A stretch of 64,000 bases of DNA from Capsulimonadaceae bacterium (lineage in GTDB: Bacteria > Armatimonadota > Armatimonadia > Armatimonadales > Capsulimonadaceae): positions 4,672,001-4,736,000 of the forward strand of contig OZ244065.1 of the NCBI GenBank assembly GCA_965215505.1, read 5' to 3'. The notes beneath the pieces are model-generated. The model had not been told where the DNA came from. It ran no database searches and saw nothing but the letters and a program-made list of their open reading frames with translations. The position numbers were made by a program, and so were the translations under genes. Each line of letters begins with the position of its first letter. The stretch's first letter is position 1. This document shows, piece after piece, positions 1 to 64,000 of this stretch.

Positions 1-984
1 CAGGCATGGCGAGCCGCCTGGCGCGACAACTATATCACCAGGCCCGACATCCGCCGCATCAAGTCGCTCGGCTTCAACACCGTCCGCGTCCCCCTCGACT
101 GGCGCGACTTCGGAAGCGGCGATTCGTCCGTCGGCTTCCGCTCGCTCGACCCTCTTCTGGCCTGGTGCCGGGCGGAGGGCGTCTACGTCCTGCCGGACAT
201 GCACGTCTACCCGGACACTTTGGGCAAAGGCACCGTATTCGTCCGCTCCGAAACCGAGGCCGACCTCGCCCTCGACACGGTCAAGGCCGCCTGGGCGACG
301 GTCGCGCTGCATTACCGCGACAACCCCAACATCCTCGGCTATGACCTGCTCAACGAGCCGCCCGGCTACCACGACGACCGCCTCCGCCCGACCTACCTCC
401 AGATCCGGAACGCCATCCGCGCCGTGGACACACACCACATCATCGTGGTCGAGCCGAACATCTTCTCCGACCTTGGCACGCCGGGCCACTGGTCCCTGGG
501 CGCACCCATTGACGCCGACATGGCGGTCGCCCCCCACTTCTACGGCGGGGCGGTGCCGGGCAGCATTGACGCCGACCTCCCGACCGACGCCAACCACCAC
601 AACGGACGCAAGTACCTGAACTGGCAATACGCGGCTGAGAACCACGTCCCTCTGCTCGTCGGCGAGTTCGGCGAGAACAGCGACGACTGGCTCCGGCGCA
701 TGGTTCGTCTCTGGAAAACCGGCAAGGATGGCGTGGCGGCGGGGGTCTTTTACTGGACCTACAAGAAGCCCGGAAACGAGGCCGGCGACCTCGTCACTGT
801 CCCCTGGATTCCGGGCTGGGACACTATCCGACACTACCTCCAGGACGGCGGCCCGCCCCCGCCGGACGCCTACAAGGCGATGATGGACATGGCCGCCGCC
901 ACGAACGCGAGGTACGAAGTCTTCCACCCCAACATCGCCGAGGCTTTGCGGGGAGAGGCACCGCCCCAGTCTGCACCGAAATGA
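1..984 (+). CDS. Glycoside hydrolase family 5 (cellulase-like), 5' end outside window
   Basis: Frame open from base 1 (IRRIKSLGFNTVRVPLDW). GH5 motifs YDLLNEP (acid/base), APHFY and LLVGEFG (nucleophile). Confidence 0.9.
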   Translation, partial: QAWRAAWRDNYITRPDIRRIKSLGFNTVRVPLDWRDFGSGDSSVGFRSLDPLLAWCRAEGVYVLPDMHVYPDTLGKGTVFVRSETEADLALDTVKAAWATVALHYRDNPNILGYDLLNEPPGYHDDRLRPTYLQIRNAIRAVDTHHIIVVEPNIFSDLGTPGHWSLGAPIDADMAVAPHFYGGAVPGSIDADLPTDANHHNGRKYLNWQYAAENHVPLLVGEFGENSDDWLRRMVRLWKTGKDGVAAGVFYWTYKKPGNEAGDLVTVPWIPGWDTIRHYLQDGGPPPPDAYKAMMDMAAATNARYEVFHPNIAEALRGEAPPQSAPK

Positions 985-1001
985 CGCCCGGCGGCGGACT
1001 C

Positions 1002-2519
1002 TCAGCCCTCTATCTCTCCGAGAGCCGAACTCATCCGTCCTTGAATCGCCGCTTGGATCTCGGCCACTTCTTCGTCCGACAACTCTGCGAACCGATCCCT
1101 TTTTCCCTTCGCTAGATGCCCCCGGTTTTGTAGGCACAATTGTACCAGCAGAGAGGCGCGACGGTCAGGCATGTCCACGACATCACGCACCGCCTCGAAG
1201 CAGGCGTCATAGAGACTCAGAAAATCCAGCTCTTTCTTGAAATCCTGCTGGATGGTGTCGGCGACCCTCTCATAAAGATACTCTGCCTGTGCCGTCGCGT
1301 CGAAGTGGCGATATAATTGGTCTGTGGTGTTGAGGACTTCGATCATACGATCCTCCGTCCACTTCCAGTCAATGTACGGTAGGAGCGGGCGGGAGAAAGC
1401 TTCTAATGCCTGGTCGTATAGATGCCTCTGGCGGAGTATGGCAGCGCTCACCGGCAGGATCACGCCGGGGGGGCTGAAACCCCGCCGCGCCAGCATCGCG
1501 TGAATGAGGAAGCGGTGGATGCGCCCGTTGCCGTCCTCGAACGGATGCACGAAGACGAACGCGAAGGCGCTGACCGCCGCCGCCAGTACGGCATCTAAGT
1601 CGCTGGAAGAAACGCGCTCCGTCATTGCCATCCAGCCCTGCATGAGAGAGGGGACATCCTGCGGGCGTGGACAGATGAAGTGGACCTGCTCTTGAAAATC
1701 GTGCGTCGTCTGGCCGACGAAGTTCTGCACGTCACGCCAGTCGTTCGCGGCATAACGCGGGTCCACGATGCTCGCCTGCAAGCGGACGAGTTCTTCCTTT
1801 GAATGGTGAAAGTCTCCCACCCCGTGCAGGGTCTGCCAGAACCGTTCTTCGCGGAGGCGGCTTGGCTTCTCCCCTTCAATCGCGAAGGAGGAGCGCGTCT
1901 CCTTCGTATACAGGAAATTGACGGCCCGTGCCAGCGTTTCCGGCGCGTACTGCTTCGCCAGGCGCGCGGCCTCCAGGTCAAGGCGGGCTTTGCACAGTGC
2001 CTCCAGCCGGGGCGTCCGGCGCAAAACCGGGCAGAAACCGCCGCCGCCCAGCAGGTTGTCACGGACACGGTGCCGCGCTGAGACTTGCGGGCGTGCGCCG
2101 TAATGACGCCGCTCATCCAGTGCATCGACATAGATGCCGGCGCGCGCCGCTTCCAGGTCCAGGGTCTGCCCGCCCAGCGTCTCATACAGGAACCAGGCCC
2201 GCCGGCTGAAACCGCTCGTCGGCTTGGAGCGCACCCACTCTTCCAGCGCGTGCCGCCCGATGCCTGCCATTGCCTCATGGACGATGCCTAGATCAAGCGG
2301 CTCGTTCTTCAGGGCGAAAGTCAGGTGCCCGATTAAAGTGTCTGCCGGCAGATATTGGGGGGGATAAAACTCTTCCGCCGCCCCCGGAAGTTCTTTCGTG
2401 CGGCGCGCGCCAGCCCCGACAAAGCTACGCACGGCGGGCAGCGGGCGTCGCATCTCAAGCCTCTGGTGCAAAGCGTACTGGCCCGCCGGTGTGTAGGAAT
2501 TGTTCTGGGGGCGGCTCAT
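1002..2519 (-). CDS. Fic family protein
   Basis: Canonical Fic motif HPFEDGNGRIHR in a 505-aa ORF. Confidence 0.92.
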   Translation of the reverse strand: MSRPQNNSYTPAGQYALHQRLEMRRPLPAVRSFVGAGARRTKELPGAAEEFYPPQYLPADTLIGHLTFALKNEPLDLGIVHEAMAGIGRHALEEWVRSKPTSGFSRRAWFLYETLGGQTLDLEAARAGIYVDALDERRHYGARPQVSARHRVRDNLLGGGGFCPVLRRTPRLEALCKARLDLEAARLAKQYAPETLARAVNFLYTKETRSSFAIEGEKPSRLREERFWQTLHGVGDFHHSKEELVRLQASIVDPRYAANDWRDVQNFVGQTTHDFQEQVHFICPRPQDVPSLMQGWMAMTERVSSSDLDAVLAAAVSAFAFVFVHPFEDGNGRIHRFLIHAMLARRGFSPPGVILPVSAAILRQRHLYDQALEAFSRPLLPYIDWKWTEDRMIEVLNTTDQLYRHFDATAQAEYLYERVADTIQQDFKKELDFLSLYDACFEAVRDVVDMPDRRASLLVQLCLQNRGHLAKGKRDRFAELSDEEVAEIQAAIQGRMSSALGEIEG

Positions 2520-2649
2520 TGTCGCAAAACCATGTCGTTTATCTTAAAACAGTAACTAGAGCCATAGTTTATCCTAAACCATTGTCGCTGTCAATGCCGT
2601 TGGGGGCACTTCCAGGGCGATTGCATATCGACGTTACTTCCGTGCCATG

Positions 2650-2841
2650 ACCCGACCATGCCATGAATGGCACGACTACTCCTGGTACGGCTACGCGGCG
2701 AGGACGCTACAAACCCCGCTTCTGCACTGGTCAGCACTGGCTACCCGGAGGGCGCGGGGCTAGGAGTTTTTCCTCAGTGCCGCGAAGCGGTACTTCCTGG
2801 CGTCCTCGCCGCGTAGCCGTGCGTTTCAACGCACGGTCGGG
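2650..2841. repeat. REP/REPIN-like palindromic intergenic element
   Basis: Perfect 21-bp inverted repeat 2687-2707 / 2800-2820. GTAG+palindrome units on opposite strands (GTAGTCGTGCCATTCATGGCATGGTCGGG minus; GTAGCCGTGCGTTTCAACGCACGGTCGGG plus). Confidence 0.7.
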
Positions 2842-2867
2842 TTTATATGCGATTGCCACGGGGCACT

Positions 2868-3836
2868 TCATTTGCGGTCGGCCACGTCGCGCGCTTGCAG
2901 GAGGAGTTCGGCCATCTCCAGCGACGCCGCCGTGCTGTAGTACTCGTCCCCGCCACACGTTAGGGCCGCGAGGAGCGCCTGATGGACGGGGACGGTCGGC
3001 ACGGTGTCGGTGATGTCCGCCTCGGGCCGGCCCTCGGTGGTGAGGAGGCAGCGCCCGTCCCGCACCTCGACCATCCCCTTGCTGCCCGCCAGGCGGAGGC
3101 GGTCGTCGCCGTGCGTTTTGGCCGAGGCGGGGCGCAGGAAGTCGGCGTGGACCAGGCCGCTGCCGCCGTTTTCGAGGGCGAACGCGCAGGCGACGTGGTC
3201 CTCCATCGTCGGGTAGGCGGGCCGGGAGAGGTTGCCCTGCCGCCCCCACAGGGGCCGGAGGCTTTGGCCGGTCGTGAAGCGGAGGACGTCAATGCCGTGG
3301 CTGGCGATCCAGAGCAGGGTGCCGCCGTAGAGGCTGCGGTCGTCGTACCAGGGGGGCCGCGTGCCGAACCTGTAGCTCTTCTGGGCGGTCGCCAGCACGA
3401 CCTCGCCGATCAGGCCGTCGGCGACGGCGGCGCGGGCGGCCCGGAACTCCGGCAGGGCGCGGAAGGGGAACTCGGTCAGCAGGAGGCGTCGCGTACCGTC
3501 GGTCAGTGCCCGCAGACGCGCCAGCATCTCCCAGGAGGCGGCGACCGGCTTGTCGCTGACCACGGCGACCTCGCGCTCCAAAGCGGCGGCGGCCCATTCG
3601 CCGTTCAGGGCGTAGACGGCCCCGACGCTGACAACGTCGGGCCGGGCGGCCTCCAGCATGACCCGCGCGTCGTCGAACCAGAGGGTGTCGCCTAGTGTCG
3701 CGGCGAACGCCTCTGCTTTCTCGTCATCTACCCCGTCACCCGCCACGGGAACGGGCCGCTCCACGGACAAACCGGAATCGCTCAGAGCGGCGCGCAGATA
3801 ATGGTGTCCGTGTCCGCCGATGAAGGCAAGGCGCAT
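2868..3836 (-). CDS. Gfo/Idh/MocA family oxidoreductase
   Basis: Start at MRLAFIGG, VVSDKP motif, GGTLLWIASHGID catalytic segment. Confidence 0.85.
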   Translation of the reverse strand: MRLAFIGGHGHHYLRAALSDSGLSVERPVPVAGDGVDDEKAEAFAATLGDTLWFDDARVMLEAARPDVVSVGAVYALNGEWAAAALEREVAVVSDKPVAASWEMLARLRALTDGTRRLLLTEFPFRALPEFRAARAAVADGLIGEVVLATAQKSYRFGTRPPWYDDRSLYGGTLLWIASHGIDVLRFTTGQSLRPLWGRQGNLSRPAYPTMEDHVACAFALENGGSGLVHADFLRPASAKTHGDDRLRLAGSKGMVEVRDGRCLLTTEGRPEADITDTVPTVPVHQALLAALTCGGDEYYSTAASLEMAELLLQARDVADRK

Positions 3837-3840
3837 GGGG

Positions 3841-5112
3841 TCAGCTTTCTTCTTCCGCCGGCCCGGCGAAGAACGAGTAGCCGCGCAGGTCACGCGCCCC
3901 GCCCGGCGCGGTCCAGCCGGTCAGGCCCGTCTCGTGCGGCAGGCAATGGCGCTCGGCGCAGGCTTGGAAGAGGTCTTCGATGCCCGAAATCGCCGTCAGG
4001 CGTCCGCCCTCCCCCGAGGGCAGCACGTTGAAGAACTGCGGTGGGATGGCATGCACTGGCGCGGCCTCGGACGCCCCGTTGACGGCGATCAGGTGTGCGC
4101 GCGCCACGACCAGCGTCGCGACCGGCTGTTCGTCGGGGACGCCGCGCACGAGCGAGGCGAACCGGCGCAGCATGTGCGTCCGGGACGCCTCCCGCAGCGA
4201 GAACGTCTGCGCCCCGCGCGGCGTCCGTATCTCGGCCTGTGCGCCCGCCTCATAGTGGAGGCTGCCGGACGTACCCTCCATGACGATGCGGGGCGGGCGT
4301 GTCTCGCGGCAGGCGTGAGTCAGCAGGGCAAGAAGCGGTACGCCCGACGCGGTGACGAGCCGCAGGCCGCAGGTGTCATAGGTTTCGATGGGGTTTGCGC
4401 GGTACAACTCGGCTTCGACACCCGCAGGGACGGCGGAGTCTCCGAGGGAGTCGCCCAGCAGGAACAGGGCGAGGTTGAGGTAGTGGGCCAGCGCGTTGCT
4501 CGCTGGGCTGTCCATCACCCACGCGCCGCCTTGCCGCCGGCGTCCGGCCCAGGCGGAGCGGGCGTAGTAGCGGCTGTCGCGCGGCCAGCAGGCCGTCAGG
4601 GTGACGGACCGGACCGCGCCGATTTCCCCGGCCAGCAGCGCCCGCTTGAGCGCGAGTGTCGCCGGCTCATGGATGTCCTGGAAGCCTATCGCCACGGGCA
4701 GCCCCGCCCGGTTTTGGGCCTCCTGCATGGCGTCCAGGTCTTGAACACAACCGGCGGCTGGCTTTTCGCACATCACGGCGAGGCCCGCCGCCAGGGCCTG
4801 CTCGGTGTAGGGGCGGTGGAGCGGGATGGGAAGCGGCAGCCAGACCGCCTCGGCGGGACGGGCCAGCAGGTCTTCCCAGCGCGCCAGTACGGGGACGCCC
4901 GCCGCTTCCAGTTCGGCGGACAGCGCGGGGTGCGCGTCCGGGTCCGGCTCACAGATGGCGGCCAGCCGGACGAGCGGCCCCGCGCCGCCCGCGCCCCGGC
5001 TCTGTTCCAGCAGCAGGCGGCAGATGACCCCGGCGTAGCCGCCCATCCCCGCCGTGCCGATGAGCAAAGGCCCCGCCGGAGTCCCGGCGGGGCCTGATGC
5101 CGACGTCGTCAT
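3841..5112 (-). CDS. Gfo/Idh/MocA family oxidoreductase
   Basis: Rossmann GMGGYA, VMCEKP, NALAHYLN. Start at MTTSAS chosen to follow the upstream gene. Confidence 0.88.
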   Translation of the reverse strand: MTTSASGPAGTPAGPLLIGTAGMGGYAGVICRLLLEQSRGAGGAGPLVRLAAICEPDPDAHPALSAELEAAGVPVLARWEDLLARPAEAVWLPLPIPLHRPYTEQALAAGLAVMCEKPAAGCVQDLDAMQEAQNRAGLPVAIGFQDIHEPATLALKRALLAGEIGAVRSVTLTACWPRDSRYYARSAWAGRRRQGGAWVMDSPASNALAHYLNLALFLLGDSLGDSAVPAGVEAELYRANPIETYDTCGLRLVTASGVPLLALLTHACRETRPPRIVMEGTSGSLHYEAGAQAEIRTPRGAQTFSLREASRTHMLRRFASLVRGVPDEQPVATLVVARAHLIAVNGASEAAPVHAIPPQFFNVLPSGEGGRLTAISGIEDLFQACAERHCLPHETGLTGWTAPGGARDLRGYSFFAGPAEEES

Positions 5113-5114
5113 CG

Positions 5115-5828
5115 TCAGACCTTCGTCGCGGGCGCGGTGGTCGGGGCAGCGGCCGGGGCTGCGCCGGGGGCTGCGGGCGCGGGGAACGTGAACGGGGTGC
5201 CCTGCATGGCCTTCCACTGCGTCTTCTGCGTGTCGGTCAGCAGGGCGAGGATCTTGTCGCCCTCGGCCTTCTGCATGTCGGTCATCTTGGTCGCCAGGGC
5301 CTGGCGGTCCGCGTCGGTCATGTTCTGGTAGTCAATGCCCTGCATGGCCGCCCGCCGGTCCGCATTGGCCTGGGTCTGGAGGTCGGCCACCTGCTTCTGC
5401 TGGTCGTCGGTCAGCTTGAGCTGGTCGGCCACGCTCTTGCGCGTGATGGCGACCGGCCCCTGCTGCTGCAATTCGAGCTGGCGGAAGCGCATCCCGATGA
5501 TCTCGAAGACAGCCTTGTCCTGAAGCTCCTGCGTCTTCGCCATCCGCTGCTGGCGCTCCTCGGGCGTCATCTGGCCGGGGCCATTGGGATAAAGCGCCGT
5601 CATGGCGTCGCGCACTTCCTGCTGCTTGACGTCAATCATGCTGATCTGCTCTGGCGTCAGCTTCAGCTCCTTCTGCACTTCCGGGAGGCGCAGCATTTGC
5701 AGGCCCCCGCCGTTGTTCTGGCCCCACCTGCCGCCGCGCCCGCCGCCGCCGAACTGCGCCATCGCCGTGCCGGACGTGAGCGCGAAGAGCGCCACCGCCG
5801 CCAGTACCATGCTCCGCTGCCGTTTCAT
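5115..5828 (-). CDS. Secreted helical protein with LTxxQ repeats (Spy/CpxP-like)
   Basis: Signal peptide ending AMA; repeated LKLTPEQ / LKLTDDQ / LLTDTQ motifs. Confidence 0.7.
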   Translation of the reverse strand: MKRQRSMVLAAVALFALTSGTAMAQFGGGGRGGRWGQNNGGGLQMLRLPEVQKELKLTPEQISMIDVKQQEVRDAMTALYPNGPGQMTPEERQQRMAKTQELQDKAVFEIIGMRFRQLELQQQGPVAITRKSVADQLKLTDDQQKQVADLQTQANADRRAAMQGIDYQNMTDADRQALATKMTDMQKAEGDKILALLTDTQKTQWKAMQGTPFTFPAPAAPGAAPAAAPTTAPATKV

Positions 5829-5943
5829 TTCGTTGCCTTTCCGCCCCTGTGGGGCAAAGAGCCGTTCTGTTTCGGACTACTGCACTTCTTTGTTTTGCAA
5901 CCGTTGCCGTTTTTCCTTCTTTTGGCCCCGCAAAAATACGGAG

Positions 5944-8025
5944 TCATGGCTTCAGTCCATTCGCGACAAGCGGCAGCGCACGGAGCCGGACTCCGGCCGC
6001 CTCGAAGATCGCGCTGCCGAGCGCCGGGGCGATGGCGATGATGGGCGTCTCGCCCGCGCCCACCGAGGGCAGGTCCGTCCGGTCCAGCAGCACAACGTCG
6101 ATGGGCGGCACGTCGCCGAAGCGCGGGACACGGTAGGCGGACAAACACGGGTTCAGGATGCGCCCCCCGTCGAATTGGACGGCCTCGAACAGCGCGCCCC
6201 CCAGACCCATGACGACCGCTCCCTCCACCTGGCTTTCCAGGTGCCGGGGGTTGATGACGGCCCCGCATTCGTAGGCCGCCACGATGCGGACCACGCGCAC
6301 CGCGCCGGTTTCGGGCGTGACGGCGACCTCGACGCAGTTAGCGATGAAACTGCCCTTCTCGGTCCCACAGGCGATCCCGAAGCCGTGATTAGGAGGCGCT
6401 TTGCGCCCCTGCCACCCGAATCGCTCCGCCGCCGCCGTCAGCACCGCGCGCATCCGGTCATCGCCCAGGTTATGCAGGCGGAAGGCCAGCGGGTCCCAGC
6501 CGTGGGCATGGGCCAGGTCGTCTATGTGGCACTCGCGGGCGAAGTGATTGCCGGTCGCCGCCAAGGCCCGGTAGGAACCCTGTCGGAGCGGCGACGAGGC
6601 TTCGTGGAACTCTGCCACCTGCTCCGGGACTCGGTACGGCGACTGAATGCCCGCCGACCCCGAGTTGTAGTTGTGGCACTCCCACCGCGTCAGCGTCCCG
6701 TCCGCGTCCGTGGCGGCGTTGACCTCGATGACCCCGGCTGGCCGGAGGTAGGCCGCCGTGAACTCCTCCTCGCGGGTCCAGACCATCTTCACGGGCCTGC
6801 CGGCGGCGCGGGCGAGCCTGGCGGCCTCGACCGCCGCCTCCCCGGTGTGCTTGCCGCCGTAGCCCGAGCCGGTATCCGGCACGATGACGCGGACCTGGTC
6901 TTCGGGCACGTCCAGGGCGACCGCCAGCTCTTCCCGCACCCCGAAAGGCCGCTGCGTCCCCGTCCAGACGGTCAGCCGCCCGTCCTCCCACACTGCCAGC
7001 GCAGCGCGCGGCTCCAGCGGCACATGCGCGAGGTAGGCGAGAGTATAGGTCGCCTGAAGCCGGTGCCCCCCGCCGTCTCCCTGAATGGCCGGGATGGGGG
7101 CAGAGTCCGGGCGCAGCAAGGCGACCAGGTCGGACCCCGCCGCGACGGGCGGCAGGTCCCATTCGGCTTTGACCGCCCTCAGCGCGCGCTCCGCCGCTGC
7201 CGCCGTCGGGGCGGCGACGCCGGCGAACCCGCCGTCATGGACGGCGACAACGCCGGGCAGTGCCTCCGCGCCGTGTAGGGCCACCGTCTTGAGAACGGCC
7301 CCGAAGACGGGGGGACGCAGGACGCGGCCCCAGAGCATCCCGTCCGCCGCGCAGTCGGAGGTGTAGTGGTGGCGGCCCGTCACGAACGCCCGCCCGTCCA
7401 CCTTCGGGGCCGACGTTCCCGCGACCTTCCACTCACCGGCGGGCGTCACGGCGACATCCGGGCCGACGGTCCGTGCGAGCCTCCGCCCCTGAACGATCTG
7501 CCCGAAGCCCAGCGCCCGCCCCGTTGGCGCATGACAGACCCCGCCTTCTTCGACAGTAAGCGCGGCGGGGTCTACCCGCCACTGTTCTGCCGCCAGCCCG
7601 GTCAGCAACTCGCGGGCCGTGGCGGCGGCCCGGCGCACCTGCGGGGCCATGAACGGCGTGGTCCGGCTGCCGAACGTCCCCATGTCAAACGGCGACAGGT
7701 CGGTGTCACCCAGCACGATCCGGATGGCGTCCATGGAAACCAGCAGCTCATCGGCGACGGCCTGTGCCAGCGACGTCCGGATGTTCTGGCCGACCTCCGC
7801 CTTGCCCGTCCCGACCGTGACGCGGCCCTCTGCCCCCAGATGAAGCCAGACTTCTACATCCCGAGTACCGGGATATGGCGCGGAGGCGGCAACCAGGGCC
7901 ACGATCCCCGCCCCATAAAGGCCGAAAAGGTCGGCCCGGATAGGCAGGGGGTGGGGGAACGGCTCGGCCTCCAGCTCGTACCGCTCCGGGGCGTCCACCC
8001 CCTCGGCCAGTGTTTCCGTGTTCAT
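5944..8025 (-). CDS. Molybdopterin-binding oxidoreductase large subunit (xanthine dehydrogenase/IorB-like)
   Basis: KAEVGQNIRT, GTFGSRT, AHVPLEPR, GSGYGGK, GAGETPI motifs. Overlaps the stop of the 2Fe-2S subunit gene. Confidence 0.88.
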   Translation of the reverse strand: MNTETLAEGVDAPERYELEAEPFPHPLPIRADLFGLYGAGIVALVAASAPYPGTRDVEVWLHLGAEGRVTVGTGKAEVGQNIRTSLAQAVADELLVSMDAIRIVLGDTDLSPFDMGTFGSRTTPFMAPQVRRAAATARELLTGLAAEQWRVDPAALTVEEGGVCHAPTGRALGFGQIVQGRRLARTVGPDVAVTPAGEWKVAGTSAPKVDGRAFVTGRHHYTSDCAADGMLWGRVLRPPVFGAVLKTVALHGAEALPGVVAVHDGGFAGVAAPTAAAAERALRAVKAEWDLPPVAAGSDLVALLRPDSAPIPAIQGDGGGHRLQATYTLAYLAHVPLEPRAALAVWEDGRLTVWTGTQRPFGVREELAVALDVPEDQVRVIVPDTGSGYGGKHTGEAAVEAARLARAAGRPVKMVWTREEEFTAAYLRPAGVIEVNAATDADGTLTRWECHNYNSGSAGIQSPYRVPEQVAEFHEASSPLRQGSYRALAATGNHFARECHIDDLAHAHGWDPLAFRLHNLGDDRMRAVLTAAAERFGWQGRKAPPNHGFGIACGTEKGSFIANCVEVAVTPETGAVRVVRIVAAYECGAVINPRHLESQVEGAVVMGLGGALFEAVQFDGGRILNPCLSAYRVPRFGDVPPIDVVLLDRTDLPSVGAGETPIIAIAPALGSAIFEAAGVRLRALPLVANGLKP

Positions 8026-8501
8026 CGCGCTCCCCTTTCCATGCTTCGCGCCGCCAGCCGGACCGCCGCCAGGATGCGCCGGTAGACCCCGCACCGGCAG
8101 ACGTGCTTCTGGAGCGCCCCGATGATCTCCGCCTCAGTCGGGTCGCCGTTCTCCGCCAGCAGGGCCACGGTCGCCAGTATCATCCCAGGCGTGCAGTACC
8201 CGCATTGGAGCGCGTCGGCCTCCAAGAATGCTTCCTGGACCGGGTGAAGCCGCCCCTCCCGTTCGAGTCCCTCGATGGTGAGGACCGCCCCCGACCCGAC
8301 CGCACCGATCGGCGTGATGCACGTCGGCACCGGTTTCCCGCCCAGCAGCACGACGCAGGCCCCGCACTGCGCCTCGCCGCAGCCGTACTTCGCCCCCGTC
8401 AGGCCCATCTCGTCCCGCAGAACGCCAAGCAGGCTCCGCTCCGGGCTTCCGGTGACGGTGCAACCGGCTCCGTTGACGTGTATCTGTTGTTCTTCCGGCA
8501 T
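8022..8501 (-). CDS. (2Fe-2S)-binding small subunit (CoxS/IorA-like)
   Basis: GCGEAQCGAC, QCGYCTPG and CRCG motifs. Confidence 0.92.
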   Translation of the reverse strand: MPEEQQIHVNGAGCTVTGSPERSLLGVLRDEMGLTGAKYGCGEAQCGACVVLLGGKPVPTCITPIGAVGSGAVLTIEGLEREGRLHPVQEAFLEADALQCGYCTPGMILATVALLAENGDPTEAEIIGALQKHVCRCGVYRRILAAVRLAARSMERGAR

Positions 8502-8619
8502 AGTGCCCAATTCGCCGTCCACCGTGGGGAATCCTGTCTGGGAAAGCAGTCACCGGCACTTCAGTGCCAGTGACTTTCCAGCAGCAGGAATAAATGGCAG
8601 CACCGGCGAACTTCCTCCC

Positions 8620-10206
8620 ATGAAGCCATTCCTCCGCAGCATCTTTCACGCCGCCCTCATCCTGTGCGCGCTCACGTTCGCGGGGAGCGCCCGTGCGGCC
8701 GACCTCGCCAAGACCGCCGACGTCAAGACCGCCAACGGCGTCCTGGAAGGGACTGTGGACTCCGCCACCGGGGTCACGGCCTTCAAAGGCATCCCCTACG
8801 CCCAGCCGCCCGTCGGGGACCTGCGGTGGAAAGCGCCCCTGCCCGCCAAGGACTGGTCGGGCGTGCGTCCGGCGGCCGCCTTCGGGCCGCGCGCCATGCA
8901 GCTCCCCCTCTTCAGCGACATGGTCTTCCGCTCCAACGGCATGAGCGAGGACTGCCTGTACCTCAACGTCTGGGAACCTGCCACCGCCGACAAGCAGCGC
9001 CGGCCGGTGCTGGTCTACTTCTTCGGCGGCGGCTTCGTGGGCGGCGACGGCTCCGAGCCGCGCTATGACGGGGCGGCCATGGCGCGGCGCGGCATCGTGG
9101 CCGTCACCGTCACCTTCCGCCTGGGCGTGTTCGGCTTCCTCGCCCACCCCGAGCTGACGCGCGAGTCCCCACATCACGCCTCCGGCGACTACGGCCTGAT
9201 GGACCAGAGTGCCGCCCTGCGCTGGGTGCAGAAGAACATCGCGGCCTTCGGCGGCGACCCCAGGCGCGTCACCATCGCCGGCGAGTCGGCGGGGTCGTAC
9301 TCGGTCAGCGCCCAGATGGCCTCCCCCTGGTCCAAGGGCCTCATCACCGGGGCCATCGGGGAAAGTGGCTCGCTGATGGGCACGCACCCCACGCCCTTTT
9401 TGGCAGATGCCGAGCGCCGAGGCACGACGTTCGCGGCCGGCCTGGGGGCGACCTCGCTTGCCGCCCTGCGCGCCCTGCCCGCCGATCAAATCCTCGCCGC
9501 AACCGCCCCGCGCACCGCCCCGCGCTTCGGGGCCATCGTGGACGGCGACTTCCTGCCCCGTCCGCCCGCCGAGATCTACGCCGCCGGGGACCAGGCGCAC
9601 GTGCCCCTGCTGGTCGGGTGGAACTCGCAGGAGTCGGACGCCGGGGGCGTTCTGGGGAAGGACCCCCCGACCCCGGAGAACTTCGCCAAGGCTTTGCGGA
9701 CCGTCTTCGGGGACCACGCGGACGATGCCGCGAAAGTATTCCCCGCCTCCACGGACGAGGAAGCCCGCCAATCCGCGACGGCCCTCGCCAGCGACCGGTT
9801 CATCGCCTTCAGCACCTGGAAGTGGTACGACCTCCAGAGCCGCACCGGGGGCAAACCCGTCTTCCGCTACCTCTTCTCCCGCCCCCGTCCGGGCGGATCG
9901 GGCGCGGTGCATTCCGGCGAGATCGAGTACGCCCTGGGCAACCTCGCCACCAACACGACCTATGCCTGGACGCCGGACGACTACAAGGTATCCGAAACCA
10001 TGCAGAGCTACTTCGCGAACTTCATCAAGACCGGCGACCCGAACGGCGCGGCCCTGCCCTCCTGGCCCGCCGCCAACCGTGGCGGCTCGGAGCCGGTCAT
10101 GCACCTGGACGTGAACACCCATGTGGGCTTCGACGCGCACCGGGACCGCTACCGGTTCCTGGATCAGTTCTACTTCTACGCCCCGCCGGTTGACGGTTCG
10201 CGCTGA
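8620..10206 (+). CDS. Carboxylesterase type B, secreted
   Basis: Signal peptide at MKPFLRS; FKGIPYAQPPVGDLRW, SEDCLYLNVW, GGGF, GESAG, HSGEI. Confidence 0.93.
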   Translation: MKPFLRSIFHAALILCALTFAGSARAADLAKTADVKTANGVLEGTVDSATGVTAFKGIPYAQPPVGDLRWKAPLPAKDWSGVRPAAAFGPRAMQLPLFSDMVFRSNGMSEDCLYLNVWEPATADKQRRPVLVYFFGGGFVGGDGSEPRYDGAAMARRGIVAVTVTFRLGVFGFLAHPELTRESPHHASGDYGLMDQSAALRWVQKNIAAFGGDPRRVTIAGESAGSYSVSAQMASPWSKGLITGAIGESGSLMGTHPTPFLADAERRGTTFAAGLGATSLAALRALPADQILAATAPRTAPRFGAIVDGDFLPRPPAEIYAAGDQAHVPLLVGWNSQESDAGGVLGKDPPTPENFAKALRTVFGDHADDAAKVFPASTDEEARQSATALASDRFIAFSTWKWYDLQSRTGGKPVFRYLFSRPRPGGSGAVHSGEIEYALGNLATNTTYAWTPDDYKVSETMQSYFANFIKTGDPNGAALPSWPAANRGGSEPVMHLDVNTHVGFDAHRDRYRFLDQFYFYAPPVDGSR

Positions 10207-10257
10207 AGACTGAACGGCGGCGTCGCCAGGATGTTCTGCCGGGTCCGAGACGTGGGC

Positions 10258-10297
10258 AAAAAAAGGGGGCCGCAGGCATGATGCCTGCGGCTCCCTT
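10258..10297 (-). terminator. Intrinsic terminator between convergent genes
   Basis: Stem CCGCAGGCAT/ATGCCTGCGG with an A7 tract at 10258-10264 (U-tract on minus strand). Confidence 0.75.
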
Positions 10298-10325
10298 CTG
10301 CGTCTCTGGGTGAGGGTCCATCGGT

Positions 10326-10520
10326 TTAGAGGCCCAGATGCGCTAGCGCATACACTCCATAGGCTGCGCTTGATCCCATAAGGGCCACCATCCCCACCAC
10401 GTCCCACCGATGGGCGAGCCATTGCACAAATCCCCCGCCCGGCTTTGGCTTCGCCGGAACGGTCGCCTCGTCCAGATGGACTAGGGTAAGAACACTGTTC
10501 CCGTAAAGAGCGTGTCGCAT
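10326..10520 (-). CDS. Small hypothetical membrane protein (64 aa)
   Basis: Strong RBS GAGGAGG before ATG, C-terminal hydrophobic segment, terminator downstream. Confidence 0.55.
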   Translation of the reverse strand: MRHALYGNSVLTLVHLDEATVPAKPKPGGGFVQWLAHRWDVVGMVALMGSSAAYGVYALAHLGL

Positions 10521-10760
10521 GGTATGCCTCCTCAGGTCTCTTCCCGCCTTCCGTTTCTTCCTCTTGATTATGACACTTCCACGGCGTTCTTGTGGCTATT
10601 TTGGTAGACATGCAGGAGCGATCCCGGAGTTGTCTCACCTGATGAGAATTTGGGGTAGTTCCGCCTCTGCTGCTCCGTTTAAAGGCTCAGGCGTCCTAAC
10701 AAGAGGCAACATGTTCCTGTTCTCAGAGGGCGTTTAGGAGAACATTCGTTCACACGCCAG

Positions 10761-10999
10761 ACGCGACCTGCTGCTGACTCTGGTGGAGGAAGTAGTGTGC
10801 TACAAAGACGGGGCGGAGATGAGACAGATGATAGGATGAAGGTCGTGTTCCTCCCCGGCGTGTTCGGGAATGCTGGGAAAGAGGACGGGGCATCAAGGCG
10901 TAGAGGTAGTCGGCGTCGTCGGTGGGGCGGATGACGCCGGGGCGCAGCGGCTCGGTCAGCTCGATGTGCAGGCCCTCGGTGTCTAGGACGTTCAGGACG
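10761..10999. pseudogene. Relic copy of serine-recombinase 3' end joined to a dnaN 3' fragment
   Basis: Aligns by eye to 49013-49256. 10904-10999 is near-identical to the dnaN segment; the recombinase part is diverged with an insertion; the att core is missing. Confidence 0.88.
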
Positions 11000-11028
11000 C
11001 CGGTTCGAACTTGTTGACTAAATGTTGA

Positions 11029-11289
11029 CTAAATCTGGTCCGTGCCAAAAGCCAGCACCAGCGCGACGGCCTTGGCCTCTTCCCTCATCTCTTTTTGCAG
11101 CGCGTCCCAGATCATGTCCTGCTTCGTGCGCTCACCCAGACCATCAAAACGGTCGGAGACGAGGCGGACATAGATCGAGCCGTCGTCGCCCTCGTCGGTG
11201 CGGACCGCCGCGTTTGGGCCGAACGCCTTTTGCAACGTCTCGCGTACTCTGGCGCTTGCCTGTGGGTAGTTGTGAGAGAAGGTAGCCAT
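11029..11289 (-). CDS. Small protein resembling BolA-like fold; partner of HEPN gene
   Basis: 86 aa from MATFSHNY, RBS GGAGG, starts 4 nt after the HEPN stop. IYVRLVSDRFDGLGERTKQDMIWDAL resembles the BolA core. Confidence 0.6.
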   Translation of the reverse strand: MATFSHNYPQASARVRETLQKAFGPNAAVRTDEGDDGSIYVRLVSDRFDGLGERTKQDMIWDALQKEMREEAKAVALVLAFGTDQI

Positions 11290-11293
11290 TGAT

Positions 11294-11788
11294 TCATCCT
11301 CCGCCGATCTTCGGTGAAAGCCAGTCCACCACCGTTTGCACGTCGTCCAAAAATTCTGTCGCCTCCGCACGAGGCACGGCGTCTGACTCGTATCGCCATG
11401 AAGAGCGCCATTGGGCGACACGGCCCCATAATCTTCGGTCGTAGGCAAGGTCCTGCGGCAAATCGGTGAGCTGGAGCAGGTACAAGATTTTGTGGCCTGC
11501 CGCTGACCGCGCGATGTTTTCCACCGGCTCCAACCCCCGCCGCTTCCGCTGTTCGTTGAGCTTATCCACTGCGGACGCCAAAGTCTGCGTGTTCATGTGC
11601 TGGATCAGATATGCCTTCACCAGACACTCCGCCGCATAACCAGCGAGATACATCGCGCCGCGCAGATGGCGACGGCCGGCGTCGGAACGCTGCGGGTCAA
11701 GCGTCGGAGGTTCCAGCAGTTCTCTTGCATCCCCTAACCGCCGGGCTGCGCTGCGCTTGTAGTCCTGAATGGTATCGCGGAACGGCAT
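11294..11788 (-). CDS. HEPN domain protein
   Basis: AMYLAGYAAECLVKA, RSAAGHKI and C-terminal WRY pattern typical of HEPN proteins. Confidence 0.72.
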   Translation of the reverse strand: MPFRDTIQDYKRSAARRLGDARELLEPPTLDPQRSDAGRRHLRGAMYLAGYAAECLVKAYLIQHMNTQTLASAVDKLNEQRKRRGLEPVENIARSAAGHKILYLLQLTDLPQDLAYDRRLWGRVAQWRSSWRYESDAVPRAEATEFLDDVQTVVDWLSPKIGGG

Positions 11789-11821
11789 TTCAGTCCTACT
11801 CCGGCCTATGGCACGGGAACC

Positions 11822-11870
11822 AAGCGGTGGGCAGTGTCAGGGCGCAGGAGGCCAAACCCTGACACCGCTT
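11822..11870. other. Imperfect hairpin just outside the left att repeat
   Basis: GTGTCAGGG (11834-11842) pairs with CCCTGACAC (11857-11865); outer AAGCG/CGCTT. Would lie directly downstream of the dnaN stop in the empty site. Confidence 0.5.
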
Positions 11871-11879
11871 CCATCTAGA

Positions 11880-11896
11880 TTATACCACCTGCATCG
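11880..11896. repeat. Left attachment-site direct repeat (dnaN 3' end)
   Basis: TTATACCACCTGCATCG, identical to 49130-49146. Confidence 0.85.
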
Positions 11897-12120
11897 TGTG
11901 CAGGGTTGAGAACCATGTGAGTAGCTATGAAACGCGGCGTCTTCCCTCTGAGCAACGCGCCGCGGCCTAATCTCGAACCAATATGGCAGTTCTCGCTGAC
12001 AGGTTCGGGCTAGGCAAGGACGCGGCAGAGGGCCAGGAAGTGCGAATGCGCGGCGGCCCGCCCGGTGAGCCGGGCCGCCTGCCATTTGGCGGTCAGTTGG
12101 GCGGGGATCAAACGCGGGTC

Positions 12121-12342
12121 CTATGCCCCGGGGGTCTTGTGCTTCTTCAGCCACACGCGCTGCACGGCCTCCCGGATCAGGGCGCTGCGGCTCTGCCCCC
12201 GCTCGTCCGCGATGGCGTCCAGCGCCTGCCGCTCGGCTAGGTCTAGCATCACGGGTGTCTGCGTGAGCCTGGCCTTCTTGCGCCGCGCGCCGGGCCGCAG
12301 CCCCGTCCGTGCCCGCGTCTCCCCGATCTCCGTTTCCGTCAT
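12121..12342 (-). CDS. Ribbon-helix-helix (CopG-like) protein
   Basis: RBS AGGAG; ALDAIADERGQSRSALIREAV motif. Confidence 0.8.
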   Translation of the reverse strand: MTETEIGETRARTGLRPGARRKKARLTQTPVMLDLAERQALDAIADERGQSRSALIREAVQRVWLKKHKTPGA

Positions 12343-12361
12343 GTCGGCTCCTCCTAGTCTT

Positions 12362-13365
12362 TCACAGCAGCCCACTCAGCAGGCCGGTCATCTCGCCCTG
12401 GGCGTCGGCCCGGTTGTCATCGTAAATGGTCAGCGTCCGCAGGTCCGCGTGATGCGAGAGCTTCTGCACCTTCCGCACGTCCCCGCCGGAGGCATCCAGG
12501 GCCGCCGTGATGCTGCTGTGGCGGATCTTGTGGGGCGAAAGCTTCAGCCCCATCTTCTCGCCGTAGGTCTGGATCAGGTCGTGCAGGCCGTCCGGGGCCA
12601 GCCGCCCGCCCACGCGCTCGGGGGCCGCGACTGTGTGCCGCCGGGCGAGGCTGTGGAACAGGGGGGCGGCCCCGTCCCCCGCGTGGCCCGCCGCGACGAG
12701 GTAGGCGGCGACGGCCTCCGCGCACTTCGAGGACAGCGTGACCGGGGCCTTCTGCGTCCCCCGGCCCTTCCCCGTGATCAGCCGCCGCCGCTCGGTCAGG
12801 GAGAAGTCGCCGACGTTCAGGGCGCAGACTTCCGCCCGGCGCAGGGCGTTCTCGGCCAGCAGGCGCAGCAGGGCGGCGTCGCGCAGGGTCCGCAGCGTCC
12901 CCGCCCCGTGCATTTCGGCGGGCAGGGCCAGCAGCCAGCGCAGGGCTTTGAGGTCGGGGCCGCGCGTGTCTCGGTAGGCCCTGATCTTCTCCGAGTCCAC
13001 CAGGCCCCCCGTCCGTCTGCGCCATCCCCAGGCGGTGCGCGAACTTCAGCAGGGAGGGGACGGCGGCCAGACGGCGGCTGACGGTGGCCTCGGCCAGCCC
13101 CTCGGCCAGCGTCCGGCCCTTGTACGTCGCCAGGCGCAGGGCAACCTCGGGGGCGGCGAGGGAAAGGAACGCCCGCACGTCGGCGGGGCCGAGGGCCTGT
13201 TCGGGAGCGCCGAAGAAGGCGGCCAGGTCGGAGGCGTAGGCGCGTGGCCGGGGAGCGCTTGTCGGCCAACAGCAGGGCGACGGGATCAGAGCCGAGCGGG
13301 GGCAGTTTTGCTGCCATGTCACTGGGTGGCACGAGCGCACCGGTCGTCGCTTCCGACCCATTCAT
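12362..13365 (-). pseudogene. Tyrosine recombinase (XerC/D-like), frameshifted
   Basis: Coding signal is split over three frames (DKRSPATR / RAYASDL...SLLKFA / RDAALLRLL..ALRRAE..HKIRH..LTIYD), with shifts near 13243 and 13005. Confidence 0.82.
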
Positions 13366-13910
13366 CGCTTATAATCCAGGGTGTCGTGGGTGATGTCCCC
13401 CGCCACTTCCCGCCAGCCTCCGGGCAGTTTCGCCCAGGTTGTCTGCTCCTCGTAAGTCCGCACGATCGTATACGCCGGCGTGGATGCCGAGCGCGAAAAA
13501 TGGGTGACGTAGCGCCAGCGCAGGACGGCACGGGCCTGGTTGCCCTGGAGCGCCACCTGGGAGACCGCGCAGCGCGCGGCGGCGGTGTAATTGTTTCTGG
13601 CGAAGAGGCCCGCGACGCCCGTCTGTTCCCCCCGGAAGTTCCCCTTCCGGCCCTGGACGTCCCTCAGCGCGAGGGTGGGCGACCGCATCGCCATGTAGCC
13701 CGCCAGATCCCGCGCCCCGTAGGCCGTGGCGGCACGGTCGCAGGCCGCCTGAATCGCCTGCCGCGCCTGAGCCGGGGTGTCGGCGCTGGCGTCTGGGGCG
13801 GGGCCGAGGACGCCCGCAGCGAGGGCCAGCACAACGAACACAGGCAAGGCGCGGCGCGGGGGACTCTCAGCCGGAACACGGAACGCCATCATACGGAACG
13901 CCATCATCAC
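13362..13910 (-). CDS. Secreted NTF2/SnoaL-like hypothetical protein
   Basis: RBS GGAG, signal-like hydrophobic stretch, ARDLAGYM and C-terminal WAKLPGGWR pattern. Confidence 0.6.
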   Translation of the reverse strand: MMMAFRMMAFRVPAESPPRRALPVFVVLALAAGVLGPAPDASADTPAQARQAIQAACDRAATAYGARDLAGYMAMRSPTLALRDVQGRKGNFRGEQTGVAGLFARNNYTAAARCAVSQVALQGNQARAVLRWRYVTHFSRSASTPAYTIVRTYEEQTTWAKLPGGWREVAGDITHDTLDYKR

Positions 13911-14117
13911 GATCTCCTGCCTCGAGTATGGCGTATAATCCGCCGCCCGTCAATACTCCTGATAACGGACATTTTACGGAGTAAATTCCCGCCGGGTCAT
14001 CGCGGATAGCCAGCCGCCGGCCGTCTGATGCGCCGGTAACATGCAGCGCTGTTCTCCCCGTATTCCAGCCTATCTTCCTCATACATCAATTCCCCGTTTG
14101 GAAAGGTCTGCCTTATC

Positions 14118-15272
14118 ATGAACGCCCTCTCGCGTGTCATAGCCTTGTGCCTCACTCTTTCCCCTTCACTCATAGGTGTTGACGCAGCCACCGGCCCGCC
14201 GTCCGCGGCTGTTCCCCTCCCTGCTGCTGTTCCCCTCCCTGCTGTCCCTGTGACTGACCTCGGGACGCTCGGCGGATCGGGCAGCACGGGCTACGGCGTC
14301 AACAACAAAGGACAAGTGACAGGAACATCGCGGATGCCGGGAGACAAAACCATCCACGCGTTCTTCTACTCCGATGGCAAGATAATGGACCTGGGAACCC
14401 TCGGGGGTGACCAGAGCGAGGCCCATGCGCTCAACGACGCCGGACAAGTGACAGGCAACGCCGACACCAAGGACAAGGACAAGCGCCATGACTTCGTGCG
14501 CCATGCCTTCCTGTGGCAGAACGGCAAGATGAGCGAACTCGGCACGTCAAAGGCAGATACCAGCGACGGGCTGGCAATCAACGGAGCCGGGCAGGTCGTC
14601 GGCAGAATAAGCCGCGGCTGGCTGGGGCTTTCGCGCGCGTGTTTCTGGTTGGGCGGGAAGGTGAACACGCTGGAGGATTCCGGCGCAGGGAGCAGTGAGG
14701 CCGGCGGCATCAATAGTCAGGGTCAGATGGTCGGCACGTTCCGGGAGCCGGGGCGGCCCTTCAAGGATTTACAGGCGGACGGCATCTATTACTGCGATCA
14801 CGCCGTCCTGTGGGGACGACCAAAGGCGTTGGAGTTAGGTCTTCCGGGCACGGAAATCAGTCAGGCGAACGCCATCAACGACGGCGGCGAGGTTGCGGGT
14901 ACGGCCTCGTTCAGCCCCTATCCGATCCTCCATGCCTGCGTATGGCAGCGCGGCAAGATGACCGACTTGGGGCAGCTCGCGGGGCAAGACACAGTGGTCT
15001 ACGCCATCAACGGCACTGGGCTGATGGTAGGGGGCACGAATTCGAACGACCTGGAAGAGAACGGAAAAGACCGTGGGGATGCGGATCAGCCTCAGTATGC
15101 GTTCTGCTGTTCCGGGAAGAGGATAATCAACCTCAACTCCCTGATTGAACCAACGTCGGGGTGGACGCTGACGGATGCCCACAGCATCTCGGATACAGGG
15201 TATGTCACGGGAGCGGGCACCCACAACGGCCAGCCTCACGCCTACCTTCTCAAACTGCCTTCAAACCTTTGA
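14118..15272 (+). CDS. Extracellular HAF-repeat protein
   Basis: Repeated DLGTLGG..A..IN..GQV.G..HAF units; signal peptide. Confidence 0.88.
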
Positions 15273-15596
15273 GCTGAGCAACTGTGTACGTTCATTTTCC
15301 GCCCCATACATTCGTTTGAAGGTGCGCCCTTACGGAAACCGCTTTGCCAGAGATTCTGCGCCAGAGATTTTGCGGCGGTGAGCAGCCGGTCGGGATCGTC
15401 CCCGAAATGACCGAGGCCCTGGTTGCAGGGAGCACACAGGAGGCCGCGAACTGCCCCGTCGCGTGGTCGTGGTCAACAGCACGGTAGGTTTCTTTTCAGT
15501 GGATGGTGATGTAACTTTTTTGACCTGAAGGTGTCATAAAGAGTGACGAAGAGACGCTTTCTTATGTCGCATCCATTTTATCTGAGGTGAGAGCCT

Positions 15597-16652
15597 TTGA
15601 AAACCAGAGCCAAAAGAATAAAACGCATCCTTCGCTTTTTTCGGGGGACTGAGTTCATAACGGAGAGCCTGCGCGATTTAGTAGAAACCTCTCTGCCAGT
15701 CCTTATGGTTGCGGCTTTGCCCCTTCTCCTGGCGCTTGTTTGGTATGCCCCTCTCTGGGCGGTGAGCTACCATCAAACCCATATCCCCCTCAAACTCACG
15801 CCGAAAGACCTTCTGGACTTTGAAGGTAACGTGCGGACGACGCTGGTTCAGCTTCTCGGCGGGATAGCTGTTTTGATCGGTTCTTACATCGCTTACCGCA
15901 ATGTGAAAGCGGTAGAGAAGAATATCAAAGTTTCCCAAGAAGGGCAGATCAACGAGCGATTCACACGGGCTGTTGAGCAGCTTGGAAGCGAGATACTGCC
16001 GGTCCGTCTCGGTGGCATCTCTTCTTTAGAGAGCATCGCCCATGACTCCGAGCGGCATCATCGGGCGGTCATGGAAACCCTCTCGAATTACGTTCGCTCT
16101 CACAGACGCATCAGCGAGAGTACAGCCGAGGCCAAAGATGATCCTGCCGACAACGAGGTCCAGGCCATTTTCACCGTGATCGGTCGGCGGGCTTGGGTGC
16201 ATGAAATTGATGGTCATGGCTTAGACTTCAGAGGGCTTGATTTACACGACCTCAACCTTCAAACCGCGTTTCTCGAAGGGCTGTCTTTTGATAACTCAAA
16301 CCTGAACGGGGTGAACTTTGTAGGCGCAGCTCTTGAAGAAGCGTCTTTCGTAAACGCGTCTTTAGACTGGGCTCAATTGCAGGGACTTGATCTCAGCGGT
16401 GTAGATTTTAGAGCGACACGACTAGCTAAGGCAAATCTGTCTGGTTGCAAACTCAAAGGCGCTTGTAACCTCACGGCCTCTCAGGTCTCCGCAACTTACT
16501 TCGATAAAGCCACTTCAATGACTGCTTTGATGAAGGAAGAGTTGAAGCGTATCTGGAAGTTTGAGAACGAGAACTGTCCTCCGCAACTGCAAGACACCCA
16601 GCAGGCAGAGGTACTCGGTATTGCCCCCGTTGCATCCGGCCCAAAGCCGTAG
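15597..16652 (+). CDS. Pentapeptide-repeat membrane protein
   Basis: Two TM segments, ERFTRAVEQLG..VRLGGI motif, C-terminal A/S-x-L/F pentapeptide repeats. Start uncertain. Confidence 0.82.
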   Translation: MKTRAKRIKRILRFFRGTEFITESLRDLVETSLPVLMVAALPLLLALVWYAPLWAVSYHQTHIPLKLTPKDLLDFEGNVRTTLVQLLGGIAVLIGSYIAYRNVKAVEKNIKVSQEGQINERFTRAVEQLGSEILPVRLGGISSLESIAHDSERHHRAVMETLSNYVRSHRRISESTAEAKDDPADNEVQAIFTVIGRRAWVHEIDGHGLDFRGLDLHDLNLQTAFLEGLSFDNSNLNGVNFVGAALEEASFVNASLDWAQLQGLDLSGVDFRATRLAKANLSGCKLKGACNLTASQVSATYFDKATSMTALMKEELKRIWKFENENCPPQLQDTQQAEVLGIAPVASGPKP

Positions 16653-17644
16653 GTCGTCCCTAAGCCCGCCGAGAGCCAGATGCAGACTACAGAAAACAAA
16701 GAATTGGGGTAAAGACGCAGCGGACTTCCTCATGCCCCCGCCAGTGTCTTAAAGAGAGAAAGATAAAGAGACCCAGCTAGAATGCTGAGGACTCTTCTTG
16801 GTGGGAGGAACTAAGCCGCCGGACGCGGAATTAACTCCATATGTGCCCACAACGGTGAAGCCGCCCGCCGCGCTGGTCTGGACGCCTACAGGCAGCGGAC
16901 GAGGCCAAACGGGGACAAGCTGAGGAGCAGGCCACGAGGTGGTAGGAACAAACAGGATAGTATCGGGGGACACGTCGTTGACAATGAAGCTTAAAGAATT
17001 GTTCTTCTGTTATTATCCTCCAACGGAGGCCGATTTTTCCCAATGGTGGAATACGGCCCTTTTCGCGTTCGATGCGAATACTCTCCTTGATCTTTACGGG
17101 CTTCAGGATGAAACGCGAGGGGAACTGTTCGCCTTCCTAGAGTCTGCTTCTATTAAGGATCGGGTTTGGGTGCCGCATCAGGCTGCCTTTGAATTTAGCA
17201 AGAATCGAATCAAGGTCATCGAGCAACAGGTCGGGAAGTATAAGGCGGTCATCGGACGGCTTGAGAAATTGATTCCAAGCATGAAAATCAATGCGGAAGA
17301 GGCCCAAAAAGAGCTAGCTGATCCTAATCTACCGGAGGCCATCAAGAAAGTCGCCTTGAACGTCTCCTCTAATTTCGAGACGCTGCGGTCGCGGATTAGT
17401 GAAAGTGTAGAGCCTCTAACCGGGGACATCGGCCAACTTATCGCATTGTTAGAGGCCGAGCGTGACAAACAGGCGGCTCTTATCGGAACTGACCCTATCC
17501 TCGACCGTCTCGCGGCTTTACTAGCCGATAACGTGGGTGACGCGTATGACGAGGCAGCACTGAAAGAAATATATAAAGAAGGTGCAGAGCGGTATGCTGC
17601 CGATCCCCAAACCCCTCCGGGATACATGGACCAAAATGACAAGC

Positions 17645-18876
17645 CTGAGTAACCGTCAGTTTCTTGCGAGTAAAGTCTTGTCTGAGTAGAGCAGCCAGAA
17701 AGGCAGTGTCCATTGCAGGTAAAATGAAAGTGTCACCCAACACTTTAGCCTGCGAGGAACCCATGCCTTTCCGCTGCCCTGCCTATTATACCGTCTCTAC
17801 CGTCCGTCAGCGTCTGCGCTCTCTGCTGACGGGCCTGTCCAAGCCTCAACTGGAGAACCTGAGCCTGATGACGTTCGGCTTGTTCGCCGCCGGCAACTGC
17901 CAACTGCCGCGCATCGCCGTCAAACTGCCGTTGCTTGTGGGAGCCGCCAGTCTCACACAGCGACTGCGCCGCCTGCTCATGAACCGCGCCATCGAGCCAA
18001 GCACGCTCTACCCGCCGGTGGCCCGCTTCCTGCTGGCGGCTTTCTCCGGCGGCAGCGTCCGCCTGATCCTGGATGCCACCGACTTAGGCGGGCGCCTGCC
18101 CGTGTTGTTTGTGGCCGTCGCCTACCGGGGCCGCGCTTTGCCCCTGGCCTGGCGGATGCTCCCAGCGATGGGGTGCAGCGAGTTCCGTGAGCAGAAGGCG
18201 CTGCTGTCTCAGGTCGCTGCTTTGGTGCCGCCCGGCACCGAGGTCACACTGCTGGCCGACCGTGAGTACGGCAGTGTGGCCATCACGCGCTGGTGCCTGT
18301 CACACGGCTGGCACTTCGGCCTGCGCCTGAAGAAGAACCGCTGGTTCATGCACGCCGATGGCCGCCGGGAGCAGATCGGCTCCCTGCCGCTGGCACCCGG
18401 CGGACGCCTCTTCGTCGGAGGCATCCGGCTCCCGGCCCTGCCGGAACACCGGTTGAACCTGTGCTGTGGGTGGAGCCGGGACAACAAGGACGATGAACCC
18501 TGGTATATCCTCAGCGATCTGCCCGCTGACCCGCAGACGTTTCATCAGGTGCTGGCACTCTATAATGTCCGCTTCCACATTGAGGAGATGTTCCGCGACT
18601 TCAAGGAGCATGGATTTCGGCTGGAAACAACACACCTGCGGGACCCGGAGCGTGTTTCGCGCCTGCTTCTGTGTGTCTGCATCGCGCATATCTGGTTGAT
18701 GAACGCGGGCGTCTGGGTCAGCAAGCGCGGCCTGCGGCGAAAGGTTGACCGGCACACAACCCGCCAACTGAGCTACTTCCAGATCGGCTGGCGTTTTGTG
18801 CAGCAACAGCATACCTGTGGACTGCCCCTCCGGTGCGAGATAGCCGTCTACACTTGAAAAACTGACGGTTACTCAG
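17645..18876 (+). mobile_element. IS4-family insertion sequence, 1232 bp
   Basis: Perfect 18-bp TIRs CTGAGTAACCGTCAGTTT (17645-17662, 18859-18876); 9-bp TSD ATGACAAGC (17636-17644, 18877-18885). Confidence 0.95.
17763..18857 (+). CDS. IS4-family DDE transposase
   Basis: ILDATD, LADREYG and YREK-type YNVRFHIEEMFRDFK motif; RBS GAGGA before ATG 17763. Confidence 0.92.
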   Translation: MPFRCPAYYTVSTVRQRLRSLLTGLSKPQLENLSLMTFGLFAAGNCQLPRIAVKLPLLVGAASLTQRLRRLLMNRAIEPSTLYPPVARFLLAAFSGGSVRLILDATDLGGRLPVLFVAVAYRGRALPLAWRMLPAMGCSEFREQKALLSQVAALVPPGTEVTLLADREYGSVAITRWCLSHGWHFGLRLKKNRWFMHADGRREQIGSLPLAPGGRLFVGGIRLPALPEHRLNLCCGWSRDNKDDEPWYILSDLPADPQTFHQVLALYNVRFHIEEMFRDFKEHGFRLETTHLRDPERVSRLLLCVCIAHIWLMNAGVWVSKRGLRRKVDRHTTRQLSYFQIGWRFVQQQHTCGLPLRCEIAVYT

Positions 18877-20337
18877 ATGACAAGCATAAGAAGGGGAACG
18901 AAATCTATGGTGACCTACTCGTCTGGAAGCAAACTATAGAGAAGGCAAAGCAGGCAAACAGGCCTCTTCTCATGGTCAATAACGAGCAGAAAACGGATTG
19001 GGTTGAGCCGTGGGCGCAGGGTAAAAGAGCACGGAAGGAATTGGTTCAGGAAATGTACCAGAAGGCAAAAGTACCCTTCTTCATGCACACTCTGCCCCAG
19101 TTCATGGAAGCAGCCACGAAGTACCTCGGGGCCTCATTCTCTGTCAACGCTTTGTCCGATGCGATTCGGGTAGAAAGTGAGGAAGCCGCAAAACTGAACG
19201 TCAACGAAGCTGAATCGAAACAGACTAGAAGTAGCCTATACGGAGACTTTATATTAGATTGGCTGATGATTGAAAGCCACCTAGCCGCGTTGTTAGCAGA
19301 ATCCGGTAACGACAACAGAAACGTCAATTCTTCTCAGGCTTTGGATACTCTGCGTGCCCAGGGAGAAATCTCAGACAAACACCACAACCGCCTCCATTGG
19401 CTAAGACGGTTTAAGAACACACTCATACATGGCACGGGATTTATTGTGCCCGAAGCAAATATCCAGGCAAATCTTGGGGAACTGCGCGACATTATTGATG
19501 AACTAGGAGTCAAGGCACAGGCTACAATAGCTGCGGTATCTAGGACGCTACAGGCGATGTATCCCACGGCAAATCTTACACTTCAACGGGACAAGCCTAA
19601 CATTTTTTTAACTCGCGGCTTAGAAGCAGTTGCCGTCGGCGTAGAACCCGTGGCCACTATGGATTTGGAAGCTCTCAATAAGGTAGTTGCATCTCTGAGT
19701 CTAGGTGATCAGTTGGTAGCACAGGGCAATGTGGACCGTTTCGTGCATGTGGTTGCATGCGGTGATAAAGCCGTTGCATTAAGTTCAGACTATATGTTAT
19801 CCAACATGGGAAAAGTGTCGGATTCAAAGGTTTGGGTCGGGTATTTAGAAGGGGGAAACTTCATCCCGACAACAAACATCCCTTCTCTTCATCTGTTGTT
19901 TAAACAGCCTCCGCCCAAATAGCATTGGAACAACCCCGCACACTGCCAAAGCCTTCGTCCCTGCCAGGGCTTTTCCCCTGCTAGGCTTCCCACCGGCCGC
20001 TGGCCCGTCCCGCCGATGAAGGGCGCAGCCCCATCGAAGTAGAGGCTAACTGACTCGGCCAAAGACAAACCGAGACCCAAAGAGACAGAGACCTCGCCAA
20101 GCGGCGGAGGTCTCTTTTCAATGGCTCCCTCCTTTGCGATACCATTTCAACTGACTGGGCGAGGGTAGGGGGTGTGAACAAAGTTTATGATAAACTTGGC
20201 CTGGCTACTCGGAAAGCAGTCCTGACTGCGGCGGCCTCTTCACTGTGCCATCATAAACTTTGCGCGCACCCGAGGGTAGGGAGGAGAAAGACAGTCCTAC
20301 CCATAAAAAGGTAAGGCAAAGGAGGAGCGACCCAGCG

Positions 20338-21336
20338 ATGAATATGGTGGAAGTTACGGACACACGGGTCTCCTGCCGGCGGCCCGTCGGCCTGCGGATC
20401 GGGATGGGCGTCGCCGGCGGCGTCTTCGGTGTCCTGTGCCTGGCCCTGCTCGTCTGGATCTGGCCGGCCCCGGCGACCCTGGCGCAGCGCTCGCCCGCCG
20501 ACATCCTCAGCCGGCTCGCCCCGACCGTCGGTGTGCCCCTGGTCGGCCTCTGCTTCCCCACCCTCTACTTCCTCTACCTCGCCGGACCCGAAGACCTGAT
20601 CCTGGACACCGTCCGCCGCACCTACCGGTTCCGGCGCGGCTTCCCACTGCTGGCCTCCTGGAAGGAAGGGCCACTGGACCATATTGCGGGTCTGCGCGTG
20701 AAAACCCTCAGCAGCAAATCCAGCGGCAGCAAATCCGGGTCCTCGTCTCAAGTGCTGCTGGACTGGAAGAACACGCAGGCCACCCCCTGGAGCCTTGGGG
20801 ATGGGGCCGTCGCCAGCCGCCGGCCCGTGGCGCTCAGCACCTCACGGGATGCGGGCCGTTTGCGGCAGGAGGCCCAGGATCTGGCCCGGCGGCTCGGGGT
20901 GGCCTGGGAAGAACGAGTGCCCGCGCCCGAACGCGCCCGGAAGCGGGCGCAAAGCCTCCTGGTGCTGGTCCCGCTCCTGTCCTTCCTCCTGCTCAACGGC
21001 CTCCCCCCGCTGCTGGTCGCCCGCGCCCTGGACAGCCAGGGGCAGACGACGGCGGGGACGGTGACGAGCCTGCGCCACGGGAAGGGCTACTCTGCGTCCT
21101 ATACCTACCAAGTCGGGGACCACACCTTTGACGGCCGGGCGTCGCTGAGCGCCTCGGCCTACGAGGCCCTGGAGTTCGGCGGCTCGATCACCGTCTCTTA
21201 CCTGCCGGCCTACCCGCACACGAGCACCCTGGCCGGCGCGCAGACGACCCGGCCCGCCCCGCTGTTCCTGGTCTACGGTGCGCTGCTGGTAGGGCTTGTG
21301 CTGTGGACTACCCTCGGGCGGCGCGACGACCGCTGA
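20338..21336 (+). CDS. Membrane protein with DUF3592-like C-terminus
   Basis: RBS AGGAGG, four hydrophobic segments, GTVT..SYTYQV..G.SITVSYLP.YP pattern. Confidence 0.62.
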   Translation: MNMVEVTDTRVSCRRPVGLRIGMGVAGGVFGVLCLALLVWIWPAPATLAQRSPADILSRLAPTVGVPLVGLCFPTLYFLYLAGPEDLILDTVRRTYRFRRGFPLLASWKEGPLDHIAGLRVKTLSSKSSGSKSGSSSQVLLDWKNTQATPWSLGDGAVASRRPVALSTSRDAGRLRQEAQDLARRLGVAWEERVPAPERARKRAQSLLVLVPLLSFLLLNGLPPLLVARALDSQGQTTAGTVTSLRHGKGYSASYTYQVGDHTFDGRASLSASAYEALEFGGSITVSYLPAYPHTSTLAGAQTTRPAPLFLVYGALLVGLVLWTTLGRRDDR

Positions 21337-21516
21337 AAACACCTGTGAAAACACCTGCCGGCGGCGATCTCCAGCAGCGCGCGTGATAATGGACATTATG
21401 CGACGGGCTGCGCCTGGTGGAAACAAAGCAGGAAACCAAGCCGAGAAGTGAGAAACCAAGCGCGGCACTGCCCCGGACACTGCATAGCGATGTGTTTATC
21501 GGAATGAAAATGCCTT

Positions 21517-21855
21517 ATGAAAAAGCGCCTTCGCAAGAAATTGGGTGTCGGTGAGTTCGTGGAACTCGGATTTGAGGCTAAGTGGCAACTTCTGCCGCAA
21601 ACCTATAGTGGTCGCGATGTTTATGACGAAATCCAGCCGATTGATTACGAATTTGAGGCCTTAATTGTAGGCATGAAGCTCTATTTATGGGGATGGGGAG
21701 AGGGGCGATGGGCGGTCCACTTCCTTAACTGGATTGGGCGTGGTTCTGCAACGGAAGAACATCGGCAAATGGTTGAGCAATGGCTGGGCCAGCGTTCTGA
21801 TGTAAGCCGCTACGAGGTCGGCCCATTACGGGATGCCCGCAAGTATCCGCCTTAA
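21517..21855 (+). CDS. YggL/DUF469 family protein
   Basis: MKKRLRKKLGVGEFVELGF, GSATEEHRQMVEQWL, VGPLRDA. Confidence 0.8.
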   Translation: MKKRLRKKLGVGEFVELGFEAKWQLLPQTYSGRDVYDEIQPIDYEFEALIVGMKLYLWGWGEGRWAVHFLNWIGRGSATEEHRQMVEQWLGQRSDVSRYEVGPLRDARKYPP

Positions 21856-22470
21856 CAACGTGCTGCTGCCGTCCGCGTGACCACCTGCTTGTCAGCGATG
21901 TTCTGGGTCTGCCCGATGTTCTGATGCTGCCCGATGTTGACCTGCACGGCGGGCAGCTCCAGACGCCGCACCTGCGCCAACCCCCTTGATCGCCGACAGG
22001 TAGCGCCGGGGTGCCTGCTCGATCCGCTTCCCGTGCGCCTCCGACGGGCGCAGGCTCTGCTCCTTCAGGCTCTGTGCGACCAGCGCCTTGTAGGAGTGCA
22101 GGTGTAGCCAGCAGGTGACGGTCCGCTCCGCCAGCAGGGACTCCAGTGGGGAGGGCGATGCCCCCGCCAGCCGCGTGTGCAGCGCCCCGTCTGCCGCCGA
22201 CGGTCCTCTCCGAGCAGAATATTTGCCAGGGAGAGCAAACTGAATGGCCCCGTGGGATGTGCCGATAATACCCCTAACAGTCATTAGTGACGTCATGATA
22301 GCTTTGTCAGTGACGTTGCTGCCGGCCAGACCGCTGGGAGCATGAGGCAGGGGAGTTCAAGGGGGAGGGGAGTTCATAACTTGCCCAAGTTGAAGGTTTG
22401 CTTATGGATTCCCCAACCCGCCTAATGATTCCCGGAGAAATGGCTGGTTCCTGGGAAGAAAGGGGTCGGT

Positions 22471-23225
22471 ATGGGCGGAGTCGGATCGGGCCAATTCGGG
22501 GGCATCGTACCCACGCGCAAGAAGGCGGTGGAAGGCGGCACCAGCATCAGCGTGACGCCGCTGCGGGAGAGCGGCGTCTTCACCTCTGGCAAACCGGCTT
22601 CCCGCCCCTGCCGTGGGAGGCGCAGTTTACGGTCCAAAGTTTGCGGGTGTCAGCGTAGCTGCTGAGAGGCAAAAGTGAGACCGCCGGGGGCTGCTGAGGC
22701 AGGTCAGCGTCCGAGCCGTGCTGGATCAGGCGCTCGTCATCGTCGCGGTGTATTTGGGCGCGCAGGGACAGCCGCAGGTGGCCGAGGCGACGGTCAGGCT
22801 CGCCTGGTCGGACTGTCACTTCGGCGGGAAGCGGCCCTGGTTCCTCTGCCCGGCGTTGGATGATGGGGTGCCTTGCGAGCGGCGGGTGACGAAGTTGTAA
22901 TTTTTCGTGGGGCGGCTCCTTTCTGTGCCGCGAGTGTGCGGCCCTGGGCTACAAGAGCGACCATATGCCGTCATGGGAGCGGCCACTGCTGCGGGCGCAG
23001 AAGATCCGGCGGCGGCTGGGAGGGAGCGGGTCGTTGGGGGAGGACTTCCCGGATCGCCCGAAGGGGATGCACTACGACATCTGGGATAGCTCCCGGCGTC
23101 GGGCGCACAACCTCGTGAACGCCTATGTGCAGGGCAGTTCTGCGTACATGGAGGAGTGGGGGGAGCCGCTCCCTCCGAGGAGGTGGGCTGTCTCCCTGAT
23201 GCCTCAATTGGGGCCGAGGCACTGA
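22471..23225 (+). pseudogene. Degraded mobile-element-associated hypothetical gene
   Basis: Fragments in several frames: MGGVGSG..RKKAVE, FGGKRPWFLCP, CRECAALGYKS, AQKIRRRLG, PDRPKGMH. Confidence 0.6.
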
Positions 23226-23786
23226 GGACGGATTATGAAGGGCAAATGGCCCTAACTTGTCAAGCTGGTATGGTGTCACCTTGGTTGCCACACGGAGCCG
23301 CAATTCTGTTCAACAGCAGTTCCGTTCGGGCGGAACCGCTCTCCTTGCAAAACCCATCGCCCACGTCATAGAGAAGCCCCCGGCTGGCAAAACGCAGGGA
23401 TGCGCCATGACCGCCTGGGTGACTAAGCGGCGCGGGCCGTTGTCCGGGCAGCCAGTGCAATTTCGCCAGCGTATGAGCTAGTTCCCGCACCGTGCGTCAC
23501 TCCGACTCTCCCTAGCCTGTGCCGCCTTATGGAAACTCGTCAGGAGGAGCTAAGAACAGAGAGGCGTTCGGCTCATATTGTACCGACCTGTATCAAACCG
23601 GCCCAATAGCTTCTCTTTGTACAAACCGGGTTAGGGCTTTTGTTCTCTCGCGCTAGTGAAGCCATGATTCTCCACGAGGTGCCGGTTGAAAATCGCAGAA
23701 GTGTAGTCGGTTGGTCAGCGACTCGGGTCAGCCTCACAAAGTAGGTCATCCTCGGACTCGCTTTTAGTTACAGAGTGGCCTACCGT

Positions 23787-24803
23787 CTATCTCTTCTCGA
23801 TGAACCGCAGTTCCCTTGCCTCTCGCATGTCTAAGGTGACTTCTTCGGGTGGGAGGCATTGGTGTGTTTCGTGGTAGAAACGTGAAAAACTCGGGGCGTT
23901 CTGGATTGCCTGATGCATTGCTAACGCAAGCCGCAGATACCGCTTTTGGTCCGCCATGTCTCTCTTCTCCTGCTCCATACAATAATCCGCTTCTTTCTTA
24001 TCTGTCGCGAGATCTTCGTCGGTATACGCCTTCGCCATTAGGTCTAGATAGCCGTTCGTATTATTGCAGGAGTTCCGAACAGCCCTATTGGCTTCCTGGG
24101 CACGGGTTAAATTATCGTTATAGTCCTGCACAAGTCTGTCGAGCGGTACGCCCCGGAAGTCCTGTGTCGGCGTCGAATAAGACGGAACGATGCTTGGCGT
24201 GATGACGGGGGGCGTTGCCATTGGGTTAGTGACGGCTTGTTCCTGTACGTTCCTGATCCAAACCTCTGTCTGTTGTCCTGGTGGGCTTTTACCGTCCCAC
24301 CAGGAACCAATCGTGATCGCGTCAGGAGTGATTGTGGAAGCTTCTGTAGCCACCTGTACACTATCCAACCATATCGTTAGTGCCCGTCCGTCACTGGCAC
24401 AGACAACTTGGTGCCAGCGCATATCAGCGGGTTGTCCAAACTTGTTGGTGTTTCCTATAAAAGCTCCTATACCCTTGTACCAACCGTCCGCTCCCACCCA
24501 AGCGATGACGGTCGGCCCGCTGTAAAGACGCACGGCAGCGCCAGCAGACCGCAGGTGGCCGAAGCGAATGCTAAAGGCCACGCGCCACATGGGTGCTGCT
24601 GCAAAATGCAGTTTTGCTGTTGCTGTCGCATAAGAGGTCGTGTCGGTTGGATCGGACTGATCTAGGTGAAGGCCAGTGGCACTAATTTCCGCTAAATTCG
24701 CGCCTTTACTAAGAGACCATTGGTGTGAAGTGGATGCTTCAGATGCTGGCACCGCAACGACCATGGCGAGTAACAGGAGTATGAACGAGTGCCTCAGTTT
24801 CAT
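23787..24803 (-). CDS. Secreted hypothetical protein, beta-rich (LamG/ConA-like) N-half and helical C-half
   Basis: Signal peptide MKLRHSFILLLL; WHQVVCASDGRALTIWLD resembles LamG strands. Confidence 0.55.
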   Translation of the reverse strand: MKLRHSFILLLLAMVVAVPASEASTSHQWSLSKGANLAEISATGLHLDQSDPTDTTSYATATAKLHFAAAPMWRVAFSIRFGHLRSAGAAVRLYSGPTVIAWVGADGWYKGIGAFIGNTNKFGQPADMRWHQVVCASDGRALTIWLDSVQVATEASTITPDAITIGSWWDGKSPPGQQTEVWIRNVQEQAVTNPMATPPVITPSIVPSYSTPTQDFRGVPLDRLVQDYNDNLTRAQEANRAVRNSCNNTNGYLDLMAKAYTDEDLATDKKEADYCMEQEKRDMADQKRYLRLALAMHQAIQNAPSFSRFYHETHQCLPPEEVTLDMREARELRFIEKR

Positions 24804-24940
24804 GTCGTCTATCCTCTCGCAGCTGTTCTGGTAAGGCGGAAAGCGTCTGCACCAGATTGATGTGAAGTATTTCTCTCGACTTGCTCGTAATGTTCTATGA
24901 TAGAACATTATAGCACACTGCTTGCAATAAGATCAAGGCA

Positions 24941-25207
24941 GTGTTTCGTCTTAGAACAGATAAAGAAGATGCCCGCCCGAAGAACATCATCGCCAAACGG
25001 GTACGGGAGGCGCGTCGGCGTTTCCAGCCGCGTATGACGCAGGCAGATCTATCTACTACACTTCAGGAAATGGGCGTCCGCATTGACCGTGCTGGCATCA
25101 GCAAGATTGAGGGTGGGGAGCGGGTCGTGCTGGATTTTGAGCTAAAGGCGATTGGGGAGGCTCTGTTGGTAAAAGTGGGATGGCTACTCAATGAGGTTGA
25201 GCCATAA
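24941..25207 (+). CDS. XRE-family HTH regulator
   Basis: RVREARR..MTQADLS..ISKIEGGER..IGEALLVKVGWLL. Confidence 0.85.
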   Translation: MFRLRTDKEDARPKNIIAKRVREARRRFQPRMTQADLSTTLQEMGVRIDRAGISKIEGGERVVLDFELKAIGEALLVKVGWLLNEVEP

Positions 25208-25791
25208 GCGCCACTGAAAAAATCAGGTACTAACGAGCACGCCGCATCCATCTAAATGTCCACTTACTTGATTTTCTGAGTAATCGCCACCTCCCGCTGA
25301 ATGATTTGCCGCGTGCCTGTTGAGTGGAGAGGAGCCGAACGAGATGCGGCGGGCAGGGAGCCTAAAATATACTGCGGTAAGCGCAATGAGATTAACGAGA
25401 GGGCGACGTAATCCCTGCATCTGACGGATGCTGTTCGGCTCATTCCGTTGTGGCTGAGATCATAAAGAAACAGCAAGGTAGTAGAGGACAATGCTAGCAG
25501 ATTTGGTACGACAGGCTTGGACTACGGGGGATGCTGGACCTCACGATGGTTGCTATTGTTGATGCGATGATATGGCCAGTGCGATGGTGTTCTTGCAGCG
25601 GTAGCAGGGGACGAACTGGAAGACGCAGATCGCACTGACGCCCTGGATCGTGTCCCGATTCGAGCCGCTCTCGGTGCTGGGGGAAAGCAACGGGATCAGA
25701 GACCTTCTGGCGGAGTGCTTCCAGATGGTGATCCGCACGATGGTCTTGAAGGGAACACTCGGGTGCGTCCCGCTATTCGAGCGGTTCAAGT

Positions 25792-28700
25792 GTTTCAATT
25801 CCAGCCTGGTTCTATTAGAAGCTGGTGGCGCAGATCCGCGAGCAGGAGCAGCCGGTCTAGTTTCAATCCCAGCCTGGTTCTAATTAGAAGAAACGCAAGG
25901 CCGACACGATCCGTTTTGACGAACCTATGTTTCAATTCCAGCCTGGTTCTATTAGAAGGCCGCCCGGCTGTGACAGGCTCCTAGAGGGCATAGAATCGTT
26001 TCAATTCCAGCTTGGTTCTATTAGAAGACGGCACCGGGCCGCAGGGGGCCGGGAGCATTGGCTAGTTTCAATTCCAGCTTGGTTCTATTAGAAGCCGGCG
26101 GCAGGGAGGCGGACAGGAGCGCCGGGGCGTCCCCGAGTTTCAATTCCAGCTTGGTTCTATTAGAAGCTTCATCTTCGCGCCGAGCAGGGCGGCCTGCCGC
26201 TCCCACGTTTCAATTCCAGCTTGGTTCTATTAGAAGCGGCAGCTTCTATCTTGGGGACGACTACATGAGTCACAGGTTTCAATTCCAGCTTGGTTCTATT
26301 AGAAGCCGGCCTGTCTCCGACGCGGAGGCAAAGGCGTACATTCATGTTTCAATTCCAGCTTGGTTCTATTAGAAGCGGAGCGGGGGCAAGCGGGCATGAG
26401 CCTCTACGCCGTGTTTCAATTCCAGCTTGGTTCTATTAGAAGCTTGACGCTGAGGCCGACGCCCGCGCCGGACTGCCCCGCGTTTCAATTCCAGCTTGGT
26501 TCTATTAGAAGCCTCCCGCAGCCCGGCGTGGACCACCGACTCCATCCACGTTTCAATTCCAGCTTGGTTCTATTAGAAGGCCGTCAGGCCGGAGCCATAT
26601 CCACACGCCGTCGCGAGTTTCAATTCCAGCTTGGTTCTATTAGAAGGCGCTTCTGGTTATAGAGCATCGTCAAGGTCCAGTTTCGTTTCAATTCCAGCTT
26701 GGTTCTATTAGAAGACCCGGTGGGGGCGCTCGGGGTGACCTCCACGGACGGGTTTCAATTCCAGCTTGGTTCTATTAGAAGACTCGGGCGACGGCTCCCG
26801 CCCACGGCCGACGAGCTGGTTTCAATTCCAGCTTGGTTCTATTAGAAGGGCCGCCCTCACCTTCGCCCAAGCCTTGCAGGAGCGGTTTCAATTCCAGCTT
26901 GGTTCTATTAGAAGCCGTCTTCCAGGGCGCGGACGTGGACCGGCTGATCGGTTTCAATTCCAGCTTGGTTCTATTAGAAGAGTAGTAAACGTCCGCGTCT
27001 CCGGGCGCAACGTCGTCGGTTTCAATTCCAGCTTGGTTCTATTAGAAGGATATTTGGTTGAGCCATCGCCTTTGAGTCCCAGGTTTCAATTCCAGCTTGG
27101 TTCTATTAGAAGGCCCAGACAGCCTCGAAAATGGGCGCTTTCCATTCATCGTTTCAATTCCAGCTTGGTTCTATTAGAAGACCGAAGGCCTGTCGCAAGT
27201 GTGGGCGCGTGGAACGGGTTTCAATTCCAGCTTGGTTCTATTAGAAGCACCCCGAAAATGTCTAAAACAGACAGCGGGAGTAACTGAGTTTCAATTCCAG
27301 CTTGGTTCTATTAGAAGCTCGTAGACCAGCCGCGCCCAGCGCAGGTCGACCTGTTTCAATTCCAGCTTGGTTCTATTAGAAGCTGGCTCACCCGCCCACG
27401 CCCTCGTTCGCGGGCAACCCGTTTCAATTCCAGCTTGGTTCTATTAGAAGATGATGTCCGCGAAAAAGCCGGGGGCCAGGTTGACGGTTTCAATTCCAGC
27501 TTGGTTCTATTAGAAGCCGTGCCGGACGTTCCCGACGACGCGGCGCTGTATCTCCGTTTCAATTCCAGCTTGGTTCTATTAGAAGGAGGTCGTGAACACG
27601 CCGCCCGTGTCAAAGTTGAGCGTGTTTCAATTCCAGCTTGGTTCTATTAGAAGGTCGTCAGCCGGTGCGGGTTTGTTTTCCATTGGTTCACCTTTGTTTC
27701 AATTCCAGCTTGGTTCTATTAGAAGCAGTAGCCGAACCACTCCTGGAGCAGCCCGATCCACTCGTAGATGTGGTCTTCTAGTTTCAATTCCAGCTTGGTT
27801 CTATTAGAAGAGGCAGTAGACGCGCTTGTTAATTGCGCCGTAATACATTGTTTCAATTCCAGCTTGGTTCTATTAGAAGCATGGGGTCGCACCCGGCAGG
27901 GTCGCACTCGCAACCCTTGTTTCAATTCCAGCTTGGTTCTATTAGAAGTTACCGGCCCGTCCGCCGCCGTCAGCACGGACACTAGTTTCAATTCCAGCTT
28001 GGTTCTATTAGAAGGGGCCGGCACGACGCGCACGTTGGAGGCATACGAGTTTCAATTCCAGCTTGGTTCTATTAGAAGCGGGTCCAGGACGTTGCCAATG
28101 TCCGAGAAAGCAAGCTTCGTTTCAATTCCAGCTTGGTTCTATTAGAAGTGGTCCCTAACGCCTCGGCATCATGGGAATCAACCTGTTTCAATTCCAGCTT
28201 GGTTCTATTAGAAGATGGGGACGCTGACACCCGAGCAACACATCGCCATCAATAGTTTCAATTCCAGCTTGGTTCTATTAGAAGTCGATACTTCATCGTG
28301 GTAGATGAGGGTATCCAGCGTTTCAATTCCAGCTTGGTTCTATTAGAAGGATCGGCAGCTCGACGCTCAGGAACGCCTCATTGCCGTTTCAATTCCAGCT
28401 TGGTTCTATTAGAAGCCGCATCCGCGTGGACGAGGGCGCGGAGCAGAAGGACCTGTTTCAATTCCAGCTTGGTTCTATTAGAAGACGGGGCATAATAGCG
28501 GTGGTAACGCCCCAGCAGGAGAGTTTCAATTCCAGCTTGGTTCTATTAGAAGCATGGAGACTCAGGCGACCCATCCCGCCCCCCACGAGTTTCAATTCCA
28601 GCTTGGTTCTATTAGAAGCTGACCGGTGCGCGCCACCTGTACGTCCTCCCCTAGTTTCAATTCCAGCTTGGTTCTATTAGAAGGCTGCTGGTGGTCGCGG

Positions 28701-31518
28701 CCGGCGACCGCTGCCTGTACCAGTTTCAATTCCAGCTTGGTTCTATTAGAAGTCGCCGCCTCCCAGCCCCAAGGCGAGTCGGAATACATTGTTTCAATTC
28801 CAGCTTGGTTCTATTAGAAGGTTCTGGGACCTCGGGCGGGGCGGCTGGCACGGGCTGGTTTCAATTCCAGCTTGGTTCTATTAGAAGCACGGCGGGCGCG
28901 TCCTGGCCGTCACGGTCGTTACGAGTTTCAATTCCAGCTTGGTTCTATTAGAAGACATCGTGGCCCCCTTACTTCCCGAGCATGACGCGGGTTTCAATTC
29001 CAGCTTGGTTCTATTAGAAGCCATCAGTTGCAGGATGTTCATAGCGCGCTAGTCTTTGTTTCAATTCCAGCTTGGTTCTATTAGAAGTCCACGTCCGAGT
29101 TGTAGACGCGCAGGATCGCACGGTTTCAATTCCAGCTTGGTTCTATTAGAAGTCGGCGCAGGGTCAGGACTGTAGGCCGCATATCCTTGTTTCAATTCCA
29201 GCTTGGTTCTATTAGAAGCCGCCGTGCGACGCTGGCCTCGCACATCGCCGCCTCGACTTGTTTCAATTCCAGCTTGGTTCTATTAGAAGGCGCGCTGGAG
29301 GCCGAAACCATCGACGCCCTGCCGGTTTCAATTCCAGCTTGGTTCTATTAGAAGCAGCGGGCGGAAGTACTCGGCAGCCCGCTGGATGCCTAGTTTCAAT
29401 TCCAGCTTGGTTCTATTAGAAGGAGCAGGTACACCCCGTCCCCGACGATGTGGAAGTTGTTTCAATTCCAGCTTGGTTCTATTAGAAGTTGACGGTCAGG
29501 CCCTTGACAATATGAGCCGGGATGTAGGTTTCAATTCCAGCTTGGTTCTATTAGAAGGGGGATTGATCTGCCACCCCGGAGGCCGCCACAGCTGTTTCAA
29601 TTCCAGCTTGGTTCTATTAGAAGCGTCGCGCGGGTTGGCGTAGCAGACTTTCCACAGGAACGTGTTTCAATTCCAGCTTGGTTCTATTAGAAGAATCGAA
29701 GTGCATAAAGGCTGGCACCGTCACCCGAAGTTTCAATTCCAGCTTGGTTCTATTAGAAGTCAAGGGGGCGACCACGGACCTGGGCGGCAAGCTGCTGTTT
29801 CAATTCCAGCTTGGTTCTATTAGAAGCGTCCCGGTCGCCGTGCCGGGGTCCCAGGCGTCCGTGTCGTTTCAATTCCAGCTTGGTTCTATTAGAAGCTTGC
29901 CCGTAGTGCTGTGCGTGGTCTACACACGAGGGCAGGTTTCAATTCCAGCTTGGTTCTATTAGAAGCTGGCAGAACACCGGTTGGTTCACTGCTCCAGGTC
30001 CTCCACGTTTCAATTCCAGCTTGGTTCTATTAGAAGGCTTCGGCCCGCTGACCGGCGCGGGCAGCCTCAGCGTGTTTCAATTCCAGCTTGGTTCTATTAG
30101 AAGCCTCCCACCCGTCCAACTCCCTCCCCCGGACGCTCATGTTTCAATTCCAGCTTGGTTCTATTAGAAGCGGCACGGGGAGCGGCCCCAATGAACACCC
30201 CCCGCAAGTTTCAATTCCAGCTTGGTTCTATTAGAAGAAGCACACCGCCGAGATGCTCCGCGCCCGCTGCATCTGTTTCAATTCCAGCTTGGTTCTATTA
30301 GAAGCTCGTGATCTGTAAAGCAACTGAGGGCAGCAACTTCAGTTTCAATTCCAGCTTGGTTCTATTAGAAGAACGTGGTGCTTTACCACTTGTTGGCCTA
30401 GATGTATGTTTCAATTCCAGCTTGGTTCTATTAGAAGCTCATAAGTTCTTGTCAAGACCTTTCAAGGTTTATTTGTTTCAATTCCAGCTTGGTTCTATTA
30501 GAAGGCAACGTGCGCGGCTTGACTAGGATCATTGGCTTGTTGGTTTCAATTCCAGCTTGGTTCTATTAGAAGTAGAGGTCGCCCGTGTCGGGCCGCACGT
30601 CTAGCATCTCGGTTTCAATTCCAGCTTGGTTCTATTAGAAGGGGTGAGGTAGGTCGGCACGCCCGCCGCGTTTAGCCGCGTTTCAATTCCAGCTTGGTTC
30701 TATTAGAAGACGGCGCAGAAGGTCGCCGCACTGTCCTCGTACCTGCTCGTTTCAATTCCAGCTTGGTTCTATTAGAAGTTTCCCCGTGACCCGCGCCCGT
30801 GTCCTTTTCTCAGAGTTTCAATTCCAGCTTGGTTCTATTAGAAGTCTCCGTCGCCTTCGGGCGCGCGGGCGGCCTCCCCCTCAGTTTCAATTCCAGCTTG
30901 GTTCTATTAGAAGGAGCATCAATCGTGTCTGTAACCATGACGCCCATTATAGTTTCAATTCCAGCTTGGTTCTATTAGAAGCCGATCAACGATGACAACA
31001 CAATCCGTCAGTCTCTCATGCGTTTCAATTCCAGCTTGGTTCTATTAGAAGTGGTGGATCAATCAGCAGAAGCAACAGGTTGAGAAGTTTCAATTCCAGC
31101 TTGGTTCTATTAGAAGCGGGGTCTATGCTCCGTTTCCAGTGGGCGAGAGCATGTTTCAATTCCAGCTTGGTTCTATTAGAAGGACGGAACGGTCGTGGAG
31201 CGCCACCTGTTCAATCACGAGTTTCAATTCCAGCTTGGTTCTATTAGAAGTTTGCCAACGTACTGAAAACGTCCCGGTTCGGCGTGTTTCAATTCCAGCT
31301 TGGTTCTATTAGAAGGCGAGTGCGCCACCACGCGCCGCGCGTCCCGGTCCTCGTTTCAATTCCAGCTTGGTTCTATTAGAAGGCTGGGGCCGCCCCTGAT
31401 CAACATCTCCCAGGGCCTCTGTTTCAATTCCAGCTTGGTTCTATTAGAAGTGGGCCTGCTCAACGTCTATGTGGCGTTCTACATCTATGTTTCAATTCCA
31501 GCTTGGTTCTATTAGAAG
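25792..31518 (-). CRISPR. CRISPR array, 85 repeats / 84 spacers (manual count), type I-B-like
   Basis: 30-nt repeat GTTTCAATTCCAGCTTGGTTCTATTAGAAG on plus (CTTCTAATAGAACCAAGCTGGAATTGAAAC on minus, ending ATTGAAAC). Spacers mostly 34-42 nt. The three leftmost repeats are variant (trailer end); leader is next to cas2. Confidence 0.98.
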
Positions 31519-31722
31519 ACCACATCTGGTAGTGGTCGGTCATTGCCGTACTAGGTCTGTGAAGGCGAAACGCTGACACAGCCATTATGTCACAGGAATG
31601 GGATTTTTCACCCGCTTTTTGGGGGAAAGAGTCGTCGGCCTTCTCTGTAGCAGAGGGCTACCGGGGGCCGACGACACGCGGATGGAGGCCAAAACGAGCG
31701 AACGGATTGGGTGAGGATCGGG
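31519..31722 (-). promoter_or_regulatory. CRISPR leader
   Basis: Between cas2 and the first repeat. Inverted repeat GTCGTCGGCC/GGCCGACGAC (about 31631-31675); TG-n-CATAAT -10-like box on minus strand near 31585. Confidence 0.8.
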
Positions 31723-31986
31723 TTAGAGGAAGTTGCTGACGGGGAGCTTCTCGCAGCCGAACACCTGGCGGTCTACCCACTTGGCGTCGCGCAGGACCCA
31801 GAGGAGGACCGAGTCGCGCTCCCCCGTGAGGAGTTTCTTCAGGCCAACCTTCATGGATTCCAGTTTGGACTCCGGCAGGTCGCCCTCGAAGACCGAGTTC
31901 TGGACGCGCGGCAGGAAGCGCCGCATGAACTTGCAGACCTTGCCGACCCGCTCTTCCCCCACGTCGTAGACGACGATGACGTACAT
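31723..31986 (-). CDS. cas2: CRISPR-associated endoribonuclease Cas2
   Basis: MYVIVVYDV, RVQNSVFEG. Confidence 0.97.
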   Translation of the reverse strand: MYVIVVYDVGEERVGKVCKFMRRFLPRVQNSVFEGDLPESKLESMKVGLKKLLTGERDSVLLWVLRDAKWVDRQVFGCEKLPVSNFL

Positions 31987-32037
31987 GATGAAGTCCTCCA
32001 GATGTGCTGCCAGGAAGGATGCGCTGCCGGCGAGCCG

Positions 32038-33261
32038 TCACCACCAGGCGCGGAAGGCGCGGTAAGTTTCCGCGCCGGTCAGGTGCCGGATCAGCTTGTA
32101 GCACTCCAGGCGGATCAGGTGCCGGTACGAGACCGAACGCCCCAGGCGACGGTGCTTGATGGTGGTCGCCAGGCGGTCCTCCAGAGCGCCCAGGAACAGC
32201 TTCTTGCCCGCGTCGGTCAGGAAGCAGCCGTCGAGGCTGCGGTCGAAGTGGCTGTCCTTGAGCTGGCCCGTGTTGATCAGGCGGAAGATGGCCCGGTCCA
32301 CGATCAGAGGCTTGAAGATCTCCGACAGGTCCAGAGCCAGCGAGAAGCGGCGCGCGCCCGGCTCGTGCAGGTAGGAGATGGTGGGCGTAAGCTGCGTGCG
32401 GTAGATCTCGCCCAGGCAAACGGTGTAGAGGTGTGAGTTGCCGAAGGAGATCAGCGCGTTGACCTCGTTGTCGGGCGGGCGGCGGACGCGCCGCTCGAAC
32501 GTCCATCCTTCGCTGAGGATGTGCCGCCACGCCTGGTAGTAACGCTCGCGCATCTTGCCCTCGATGCCGCGCAACATGTTGATCTCGGCCTGCGCCCCGA
32601 TCAGGTCGGACAGGCCGCCGATGACGTCGCGCAGGGTGCCGAGTGGGCTGGCCGCCTCGTCCCAGACGACCGCGCCGACAAGCGGGTCCGCCTCTCCGTC
32701 CTCCGGCGCTTCGCCTTCGGGTGACACGGCCTCTTGGGGCGGCGCAGGCGCGGCGGCGACAGCGTCTACGGCCGCCTCGGCGTCCGGGTCCGTGGGAACC
32801 CCGCTGCTCGCCCCGCCCTCGCTGCTGGGGGCCTCTTCCGCCCCGATCTCCCCCGCCGGCTCGCGCTCGTCGCCCGCGCCGCCCTTGCGCTTCTCGTAGT
32901 AGGCGATGTTGCGGAGGAGCGAATGGGCGGCCCCGCGCACCAGTTCACGCGCGAGCATCAGGCGCCGATCCATGTCCGCGTAGTGGCTGACCTGGTGGAC
33001 GAGCAGGTAGCCGGAGTGCAGGTATTCGCGCGGATAGTAGGAGCCGGCGTAGAAGCCGTAGTAGTTGAAGACGTGCAGGGGGATCTTCTTTTGCGACAGG
33101 AAGTTGAGTAGCTTGGTGTTCAGGTCCACCTCGCCGTAGAGGTACAGGCTCTCCACGTCCTCGACCGGCACGGGCCGCTTCTGGCCGGCCTCGTTCTCGA
33201 TGTAGAGCGTGTTGGCCTCGCGCTTGACGCGCCCGTTGGACAGCACATAGTAGTTCTTCAT
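32038..33261 (-). CDS. cas1: Type I-B Cas1 with an internal acidic insertion
   Basis: HVFNYYGFYAGSYYP, RGIEG, RRPPDNEVNALISFGNS, SYLHEP, LALDLSEIFKP. Confidence 0.97.
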   Translation of the reverse strand: MKNYYVLSNGRVKREANTLYIENEAGQKRPVPVEDVESLYLYGEVDLNTKLLNFLSQKKIPLHVFNYYGFYAGSYYPREYLHSGYLLVHQVSHYADMDRRLMLARELVRGAAHSLLRNIAYYEKRKGGAGDEREPAGEIGAEEAPSSEGGASSGVPTDPDAEAAVDAVAAAPAPPQEAVSPEGEAPEDGEADPLVGAVVWDEAASPLGTLRDVIGGLSDLIGAQAEINMLRGIEGKMRERYYQAWRHILSEGWTFERRVRRPPDNEVNALISFGNSHLYTVCLGEIYRTQLTPTISYLHEPGARRFSLALDLSEIFKPLIVDRAIFRLINTGQLKDSHFDRSLDGCFLTDAGKKLFLGALEDRLATTIKHRRLGRSVSYRHLIRLECYKLIRHLTGAETYRAFRAWW

Positions 33262-33292
33262 GACATTCTCTTCATGGCGCGCTCCCCCTGCC

Positions 33293-33835
33293 TTACCCCC
33301 AGCAGAGGTCCTGATACGAACACTTCTTGCAGACCGCCATCGGCTTGGGCACGACCGGCGGCGCGGGCCGCTCCCGCGTCGCGCGCACCCCTTCGATGAC
33401 CCGTTCCACCTCGGCCTCCAGGTCGGGCGTCAGGGTCACGTCCTCGCGGCGGCGCTGCTTGGGGTAGTCAATGACGCCCGTCGTCTCGATGCCCTTCTCG
33501 TGCTTGAGGTAATACAGGTAGTAGAGGAGCTGGAAGAGGGTGGCGCGCTGCCCGCCCTGGCTCTTCTTGACCTCGTGGACGGCCCCGCTGTCGGTGAAGT
33601 CCAGGCGTAGGAGGCCGTCAATGAGGACATCCTTGCGGCTCTTGTCCTGATAGCTCTCGCTATGCACGAGCTGCCCCAGGGCGACGTTCTCGGCCCCGAC
33701 GCCGCCGGTGACATGCTCCTGCTCCATGCCGTGCGAGAACCACCACAGCTTGCGCGGGCAGAGGACGAAGTAGTGGACCTCCGTCCCGCCGATGCGGAGG
33801 GCCTGAAGGGAGTCTTGATCTTGCTCGACCGACAT
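33293..33835 (-). CDS. cas4: CRISPR-associated exonuclease Cas4
   Basis: CPRKLW, HEVKKS, QLLYYLYYL, CKKCSYQDLC Fe-S cysteines. Confidence 0.96.
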   Translation of the reverse strand: MSVEQDQDSLQALRIGGTEVHYFVLCPRKLWWFSHGMEQEHVTGGVGAENVALGQLVHSESYQDKSRKDVLIDGLLRLDFTDSGAVHEVKKSQGGQRATLFQLLYYLYYLKHEKGIETTGVIDYPKQRRREDVTLTPDLEAEVERVIEGVRATRERPAPPVVPKPMAVCKKCSYQDLCWG

Positions 33836-33844
33836 GGTATTTCC

Positions 33845-36310
33845 TCAGATGAAATTTGAACCGGGAGCGATACCAATTCCGCGCGTGAACGTATAGTCGC
33901 ACTCGTTACCCAACTTGCGAATGCCAAAAATCTCATTCCAAAAGGCGGGAGCGACGTCTTCTTCTTTGATCCGCAATTGTACAATGTGTTCAGCCATGCT
34001 GCGTAAATGTGCTTCTACAGCGACCTTTAGCTTCTTAAAGTCTTTGTAGTTGCCACGTTTACGTTTTGCCTCTGTCAATGACTGTGCCAGTATTTCTAAC
34101 TGTTCAAAGTCTGTATCTGCTGGTCCTTGTGGGATGTAATAGCGAAATTGCTTGCCAAAGTCTTGTTCATCAATGAGACGGAACCGACCCATGTTCTCAA
34201 ACGCTGCTTCGTTAATACAGCGTATAAGATTTCCTTTGTCATAATCTTTGCCAACTTTTGGATGCTCACCGATAGAAAGGTTGTTATTGACCAGTTCAAA
34301 AAAGGCTTGCTGAATACCTAGCAAATCCCGCTCGCGAACGATTTCCGGCAGATTAGTACGGGAGAAATCTAAATACCAGGCTGGCTCACTTTTCTGATAA
34401 ATCAATGCAGCGCGTGATTTTTTGTTCTCATTCTTTAATTCAAAGACAAACACGATGCCTTGTTTGCTATTGCCATCGTGATCCTGTAGCAATCCGTTAC
34501 GATTACAACGCCCTGCGGCTTGGATAAGATTCGGTAAAGGACACAGGTCTCGAAAGACAACTGGAAAATCAATATCTACGCCCGCTTCGATCAGTTGTGT
34601 TGTAATCAGAACAATCCTTTCGCCCTTATCAAGTACCTGTTTAGCTCTCGCTATTTTCCTGCGGCGGTCGTGTGGTGTGAAAAGTGTGCTCAACAGCATG
34701 ATACACTCATCTTCTTCGGTAGTACTGAGAATATCAAAGAGATTTTTGGTGTCGTCAATTGTGTTCAAGATAATAAGACATGACGATTTTTGTTCGCTAA
34801 CCTTTTCTGCTAGTTTTTCAAGAGAAAACTCGGTATCAAGCATGCGTTGAATTTTGTAACGGTCAAAAACTGGACTGCCATAGTACACAGATGCATTTAC
34901 AAGTTCTTGGGGCTTGACATAAGAAGTGAAAAGCCTCTCAGGACATTCCTGGGGATCGCGTGTTGCTTTTGAAGCTATCTCCAGAGCTGGCATAGTAGCT
35001 GTAGAAATAATAGCGTAAGAGTTGAATTTGCGACAAAAGGCATCAAGAAATGCCGTAAAAAAGACATACAAACGCGGGGGTAACGCTTGTATTTCATCAA
35101 CGAGGAAAATAGTGTTGGAAAAATTGGGCAATCGCAACAAAGTTGCGTTACGGTTGCTCATAAACGTCTCGAATAGTTGCACGAATGTCGTAATGATGAA
35201 AGGGGCATCAAATGTGTCTTGGGCAAAACTCTCTTGCAACAGCGCATCGATCTTTGCTGGATCGTTATCCAGTTCTTCCTGCAACTTCTCCATGCGCTCA
35301 TTGTGCGCCTTTGAGTCGATCCGTAGAACAACATCTTCTTCAGGATTGTCAGTATTCAGAATATCCCGACAAACCCTTTCTACTTGTTCTGTGATCGAGA
35401 GAAAAGGAAGGCCATAAATAATGCCGAGATTGTTGTTCTTCTGAAGAATTTCATTGGCAAGTGCTAACAGCATCATTGTCTTGCCAGATCCCGTCGGCGA
35501 AGTCAATGAGAATACTCGCTGGTCTTTATCAAGCGCCGATTTGAGAGATGTGACAGCCTCTTCCCGAATTTGAGTACGCACTTTATTAAGTTCGCTATCC
35601 ATCGTGAAGGATGCTAGGGTTTTTGTGAGTGCGGTGTCAACGCGGGCTGCGAAAGAGTCGGTGTAGAATGCTCTCCTGAACTCTTTGTTGTCGCCAGCAT
35701 CCCGCTTGTCAGACTCAATGAGACAGGAGAAAGCGAATTGTGTTTCCAATACGAAATCAAGTGGGGCAGTCGCAATAACGCTTTCGCTGCACTTGCTAAA
35801 ATCTTTTAACAGATTTATAGTGGGCTTTTCAAAAAGATCAAATGGCTTATGATTGGTTAGGCTTTGCAGTGATTGCGATGCTCGCAAAAAATCTGATGCC
35901 GGTAAATAGGGCTGCGTTTTAAGAAACTCTACCATTCGGTCACGCTCATTGATACCGATGATACTTTCAGTGAAGTTAGTGAGGTTTCCATGATGGCGTG
36001 CCGTTAAAGCGATAATGCTGAAAATCTGAGAAGCAGTTAGCCCAAGCGGATTGTCCCTGTTCTTTGCAAGGAAGCAAAGGAAAGCATAGGCAGAGAGACA
36101 AGCATGATTTGAGTACGCACCCGCAGTTGGCGGCATATTGCCAAGCTTCTCCTGAAAGAACGGGTTGAGCTTGCCTACATCGTGAAATATGGCGGCAACT
36201 TCTGCAATCCAAAGATTCGTGCGTAGCTTTGTGCCGTCTATGACCCCCTGAGTATGGATGTGAAGCAACTTGTGCGGGTGGGAACGAAAGGCTTCTAGAT
36301 CAAACTCCAT
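33845..36310 (-). CDS. cas3: Cas3 HD nuclease-helicase
   Basis: IFHDVGK (HD), PTGSGKT, VDEIQ, STAT, TTQLIEAGVDIDF, QAAGRCNR. Confidence 0.96.
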   Translation of the reverse strand: MEFDLEAFRSHPHKLLHIHTQGVIDGTKLRTNLWIAEVAAIFHDVGKLNPFFQEKLGNMPPTAGAYSNHACLSAYAFLCFLAKNRDNPLGLTASQIFSIIALTARHHGNLTNFTESIIGINERDRMVEFLKTQPYLPASDFLRASQSLQSLTNHKPFDLFEKPTINLLKDFSKCSESVIATAPLDFVLETQFAFSCLIESDKRDAGDNKEFRRAFYTDSFAARVDTALTKTLASFTMDSELNKVRTQIREEAVTSLKSALDKDQRVFSLTSPTGSGKTMMLLALANEILQKNNNLGIIYGLPFLSITEQVERVCRDILNTDNPEEDVVLRIDSKAHNERMEKLQEELDNDPAKIDALLQESFAQDTFDAPFIITTFVQLFETFMSNRNATLLRLPNFSNTIFLVDEIQALPPRLYVFFTAFLDAFCRKFNSYAIISTATMPALEIASKATRDPQECPERLFTSYVKPQELVNASVYYGSPVFDRYKIQRMLDTEFSLEKLAEKVSEQKSSCLIILNTIDDTKNLFDILSTTEEDECIMLLSTLFTPHDRRRKIARAKQVLDKGERIVLITTQLIEAGVDIDFPVVFRDLCPLPNLIQAAGRCNRNGLLQDHDGNSKQGIVFVFELKNENKKSRAALIYQKSEPAWYLDFSRTNLPEIVRERDLLGIQQAFFELVNNNLSIGEHPKVGKDYDKGNLIRCINEAAFENMGRFRLIDEQDFGKQFRYYIPQGPADTDFEQLEILAQSLTEAKRKRGNYKDFKKLKVAVEAHLRSMAEHIVQLRIKEEDVAPAFWNEIFGIRKLGNECDYTFTRGIGIAPGSNFI

Positions 36311-36996
36311 GCACTTCCTCCTGAAAAACGGTAATGTTCGCCGGTCACTGCTATTTCTTGATTTGCAGTTGGATAGATGACGTCAACATATCGTTCCGGC
36401 AAATTCCAGAAGTCGTTGTTCTGATAGGTCGGAATGCGCTCAAATCCAACGCGGAAGTTGCTAAGGTCAACCCGCTCCCGGTCCAGCTTAAATCGCCGAG
36501 GCACAAAGCCTTGTGTGCTAAAGCTTCCTTCTGAATGGCTGAACTCACCCTGTTCCAGTGGAATAATTTCCGCAGGGCAATTGTGAAGACCGAAAACCGG
36601 TGTGTAATACGACTCACTATTCTGTATGAGTTGAGTGAACTCCTGAAATAGTCCTTCTGACCGTTCATTCGCGAGCGCAAGTGCGACAGTAAAGTCTGGG
36701 TTCTTCAGAAACTCCATCTGCTTTGGAGCCTTCTCAAACAGATTTTCCGCACGACGCAGAGTAAATGCCCACGACTCTTTTCGCACAGTTCCGCTTACCT
36801 GGACTCCGTAAAGTAAATCCTCACTTAGTACTGGAAATAAGGAACGCATGGCCTCCCGCTCTTGACCTGTGACCGCTCCGATCAACCCTATAAAAGCGGT
36901 TTTCGTGATAAAGTCATGTGTCAGCGGATTGTTGTTAGTTTCCGGCTTTTTAAAGTGTGCCCACCTACCGCGTAGGCGCAACGTCAGCCCTTTCAT
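36295..36996 (-). CDS. cas5: Cas5
   Basis: LRGRWAHFKKPE..THDF..KTAFIGLIGAV N-terminal motif; lies between cas7 and cas3. Confidence 0.92.
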   Translation of the reverse strand: MKGLTLRLRGRWAHFKKPETNNNPLTHDFITKTAFIGLIGAVTGQEREAMRSLFPVLSEDLLYGVQVSGTVRKESWAFTLRRAENLFEKAPKQMEFLKNPDFTVALALANERSEGLFQEFTQLIQNSESYYTPVFGLHNCPAEIIPLEQGEFSHSEGSFSTQGFVPRRFKLDRERVDLSNFRVGFERIPTYQNNDFWNLPERYVDVIYPTANQEIAVTGEHYRFSGGSAWSLI

Positions 36997-36998
36997 TT

Positions 36999-37931
36999 TT
37001 ATCCCTCGGCTTCCAAGAACGTCATCGTGTTGAATTTGGGCATCGCCACGAGTTGTTCAGAAAGGCTGGGAACTTCTGTATAGAAGTTGACTGCCTTCAC
37101 AACAGGCGATTGAGTAAGTTCCAGAAACCGTGAAAAGTCCAGAGCGTAGTCGTCGAAAGAGCGCAATTGCTCATCTCTCTTGTCCGATTTGAGGGCGATA
37201 GAGCGATCTACGCCATAGAGCTTTTTTGTCGCGCCACTGTAAACGATTTGCAGCAGCAACAAAGAGTTTTGATTTGACTTGGTGCGAGTATTCGCGTTGT
37301 TGATGCTCTCCCACAGAGCCTGAAACATCAGTCGAATGTCGTCTTCAGTGAGGCCGGTATGACGGGCAGAAAAAGGATTGATCCACCCATGAATTTGATT
37401 TACGACGTATGGCACCACAGTTGTCGTGCCTATCGCACCACGTTCTTTGTCTGTGCTAGATGCAAAGACGGAAGTGTTTTGGTGCATGCGTAATTCGACT
37501 GCGTTAAGAGAGGGGTTTAGCAGGGCGAACTGGACCGGCCCGGTGAGATTGACGGCATTTTTTTCTTGTGTAAGAATTCCTCCGAATAGACGTACATCAG
37601 TGAGGGATTTTAGGATTGCTAGAGTGTCCTTATCCTCCGCGATCTTTTTGAGCGCATTGAAGCGGGCAGCGGCCCCCGACTCTGCATCACCTTTTGCGTT
37701 CTTTTCGACACTGCTCCGATCATTGAGGACATAGACAGAGTTGCGGTCCATGTCGGCAATGTAGTCACGGATGAAGCGCTTGATACGAACATCACTGACG
37801 AGGGCCTTTTTAGTTTCCTCATCGTAGCGCTGCTCACCCGTGAATGGGTCGCCGTTTGGGATCGAGTAGGTACTTTCGTACAAGAAGAGGATTTCTGACT
37901 TATCGACAGGCAGATTTTGCATATTGTTCAT
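36999..37931 (-). CDS. cas7: Cas7 (Csh2-type)
   Basis: PNGDP, VSDVRIKRFIRDY, DVRLFGG, LTGPVQF. Confidence 0.95.
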   Translation of the reverse strand: MNNMQNLPVDKSEILFLYESTYSIPNGDPFTGEQRYDEETKKALVSDVRIKRFIRDYIADMDRNSVYVLNDRSSVEKNAKGDAESGAAARFNALKKIAEDKDTLAILKSLTDVRLFGGILTQEKNAVNLTGPVQFALLNPSLNAVELRMHQNTSVFASSTDKERGAIGTTTVVPYVVNQIHGWINPFSARHTGLTEDDIRLMFQALWESINNANTRTKSNQNSLLLLQIVYSGATKKLYGVDRSIALKSDKRDEQLRSFDDYALDFSRFLELTQSPVVKAVNFYTEVPSLSEQLVAMPKFNTMTFLEAEG

Positions 37932-37953
37932 TGGTGTTTGCTCCCTCCCAGGA

Positions 37954-39771
37954 TTATTCTTCGTCTTGGCCTTCTGCGGCGGTCAGGTCTGGCGCTTTAG
38001 AACCGTCATCAGCTTTCTGATATGGTTGGAAATAGCTCTCAAAGAACCCGAAAGCGCAAAAGTCGCTGTCGTACTTTTCGACGCTCTCATCGAAGCTGAG
38101 AATTTTTTCTGCTAATTCACTTGAAGTGCGGAATGTGAACTTAGTACGATCATGCATCACGAGTTTTTGGTTGATCTCGTTGTGCAATTTGACTACATCA
38201 GGCAATGTCGAGATGCGACGGGACAGCAGCCCAACGTAGTTCTTCTCGAAAGATTTGATGGGGCTTTTAGGTCCAGCGAATTGGCGGCCCATCTTGCCAA
38301 GAAGTGAGCCAACTTGATAGCTTTGAGAACCCTGTATGTCCATGAGGCGGTCCCCTTCGTAATTTTGCAACAGTATCAGAAAGTAGAAATCGTATTTGAA
38401 CAGGTTAAAACCAGTTCCACCGTTGCGAATATTGAACTGTGTTTTTTCGATAAGCGCAGGCAGCAGAACAGGATCGTCGTAATAGGTTTCGCTATAAATT
38501 TGCGGCAAGACTTTAAACAGATGGTTCTGGTACTTCTTTTTCGCCCGCGTCATGTCTCCTAGTATGTTTAGGAATGAACGAGTAATATCTAGCGGAGCAA
38601 GATCCTTCTTGAATAGAAGCTGTCTTTCTTGATTCAACTTGTTGCGGATATGACGTACTTTCTTACTGAGATCAGTGAGCCGACTTTTTTCCAGGCCGGA
38701 GATTTCGAGCAAATCTGAATCCGGCGTAGAAGGACCACTTCCTGCCTTGCTGAAGATAAAGTCAAACTGAACGATGTTATCATCAACATCATCCATGACG
38801 GCTGCAAAGAGCTTATCTAGGTTTGTTTCATCACCAGAAATCTCAGGTGAGGGAGCCGCAAGATTTTCCTCGCTTTGCTCCGCTCGGCTCAACGACTTCC
38901 GCTCGAAAAACGTCTCAATCTGCTTCGCTGTTAGGCGGCTGGTGCTGTCTTGTTCATTGCCACGGGGCAGGACGATGATCTTGACGTCCCGTTCGCGAAT
39001 GACAGCTCTCTGCGAGTAATCGATAGCATAAAGCAGATTCAAAACATCGTCAAATGAGCGAAAGATGCGACTCTTATACTGGCTCTTGCTATCAAACCCA
39101 GGAGCATTATTCTTTCCCGAAGCAAGCGTTTTATAAAGAGCCTTTTTGAGAACATAACCGTTCGCGATCTCTGAATACTCGACGAACTCATCAAGCAGTT
39201 TTTCATTGATGAGCTTCATCTCGCCTTCAAACTCATACCAACTTTTGCCATCAAAATCAAAGTGCAAAAAGATGCTAGGCTTGTCGTGAAGAAGCGCCTC
39301 CAAAGCTTCAATGTTGGCCTTTAGCGAACTGCGAAACTTTTCAATATGAGAATCTGCAAACGCGGCGGCATCTTGTTGGCCGCGCACGAAAGAATTGACT
39401 TGGAAGCCCTTTGCCGCCACGGATGGATCACCAAGAACGAAGTTCGTTTCAGTGATGCTGATGTCGCCCGTTTTGTTATTCGTGACCGTTTGATAGCATA
39501 TGTCGCCAAAGATATACTTCTTCATCGAGTCCGCATCAGAGGTCTTATAGTTGAGATAAAACAGACGGTTCTTGATGAAATCCTCGTCTGTCAGAGGCAC
39601 CCTGTTGTTGAGGTCGAACGTAAAATCAGGCCGTACAGGAATGGAGTAGTAGCTGATTGGCTGTTTCTCAGTGGTTTGTGGTGCTTGCTTAACATACCGA
39701 TGATGCTTGAGACCACCAGGGCCTTTTACATTGCGGAAAGTTTCGCCGATCTTCAAAAGCGTTTCTAACAT
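37954..39771 (-). CDS. cas8b: Cascade large subunit (Cas8b-like)
   Basis: 605 aa directly upstream of cas7; MLETLLKIG start; C-terminal small-subunit-like segment (YQVGSLLGKM..FGFFESY). Assignment is partly positional. Confidence 0.72.
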   Translation of the reverse strand: MLETLLKIGETFRNVKGPGGLKHHRYVKQAPQTTEKQPISYYSIPVRPDFTFDLNNRVPLTDEDFIKNRLFYLNYKTSDADSMKKYIFGDICYQTVTNNKTGDISITETNFVLGDPSVAAKGFQVNSFVRGQQDAAAFADSHIEKFRSSLKANIEALEALLHDKPSIFLHFDFDGKSWYEFEGEMKLINEKLLDEFVEYSEIANGYVLKKALYKTLASGKNNAPGFDSKSQYKSRIFRSFDDVLNLLYAIDYSQRAVIRERDVKIIVLPRGNEQDSTSRLTAKQIETFFERKSLSRAEQSEENLAAPSPEISGDETNLDKLFAAVMDDVDDNIVQFDFIFSKAGSGPSTPDSDLLEISGLEKSRLTDLSKKVRHIRNKLNQERQLLFKKDLAPLDITRSFLNILGDMTRAKKKYQNHLFKVLPQIYSETYYDDPVLLPALIEKTQFNIRNGGTGFNLFKYDFYFLILLQNYEGDRLMDIQGSQSYQVGSLLGKMGRQFAGPKSPIKSFEKNYVGLLSRRISTLPDVVKLHNEINQKLVMHDRTKFTFRTSSELAEKILSFDESVEKYDSDFCAFGFFESYFQPYQKADDGSKAPDLTAAEGQDEE

Positions 39772-39854
39772 GGCATTTCCTGTTACCGCATTCTTGCGAT
39801 GCGCTCGTCATAGAACGGAAGAAGCAGAAGTGCTCAGTGAAGATGAGAGATTGT

Positions 39855-40262
39855 GACCTGCGGCCCTAATCTCCGGCGAGGCACAAGTGCCAGGCGTTGC
39901 TATCTGTCCACAACACCATGTAGCCGAAGCAGGTCGTTTGGCGACCATTCGGGCCGCAGGAACATTTGGGAGAATTATAGCACAGGAAGCAGGGAAACAG
40001 CAAAGGGAGAGGGCGACCTGCGGCCCTATCTTCAGCGAGGCCCTGGGCCAGACGTTGTAACGCCGTGTGACCGAAGAAAGACGTGAAGCGACCGTTCGAG
40101 CCGCAGGGACATTTACAGGCGCAGTATACCCCAAAGAACAGGAGCGCGGGTGGGGCGAAGGGACGACCTGCGATCCTATCTCCCGCGCGAGGCGGGAGCA
40201 GGCCGCGAACGCGACTTTTCGGAGTGCAGGGACGTTTGTCCTCGCGGTATGCCCTAAAGAAT
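39855..40262 (-). repeat. Three tandem diverged promoter+hairpin units (putative ncRNA or regulatory array)
   Basis: Units at 39855-39967, 40015-40114 and 40165-40237 share GACCTGCG..CCTA.CT..GCGAGGC and GCGAC..TTCG...GCAGG.AC.TTT. Their ends are mutually complementary, and each has a minus-strand -10-like box upstream. Confidence 0.8.
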
Positions 40263-40377
40263 CCGCATTGTTCCGTTGTTCTCGATTCATCGGAGTTGCC
40301 CTTTCCCGCGCGCTTATCTGCCATTCTTTTGTGTTCCACAGGGGGTATAATTCACCTGACCCTGGAGGAACACCGCC

Positions 40378-40617
40378 ATGACGGTCTTGCTGTCTTTAAC
40401 AACGGAACAGGAACAAAAACTGACGCAAGCGGCCCAGGCGCGGGGTCTGGATGCCGACCGTCTCTTACACGAGGTGCTGGATACGGCTCTCGCGCAATTA
40501 GAACCCGCGTCGGTGCCCACGCCCAAACGGATGCCGGACCTTCACTTCGGCCAAACCTGGGTTAGTGACGATTTTGATGCGCCTCTGCCCGATAGTTTCT
40601 GGCTAGGTGAAGAATGA
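40378..40617 (+). CDS. Antitoxin (DUF2281/VapB-like)
   Basis: TATAAT at 40346-40351 and RBS GGAGG. C-terminal WVSDDFDAPLPDSFW is typical of PIN-toxin partners; ATGA overlap with the toxin. Confidence 0.8.
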   Translation: MTVLLSLTTEQEQKLTQAAQARGLDADRLLHEVLDTALAQLEPASVPTPKRMPDLHFGQTWVSDDFDAPLPDSFWLGEE

Positions 40618-41000
40618 ACCTCCTCCTGGACACCCACACATTTCTTTGGTGGGACAACGGTTCCGTCAATCTCTCGCCCCGCGTGCTTGCGCTCTGCAAC
40701 GACCCGACCGTGATTCTGTATCTGAGCCTGGTCAGTCTCTGGGAGCTTCAGATCAAGAGCGGCCTGGGCAAACTGTCTTTGCGCCTGCCGCTACGAGCGC
40801 TTGTGGCGGACCATCAGCAAAAGAATGGGATGCGACTGCTGCCGATCACCCTCGACCATCTCCTCGCGCTGGACGCTCTGCCACACCATCATAAAGACCC
40901 GTTCGACCGTCTTCTGATCGCGCAGGCGCAGGTGGAAGGCATGTCCTTAGCCAGCATGGATCATGTTTTTGCCGGCTACCCTGTTTCCCTTATTTGGTGA
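40614..41000 (+). CDS. vapC: VapC-family PIN toxin
   Basis: LLLDTHTFLWW, SLWEL, HKDPFDRLLIAQA, ASMD. Confidence 0.93.
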   Translation: MNLLLDTHTFLWWDNGSVNLSPRVLALCNDPTVILYLSLVSLWELQIKSGLGKLSLRLPLRALVADHQQKNGMRLLPITLDHLLALDALPHHHKDPFDRLLIAQAQVEGMSLASMDHVFAGYPVSLIW

Positions 41001-41752
41001 CCTTTGATGTCCACCATGCCGAATCCCGCCGCGTTCTTCTCGCCGAAGCCGGTTTCGTATCCCACTCGCATCAGGTCCACGGAACCGGAAACGGTGAACG
41101 GGCAGAAGGCACCGACGATTCGGATGTTCTTGAATGTCGTCAGCTTGGTCCCGCCGCCCGTCCGGGCCAGGTAGGCGGGGCCGAAGGCCAGCGCGAAGCG
41201 GTCGTCGTCGGGCAGGTCCCCATAAACCAGGCGGTGCTTGCGGAGCAGGTTGCGGCGCACGGCCTCGGAGAAAGCCTCCCCGTCACTGGGCCGCAGGTAG
41301 CGCGTCCCTCCGTCCGGCAGCGGCAGGGCGGCGACAACCGGCGACAGGCAGGTGAAGGCGGTCGTCTCGGACAGGATGGGGGCGGCCAGCGTCTCGATCT
41401 GCGTGATGGGGAGTGTCGCCGGGCCGACCCGGAGCGCCCCCGCCGCCAGCAGGCCCGTGGCGAGGTTCGTCAGGAACGGCTCCACCGGCGAGGCGATCAG
41501 CCATTCCAGCGGGCCGGGCGCGAAGCGCAGCATGTCGCCGTCCACGGTGCGCCGCGTGCCCCGCAGCCAGGAGAACGTGAACAGCTTGAAGCGCCGCCCG
41601 TCCTCATCCGCGTAACCGTCGTCGTGCAGGAAGCGGGCGTAGTCGGCGTCCGAGGCCGCCAGGAGTCCGTAGACGGCAGCAGTCAACCACTCTTGGTAGT
41701 TGATCGGCAGCCGGGTCCCCGTTGAGTTGTCTAGACAAACGCGCAGGCGCAT
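40976..41752 (-). CDS. cas6: CRISPR endoribonuclease Cas6
   Basis: FLHDDGY..RFKLFTFS and Gly-rich loop GFGEKNAAGFG. Confidence 0.96.
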   Translation of the reverse strand: MRLRVCLDNSTGTRLPINYQEWLTAAVYGLLAASDADYARFLHDDGYADEDGRRFKLFTFSWLRGTRRTVDGDMLRFAPGPLEWLIASPVEPFLTNLATGLLAAGALRVGPATLPITQIETLAAPILSETTAFTCLSPVVAALPLPDGGTRYLRPSDGEAFSEAVRRNLLRKHRLVYGDLPDDDRFALAFGPAYLARTGGGTKLTTFKNIRIVGAFCPFTVSGSVDLMRVGYETGFGEKNAAGFGMVDIKGHQIRETG

Positions 41753-41818
41753 CGCTTCCCCTCAGTCCTCTCTCAGTCCTCTTCTCGGTCCTTCATCTAC
41801 AAGTATGGCATCCCACAG

Positions 41819-41833
41819 TGCAGCATAGCTGCA
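41819..41833. promoter_or_regulatory. Candidate operator upstream of cas6
   Basis: Palindrome TGCAGC-ATA-GCTGCA about 10 nt upstream of a minus-strand TG-C-CATACT -10-like box. Confidence 0.4.
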
Positions 41834-41836
41834 TTC

Positions 41837-42802
41837 TCACGACGCGGCGTAAATCTCGCGGAGTTTTTTCGCCTCCGCCGCCAGCTCCCGGCGCAGGGCA
41901 GGCGGCTCCAGGACCTCGACTTCGGCCCCGTAACCCAGCAGCCAGCGCTTCACCTCCGCCGTCCCTGCCAGGGCCAGCGTCATCTCCAGGCTGCCGTCCG
42001 CCGCTTCCGCGCACTGCTGGCTGGGGTGGTAGCGCCGCTCGCGTATCCAGCGGGCCTGGTAGGGCGAGAAGCGCACCCGCACCGTCACCAGCGCTTCCCC
42101 GTGATGCAGCGCGAAGCCGTGACTCAGGTAGGCTTCCACGTCGAAATCGGCGTCACGCGCGAAGGCATCTCCGGGCGGGAGCAGCGCCCACTCGCGGACG
42201 CGCCCCAGGAAGAAGTCGCGGAAGCCCTGCCGCCACTCGCACCAGGCGATCAGGTACGGCTCGCCGCGCCAGTGGTGCAGGTGGTACGGCTGCACGACCC
42301 GCTCGTTCACGTCGTCGCGGTGGGCGCTGTAGTAGAGGAGTTGGAGACGCCGCCGCTCCTCCAGCCCCCGGCGGCAGTCGTCCAGCAGAGCCGGGGACGC
42401 GCCCACGGCGCTCTGGGCCTGGATGGCACCGCCCATGCTCTCCGCCGCCGTCTCTGCTAAAGATGACAGGAAGGGCTGGAGGCGCTGGGCCAAGGCGCTG
42501 ACCGGCCCGGCGTCCGGCGCGGCCAGGTACTCGCGGGCGGCCAGGAGGGACCGGCGCAGGGTGGCGGCCTCCCGCTCGGTGAGGGCGAGGAACGGGAGCA
42601 GGTAGGTCGGGTCGGTGTAGGCCCACCCGCCGCGCCGCCGGTCGTAGACGAGGGGTGCGCCGAGGTTGTCCGTCAGGTGGCGGTGGTCGGCGAAGGCCGT
42701 GCGGCGGGAGACGCCGAACTGTTGGCAGACGGCCTCGGCGTTGGGGTAGTGCCGGCTGCGGATCTGGCTGTCGATCCAGTAAAGGCGTTCGATCTGAGAC
42801 AA
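41837..42802 (-). CDS. HTH-WYL-WCX transcriptional regulator
   Basis: ERLYWID..FGVSRRTAFAD HTH; ERVVQPYHL..YLIAWC..FRDFFLGRV WYL; VKRWLLGYGAEVEVLEP WCX. TTG start at 42802 inferred from GGAG RBS. Confidence 0.92.
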   Translation of the reverse strand: MSQIERLYWIDSQIRSRHYPNAEAVCQQFGVSRRTAFADHRHLTDNLGAPLVYDRRRGGWAYTDPTYLLPFLALTEREAATLRRSLLAAREYLAAPDAGPVSALAQRLQPFLSSLAETAAESMGGAIQAQSAVGASPALLDDCRRGLEERRRLQLLYYSAHRDDVNERVVQPYHLHHWRGEPYLIAWCEWRQGFRDFFLGRVREWALLPPGDAFARDADFDVEAYLSHGFALHHGEALVTVRVRFSPYQARWIRERRYHPSQQCAEAADGSLEMTLALAGTAEVKRWLLGYGAEVEVLEPPALRRELAAEAKKLREIYAAS

Positions 42803-43552
42803 GGGACACTCGCTCCATGCCGTGAAAAGCCGTAAAGGCGGTTTCTTGCTCTCTGTTCCATAGAGGCCCGGCTTTTTCCTGTCTGTGTCAAGGAACGGAG
42901 AACGTAAGTGCCATTCAATCGTCCGTTGCCTCGGTCTTTGCTTCCCCTGCCCATTGCCGCGAGGGGACGTCCGTCGCCCGGACCCAGCCACGACCTCTGA
43001 TCACCAGCGGTTTTTCCACAGGGTTATCCATAGTTGGCTTTCCAGCCTGCCGATTTTTGCGGAGGGCATTTACTGCTTTGATGCCTTACCCGGACGTGTG
43101 GCGTGGGTTATAATCTTGCGGGGAGAGTGGTTCCGCCCAGACGGAACCGTTCTTGGACAGCAAGGAAGATCAGGAAAGGATCTGGTACGGCGATCCGTTG
43201 CTCCCTGGACCCTGTCCGTTGTGTCACAACGTCCGCTGGTGCGGTCGGACGTGGGTTGACGCGGCGCGATCCTTCTGAGTCCCTCGTAACCCGTGCAAAG
43301 GTCTGACCATTATAAGCCGGGAACAACTGGAAGGGGTTTGTTCGCGCGAGCAAGCGATGGGCTAAGTCCCAGCCAGGAATATGCGGACAGGACTAGTCAG
43401 AGGCCCACGGTCAAACAGAACTGGTTGCATATCGTGAGGCTGAGAGGTGTGGGTGAGGCTTATAACTCTTGGCAAAGCCCACGCGCGGCCTCCCGGTCAG
43501 TATCCGCCACATTCCGTCCTAACAGAACGCCGGACTGCGGCACCAAAAGGGG

Positions 43553-45085
43553 TTAATGACGCTTACGCAGTTCTTCAACCACATCCGCTATGTTGAAGGG
43601 CAGATTCAGGATTTTGCAAGCCCTTTGGTATCTCTTCCTGAAATTGTCGGCTTTGCTCTCTATCTTTCCTGACTCTTGTAGGAACTTGTAAGCGCCTTGG
43701 TAAGAGGGCCAGCTTTTTTGCTTGATGTAAATGTGTAAGACGTCCCTCACCAGCCGGAGGCTGTCTTGGTTGGAGATTTTGTACCTGGTAGCTCCATGCG
43801 CTTTCCTCATAAGCGATGCTTGTTCCCTAAGATAGATCTCCCTGATGGTATCTGCCGTGACCCAGGAGTCAGCCTCAATCGTGATGCTGTCATGCGAAGC
43901 CTTCCCGTTCATCAGGCACTCAGCGGCCACACTGGCTGCATCCGAAGCGTCCATATTCACCACAATGCTTTTGGAAGTGCGGACACTCACCGGTCTATAA
44001 TCCGCCTTGTCGGTCAGGACGAACATAGCTTGCTCCCGGCGTCCACCTGGGATCGCGTTCATGACGATCCGCGAGATGAGAAGGTCATAAAGCTCCTCCA
44101 CCACTGAGCTCGTAAAGAAGCGGGTAAACCTGCCCGGCGTGTTTTCATTTTCACTCCCTTCGAGATCTGCTTCCCAGAAAAAAGGGTCACGGAGCAGTTT
44201 TACGGGTTTATGGTCCGACACCAGTGTCTTCTCAATGATGCAACTTCTGCTTCCTGTAGCCCCCGTGCTGCCCGAGGTTACTTCAATGCTGACCGTATAC
44301 TTGTACCAACGATGTACCTTCCCCAAAGAACCATAATGAACAACGGTTGAAGGATAAGTAACTGTCTGACCCTTCAGCCGCTTCCTCTGTTCAGGCGTAA
44401 CCACTTCTACGGCTTGATTTAGTACCTTCGCCTTATGATCCGTGACAGAGGCACCTAACCCCTCGATGTCTGTGAAAGAAAGATACCGGAGAGCGGGGGA
44501 GGAGAGAAAAGCCCGCGCCTGGGCTGTGGACAAAAGGCCTGAAGGCAGGTATTTCTCTCGAAACACTTGCACCTGCGGTAAGAACCCGCAAAGCACACCC
44601 CGATGCATTGAAATTGCTTCTATGCCTTCCCGCTCTTGGGGGCTGAACACTTCTAGACCAACAGGGATCTTCTCTTGCTGAAGAGGCTCCTTAGAAAGCT
44701 CAACACTCTCAGCCTGTTGACGGGAACTTTGTTGTGGCAGTGACCGAGGAGCCTTAGAACACAAGTCTCTTGCTATTTTCCTTTCGAGGTCGTTTTTTGC
44801 AACCCCTTGAAGAGCTGATTCAAAACTCTCCCATTGCCTGGCTTCTTCCCTTTTCTCCCTCGTTAGTTGTCCCTTCACTCGTTCAACTATTTCCGCTTTT
44901 TCGCGTTCATCTAGGCCATCGTGGACCCCTCCAATATCGTAATCTGCCGATAATCGTACAAGAAAATACAAAGTCGCTGTCGTAAACTCGACCAAATTTA
45001 ATCTTTCCCTGAGCCAGTCAAGTGAAGAAATCAGTTGCTCCTCATCCTCTTCCATTGCCCTGTCCATATCTTCAAAGTCAGACAT
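43553..45085 (-). CDS. Hypothetical protein
   Basis: Long ORF in AT-richer DNA; RBS GAGG before MSDFED; no family recognised. Confidence 0.7.
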   Translation of the reverse strand: MSDFEDMDRAMEEDEEQLISSLDWLRERLNLVEFTTATLYFLVRLSADYDIGGVHDGLDEREKAEIVERVKGQLTREKREEARQWESFESALQGVAKNDLERKIARDLCSKAPRSLPQQSSRQQAESVELSKEPLQQEKIPVGLEVFSPQEREGIEAISMHRGVLCGFLPQVQVFREKYLPSGLLSTAQARAFLSSPALRYLSFTDIEGLGASVTDHKAKVLNQAVEVVTPEQRKRLKGQTVTYPSTVVHYGSLGKVHRWYKYTVSIEVTSGSTGATGSRSCIIEKTLVSDHKPVKLLRDPFFWEADLEGSENENTPGRFTRFFTSSVVEELYDLLISRIVMNAIPGGRREQAMFVLTDKADYRPVSVRTSKSIVVNMDASDAASVAAECLMNGKASHDSITIEADSWVTADTIREIYLREQASLMRKAHGATRYKISNQDSLRLVRDVLHIYIKQKSWPSYQGAYKFLQESGKIESKADNFRKRYQRACKILNLPFNIADVVEELRKRH

Positions 45086-45214
45086 ATAAGCCTCTCTAAA
45101 TGTCTTGTGGATAATAGTACATGTCGTCAACGGGACGCGGAGCTAAGAGGGGCCACAATCAGCCTTTGAGTCCAATCTGCCACCGGAACGAACAACCTAC
45201 AGAGGAGGTAACGC

Positions 45215-45346
45215 ATGAAGCCTACGACACCGCACAGCCAACCCACGCCTAACCCGCATTGGGTCATGTTCTGGCAAAAAGTTCGAGCCGCAGCGGATGA
45301 GTTACGCCGCCTCGAAGCCGAGCAGGCTCAGGGCGACCAGCTTTAG
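45215..45346 (+). CDS. Small hypothetical protein (43 aa)
   Basis: RBS GAGGAGG; MKPTTPHSQPTPNPHWVMFWQKVRAAADELRRLEAEQAQGDQL; below the ORF-track cutoff. Confidence 0.55.
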   Translation: MKPTTPHSQPTPNPHWVMFWQKVRAAADELRRLEAEQAQGDQL

Positions 45347-45539
45347 ATCGAGATCACAAGGAGATCACAATGAACAGTGTTCCATTCAATCGCCCCACAG
45401 GCAGCCCCGGCCCGCGCCGCCCCGTTCTGCCGCCCCGTCTCTTTCTCGACTTGCCCTTACCTGGCCTGGGGCAAACGAGTATTACCGGGGCGCAAACGCC
45501 ACCGGCGGGCGTCACGGAGTGGGAGAGGGGAAAAGCCTG

Positions 45540-46463
45540 ATGTTCCCAGACTACCTCACGTTCAGCGTGCCCCTGCCCGTGGCAGAGTGGCTACTAGGCA
45601 GCCTGACCAGCCCCTACATGAGCAAGCGCTCCCCGTCAAGCACTTATGAAGAGGTGAGACGTTGCGGCGGCGTCTCAATCTCCGTGCCCGCCAACCCGAA
45701 CGCGGAGGCGCGTGTCGAAGTGACAGGTGACGGCTGCCGCGAACTGGAAGCGGCGGGCACGGTAGCCCATTGGCCGACGTTTCTGAGGAGCCTGCTGAAT
45801 GACGGAGCAAGGTTCACGCGCTTTGACTTCGCCATTGACGATCAAATCGGCCTCCTCAATCTCGACCACATCATCACCGCCTGTGAAGAGGGGCGCGTCG
45901 TGTCAGCCTACAAGAGCGTGGACTTCCGCCCCAAGCTGGACGGGACCACCGGCCAGATCATCGGGCGGGGTGTCACGTTCGGCACACGCGGATCGGAGAG
46001 CTACGTTCGCATCTATGACAAGGAGTTACAGCAGGCCGTCCCTGGGCACTGGATCAGAGTGGAGCTAGAGACGCGCAAAGAAAGGGCACAAGCACTGGCA
46101 GAGGCGATCGCCAAGCGCGGGGCACAAGTCGTGCCCCCCATTCTACTCAGCTACCTCAATTTCAAGGTGCAAGGGCGAGACAAGAGGCGGTGCCGCTGGA
46201 AAACGGAAAGCTGGTGGACAACCTTCCTGGGCACGACGCGACGCCGCCGGCTAGAAGTCGCGCCCCGGAACGTGAGCCTGGAGAAGACTTACCGTTGGCT
46301 GATCCGCAGTGTCGCACCGGCGTTCGCGCGAGTATATGACAGTGGGATAGGTGAGCAGCTTATCACGCAGATGCTGGCGCACGGGCGGTCGAGGCTGAAC
46401 CGTATCCCCGCCACGGCTACCAGGAGTGAGGCAGAGCCAGCGGCGAAGGCGGAGCATCCGTGA
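45540..46463 (+). CDS. Rep_trans-family replication initiator / MOBT-like relaxase
   Basis: DYLTFS, VTGDGCRELE, TRFDFAIDD, FGTRGS..VRIYDK..WIRVELE. ATG overlaps an upstream TGA. Confidence 0.88.
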   Translation: MFPDYLTFSVPLPVAEWLLGSLTSPYMSKRSPSSTYEEVRRCGGVSISVPANPNAEARVEVTGDGCRELEAAGTVAHWPTFLRSLLNDGARFTRFDFAIDDQIGLLNLDHIITACEEGRVVSAYKSVDFRPKLDGTTGQIIGRGVTFGTRGSESYVRIYDKELQQAVPGHWIRVELETRKERAQALAEAIAKRGAQVVPPILLSYLNFKVQGRDKRRCRWKTESWWTTFLGTTRRRRLEVAPRNVSLEKTYRWLIRSVAPAFARVYDSGIGEQLITQMLAHGRSRLNRIPATATRSEAEPAAKAEHP

Positions 46464-46568
46464 AGGCATGACAGACCAGCGCGGTCAATCGGAGCCGCCT
46501 CGCGGCCCCTTGACTTCAATTCCAGCCGCCGCCACAACCTTGGGGAGCGCACTGGCAGCAGGACGGTT

Positions 46569-46853
46569 TTAGCTGCCTGTGCGTTTCCCGGCCACGGCGA
46601 GTGCAGCGGAGGATGTCTCCTGCAACGACGCCACATCGCGCTTTCGCCCGCGCCCCGGCCCGCGCGGCTTGATGGTACGCTTGATGCCGTTGTAACTGCC
46701 CGGCTGGTAAGCATCGAGGTCAGCCGCGCGCAGTGCAATCCGATCCAGGACGCGCACGGAAGGCAGCAGGCCCCGCTCGATTGCCTTATAAATGGTGGGC
46801 AGCGAGACGCCCTTAATCTCGGCGGCCTTCTTCGGCGTAAGGTACTCGTCCAT
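46569..46853 (-). CDS. Excisionase-like HTH DNA-binding protein
   Basis: YLTPKKAAEIKGVSLPTIYKAIERGLLPS; divergent from the recombinase. Confidence 0.82.
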   Translation of the reverse strand: MDEYLTPKKAAEIKGVSLPTIYKAIERGLLPSVRVLDRIALRAADLDAYQPGSYNGIKRTIKPRGPGRGRKRDVASLQETSSAALAVAGKRTGS

Positions 46854-47432
46854 GTGTCTCCTGATGCTCGTTTGCCGTGGCAGTTCCTGCTTGTTGTCTA
46901 ACAGTGAATACATTATGACACAAAGAACGCTGGAAGTCCAAACTGTTCTCCTTTCAATATTTAGGAGGAATATCTAGGCCACTTGATATTTAATGTACAA
47001 AACAGTATACTTATAATGCGGCCCTGACCGCCTGAATGAGCGTCGTCACACTAGCCGCTAGGCTGTTCGCCCTGCTTCACGGAGACAGCGCCGCCCACAC
47101 CGAGGCGCGGGCGCGGCCCAGCATCAAAAGCCGTGCGGTACTTTGGGAAGACGGCTACGAGGCTCGCAGCATGAGGCTGGGGTTGTTGCCGGCAACTTCC
47201 CCTAGACAACTTGTACCAGTTCCTGCGGCTTCGATAAGCTGGCCCCGTTCGGCTCATACTGATCCTGCTTGCGCCTTCCCACGTTTCCGTTTGGACGGAG
47301 GCGTGGGGAGTCTCGTGGCAATTGGGGAGGCTTACCGCTCGGCCCTTTGCAGTCCGCCTGAGAGGTTTTTTCATCAAGTAGTCGGGTCCAGGTAGGGGCG
47401 CGGCTGCCATAGCAATGCATAGGAGAAGCATC

Positions 47433-49166
47433 ATGACAACCCCAGACTTCAACAAGTCAAAAGGCGCGGTCCTCTACACCCGCGTCAGCACCGGCGACCA
47501 GGACAAAAACGGGACAAGCCCGGAGACGCAGCTTTCCGCCTGTCGGGCTAGGGCGCTCGCTGAGGGCCTGCCCGTCGTCGCACAGTATCATGACGGCGGC
47601 ATATCAGGCGGCTTCCTGCTGACCCGCGCGGGGATGCAGGCGGCCCTTGCCGACATCCAGGCCGGGCGGGCTGACACGCTCATCTGCGCCAACATCAGCC
47701 GCTACAGCCGTGACACCGAACATCAGCAGGCGATCAAGAAGGCCGTCAAAGCGGCGGGCGGCCATCTCGTATTCTGCGACATGGCGTTTGATGACACGCC
47801 GGAGGGGGATCTCGCATTCGGCGTGATGGGGACTTTCGCCGAGTATGAGCGCAAAGTGATTCGCCAGAGGACCATGCGGGGCAAGAGGAAGCGCGCGGAG
47901 GAGGGGCAGCAACCGCAGCGCAGCCGGTCCCCCTACGGCTATCACATCGTCACCAACGCCGAAGTGGCCGCCGGGCTGCACCCTGCCCACCTGCGCGGGC
48001 GCTACCTCGTTCTGGAACCGATGGCCGGTATGGTGCGGCGCATCTTCGCCGATTATCACTCCGGGGCGTTCAGCCTGTCCGCGCTGTGCCTCGCGCTGAA
48101 CCGTGAGGGGGTTGCGACGCCCGGCCACGGGAGAGCCTGGCAGGAGGCCACACTGCGGGTCATCCTGATGAACCCCGTTTATAAGGGCGAACCCGTCAGC
48201 GGGCGGCAGAAGTGCGTCACCGACGAGAGCCGCATCGGGCAACGGCACAAGCTGACGGGCCGCCCCATCCGCACTCCGTACACGCGCACCCTGGCCCCTC
48301 CTGATGACCTCCTGACGCTCTCCGCCCCACCTCTGGTTGACGCCGAGGTTTGGGAGGCCGTGCAGTCGCGCCTGACCCGCATGAGCGGCGAGGGTGGCGG
48401 CAGCCCGCGTCAGGTGAGGATGCTGTCGGGCCACACGGTCTGCCCCTACTGCGGCGGCAAAGCCGGCATCAAGTACCAGAAGGCGAACGGGAAGAGATAC
48501 CGCTACTTCACCTGCAACCAGCACAAACAGGCGCGGCGCGGACACGAAGGTTCTCCGTGCCGGGGCGAGCTGTATCCGGTGGAGACAGTAGAACAGGCCG
48601 TGTTGCAGTCCCTTCGGGATGCTTGGCAGAAGCCCGCCGCAGTCCAGGCGGCCCTGCACGTCTACACCGAGCCGATGCCGCTCAACAAGCGGACGGGCGA
48701 AGACGCCGAAACCCGGAAGGCCTTGGACGACCTGAAGGTGGAAGAGCAGGCGACCGCACAGGCCCAGGTCGCAGCCATCCGCGCGGGTGCATCACCAGAC
48801 GCTTTCGCGCCCCTCTTCGCTGACATCGCCGCCCGGCGAAAGGCGTTACTGGCGCAACAGCAACCGGCGGCCATGAGCGGTGCGGCGGACGAAACGGGGA
48901 AGCCGGGCCGGGCAGGGCGGAAGAGCACCAATGTTGATCTGAAGATGGCCTGCCTGGCGATGGAGGAGGCGTGGCGCGTTCTGACCAGTGAAGGGGTCGA
49001 GGGGCACGTCAAACGCGATCTGCTGCTGACACTGGTAGAGAAGGTGATCTGCCACAAAGACGGGGCTGAAGTCGTGTTTCTCCCCGGCGTGTTCGGGGAC
49101 GCCGGGGAGGGCGACGGGGTATCAACCCTTTATACCACCTGCATCGGCATCAGGACGCACAGGTAG
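47433..49166 (+). CDS. Large serine recombinase (integrase)
   Basis: LYTRVST catalytic motif, SRYSRD, FAEYERKVIRQRT, PYGY, ILMNPVYKG, Zn ribbon CPYCGG..YFTC; RBS AGGAG. Confidence 0.95.
   Translation: MTTPDFNKSKGAVLYTRVSTGDQDKNGTSPETQLSACRARALAEGLPVVAQYHDGGISGGFLLTRAGMQAALADIQAGRADTLICANISRYSRDTEHQQAIKKAVKAAGGHLVFCDMAFDDTPEGDLAFGVMGTFAEYERKVIRQRTMRGKRKRAEEGQQPQRSRSPYGYHIVTNAEVAAGLHPAHLRGRYLVLEPMAGMVRRIFADYHSGAFSLSALCLALNREGVATPGHGRAWQEATLRVILMNPVYKGEPVSGRQKCVTDESRIGQRHKLTGRPIRTPYTRTLAPPDDLLTLSAPPLVDAEVWEAVQSRLTRMSGEGGGSPRQVRMLSGHTVCPYCGGKAGIKYQKANGKRYRYFTCNQHKQARRGHEGSPCRGELYPVETVEQAVLQSLRDAWQKPAAVQAALHVYTEPMPLNKRTGEDAETRKALDDLKVEEQATAQAQVAAIRAGASPDAFAPLFADIAARRKALLAQQQPAAMSGAADETGKPGRAGRKSTNVDLKMACLAMEEAWRVLTSEGVEGHVKRDLLLTLVEKVICHKDGAEVVFLPGVFGDAGEGDGVSTLYTTCIGIRTHR
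49130..49146. repeat. Right attachment-site direct repeat (dnaN 3' end, inside recombinase ORF)
   Basis: TTATACCACCTGCATCG; encodes the end of ..PMQVV* on minus and YTTCI on plus. Confidence 0.85.
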
Positions 49167-49885
49167 TCGGCGTCGTCGGTGGGGCGGATGACGCCGGGGT
49201 GCAGCGGCTCGGTCAGCTCGATGTGCAGGCCCTCGGTGTCCAGCACGTTCAGCACGTCGGCCAGGTACTTGGCGTTGAAGGCGATCTCCACCAGGCTGGC
49301 GTCGCCCGCGCGGGCCACCTCCACCTCCTCGTAGGCGTTGCCGACGCTCCCGCTCTCCGCCGTGATGGTCAGCCGGTCGCCGTCCTCGGTCGTCCGCAGG
49401 ACGACCCGGCTGGCCGAGTCGCGGGCGACGATGGAGGCGCGCTTGACGGCGGCGGCCAGGGGCGCGCGCTCGACGGTCAGGGTCTTGGTGGCCTGGGCGG
49501 GGATGACGCGCTCGTAGTTTGGGAACTGGCCGTCGATCAGGCGCGAGATCAGGGTCGTCTTGCTGCCCTGCCCGTCACTCTTATCGCCTTCCCCCTTGCC
49601 GCCGCCGTTCTCGATCTGGAACTGGATCTGGTTGCCGGACAGGGTGACGACCACCTCGCCGTCCTCGTTGCCGATGATGCGGAGAAGCTCGTTCATGGCG
49701 CGCGACGGCACGATGGCGCTGGCGCTGCCCGACCCCTCCTTGACGGGGCAGTCGCGGACGGCCAGGCGGTGGGTGTCGGTGGCGACCAGGCGCAGGCTGT
49801 CGCCCTGGAAGACGACCAGGACGCCGGTGAGGATGGCGCGGGTCTCGTCGGTGGAGGTGGCGAAGATGGTCTGCTTGATGGCGTC
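49130..49885 (-). pseudogene. dnaN: DNA polymerase III beta clamp, 5'-truncated (domains II-III only)
   Basis: DETRAILTG, VATDTHRLA, SRLIDGQFPNYERVIP, IAFNAKYL, VLMPM. The N-terminal third is absent and no dnaA lies upstream. Confidence 0.88.
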
Positions 49886-50042
49886 GGGCATCCCCGGTGA
49901 AGCCATCCGGCTGAGGGCGTTGAGCAGGAGACGAGAACGCGGCTCCCGGCCCGCCGCATCTGCAATGAACGCGACCTACCTGTGCCGCAGAGCCATGACC
50001 ACATAAAACCGAACACACCGCATCCGCGCATCGTCAGGCCTG

Positions 50043-51383
50043 TCACGGCGCGGGGGAGGGGACGGAGGGCAGGCCGCGCGCGCCGTCCGCAGACACCGAC
50101 CGGACGGCAAACAGGTAGTCGTCTTTGGACAGGGGGAGCGTGACTGTCTCCGCCCCCTCGACCCGTTTAAAGCCGGTCCAGTCGGGCGCGTCCGTCGGAC
50201 GCCATAACACCTCGTAAGCCGCCGCGTTCGGCACACGCCCCCAGGAGAGTTTCGTCTCCGGGCTGAGGTCGGCTTTCAGCAGGACACTCGGCGGCGGGGC
50301 GGGGGCGGAGGCAAGCGAGGCGACAGTCGCGGCGTTCACGCGGGCGACGCGCGCCAGATACTCGTAGTCCACGAACTGCGGCAGGTCGCCGTACTGGACG
50401 CCTTTTTCCACGCGCACGTCCTGGTGCTGGTGCCGCCAGTCCTCGTTCATCTCGGTGAAGCGCACGGCGGGAAAGCCGCGCTGGACGAACGGGGCGTGGT
50501 CCCCGCCGCGCAGATAGCGGTCCAGGCGGTAGACGAGCGCGACGCCGAAGCCGGGCACATAGCGACGGCCCGCGTCCAGGACGGACCGCGCCAGTGTCCG
50601 GGCGGGCGTGTCGGCGTCCGTCCCCGCCGACCGCCTGCGGGCGGTCTGGGCCGCCGTCTCCGTCGGGTCCGCGCCCGAGGCGAACACCCGGACGTGCGAG
50701 TCGTCGTGGATGCCGCCTTGCCCGTGCGAGTTGCCGACGATGTCGTTCGTGATCATCGCCTCCACGTCAACCTTGCCGTCAGTCATCTCCTGCGCCAGGT
50801 GCGTCGAGCCGTACAGCCCCTGCTCCTCCCCCGTCACGGCGACGAACTTGACCGTTGCCGCATAGTGGTGGCCCGCCATCAGCCGGGCCAGTTCCAGCGC
50901 GACGGCCACCCCCGAGGCGTCGTCGTTCGCCCCCGGCGCGGTCGCCGAGGCGTTCATCACGTCCGTGACGCGCGAGTCGTAGTGCCCGCTGATGATGATG
51001 ACCCGCTCCGGCGTCTCGTCGCCCGGCAGCGTCGCCACAACGTCCGTCAGCGAGACGGGCGCGGGCAGACGCTCCCCCGCAGGCTGCGTCCAGGTGTCCC
51101 GCTCGACTCGGAGCCGCCCGCCGTTAGCCGCCGAGACCGCCTGAAACTGCGCCGCGATCCAGTTCACCGCGAGTGCGCTGCCGGTCGGCGAGAGCGTGTG
51201 GCGCGTCGGGAACGACGCCAGCGTCCGCACCGTGTTTTCCAGCCGCGCCGCCGAGACGCCGCCGACGACGGCCTGCACCCCGGCGTCTTTATCCGGCGGG
51301 GCCGCGCCCGCCGCGCCGGCAAAAAGAAGCAGCGTGGCCGCGAAAGGGGCGGAGAGGAAAAAGGGAAATCGGAGCGTCGTCAT
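50043..51383 (-). CDS. M28 family metallopeptidase, secreted
   Basis: GHYDSR, PGANDDASG, GEEQGLYGS, GGDHAPF. Confidence 0.92.
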   Translation of the reverse strand: MTTLRFPFFLSAPFAATLLLFAGAAGAAPPDKDAGVQAVVGGVSAARLENTVRTLASFPTRHTLSPTGSALAVNWIAAQFQAVSAANGGRLRVERDTWTQPAGERLPAPVSLTDVVATLPGDETPERVIIISGHYDSRVTDVMNASATAPGANDDASGVAVALELARLMAGHHYAATVKFVAVTGEEQGLYGSTHLAQEMTDGKVDVEAMITNDIVGNSHGQGGIHDDSHVRVFASGADPTETAAQTARRRSAGTDADTPARTLARSVLDAGRRYVPGFGVALVYRLDRYLRGGDHAPFVQRGFPAVRFTEMNEDWRHQHQDVRVEKGVQYGDLPQFVDYEYLARVARVNAATVASLASAPAPPPSVLLKADLSPETKLSWGRVPNAAAYEVLWRPTDAPDWTGFKRVEGAETVTLPLSKDDYLFAVRSVSADGARGLPSVPSPAP

Positions 51384-51401
51384 GCAGTAGTTCTTTCGTT
51401 G

Positions 51402-51719
51402 TCAGCGCCCGTGCGCCGCCAGTCCGAGGCCGACGAGGGCCGCCAGGCTCAGGATCGCCATCAGGCCGCCCGGCATGAAGGCGCGGGTACGGACGTAGCG
51501 GACGGTGAAGAAGACGAGCAGGGCGAGCGTCAGAGCCAGCGCCGCCGGCAGGCCCCAGGCCTGGCTGTGGCCGACTCCCCACGCCGCCGCCAGCAGGCCC
51601 AGGCCGCCGCCGAGGCCGCCGATCAGCGAAGGGCGGCTGCCGGCCTTGACGAAGCCGAGGACGCCCCCCAGGATGACCAGGACGGCGTAGACGAGGGTGA
51701 TGATCGCGGCTGTGTTCAT
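51402..51719 (-). CDS. TMEM14 family membrane protein
   Basis: YAVLVILGGVLGFVKAGSRPSL..FMPGGL. Confidence 0.88.
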   Translation of the reverse strand: MNTAAIITLVYAVLVILGGVLGFVKAGSRPSLIGGLGGGLGLLAAAWGVGHSQAWGLPAALALTLALLVFFTVRYVRTRAFMPGGLMAILSLAALVGLGLAAHGR

Positions 51720-51736
51720 GGGTCCATTGTACCCGC

Positions 51737-53086
51737 TCAGGCCGCTTCAGGCTTTTCCGACAGCGGCACCCGGCTCTTCGTCCAGGCGGGCAGCAGCAGG
51801 ATGAGCAGCCCGGCGGGGACCGTCAGGGCCAGACCCCACCCGTTGGTCGCGTGCCAGGCATAGGTGGCGCTGTGGCCGCTCTGCGGCCCGCAGAAGTCGT
51901 ACAGGGTGCCGCCGACCTTCTCTCCCAGCGCGCCGGCCAGGGCGATGGAGGAGAGGACCAGGCCGTAGACGGTCCCCTCGATGTGCGGCGGGCAGGCGCG
52001 TGCGGCCAGCGTGTACAGGCAGAGCGTGTACAGGATGCCGGCGAATCCGCCGATGACCGCCACGACCCTGGCGGAGAACTGGTCGTGCAGTCCGAAGTTG
52101 ATCAGGTACAGGGAGCAGTCACACGCCCACGCCCCCACGGTCACGGCCACGACGGGCATCTTTCGCGAGACCACGCCGAAGGTGAGGATGCCGAGTAGGA
52201 CGCCCGCCGCGCTGAACTGGCCCAGGCCGCCGATGAACTGCTTGGAGAAGTGCAGACTGTCCACGGTGTAGTAGAGCTGGGCGGTATTGGTGCCCGGCGT
52301 GAAGATCAGGTAGAAGACATAGGCGACGACGGCCCACAGGCCGGGGGACCGGGCCGCCCGCCGCAGTGCGTCGGTCGTCTGGGCGCGCTCGGCCCGCTTC
52401 GCTTCCAGGCGCTCGGCGTGTTCGGCGGGCGTCTCCCGTGCGCTCTGCCCCGCGATGACGCGCTTCTCATCGATCAGCAAGGCCAGCGGCAGGGCGAGAA
52501 GGGAGATCAGGGCCGCCGTGCGGAAGCAGGAGGCGTAAGACCAGTTCTGGGTCACATAGCCGCCCAGACGGGCCGTGAAGACCAGCGTCAGCAGGTAGGG
52601 GGTGAACATCTGGACCGCCTGAACACGCCCCACGGTCCCGGTCCGGTTGCCGACCGTCACCATGATCGCGTCCGCCATGATCAGCACGGTGACACCGCCC
52701 GCGAACGCGATTATCACGAGTAGGAGCGTAGTCAGATAGGCGTAGTGGGAAACGAGGGACAGGCAGAAAAATCCCAGCGCGGCCGTCAGCGCGGCCAGCG
52801 CGTAGTAGGAGCGGCGGTGGTAGCCCAGCAGAGGGAAGAGGTCGGACCCGGCCCCGATCAGGGGCCGCAGATAGTTAGGGATCGCCACCAGGATGGCGAG
52901 GGTCGCCAGCCCGCCCGCCGAGAGGTGGAGCTGCTCTTTGTAGAGGAACAGGAGCTTCTCCCCGGAGAACGTGCCGACGAGGGTGCTGACGACCATCGTC
53001 GCGGCCATCAGCAGGATGAGGCGCAGGAAGGCGGCGCGCTCGCCGGGCGGCGCGGCGGTCTCGCGGTCGAGGGTGAGTGTTGCCAA
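51737..53086 (-). CDS. MFS transporter (BT1/folate-biopterin-like)
   Basis: About 12 hydrophobic segments; SDLFPLLGYHRRSY, ARACPPHIEGTVYGL. Confidence 0.85.
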   Translation of the reverse strand: MATLTLDRETAAPPGERAAFLRLILLMAATMVVSTLVGTFSGEKLLFLYKEQLHLSAGGLATLAILVAIPNYLRPLIGAGSDLFPLLGYHRRSYYALAALTAALGFFCLSLVSHYAYLTTLLLVIIAFAGGVTVLIMADAIMVTVGNRTGTVGRVQAVQMFTPYLLTLVFTARLGGYVTQNWSYASCFRTAALISLLALPLALLIDEKRVIAGQSARETPAEHAERLEAKRAERAQTTDALRRAARSPGLWAVVAYVFYLIFTPGTNTAQLYYTVDSLHFSKQFIGGLGQFSAAGVLLGILTFGVVSRKMPVVAVTVGAWACDCSLYLINFGLHDQFSARVVAVIGGFAGILYTLCLYTLAARACPPHIEGTVYGLVLSSIALAGALGEKVGGTLYDFCGPQSGHSATYAWHATNGWGLALTVPAGLLILLLPAWTKSRVPLSEKPEAA

Positions 53087-53364
53087 CGGTCTTTCCTTTC
53101 GTTGCGAAGCTCAACCCTCGGCGCTGAGGGGCAGTGAACGTGTCAGGTGATGTGAAGGCCCCATTTCGACACTCCCGCCTGATTCTCCTGCTGCCGTAAA
53201 ACGCCTCTTCTCAGCGCGCCCCTATTGTTGCCGGTTTTTCCTGATCCGGCCCGGTCGGCATGATTCCTGCAATTGTAGAACAATGCGGCAGACCACTGGG
53301 GACGCGCCGCAGGCGATCGTGCCTTCCTATCAGCCTTCGCCCCCGCAGAGAAAAGAAAACCCGC

Positions 53365-53877
53365 ATGTCCATTTTTTACAAAGCCGGCCTGGCGCTTGTT
53401 GTCCTCGGTGCCCTGGGGCAGACCACCCCGGCAAGCGCCATGGGAGTCACCGTCGCCGCCGCGCCCGTCACCGGCGGCGGGAGTAGCCCGTACACCTACT
53501 CCTATGCCGTCACCCCCAGCTTCAACGCCAGCCAGTTCGCGTTCACCTTCTCGGACCCGAACGTCAGCTTCAGCAGCGTCACCGGGCCTCTGAACACCGT
53601 CAACCAGACCACGCCGGGCAGCTTCATCAACTTCGGCGCGGCCGGGGCCTTCCTGCCCGCCGGCTCCTCGGAGACGATCTCCTTCACCTCGCCGGATGCA
53701 CCGAACGGCGGCACCTTCATCGCCGCCGGGACCGGGTCCGGCAGCGCCGGATACTCGCTCACGGCCCCCGGCCCCGCCCCCGTGCCGGAGTCCTCCACCA
53801 CGGTCAGCCTGGGCCTGCTGCTGGCCCTCGGCCTGGGCGGCGTCGCCGTCGCAGCCCGCAAGAAGCGCGTCGCCTAA
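53365..53877 (+). CDS. PEP-CTERM sorting domain protein
   Basis: Signal peptide; C-terminal VPESST + TM helix + RKKR. Confidence 0.88.
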   Translation: MSIFYKAGLALVVLGALGQTTPASAMGVTVAAAPVTGGGSSPYTYSYAVTPSFNASQFAFTFSDPNVSFSSVTGPLNTVNQTTPGSFINFGAAGAFLPAGSSETISFTSPDAPNGGTFIAAGTGSGSAGYSLTAPGPAPVPESSTTVSLGLLLALGLGGVAVAARKKRVA

Positions 53878-55457
53878 GCGTCTCCCGCTTCGGCCAGGAC
53901 TCCTTCAGCCCTCGTCTCCTCGGAGGCGGGGGCCTCTTCACGTCCCAGCCCCGCCTTCCCCGGCAGCAGGGTAACGCCCGCCAGCAGCAGGGCGCAGAAG
54001 CCGACGAACCAGTCCCCCCACCGCACATACGGCGTCACCGTCTGGCGCGACTCGACCCGCCCCCACACCACGGCGGGCTGGAACAGGCCCGCCTCTGCGA
54101 TCACCCGGCCCGACGGGTCAATCACCTGCGAGACGCCGGTGGCCGCACTGCGGACGAGGTAGCGGTCGGTTTCGGCGGCGCGGACGGCGGCGATGGCGGA
54201 GTGCTGCCGTGCCGCGGCCGTGCGCCCGAACCAGGCGTCGTCAGTGGACACGACGAGCAGGCCCGCGCCGCGTGCCACTTGTTCTCGGAGGAAGCGGGGG
54301 TAGGACGACTCGAAGCAAATGGCCGCCCCGAGGGGGCCGACATCCGGCCCGCCGTCCAGCAGCAGCTGCTCGTCTTCGCCCGGCTTCATGTCGGAGTGCG
54401 TGACGTGGAGCGCTTCCAGGAACGGGAACCGCGCGACGCCCGGCACGAACTCCCCGAACGGCACGAGCTGCCGCTTCCGGTAGCTGCCGGTGATGTTGCC
54501 GTGCGCGTCCAGCAGGAACAGGCTGTTGGCGCTCTTGTGCAGGGCGGCGTCATACTCCCCGCCGCCGATGACCATGGCCTGATGCGCCCGGTAGGCCTGC
54601 CTCTGTACGCGCCGCCGCGTCTCCTCGTCGTTCAGCAGATACCCTGGGAAGGCCGTTTCCGGCCACACGACCAGGGCCGCCCCGTGCGCCGCCGCCTCCT
54701 GGCTCTGCCCCCCGAACGTCTGCATCACCCGCGCCGCGTAGGCCGGACCTTGCGGCACGTCCTGGACGATGTCCCCCTGCAAGGCCGCCGCCACGAACGT
54801 GGGCCGCAGATGCTCCGTCCGCAGCGTCACCCCCCCGTACACCAGTGCGGCGGCGACCAGGCCCGCCGCCGCTCCCGCGAATGCCCCCGCCCGCCGCTCC
54901 CGCCACGCCTCCGCCAGCGCGACGTTCACCAGCACGAGCAGGAACGCCAGCCCCCAGATGCCCGTCAGCTTCGTCACCTGCAAGAGCGGTAGGGCGAGGT
55001 GCTGCGTGTAGGCCAGGTCCCCCCAGCCCAGCGCCAGCGTCCCCGACTGCCGCCACCACTCGACGACTGACCACAAGGCCGGGACGCCGAGCCGGAAGGC
55101 CCACGGGGAGGGCCTGGTGCGGAGCCACTGCGCGCCCAAAGCCCAGACGCCGAGGTAGAAGGCTTGATAGGCAGTGACCAAGACCCAGCCCAGCGTGCTG
55201 AGGGCGGGTCCGATGATGTGGCCCGCGAAGACGATGATCCAGGTGGACATGGTGCCGAGGAAGCAAGCACCGAGGAGCAGCCCGTGGGCGAAGGCGGCGC
55301 GCTTGGAGCGGAAGGGGAACAGTGTGAGGAAGGGGACCAGGCCGGCCCAGGCGAGCCAGCCGCAGTCCAGGCGGGGGAGGGCGGCGGCCAGCAGCAGGCC
55401 GGAGAGGGCCGTCAGGGCGAGGCGTTTCCACGCCCCGCGCGTGTCATGTTTTTGCAT
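53874..55457 (-). CDS. lnt: Apolipoprotein N-acyltransferase
   Basis: VVWPETA, YRKRQLVPFGEF, ICFES, DDAWFG, RSAATGVS. Confidence 0.95.
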   Translation of the reverse strand: MQKHDTRGAWKRLALTALSGLLLAAALPRLDCGWLAWAGLVPFLTLFPFRSKRAAFAHGLLLGACFLGTMSTWIIVFAGHIIGPALSTLGWVLVTAYQAFYLGVWALGAQWLRTRPSPWAFRLGVPALWSVVEWWRQSGTLALGWGDLAYTQHLALPLLQVTKLTGIWGLAFLLVLVNVALAEAWRERRAGAFAGAAAGLVAAALVYGGVTLRTEHLRPTFVAAALQGDIVQDVPQGPAYAARVMQTFGGQSQEAAAHGAALVVWPETAFPGYLLNDEETRRRVQRQAYRAHQAMVIGGGEYDAALHKSANSLFLLDAHGNITGSYRKRQLVPFGEFVPGVARFPFLEALHVTHSDMKPGEDEQLLLDGGPDVGPLGAAICFESSYPRFLREQVARGAGLLVVSTDDAWFGRTAAARQHSAIAAVRAAETDRYLVRSAATGVSQVIDPSGRVIAEAGLFQPAVVWGRVESRQTVTPYVRWGDWFVGFCALLLAGVTLLPGKAGLGREEAPASEETRAEGVLAEAGDA

Positions 55458-55516
55458 TGCGGGGGGATTGTACCACTGTTGCCCCCCGCCCCCCAGAGGA
55501 AACTTCGCAGGACTTG

Positions 55517-58500
55517 CTACCGGGCACTGGCCGCCGTCAGCGCCAGCAGGGCGGGGACGCCGCGCCGGTCCGGGCCGTACACCAGGTCAACCGTTCCGAT
55601 CACCTTGGCCGGGAACGGGTTATTCCACTGCTGGGAGTAGGCCACCGCGGAATAGGGCGTCCCGGCAAACGGCTTCGCCCAGGCGGTCTGCGCGCCCGGC
55701 AGGGCGGTGGGGACCGTCTGCCGATAGTCGTCCACGCTGATCTCGGCGTAGACCGGGACTTTAGCGGCCGTGCCGTCGGCGTAATGAACGACGTAGTCGG
55801 CCATCTCGTACCGCTTGCCCTGCTTGACCTCGTCCGCATTGCGGCGGCTGTCCAGGCGGGCGGCTTGCAGGAAGAACAGGGCGTCGGCTTTACGATTGAC
55901 CGGGATGCCGACAACATGGTCGGGCAGGCCGCCCGGTACTCCATTGCCGCCGAGCATGACGACGGAGGGCACCGGCGAGGTGGCGAAGTCGTAAAGGGTG
56001 TAGGGCACCCCGGCGAAATGCTGACGCCCACGCGGCAGGTCGGCGAACGTATACGCCTTGTCGCCGAACCAGCCCCGGTCGGTGAGGTACTGGTTCGCCT
56101 GCCTGGACAGGTCGAGCGGCGTGTAGGTCAGGTCGGCGGCCCCCGCGATCACCGTCTTGCCGCCCGAAAACGGCGCGTGGAGATTACGGAGGAGTGTCGC
56201 CAGGATGGCCTGCTTCTTGCCCGCGTTCTCCGGGTTCGTCTCCGCCTCCTTGAACTTGACGTTGCACAAAAGGATGCCGCCCGCCCCGCGCGGGTACTCA
56301 AGCATCGCGCCGATGTTCAGCAGCGGCCTGACGCTCCGGTAGAAGGAGGCGGGACGGGCCGCTTTCAAGTAGATGTTGTCCAGGCCGATGTTCGTGCTGC
56401 CCGGCTTCCGGGCATAGTCCACGACCTGCAAGGTGATCTCTTTCGCCATGCGCGGCGGGCTGAGGGTGAACGTCTGCGGGTCGCCGTTCGGCTGGACGTC
56501 CAGCGGGACCCGGTCCGTGCCGTTGAAAACGAGCGCGATCTTGGTCGTCGGGTTGTAGTTCAGGTCCTGCACATAGGTGAACTGCGTGATCTTTTCACTC
56601 CGGGGCAGCGTGATCGGGATGCCGGTCGTCTTGCCCGGCTCGGGGCCGGGGAAGTTGATGATGAGTGGCCAGAAGCCGTCCGCCTGCGTGTAGTTGTTGG
56701 TGATCTTGTCCCAGGCGAAAAACGGCGACTTGCCGAACGGGGCCACGTCGTCATAATCCAGAACGTAGCTGTAGGCGTCGGCGTCCGGATACTGGCCCGC
56801 CGAGTAGCCGAAGATCTGCTTGCCGGACCCCATGACGATGGCCGAGGTCGCAAGCCCCGCCGTCAGCGGGTTGCGGACGGCGGGCCAGGTGACTTTCTCC
56901 TGCCCGAAAGGCCGGATCAGGTGATCTACGCCGACCAGCGCGTTATAATCGGCCAGGCCCTCAGGCGTCACATCGTTCAGCACCAGCCACCCACCGCCGC
57001 GCGTGAAGGCTTCTACGCGGGCCTTGTTCCGGGCCAGGGCGTGCAGGGCGGCGGGCGTCGCGCGGACGACCGCGATGCCGCCCGGCTTGCCCAGCGCGGC
57101 CAGGGGGTCGGCCGCTTTGCCGTAGTCCAGGCCGACCGCCTCCATCGCCTTCAGCAGCGGCGCGTCGTCGCCGACGGCCGCCGTCACCGGATGGAACACC
57201 TGCCTGTAGGCCAGGCCGTAGAAGACCATGTTCAGCAGGAGCTTTTGCGCGACCGGGTTTGTGGTTAGCTTCTGCCCGATGACGAGCTGGCTGATCAGCA
57301 TCTCGCCCCTGCCCGCCGTCATCTCGGCCAGGGCGGTGTCTTGCAGGCGCGGGCCGCACTGGACCAGCGACTTGCCGCCCGTCGTGGGCTTGACGTAGGC
57401 GTCACGGTAGACGGTCCCGTCCTGGCCCCAGGTGAAGAAGTCTTTTTGTGCCAGCCCGCGCAGGACCGGATGGTCCAGGTCTTCGGCGAAGGCGATGCCG
57501 CCCCGGTTGGTGTCCGGGGCCATGTCGCCGGGCAAGGCCTGGAAGCGGAGCGGGTTCTTCTGTTCCAGCACGATGACCGTGTGCCCGCCCGACGCATAGG
57601 CGGCCAGCGCACTCGACGTGCTTTGGGCCGCCGTCAGCGCGTCGGGGCCGATGATAAGGACCTTAGCCCCAGCGGGCAGCACGTTCAGGCTTGCAAGCCT
57701 TGTGAACGGCAGCCTTTGAGCGTTCAGGAGGGCCGCGACGGTTCCCGCCGGGTCATAGACGGCGAGCGATCCGGTTCCCGGCAGCGGCTGTATCGCCTGC
57801 ACCCGCGCTCCGGCGCGGTGGAAGTGGCGGGCGGTCCTGATGCCTACCGGCAGGACGGAAACCGCCTTCACGTCCCGGTACACCTCCTTGCCAGCGCGCG
57901 TCAGCGTCAGCGTCCACGTCCCCTCCTGACGGTCGGCGGCAGCGGGCATCGGCAGCGTCACGTCGAACTTTCGGTCACCGCCCGCCGGGACGGCGCAGGC
58001 CTTGCTCGTGCGCGCGATCTGCCTGCCGCCGACCGTCAGCACACAGGTCAGCGTGATCGGGGATGCATCGTGCGTGTCGTTAAAAATGCCCAGCGTCCGC
58101 GTCACCTTTTGGCCGCCTCCGAACGTCCAGTCCCACTGCCGGCACAGCACGGCGACCGGCTGCCAGGCCGGATACTGGAGGTCGGTTTCGCCGCCGAACC
58201 AGAAGTGGAAGTTGATGCCGTTCCAGCGGTAGCCCTCCGATAGCATCCGCGCGGCCAGCCCGACGGCCGGGTGCGACTCGGCCTTGCCGACAAATGCGCT
58301 CTCGCCGCCGACCGTCGCCAACTCCGCCGGGTCAACGCCGTTGGCGAAGAAGTCCTCGCCCAGCAGGATCGGCTTGGCCTGTGTGATCGGCCAGATCTGC
58401 CGGTGCGCGAGAGCCGCGCGGTCATACGCGCCCTCAGGCAGCGTGTCCAGGCTGGGCTGTAGATAGTGGCCGCCGTAGACGGGCAGCGACTCGTCTAAAA

Positions 58501-60559
58501 GGGCGTTGCCGCCGTCGGTCATCTGCGGGCGGGTCGGGTCCAGCGCGGCCAGCATGTCGGCGGCCCGCTTCATCTCCCGCGTCGTCACCTTGTCCTGCCC
58601 GAAGACATGGGCGTTGATGAAGGTGATCTCGTTCTCCATGCTCCAGATGAAGATGGACGGGTGGTTGCGCTGGCCCTTGACCCAGGCGGCGAGCTGCTGA
58701 CGCCAGTTTTCATAGAGGGCGGGCCGGGTGATGTCGTAAAACCCGTTCGCGCCTTCCCCGTCGAAAATGCCGGTGCGGCGGACGGGGACGCCTTGCGCGT
58801 CGAAGAAGTCTAAAGCGTCCGGCATCTCCTTCCCGCCGTAGACGCCCTCCGCCCAGACGCGCTGCATGGTCTGCCCGTGTTTAAGCCACAGGGAAACCGC
58901 TTCGAGGTCCGCCCGTCCGTAACCCGCCAGGTCCGCCCGCCCGTGCCACGGCACGCCGTTCAGGGTGAACTGCGGACCCGACCAGCCCCACTCGCGGAAG
59001 CCGAACTTGGTGGTACGCTCGTCAACGGGCCGCCCGCCGATGCTCAAGGTCGTGACGACGTTGTACTGCGCCGGGGCGTCCGGCCACCACAGCTTGGGGT
59101 CGGCCCAGCCCTCGGACAGCCGAACGACCGCGCCCTGTCCGGCGGGGACGGACACGTCCTGCGGTGCGAACGTCTTGGCGACCGGCCCGCCCGCCAGCGG
59201 CACGACCTTGTTCGCGACAGTTACGGTCATCGCTTGCTCCGTCGGGTTATGCACCGTCACTTCCAGCCCCAGGGTTTTCTTCTTGACCGAGGGAACGGCA
59301 AACACGTCGGACGTGTAGGCCCGTCCCGCCACAATGAGGGAGGGCGTCAGTAGCAGCCCCGTCTCGTAGTGCGATAGGACGGGCATGTCGAGCTGGTTGG
59401 TCGTGTTATAGTGCCAGAAATCGTAAGGGGTGTACTGCGGGTGACGCGCGTTCTCGGCATTTGCCAGGCCGTAGAAGGCGTCTTTGACGCCCACCCAGAC
59501 CTCGTTGACCTGCCCCGGATCGACCGCCTGCGTGATGTCGCAGTCCCAGGCCGCATAGGGGGCCTTCGTCCAGCCGCATTGCCGCCCGTTGACGAAGACG
59601 GTGGCAATCATGTTCTCGGAGGGGACGTGCAAATAGAACGCCCGTCCCGCCGCGCCTGACGGCACGTTTACCCGCGTCCGCAGCCAGTACCGATGCACAT
59701 AGGTCAGCTCGGGCCGGGCCGCGTTCCGGTCGCCGGGCACCGAAAGGGCGTGCCAGCTCAGGTCGCCTGCGGCGGGCGCGGCCTTGATCGGCCCCAGCCG
59801 GTCGTCCGTCACCGCCTCGTCGTCGGCCGCCGCCTGCCAGTCGCCTCGGAGCGGCGTGGCCGTCTGTGCCGCGCCGTCCGGGACAGCCAGCGTGAAGACG
59901 TGCGTCGCCGCCGCTTTGTCGGCGTCCGAGAGCGCGGCTAGGTCGCCCGGCTTGTTCGGCCCGTCGGGATGAAACGGGGCCGTCGTCAGGCACAGGGCGT
60001 CGGAGGCGTAGACGATCTTCGCGTCCTTGCCCTTGTCGTCTTTCGTCCGGGACAAGCGGATTTGCAGCGTGTGCGGCCCTGCCGTGAGTGTTTGCCGCCC
60101 CAGCGGCAGCCAGGCGACGGGGTTCCAGGTCTGGAGTTCCTCCACGTCTAGGGTGTCCGCGTCCGGCCTCACCGTCGCCCACGCGCCGCCGTCCATGCGC
60201 CACTCAAAGGAGGAGCGGACGCGCTCGTACCCAACCCGGTCCCAGACGCCATAATCGCCCGCCGCCGGTGCCGCGATGCCATACGTCAGCACGATCCCTT
60301 CCGCCGGGACCGTCTTCGCCACGTCCCCGGCCTCGATGTTAACATGGAGCCACTTGCCGCCCGCAAGGTACTGCGGTCGGCCCACGTCTTCGATAGTCGG
60401 CTTGACCGAGGCAGGCGTGACGGACGTCGGCGCTTCGCCCTCCACCCAGGCAAAGTTCGCGGGCGCGTCGGCGCGGGCTGTCAGAGGAAGGAGGCTGAGG
60501 GCGAGGAGGGCGAAAGCAAACGGGGCAAAGGCGAAAAGGGGGCGGCGTTTATGAGGCAT
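55517..60559 (-). CDS. Large secreted multidomain glycoside hydrolase (GH2-like)
   Basis: TKFGFRE..QFTLNG, RNHPSIFIWSMENE, LDPTRP, PILLGE; signal peptide after MPHKRR. Confidence 0.82.
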   Translation of the reverse strand: MPHKRRPLFAFAPFAFALLALSLLPLTARADAPANFAWVEGEAPTSVTPASVKPTIEDVGRPQYLAGGKWLHVNIEAGDVAKTVPAEGIVLTYGIAAPAAGDYGVWDRVGYERVRSSFEWRMDGGAWATVRPDADTLDVEELQTWNPVAWLPLGRQTLTAGPHTLQIRLSRTKDDKGKDAKIVYASDALCLTTAPFHPDGPNKPGDLAALSDADKAAATHVFTLAVPDGAAQTATPLRGDWQAAADDEAVTDDRLGPIKAAPAAGDLSWHALSVPGDRNAARPELTYVHRYWLRTRVNVPSGAAGRAFYLHVPSENMIATVFVNGRQCGWTKAPYAAWDCDITQAVDPGQVNEVWVGVKDAFYGLANAENARHPQYTPYDFWHYNTTNQLDMPVLSHYETGLLLTPSLIVAGRAYTSDVFAVPSVKKKTLGLEVTVHNPTEQAMTVTVANKVVPLAGGPVAKTFAPQDVSVPAGQGAVVRLSEGWADPKLWWPDAPAQYNVVTTLSIGGRPVDERTTKFGFREWGWSGPQFTLNGVPWHGRADLAGYGRADLEAVSLWLKHGQTMQRVWAEGVYGGKEMPDALDFFDAQGVPVRRTGIFDGEGANGFYDITRPALYENWRQQLAAWVKGQRNHPSIFIWSMENEITFINAHVFGQDKVTTREMKRAADMLAALDPTRPQMTDGGNALLDESLPVYGGHYLQPSLDTLPEGAYDRAALAHRQIWPITQAKPILLGEDFFANGVDPAELATVGGESAFVGKAESHPAVGLAARMLSEGYRWNGINFHFWFGGETDLQYPAWQPVAVLCRQWDWTFGGGQKVTRTLGIFNDTHDASPITLTCVLTVGGRQIARTSKACAVPAGGDRKFDVTLPMPAAADRQEGTWTLTLTRAGKEVYRDVKAVSVLPVGIRTARHFHRAGARVQAIQPLPGTGSLAVYDPAGTVAALLNAQRLPFTRLASLNVLPAGAKVLIIGPDALTAAQSTSSALAAYASGGHTVIVLEQKNPLRFQALPGDMAPDTNRGGIAFAEDLDHPVLRGLAQKDFFTWGQDGTVYRDAYVKPTTGGKSLVQCGPRLQDTALAEMTAGRGEMLISQLVIGQKLTTNPVAQKLLLNMVFYGLAYRQVFHPVTAAVGDDAPLLKAMEAVGLDYGKAADPLAALGKPGGIAVVRATPAALHALARNKARVEAFTRGGGWLVLNDVTPEGLADYNALVGVDHLIRPFGQEKVTWPAVRNPLTAGLATSAIVMGSGKQIFGYSAGQYPDADAYSYVLDYDDVAPFGKSPFFAWDKITNNYTQADGFWPLIINFPGPEPGKTTGIPITLPRSEKITQFTYVQDLNYNPTTKIALVFNGTDRVPLDVQPNGDPQTFTLSPPRMAKEITLQVVDYARKPGSTNIGLDNIYLKAARPASFYRSVRPLLNIGAMLEYPRGAGGILLCNVKFKEAETNPENAGKKQAILATLLRNLHAPFSGGKTVIAGAADLTYTPLDLSRQANQYLTDRGWFGDKAYTFADLPRGRQHFAGVPYTLYDFATSPVPSVVMLGGNGVPGGLPDHVVGIPVNRKADALFFLQAARLDSRRNADEVKQGKRYEMADYVVHYADGTAAKVPVYAEISVDDYRQTVPTALPGAQTAWAKPFAGTPYSAVAYSQQWNNPFPAKVIGTVDLVYGPDRRGVPALLALTAASAR

Positions 60560-60580
60560 TCTGTTGATCCTAACGAAAAA

Positions 60581-60726
60581 ACCGGCCATGAATGGCCGGC
60601 CTACTTTTGAGTGAAAACCCCTGCGGGGTTGAAGACCGTAGGGGCGCCGCTTGCCGCGCCCTCCTGCCTTGTCCCCAGTCGCGGAGCGACTTCCATTCGC
60701 GAGTAGGCCGGCCATTCATGGCCGGT
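60581..60726. repeat. REPIN-like inverted pair of GTAG-type REPs
   Basis: GTAGGCCGGCCATTCATGGCCGGT at 60703-60726 and its exact reverse complement at 60581-60604. Confidence 0.8.
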
Positions 60727-60731
60727 TCCGC

Positions 60732-61637
60732 TCACGCCGCCGCGCCCACCATTCCTGCCCCCGACTTCGGCGCGGCGGGCCGCTTGGTGCCCAATATCTC
60801 CATCAGGTTCGCCGACGGGCCGACCAGGAACAGCGCGAAGTACGGCGCGTGGACGTTGCCCGTCAGGCGCAGGACGCATTCCACGGCCGCCACCGAGGCG
60901 GCCACCGCCATCTGCGGGCCGACGCCCTTCACCGTGCTTTTGGGGTCCGTGATCATGAAGAAGATGAAGAGCTGGTAGACCGGCCCCGTGATCGGCGCGA
61001 CTTCATCCACGAAGGCACGCCACAGGCCCATGTCGTGATGCCCCGGCAGGGCAGCGCGCAGGGCGGCGAATGCGACGAACGCCCCGACGTAGGCGGCGCA
61101 GATGTGCAGCCGCTTCAAGCGCCACAGGATGACCGAGCCTAATGTCCAGATCGTCACCATCGGCCAGATCGAGTTGCTGAACTGCTGCGTCAGGCTCGCC
61201 ACCGCCACCGGTGCCAAAAACAGCATCGCCGAGATGCCAAAGTTGGAAGGGTTCCACAGATGCCGCCCGTGCAGGCGCAGGACGTACTTGGACAGGATCG
61301 AGATCACCGACACGAACACGAATGGCCAGATCAAGGGCGACCGGACCAGGATGCCGCAGCTGATCCCCGACACATAGGCGCTCGCCAGGTGCGGGAACTT
61401 GCGGTAGACGAGGTAGCTCAGGACGATCTCGGTCGCGATGCTGCACCCGATGGCGAGAAATGTCTTCGGGTAGCTCTCCAGGATGCCGTAGGAGACCTGC
61501 CCGATGATGAGAATCAGCGTGATGACGAGGGGCGCGACGTAGCGGCTGTCGAACTGCGGCTTCGGCGGCGCGGCGGGCGGCATCCGCTCCGACAGGGCGG
61601 GGGCGGACACCGGGGAAGAAAGGCGTTCCTTGATCAT
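60732..61637 (-). CDS. RnfD/NqrB-like (UnbU-type) membrane protein
   Basis: SKYVLR..HLWNPSNFG, LFIFFMITDPKS. Confidence 0.82.
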   Translation of the reverse strand: MIKERLSSPVSAPALSERMPPAAPPKPQFDSRYVAPLVITLILIIGQVSYGILESYPKTFLAIGCSIATEIVLSYLVYRKFPHLASAYVSGISCGILVRSPLIWPFVFVSVISILSKYVLRLHGRHLWNPSNFGISAMLFLAPVAVASLTQQFSNSIWPMVTIWTLGSVILWRLKRLHICAAYVGAFVAFAALRAALPGHHDMGLWRAFVDEVAPITGPVYQLFIFFMITDPKSTVKGVGPQMAVAASVAAVECVLRLTGNVHAPYFALFLVGPSANLMEILGTKRPAAPKSGAGMVGAAA

Positions 61638-61795
61638 GGCGTCTTACCATTTCTAATGCGGGATGAGGCTGATTGCGACTATTATACCACACACGGGCGG
61701 CATGGGGCAAACGAAAACCGCCGCAGGGGATTTTCCCTGCGACGGTCTTATACGACTGCCGACAAGTGCGGCAGGCCGGCTGAACAGTGACGTGC

Positions 61796-62659
61796 TTAGA
61801 TCGGACTCATCGTGGCCGCGAAGCCGGAGGCACCTGTTCCGGCTGCCACTCCGGCAGGGCTTGAGGGGGCACAGGGGCTTCCGTTCTGGTCCTGCGGGCA
61901 GGAGGCATTGTTGTTCGCGGTCCCGGCCGAAACCTGGCTGGGGCGCAGCCACTTGACGTGGCCATCCACCAGGGCGAAGTTGGAGCCGTCCGCATGCCGC
62001 CCGGTCGGGGCCAGGTAGCGGCCCTTGTAGTTATTCGCCGCCAGGGTGTTCGGGCTGCCGAGGTAGCCGGTGGCATACTTCGTCGTGCCGTTGTTGTCGC
62101 CGCCGTCGATCCAGCCGGCCCCGTACTGGTCATAGCCCAGGGCCGAGACCGTCGCGGTCTCCTGCGGGTAGCTGAGTGTCGCGGGGTCGCCGGCGATCTC
62201 CATCAGCAGGACCGTGCTGGACGGGGCGGACTGCTGCGACAGGCTGCCGCCCGCCATGTTCGAGCCGAGATTCTCGTTCATCGCGTAGGAGACCGGCGTC
62301 CGCGCAGCGCCCTGATTCCCGAGCGTTGCCCCCGGCCCCACGTTGTCGCCGCTGGTCGAGTCGTCCGGGCAGGTGAAGACGCCGCTGCTCTTGACGAAAC
62401 TGTAGATCTCGCCCCCCCAGCCCCGGCCCGCGCCGCCGGGGGCATTGCCACACGGCATTCTCTCGTCGGAATCCTGGGTGTACTGGACGAACGCCAGCGC
62501 GAGCTGCTTCTCGTTGGACTCACACGAGGCGCGGCGGGCGTTCTCGCGGACCTTCTGGAAGACCGGGAACAGGATCGCCGCGAGAATCGCTATGATCGCG
62601 ATGACGACGAGCAGCTCGATCAGGGTGAAACCCGACCGGGGCTTAGCGGGGTGGGACAT
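61796..62659 (-). CDS. Prepilin-type N-terminal cleavage / DUF1559 protein
   Basis: [25 protein letters not shown] and [15 protein letters not shown]. Confidence 0.93.
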
Positions 62660-62742
62660 AAAGCGTGTTCTCCTTGAATCCTATACGGCACTACTGTACA
62701 CACTGTGACACAGCACCGGTAATGATGTCAATGTTTTTTTTG

Positions 62743-64000
62743 CTAGAGTTTTGGGACTCGCGCCTCCGCCGCCCGGCCCCCCTCGTGGACGGTCAAAAAC
62801 CGGTCCGCCTTGACATGGCGCAGGGAATCCACCCGCCCGCCGGGCCACCGGATGCTGACCGTCTCCGCATAGCCCGCCTTGCCCAAGCCCAGGTGGACGC
62901 GCACGTCTGAAGCCGACAGGTACGAGCCGTCCGTGTGGCACAGCCGCGTCTGCGTCAGGCCGCCCGCCGTGGCCGTGACCAGCGCGCCGATGCCGTCGCG
63001 GTTGCTCTTTGTGCCGACCAGCGTGAGCGAGAGCCAGTGGCCGACGGGGCGGCACTCGTTGCGGAGCAGCAGGGGCGTCCCCTCGCTGTCCACGACCAAG
63101 GCGTCCACGCGCCCGTCGTTGTCGAAGTCGCCGACGGCGAGGCCGCGCCCGACCAGAGGGCGCGGCAGGTCCGGCCCCGCCCGCCCGCTCATGTCCACCA
63201 GCAGCCGCCCCTTGTCGTTGCGGAAAAGCTGGGTCGGCTGGCGGTAGGTCGTAGTCTTGTCCACCAGGGCGATGTTGTCATAGACGTGACCGTTCGTGAT
63301 CATCAGGTCGAGCCAGCCGTCGTTGTCGTAGTCCAGCCACTTCGCGCCGAAGGCGACATATGGCGCGGTGGCCGATGCCAGCAGCAGGCCCGCCGACCGG
63401 TCCTGGAACAGCCCGCCGCCCTCGTTGTGGAAGGCGGACTTCGGCTCCCCCTGGAAGGCCGCCGCGAAGAGGTCCAGCCGGCCGTCGTTGTCATAATCGC
63501 CCCAGTCCGTGCCCATCCCCGCGTGCATCCGGAACCGGCCGTCATACGCCGTCCCGGATGCGCCGCCCCGGCTGCGGAACGTCTCCCCACGGTTCTGGAA
63601 CAGGTCCCCCGGCTCCTCATCGTCGGCGAGGTAGAGGGAGGGCCGCCCGGAGCCGTCGAAGTCGGCGAACGCGACGCCCAGCGTCTTGCCCGCGCCACCC
63701 TGGAGGTCCCACTCGCGCGTCGCGTCCCGGAACCTGCCCCCGCCCTCGTTCCGGTAGAAGGCCCCATGCTCCGCCCCATACTCGGTGGGCGAGCAGGCGA
63801 CCTGCTGCGCGTCCTTCGGGCAGAGCCGCCGACTCGTCTTGGGGTCGAACTTGATGTAATCGCCGACATACAGGTCCAGCCGCCCGGAGCCGGGCGTCGT
63901 CTCGGCGAAGGCCGCCGACGTCCCCCAGGGCTGGGACTTCAGGCCCGACCGCGCCGTCACGTCCGTGAAGCGCCTGCCCCCGCCCGCCGCCCGCTCGTTG
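62743..64000 (-). CDS. CRTAC1/ASPIC-UnbV FG-GAP repeat protein, 5' end outside window
   Basis: Repeated DYDNDG.LDL, GDFDNDGRVD, NRDGIGA, VHLGLG. Confidence 0.9.
   Translation of the reverse strand, partial: NERAAGGGRRFTDVTARSGLKSQPWGTSAAFAETTPGSGRLDLYVGDYIKFDPKTSRRLCPKDAQQVACSPTEYGAEHGAFYRNEGGGRFRDATREWDLQGGAGKTLGVAFADFDGSGRPSLYLADDEEPGDLFQNRGETFRSRGGASGTAYDGRFRMHAGMGTDWGDYDNDGRLDLFAAAFQGEPKSAFHNEGGGLFQDRSAGLLLASATAPYVAFGAKWLDYDNDGWLDLMITNGHVYDNIALVDKTTTYRQPTQLFRNDKGRLLVDMSGRAGPDLPRPLVGRGLAVGDFDNDGRVDALVVDSEGTPLLLRNECRPVGHWLSLTLVGTKSNRDGIGALVTATAGGLTQTRLCHTDGSYLSASDVRVHLGLGKAGYAETVSIRWPGGRVDSLRHVKADRFLTVHEGGRAAEARVPKL

Follow-up and report, generated by a model that had tools for sequence, protein, structure and literature searches.

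Large serine recombinase genes that appear to span their own attachment site at the 3' end of dnaN

In the characterised large serine integrases of SPbeta (SprA), TP901-1, A118/LI, phiC31 and Bxb1, attP is not known to lie within the integrase open reading frame (ORF). The large serine recombinase (LSR) described here resembles these enzymes in combining Resolvase, Recombinase and zinc-ribbon domains, in its apparent integration into coding sequence, and in a dyad-symmetric attP of ~50 bp with a central dinucleotide; unlike them, it is a distant protein, with an identity of only 24–30% to the phage and plasmid records that were searched. Integrase genes that extend across attP are known from tyrosine recombinases: in the available portions of the reports on Mx8 and the fusellovirus SSV, attP lies within the integrase coding sequence and integration provides a new 3' end, and hence a new C-terminus (PMC4383910, PMC6070905). 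In mycobacteriophages (BPs, Brujita and their relatives) and in bifidophages, the attP core lies within the repressor ORF, so that free and integrated C-termini differ and an ssrA-like tag is lost on integration, according to the available parts of the corresponding papers (PMC9934374, PMC6109161). For LSRs, the accessible text of PMC10083194 includes a filter for recombinases within 500 nt of their att site. In the literature searched, represented by such partial texts, neither a serine integrase with an ORF across attP nor a serine integrase that targets dnaN was described; the supplementary tables of PMC10083194, which fell outside that scope, may list cases. Mx8 and SSV rely on tyrosine recombinases with tRNA targets, whereas the present protein carries serine recombinase domains, the target is the 3' end of a protein-coding gene (dnaN), and what would be swapped is a short, disordered-looking tail (6 vs. 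24 residues).

The window, which is the whole stretch of 64,000 nucleotides that was analysed, belongs to a genome represented by one 6.18-Mb contig. The preliminary description had placed a 17-bp repeat within a serine recombinase ORF, which was borne out by two exact copies of TTATACCACCTGCATCG and an ORF crossing the right-hand one (Table 1). With up to three mismatches allowed, these two remained the only matches in the window, against a chance expectation of 0.05, and at least two matches were reached in 1 of 100 shuffles; a chance match was therefore rejected. We interpret the two copies as the attL and attR sites that bound an integrative island of 37.3 kb (11880–49146), with the att core at the dnaN end, attP inside the recombinase ORF, and a real exchange of the recombinase tail that would be a likely by-product of compaction. 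For this explanation as a whole, we estimate a probability of about 75%.

Table 1. Positions of the features discussed, numbered from the first nucleotide of the window.
Feature	Position	Strand	Remarks
Fossil 3' end of another recombinase gene, related to the first	10753..10896	+	82–84% identity to 49005–49125; interrupted by an insertion
Additional dnaN 3' fragment, joined to the fossil	10889..11003	-	92% identity to 49146–49260
Two small genes between fossil and attL	11029..11788	-	139 aa, weakly BolA-like; 164 aa, weakly HEPN
Putative attL core, 17-mer	11880..11896	+	Exact repeat
Putative P' arm, then read-through codons for the predicted free-form tail VCRVENHVSSYETRRLPSEQRAAA and stop	11897..11970	+	AGGGTTGA at 11902–11909
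Island cargo: CRISPR array and cas1, cas4, cas3, cas5, cas7, cas6	25783..41752	-	
WYL regulator	41837–42991		
Rep_trans rolling-circle initiator	45297..46463	+	Pfam 7.9e-35
HTH_17 protein	46569..46913	-	Pfam HTH_17 2.4e-08; just upstream of the recombinase gene
Large serine recombinase gene	47433..49166	+	577 aa from 47433; last codons cross the putative attR
P-arm inverted-repeat element TCAACCCT	49122..49129	+	Inside recombinase codons for S-T-L
Putative attR core, 17-mer in common with attL	49130..49146	+	Antisense of dnaN codons MQVV and stop
Predicted crossover dinucleotide TG	49140..49141	+	From dyad symmetry; attL counterpart 11890–11891
dnaN 3' fragment, 756 bp	49130..49885	-	Domains II–III only; Pfam DNA_pol3_beta_2 and beta_3

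Analysis of the recombinase, for which an upstream ATG at 47415 is an alternative start, showed the domains Resolvase (PF00239, 1.2e-31, residues 12–159), Recombinase (PF07508, 1.8e-12) and Zn_ribbon_recom (PF13408, 8.2e-09). The protein has the build of an LSR, with an N-terminal resolvase domain followed by a Recombinase domain and a zinc ribbon with inserted coiled coil; in the structure model, long helices (421–483) follow the zinc ribbon. It also contains ..VLYTRVSTGDQ.., which we take to be the active-site serine motif. PDB matches to the recombinase covered the catalytic domain only. At the C-terminal end, the last confidently modelled strands comprise residues 535–549, and residues 556–577 had a pLDDT below 50. 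Because of this low model confidence, the segment that would be swapped is probably a disordered, exposed appendage.

In the integrated form, the recombinase ORF ends with ..STLYTTCIGIRTHR before its stop. Read on the minus strand, the 17-mer supplies the final five codons and the TAA of a dnaN frame (..LMPMQVV and stop), which upheld the earlier proposal that the tail is read from the antisense strand of dnaN; the "dnaN" concerned is, however, a 756-bp 3' fragment and not the working gene. When translation is carried straight through the left copy of the 17-mer (the window's own site, L140 among the loci compared), the frame remains open and gives ..TCIVCRVENHVSSYETRRLPSEQRAAA, with the stop at 11968–11970. 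The predicted open frame could thus be read directly, as a 24-residue tail with an AAA end. These sequences support the view that excision would exchange the six residues GIRTHR for that tail.

The putative attP, reconstructed by joining the two sides, has the symmetry expected of an LSR site. TCAACCCT perfectly complements AGGGTTGA, forming an 8-bp inverted repeat with a distance of 10 nt between each element and the TG. When arms of 24 nt were compared, the symmetry score was 15/24 for a centre on the TG vs. 2–8 at other offsets, and TG was the unique best symmetry centre in seven of eight family attPs and tied in the eighth. Crossover is therefore predicted at the TG, inside a Cys codon of the recombinase. 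The outer elements of the P and P' arms co-vary between lineages (ACCCT/AGGGT, ACTTT/AAAGT and AACTT/AAGTT). In the relative G284, the shared core is only 8 bp long, which, with the symmetry around the TG, is consistent with a short, dyad-symmetric LSR site that has two central base pairs and needs no long homology. Nine of the 39 genomes of the family contain the core plus P' arm motif, ACCTGCATNGTNTGYNRNRT, and the reversed control gave no match; with a strict motif, attL was not found in G175 and G103. The sequence directly left of the P' motif is either a host dnaN end with its downstream DNA, as expected of attL (the window, G284, G326, G410, G130 and G121), or the 3' end of another recombinase gene (L135, L136, L142, L053 and L056). 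In G284, the attL side keeps a host ending, ..GTGGTTTAG, together with the terminator hairpin, and the working dnaN ends with ..GTCGTGTGA, supplied by the element; from these two endings, the P arm would replace the last dnaN codons. Judged by these comparisons, the repeat is a real att core.

A homologue search retrieved 250 proteins with E ≤ 1e-30. Among the best 120 of these 250, 56 carry the integrated-type end T[TI]C[IMV]G[IM]xT[HQ][RK] before the stop, antisense to dnaN; another seven have a free-type end, in which ..C[IMV] is followed by VC and a variable tail, and 57 end otherwise. Both tail states thus occur in the family, as where integration replaces the integrase 3' end in Mx8 and SSV, and 11 further free-type tails were derived from DNA. 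Together with the conserved P' motif and the dyad centred in the 17-mer, the homologues in both tail states back the initial placement of an att site inside the integrase gene.

Relatives with E ≤ 1e-60 were present in 33 of 401 sampled genomes of the same phylum, a more productive search than the scan of genome contigs with a single protein, which gave one relative only (L004). Several relatives are convergent with and overlap a full-length dnaN (L004/L009, L011, L012, L013, L014 and L024); the dnaN beside L004 encodes 387 aa. In a sister clade located at msrB, the recombinases end ..TLTELIQ before the stop, antisense to ..RYCINSVS.., and a (D/E/Q)T(V/L)x motif is found near the C-terminal end of many more distant relatives, which suggests that a layout with the ORF across attP may be old in this branch. 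The 50%-cluster representatives yielded no further free-form tails, the dnaN-type family amounting to about two representatives. Close relatives were found neither in viral contigs (two loci, 25–29% identity) nor in the phage and plasmid records searched; therefore, the family looks like chromosomal islands rather than phages.

The proposed mechanism is as follows. Members of the family would integrate into the final codons of dnaN in convergent orientation, by means of an attP located where the recombinase gene ends. Three roles would then fall to the P arm, namely as a half-site bound by the recombinase, as the codons for ..T-(L/F)-(Y/H/Q)-T-T-C and, on the opposite strand, as the replacement dnaN codons (QVV and stop). 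Once integrated, the recombinase ORF would run seven codons into antisense dnaN, up to the TAG at 49164–49166. This stop overlaps Asp-Tyr codons of dnaN, and those codons read in antisense are always TAG or TAA. In the free form, or where the gene abuts the P' arm of another element, the C-terminus would instead take V-C-(R/K/Q/E/D)-(V/I) from the P' half-site, followed by read-through to a chance stop. The sequence architecture and its conservation are plain from the sequences themselves. The tail swap is most likely a by-product of compaction, and the recombinase tail itself would probably be neutral.

The free-form tails bear on whether the swap has a function. The set comprised 18 distinct tails, seven from proteins and 11 from DNA (including the window). 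The tails of the window and of L056 both end AAA; the seven protein-derived ones end ATA, TAV, DIA, FAD, ELY, QEV and AIA, and the nine other DNA-derived ones MQQ, NSP, KSF, EEA, EAT, HPS, AGI, RSR and ESP. Lengths ranged from 15 to 35 residues, with a mean of ~21, compared with a stop-to-stop mean of 31 in the same DNA. Past the P' half-site nothing is conserved, and neither length nor sequence appears constrained; beyond the P' arm, there was no DNA homology among the window, L056 and L053. An AA end was observed in 2/18 tails vs. 1.4% in the null (nominal p = 0.03) and an A end in 6/18 vs. 10.4% (nominal p = 0.008); the null consisted of 346 stops in flanking DNA, and these values overstate the case because related elements were treated as independent.

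The preliminary description had read the -AAA end as an ssrA-like ClpXP degron, by which the recombinase would be short-lived while expressed from the excised circle but stable in the integrated state, a serine-integrase counterpart of integration-dependent control. For the repressors of mycobacteriophages and bifidophages this principle is established, as far as the available text of these papers goes (PMC9934374, PMC6109161), and several observations agree with it: the tmRNA tag of this genome has a similar end, ..SFALAA, the structure model makes disorder and exposure of the swapped segment probable, and L056, a distant relative with 54% identity, likewise ends ..NAAA. Two of the four tails starting VCRV end AAA, and Ala-terminal tails are nominally enriched. 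Against this, 16 of the 18 tails lack an AA end and 12 lack an A end, including all seven of the VCQV group from the window's own genus (EAT, HPS, AGI, NSP, RSR, ESP and KSF). Moreover, the two AAA tails have no DNA homology in common past the P' arm, tail lengths scatter as expected of read-through, and the test for Ala enrichment ignores relatedness. The logic would also be odd, since the integrase is needed from the free form and destabilising it there would oppose integration. In the BPs-type systems, it is the repressor that is regulated, the integrase is a tyrosine enzyme, and a recurring tag defines the group; here, the attP core likewise lies inside the ORF of the protein in question, but that protein is the recombinase itself and no such tag recurs among relatives. 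The in-frame, AA-ending tail was therefore not conserved when the attPs of homologues were rebuilt, and a selected degron as a family trait is not supported by these tails. As an account of the locus we consider the degron unlikely, and a degron-like effect confined to the window's element is similarly doubtful. Equally improbable is a broader variant, in which the window's element, and perhaps the VCRV subgroup, has a functional state-dependent C-terminus, with the ssrA-like AAA end and/or a CxxC pair restricting how long the enzyme lasts or how active it is after excision, a restriction that the tail encoded by dnaN would lift. If true, this would be the first serine integrase with its stability or activity set by its own recombination reaction.

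The swap could also matter without proteolysis, if gain of a Cys-x-x-Cys pair (..TTC-I-V-C..) or loss of the integrated tail altered activity or directionality, as reported for IntP and IntX of Mx8. V-C follows the Cys in 18/18 free-form tails, and in Mx8 the int gene receives a different 3' end on integration, with an effect on how the integrase behaves, according to the portion available of that report (PMC6070905). The conservation of V-C is, however, already explained by DNA recognition, because its codons belong to the palindromic P' half-site, and this half-site co-varies in DNA with the P arm; the integrated tail is fixed by the coding constraint of dnaN itself, and the region is of low confidence in the structure model. 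We regard such a role as very unlikely, and the reading of the swap as a by-product of compaction is retained.

The dnaN fragment at the right-hand site is 97% identical to the full dnaN (query positions 1–756). A 258-aa ORF over the fragment (49130–49906) starts in non-dnaN sequence, and other dnaN copies in public runs extend past 49885. The full gene, encoding 399 aa, is located at ~3.018 Mb, 1.7 Mb from the window; the 17-mer also terminates this copy, where the site is empty and no element is adjacent. Relatives are homologous to the window only from ~50039–50056 onward, at the stop of an M28 peptidase gene, which places the dnaN fragment within the variable region; in the left flanks of relatives there is no match to the window. 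On the left side, the fossil recombinase end and the dnaN fragment fused to it lack the 28 bp expected to hold the att core, a loss that, in comparison with the intact relative in L136, would fit a deletion between two GCATCAA repeats. The fossil is separated from attL by a hairpin (11825–11866) and two small genes, whose homologues (67–73% identity) are found at other loci in relatives. That the true junctions are instead the ends of the 115-bp dnaN repeats (11003|11004 and 49260|49261), such that the element carries a dnaN 3' end and the tail never changes, would agree with the 92%-identical direct repeat 10889–11003/49146–49260 and with the fossil recombinase end abutting its left copy, but was rejected as highly implausible because the conserved P' motif is located after the 17-mer, at 11897, and has no counterpart at 11004, the dyad symmetry is centred in the 17-mer, the left repeat has no att core, and the attL of relatives shows a host dnaN end and terminator directly left of the P' motif.

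With the 17-mers as its ends, the island would comprise the cargo listed in Table 1, in which the type I CRISPR-Cas system includes an array of ~85 repeats (25783–31518), and additionally an insertion sequence and a PIN_8 protein. Rep_trans initiators, of which one is encoded here, are typical of integrative mobilisable or conjugative elements. The HTH_17 protein may be an excisionase or directionality factor. The recombinase has its full length, attL and attR are both intact, and the island may still be mobile. It is located in a dnaN fragment, however, while the site of the working gene is empty, and so may have come in with a larger DNA segment and have lost its mobility. Window DNA was present in 24 public runs, represented by assembled contigs. 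Over 46500–50500, contigs from runs X19, X21, X22 and X24 stop at 49159, 49128 or 49106, at the start of the repeated dnaN. Comparison of these runs revealed neither a junction from 49141 to the P' arm nor an empty site among the contigs shown (76 loose ends and 279 pieces were outside this set); as the contigs break at the repeated dnaN, this result speaks neither for nor against excision.

The striking AAA tail of this element can come from read-through, which calls for caution when degrons are called from single sequences. The analysis delineates a large family of uncharacterised serine integrases, at most ~30% identical to the phage and plasmid records searched, and extends to serine recombinases a layout known from the tyrosine integrases in the accessible parts of the papers cited above. 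The family also offers well-defined pairs of attP and attB at the universally conserved end of a bacterial gene, which are of possible interest for integrase tools. For the family itself, the att design would be a compact one, in which a single 25-nt arm may act as a protein-binding half-site while providing the codons for the recombinase's own C-terminus and, on the opposite strand, the end of the essential beta-clamp gene.

The island is seated at a 756-bp dnaN fragment lying 1.7 Mb from the full-length dnaN of the same genome (G000), which is also terminated by the 17-mer att core and whose end is not occupied by any element. The open frame of the fragment covers only clamp domains II–III, and its ATG lies within non-dnaN sequence.

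Coordinates of features in the island, its surroundings and related loci
Feature	Location	Strand	Remarks
Fossil of older attR	window 10753-11003		Recombinase 3' remnant fused to 115-bp dnaN piece
BolA-like/HEPN-like gene pair region	window 11004-11879
Type I CRISPR-Cas locus	window 25783-42991		Complete; ~85 repeats; island cargo
dnaN fragment	window 49130-49906	-	Open 258-aa frame
Full-length dnaN	G000:C1:~3017810-3019009 (locus L002 1060-2259)		399 aa
Recombinase paralogue L006	G000:C1:4219364-4221010
Recombinase paralogue L007	G000:C1:608235-609905
Element array L039	G112:C1:2570296-2573310		Tandem or decayed
BolA-like/HEPN-like homologue fragment	G410:C37:2839-2944		86% identity

The effector genes of the CRISPR-Cas locus had a GC content of 42–49%, well below that of cas6, cas1 and the flanks. 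To the left of the island, the attR fossil lacks 28 bp holding the att core, a loss that fits a deletion between GCATCAA repeats, as inferred from comparison with the related array locus L136. Of the 23 other genomes searched within the genus, 6 carry homologues of the neighbouring BolA-like/HEPN-like pair (67–73%) at different loci, and two further genomes gave short matches only. The homologue fragment in the relative G410 is located approximately 220 bp from that genome's attL, and in the public run X21 a contig at the loose end at 49248 links a dnaN 3' piece with sequence resembling the pair. The pair may constitute a small module likewise lodging at dnaN ends.

Analysis of related recombinases included the two paralogues in the window's own genome: one is 52% identical and carries three in-frame stops, and the other is 47% identical and intact, with a different tail (..DTVQGVSTPQPRK..) and presumably a different target. 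Besides the window's DNA, the public sample of run X19 contains a second member of the family, likewise located at the end of dnaN (loose end before 49137), with a P arm (..GATACTTTTCACACG) resembling that of the relative G284. In a sister clade at msrB (L015, L016, L022), the recombinase C-terminus (..TLTELIQ*) is an antisense reading of the msrB codons ..RYCINSVS.., and element sequence replaces the target gene's own C-terminus.

Tandem or decayed element arrays were observed at L039 and likewise at L135, L136 and L056. In the L039 array, a truncated recombinase gene (261 aa) adjoins a transposase, and its P arm is joined to the P' arm of a neighbouring 59-kb element at dnaN. Such a junction between neighbouring elements implies insertion into an attR or attL, integration sites that are non-canonical for serine integrases.
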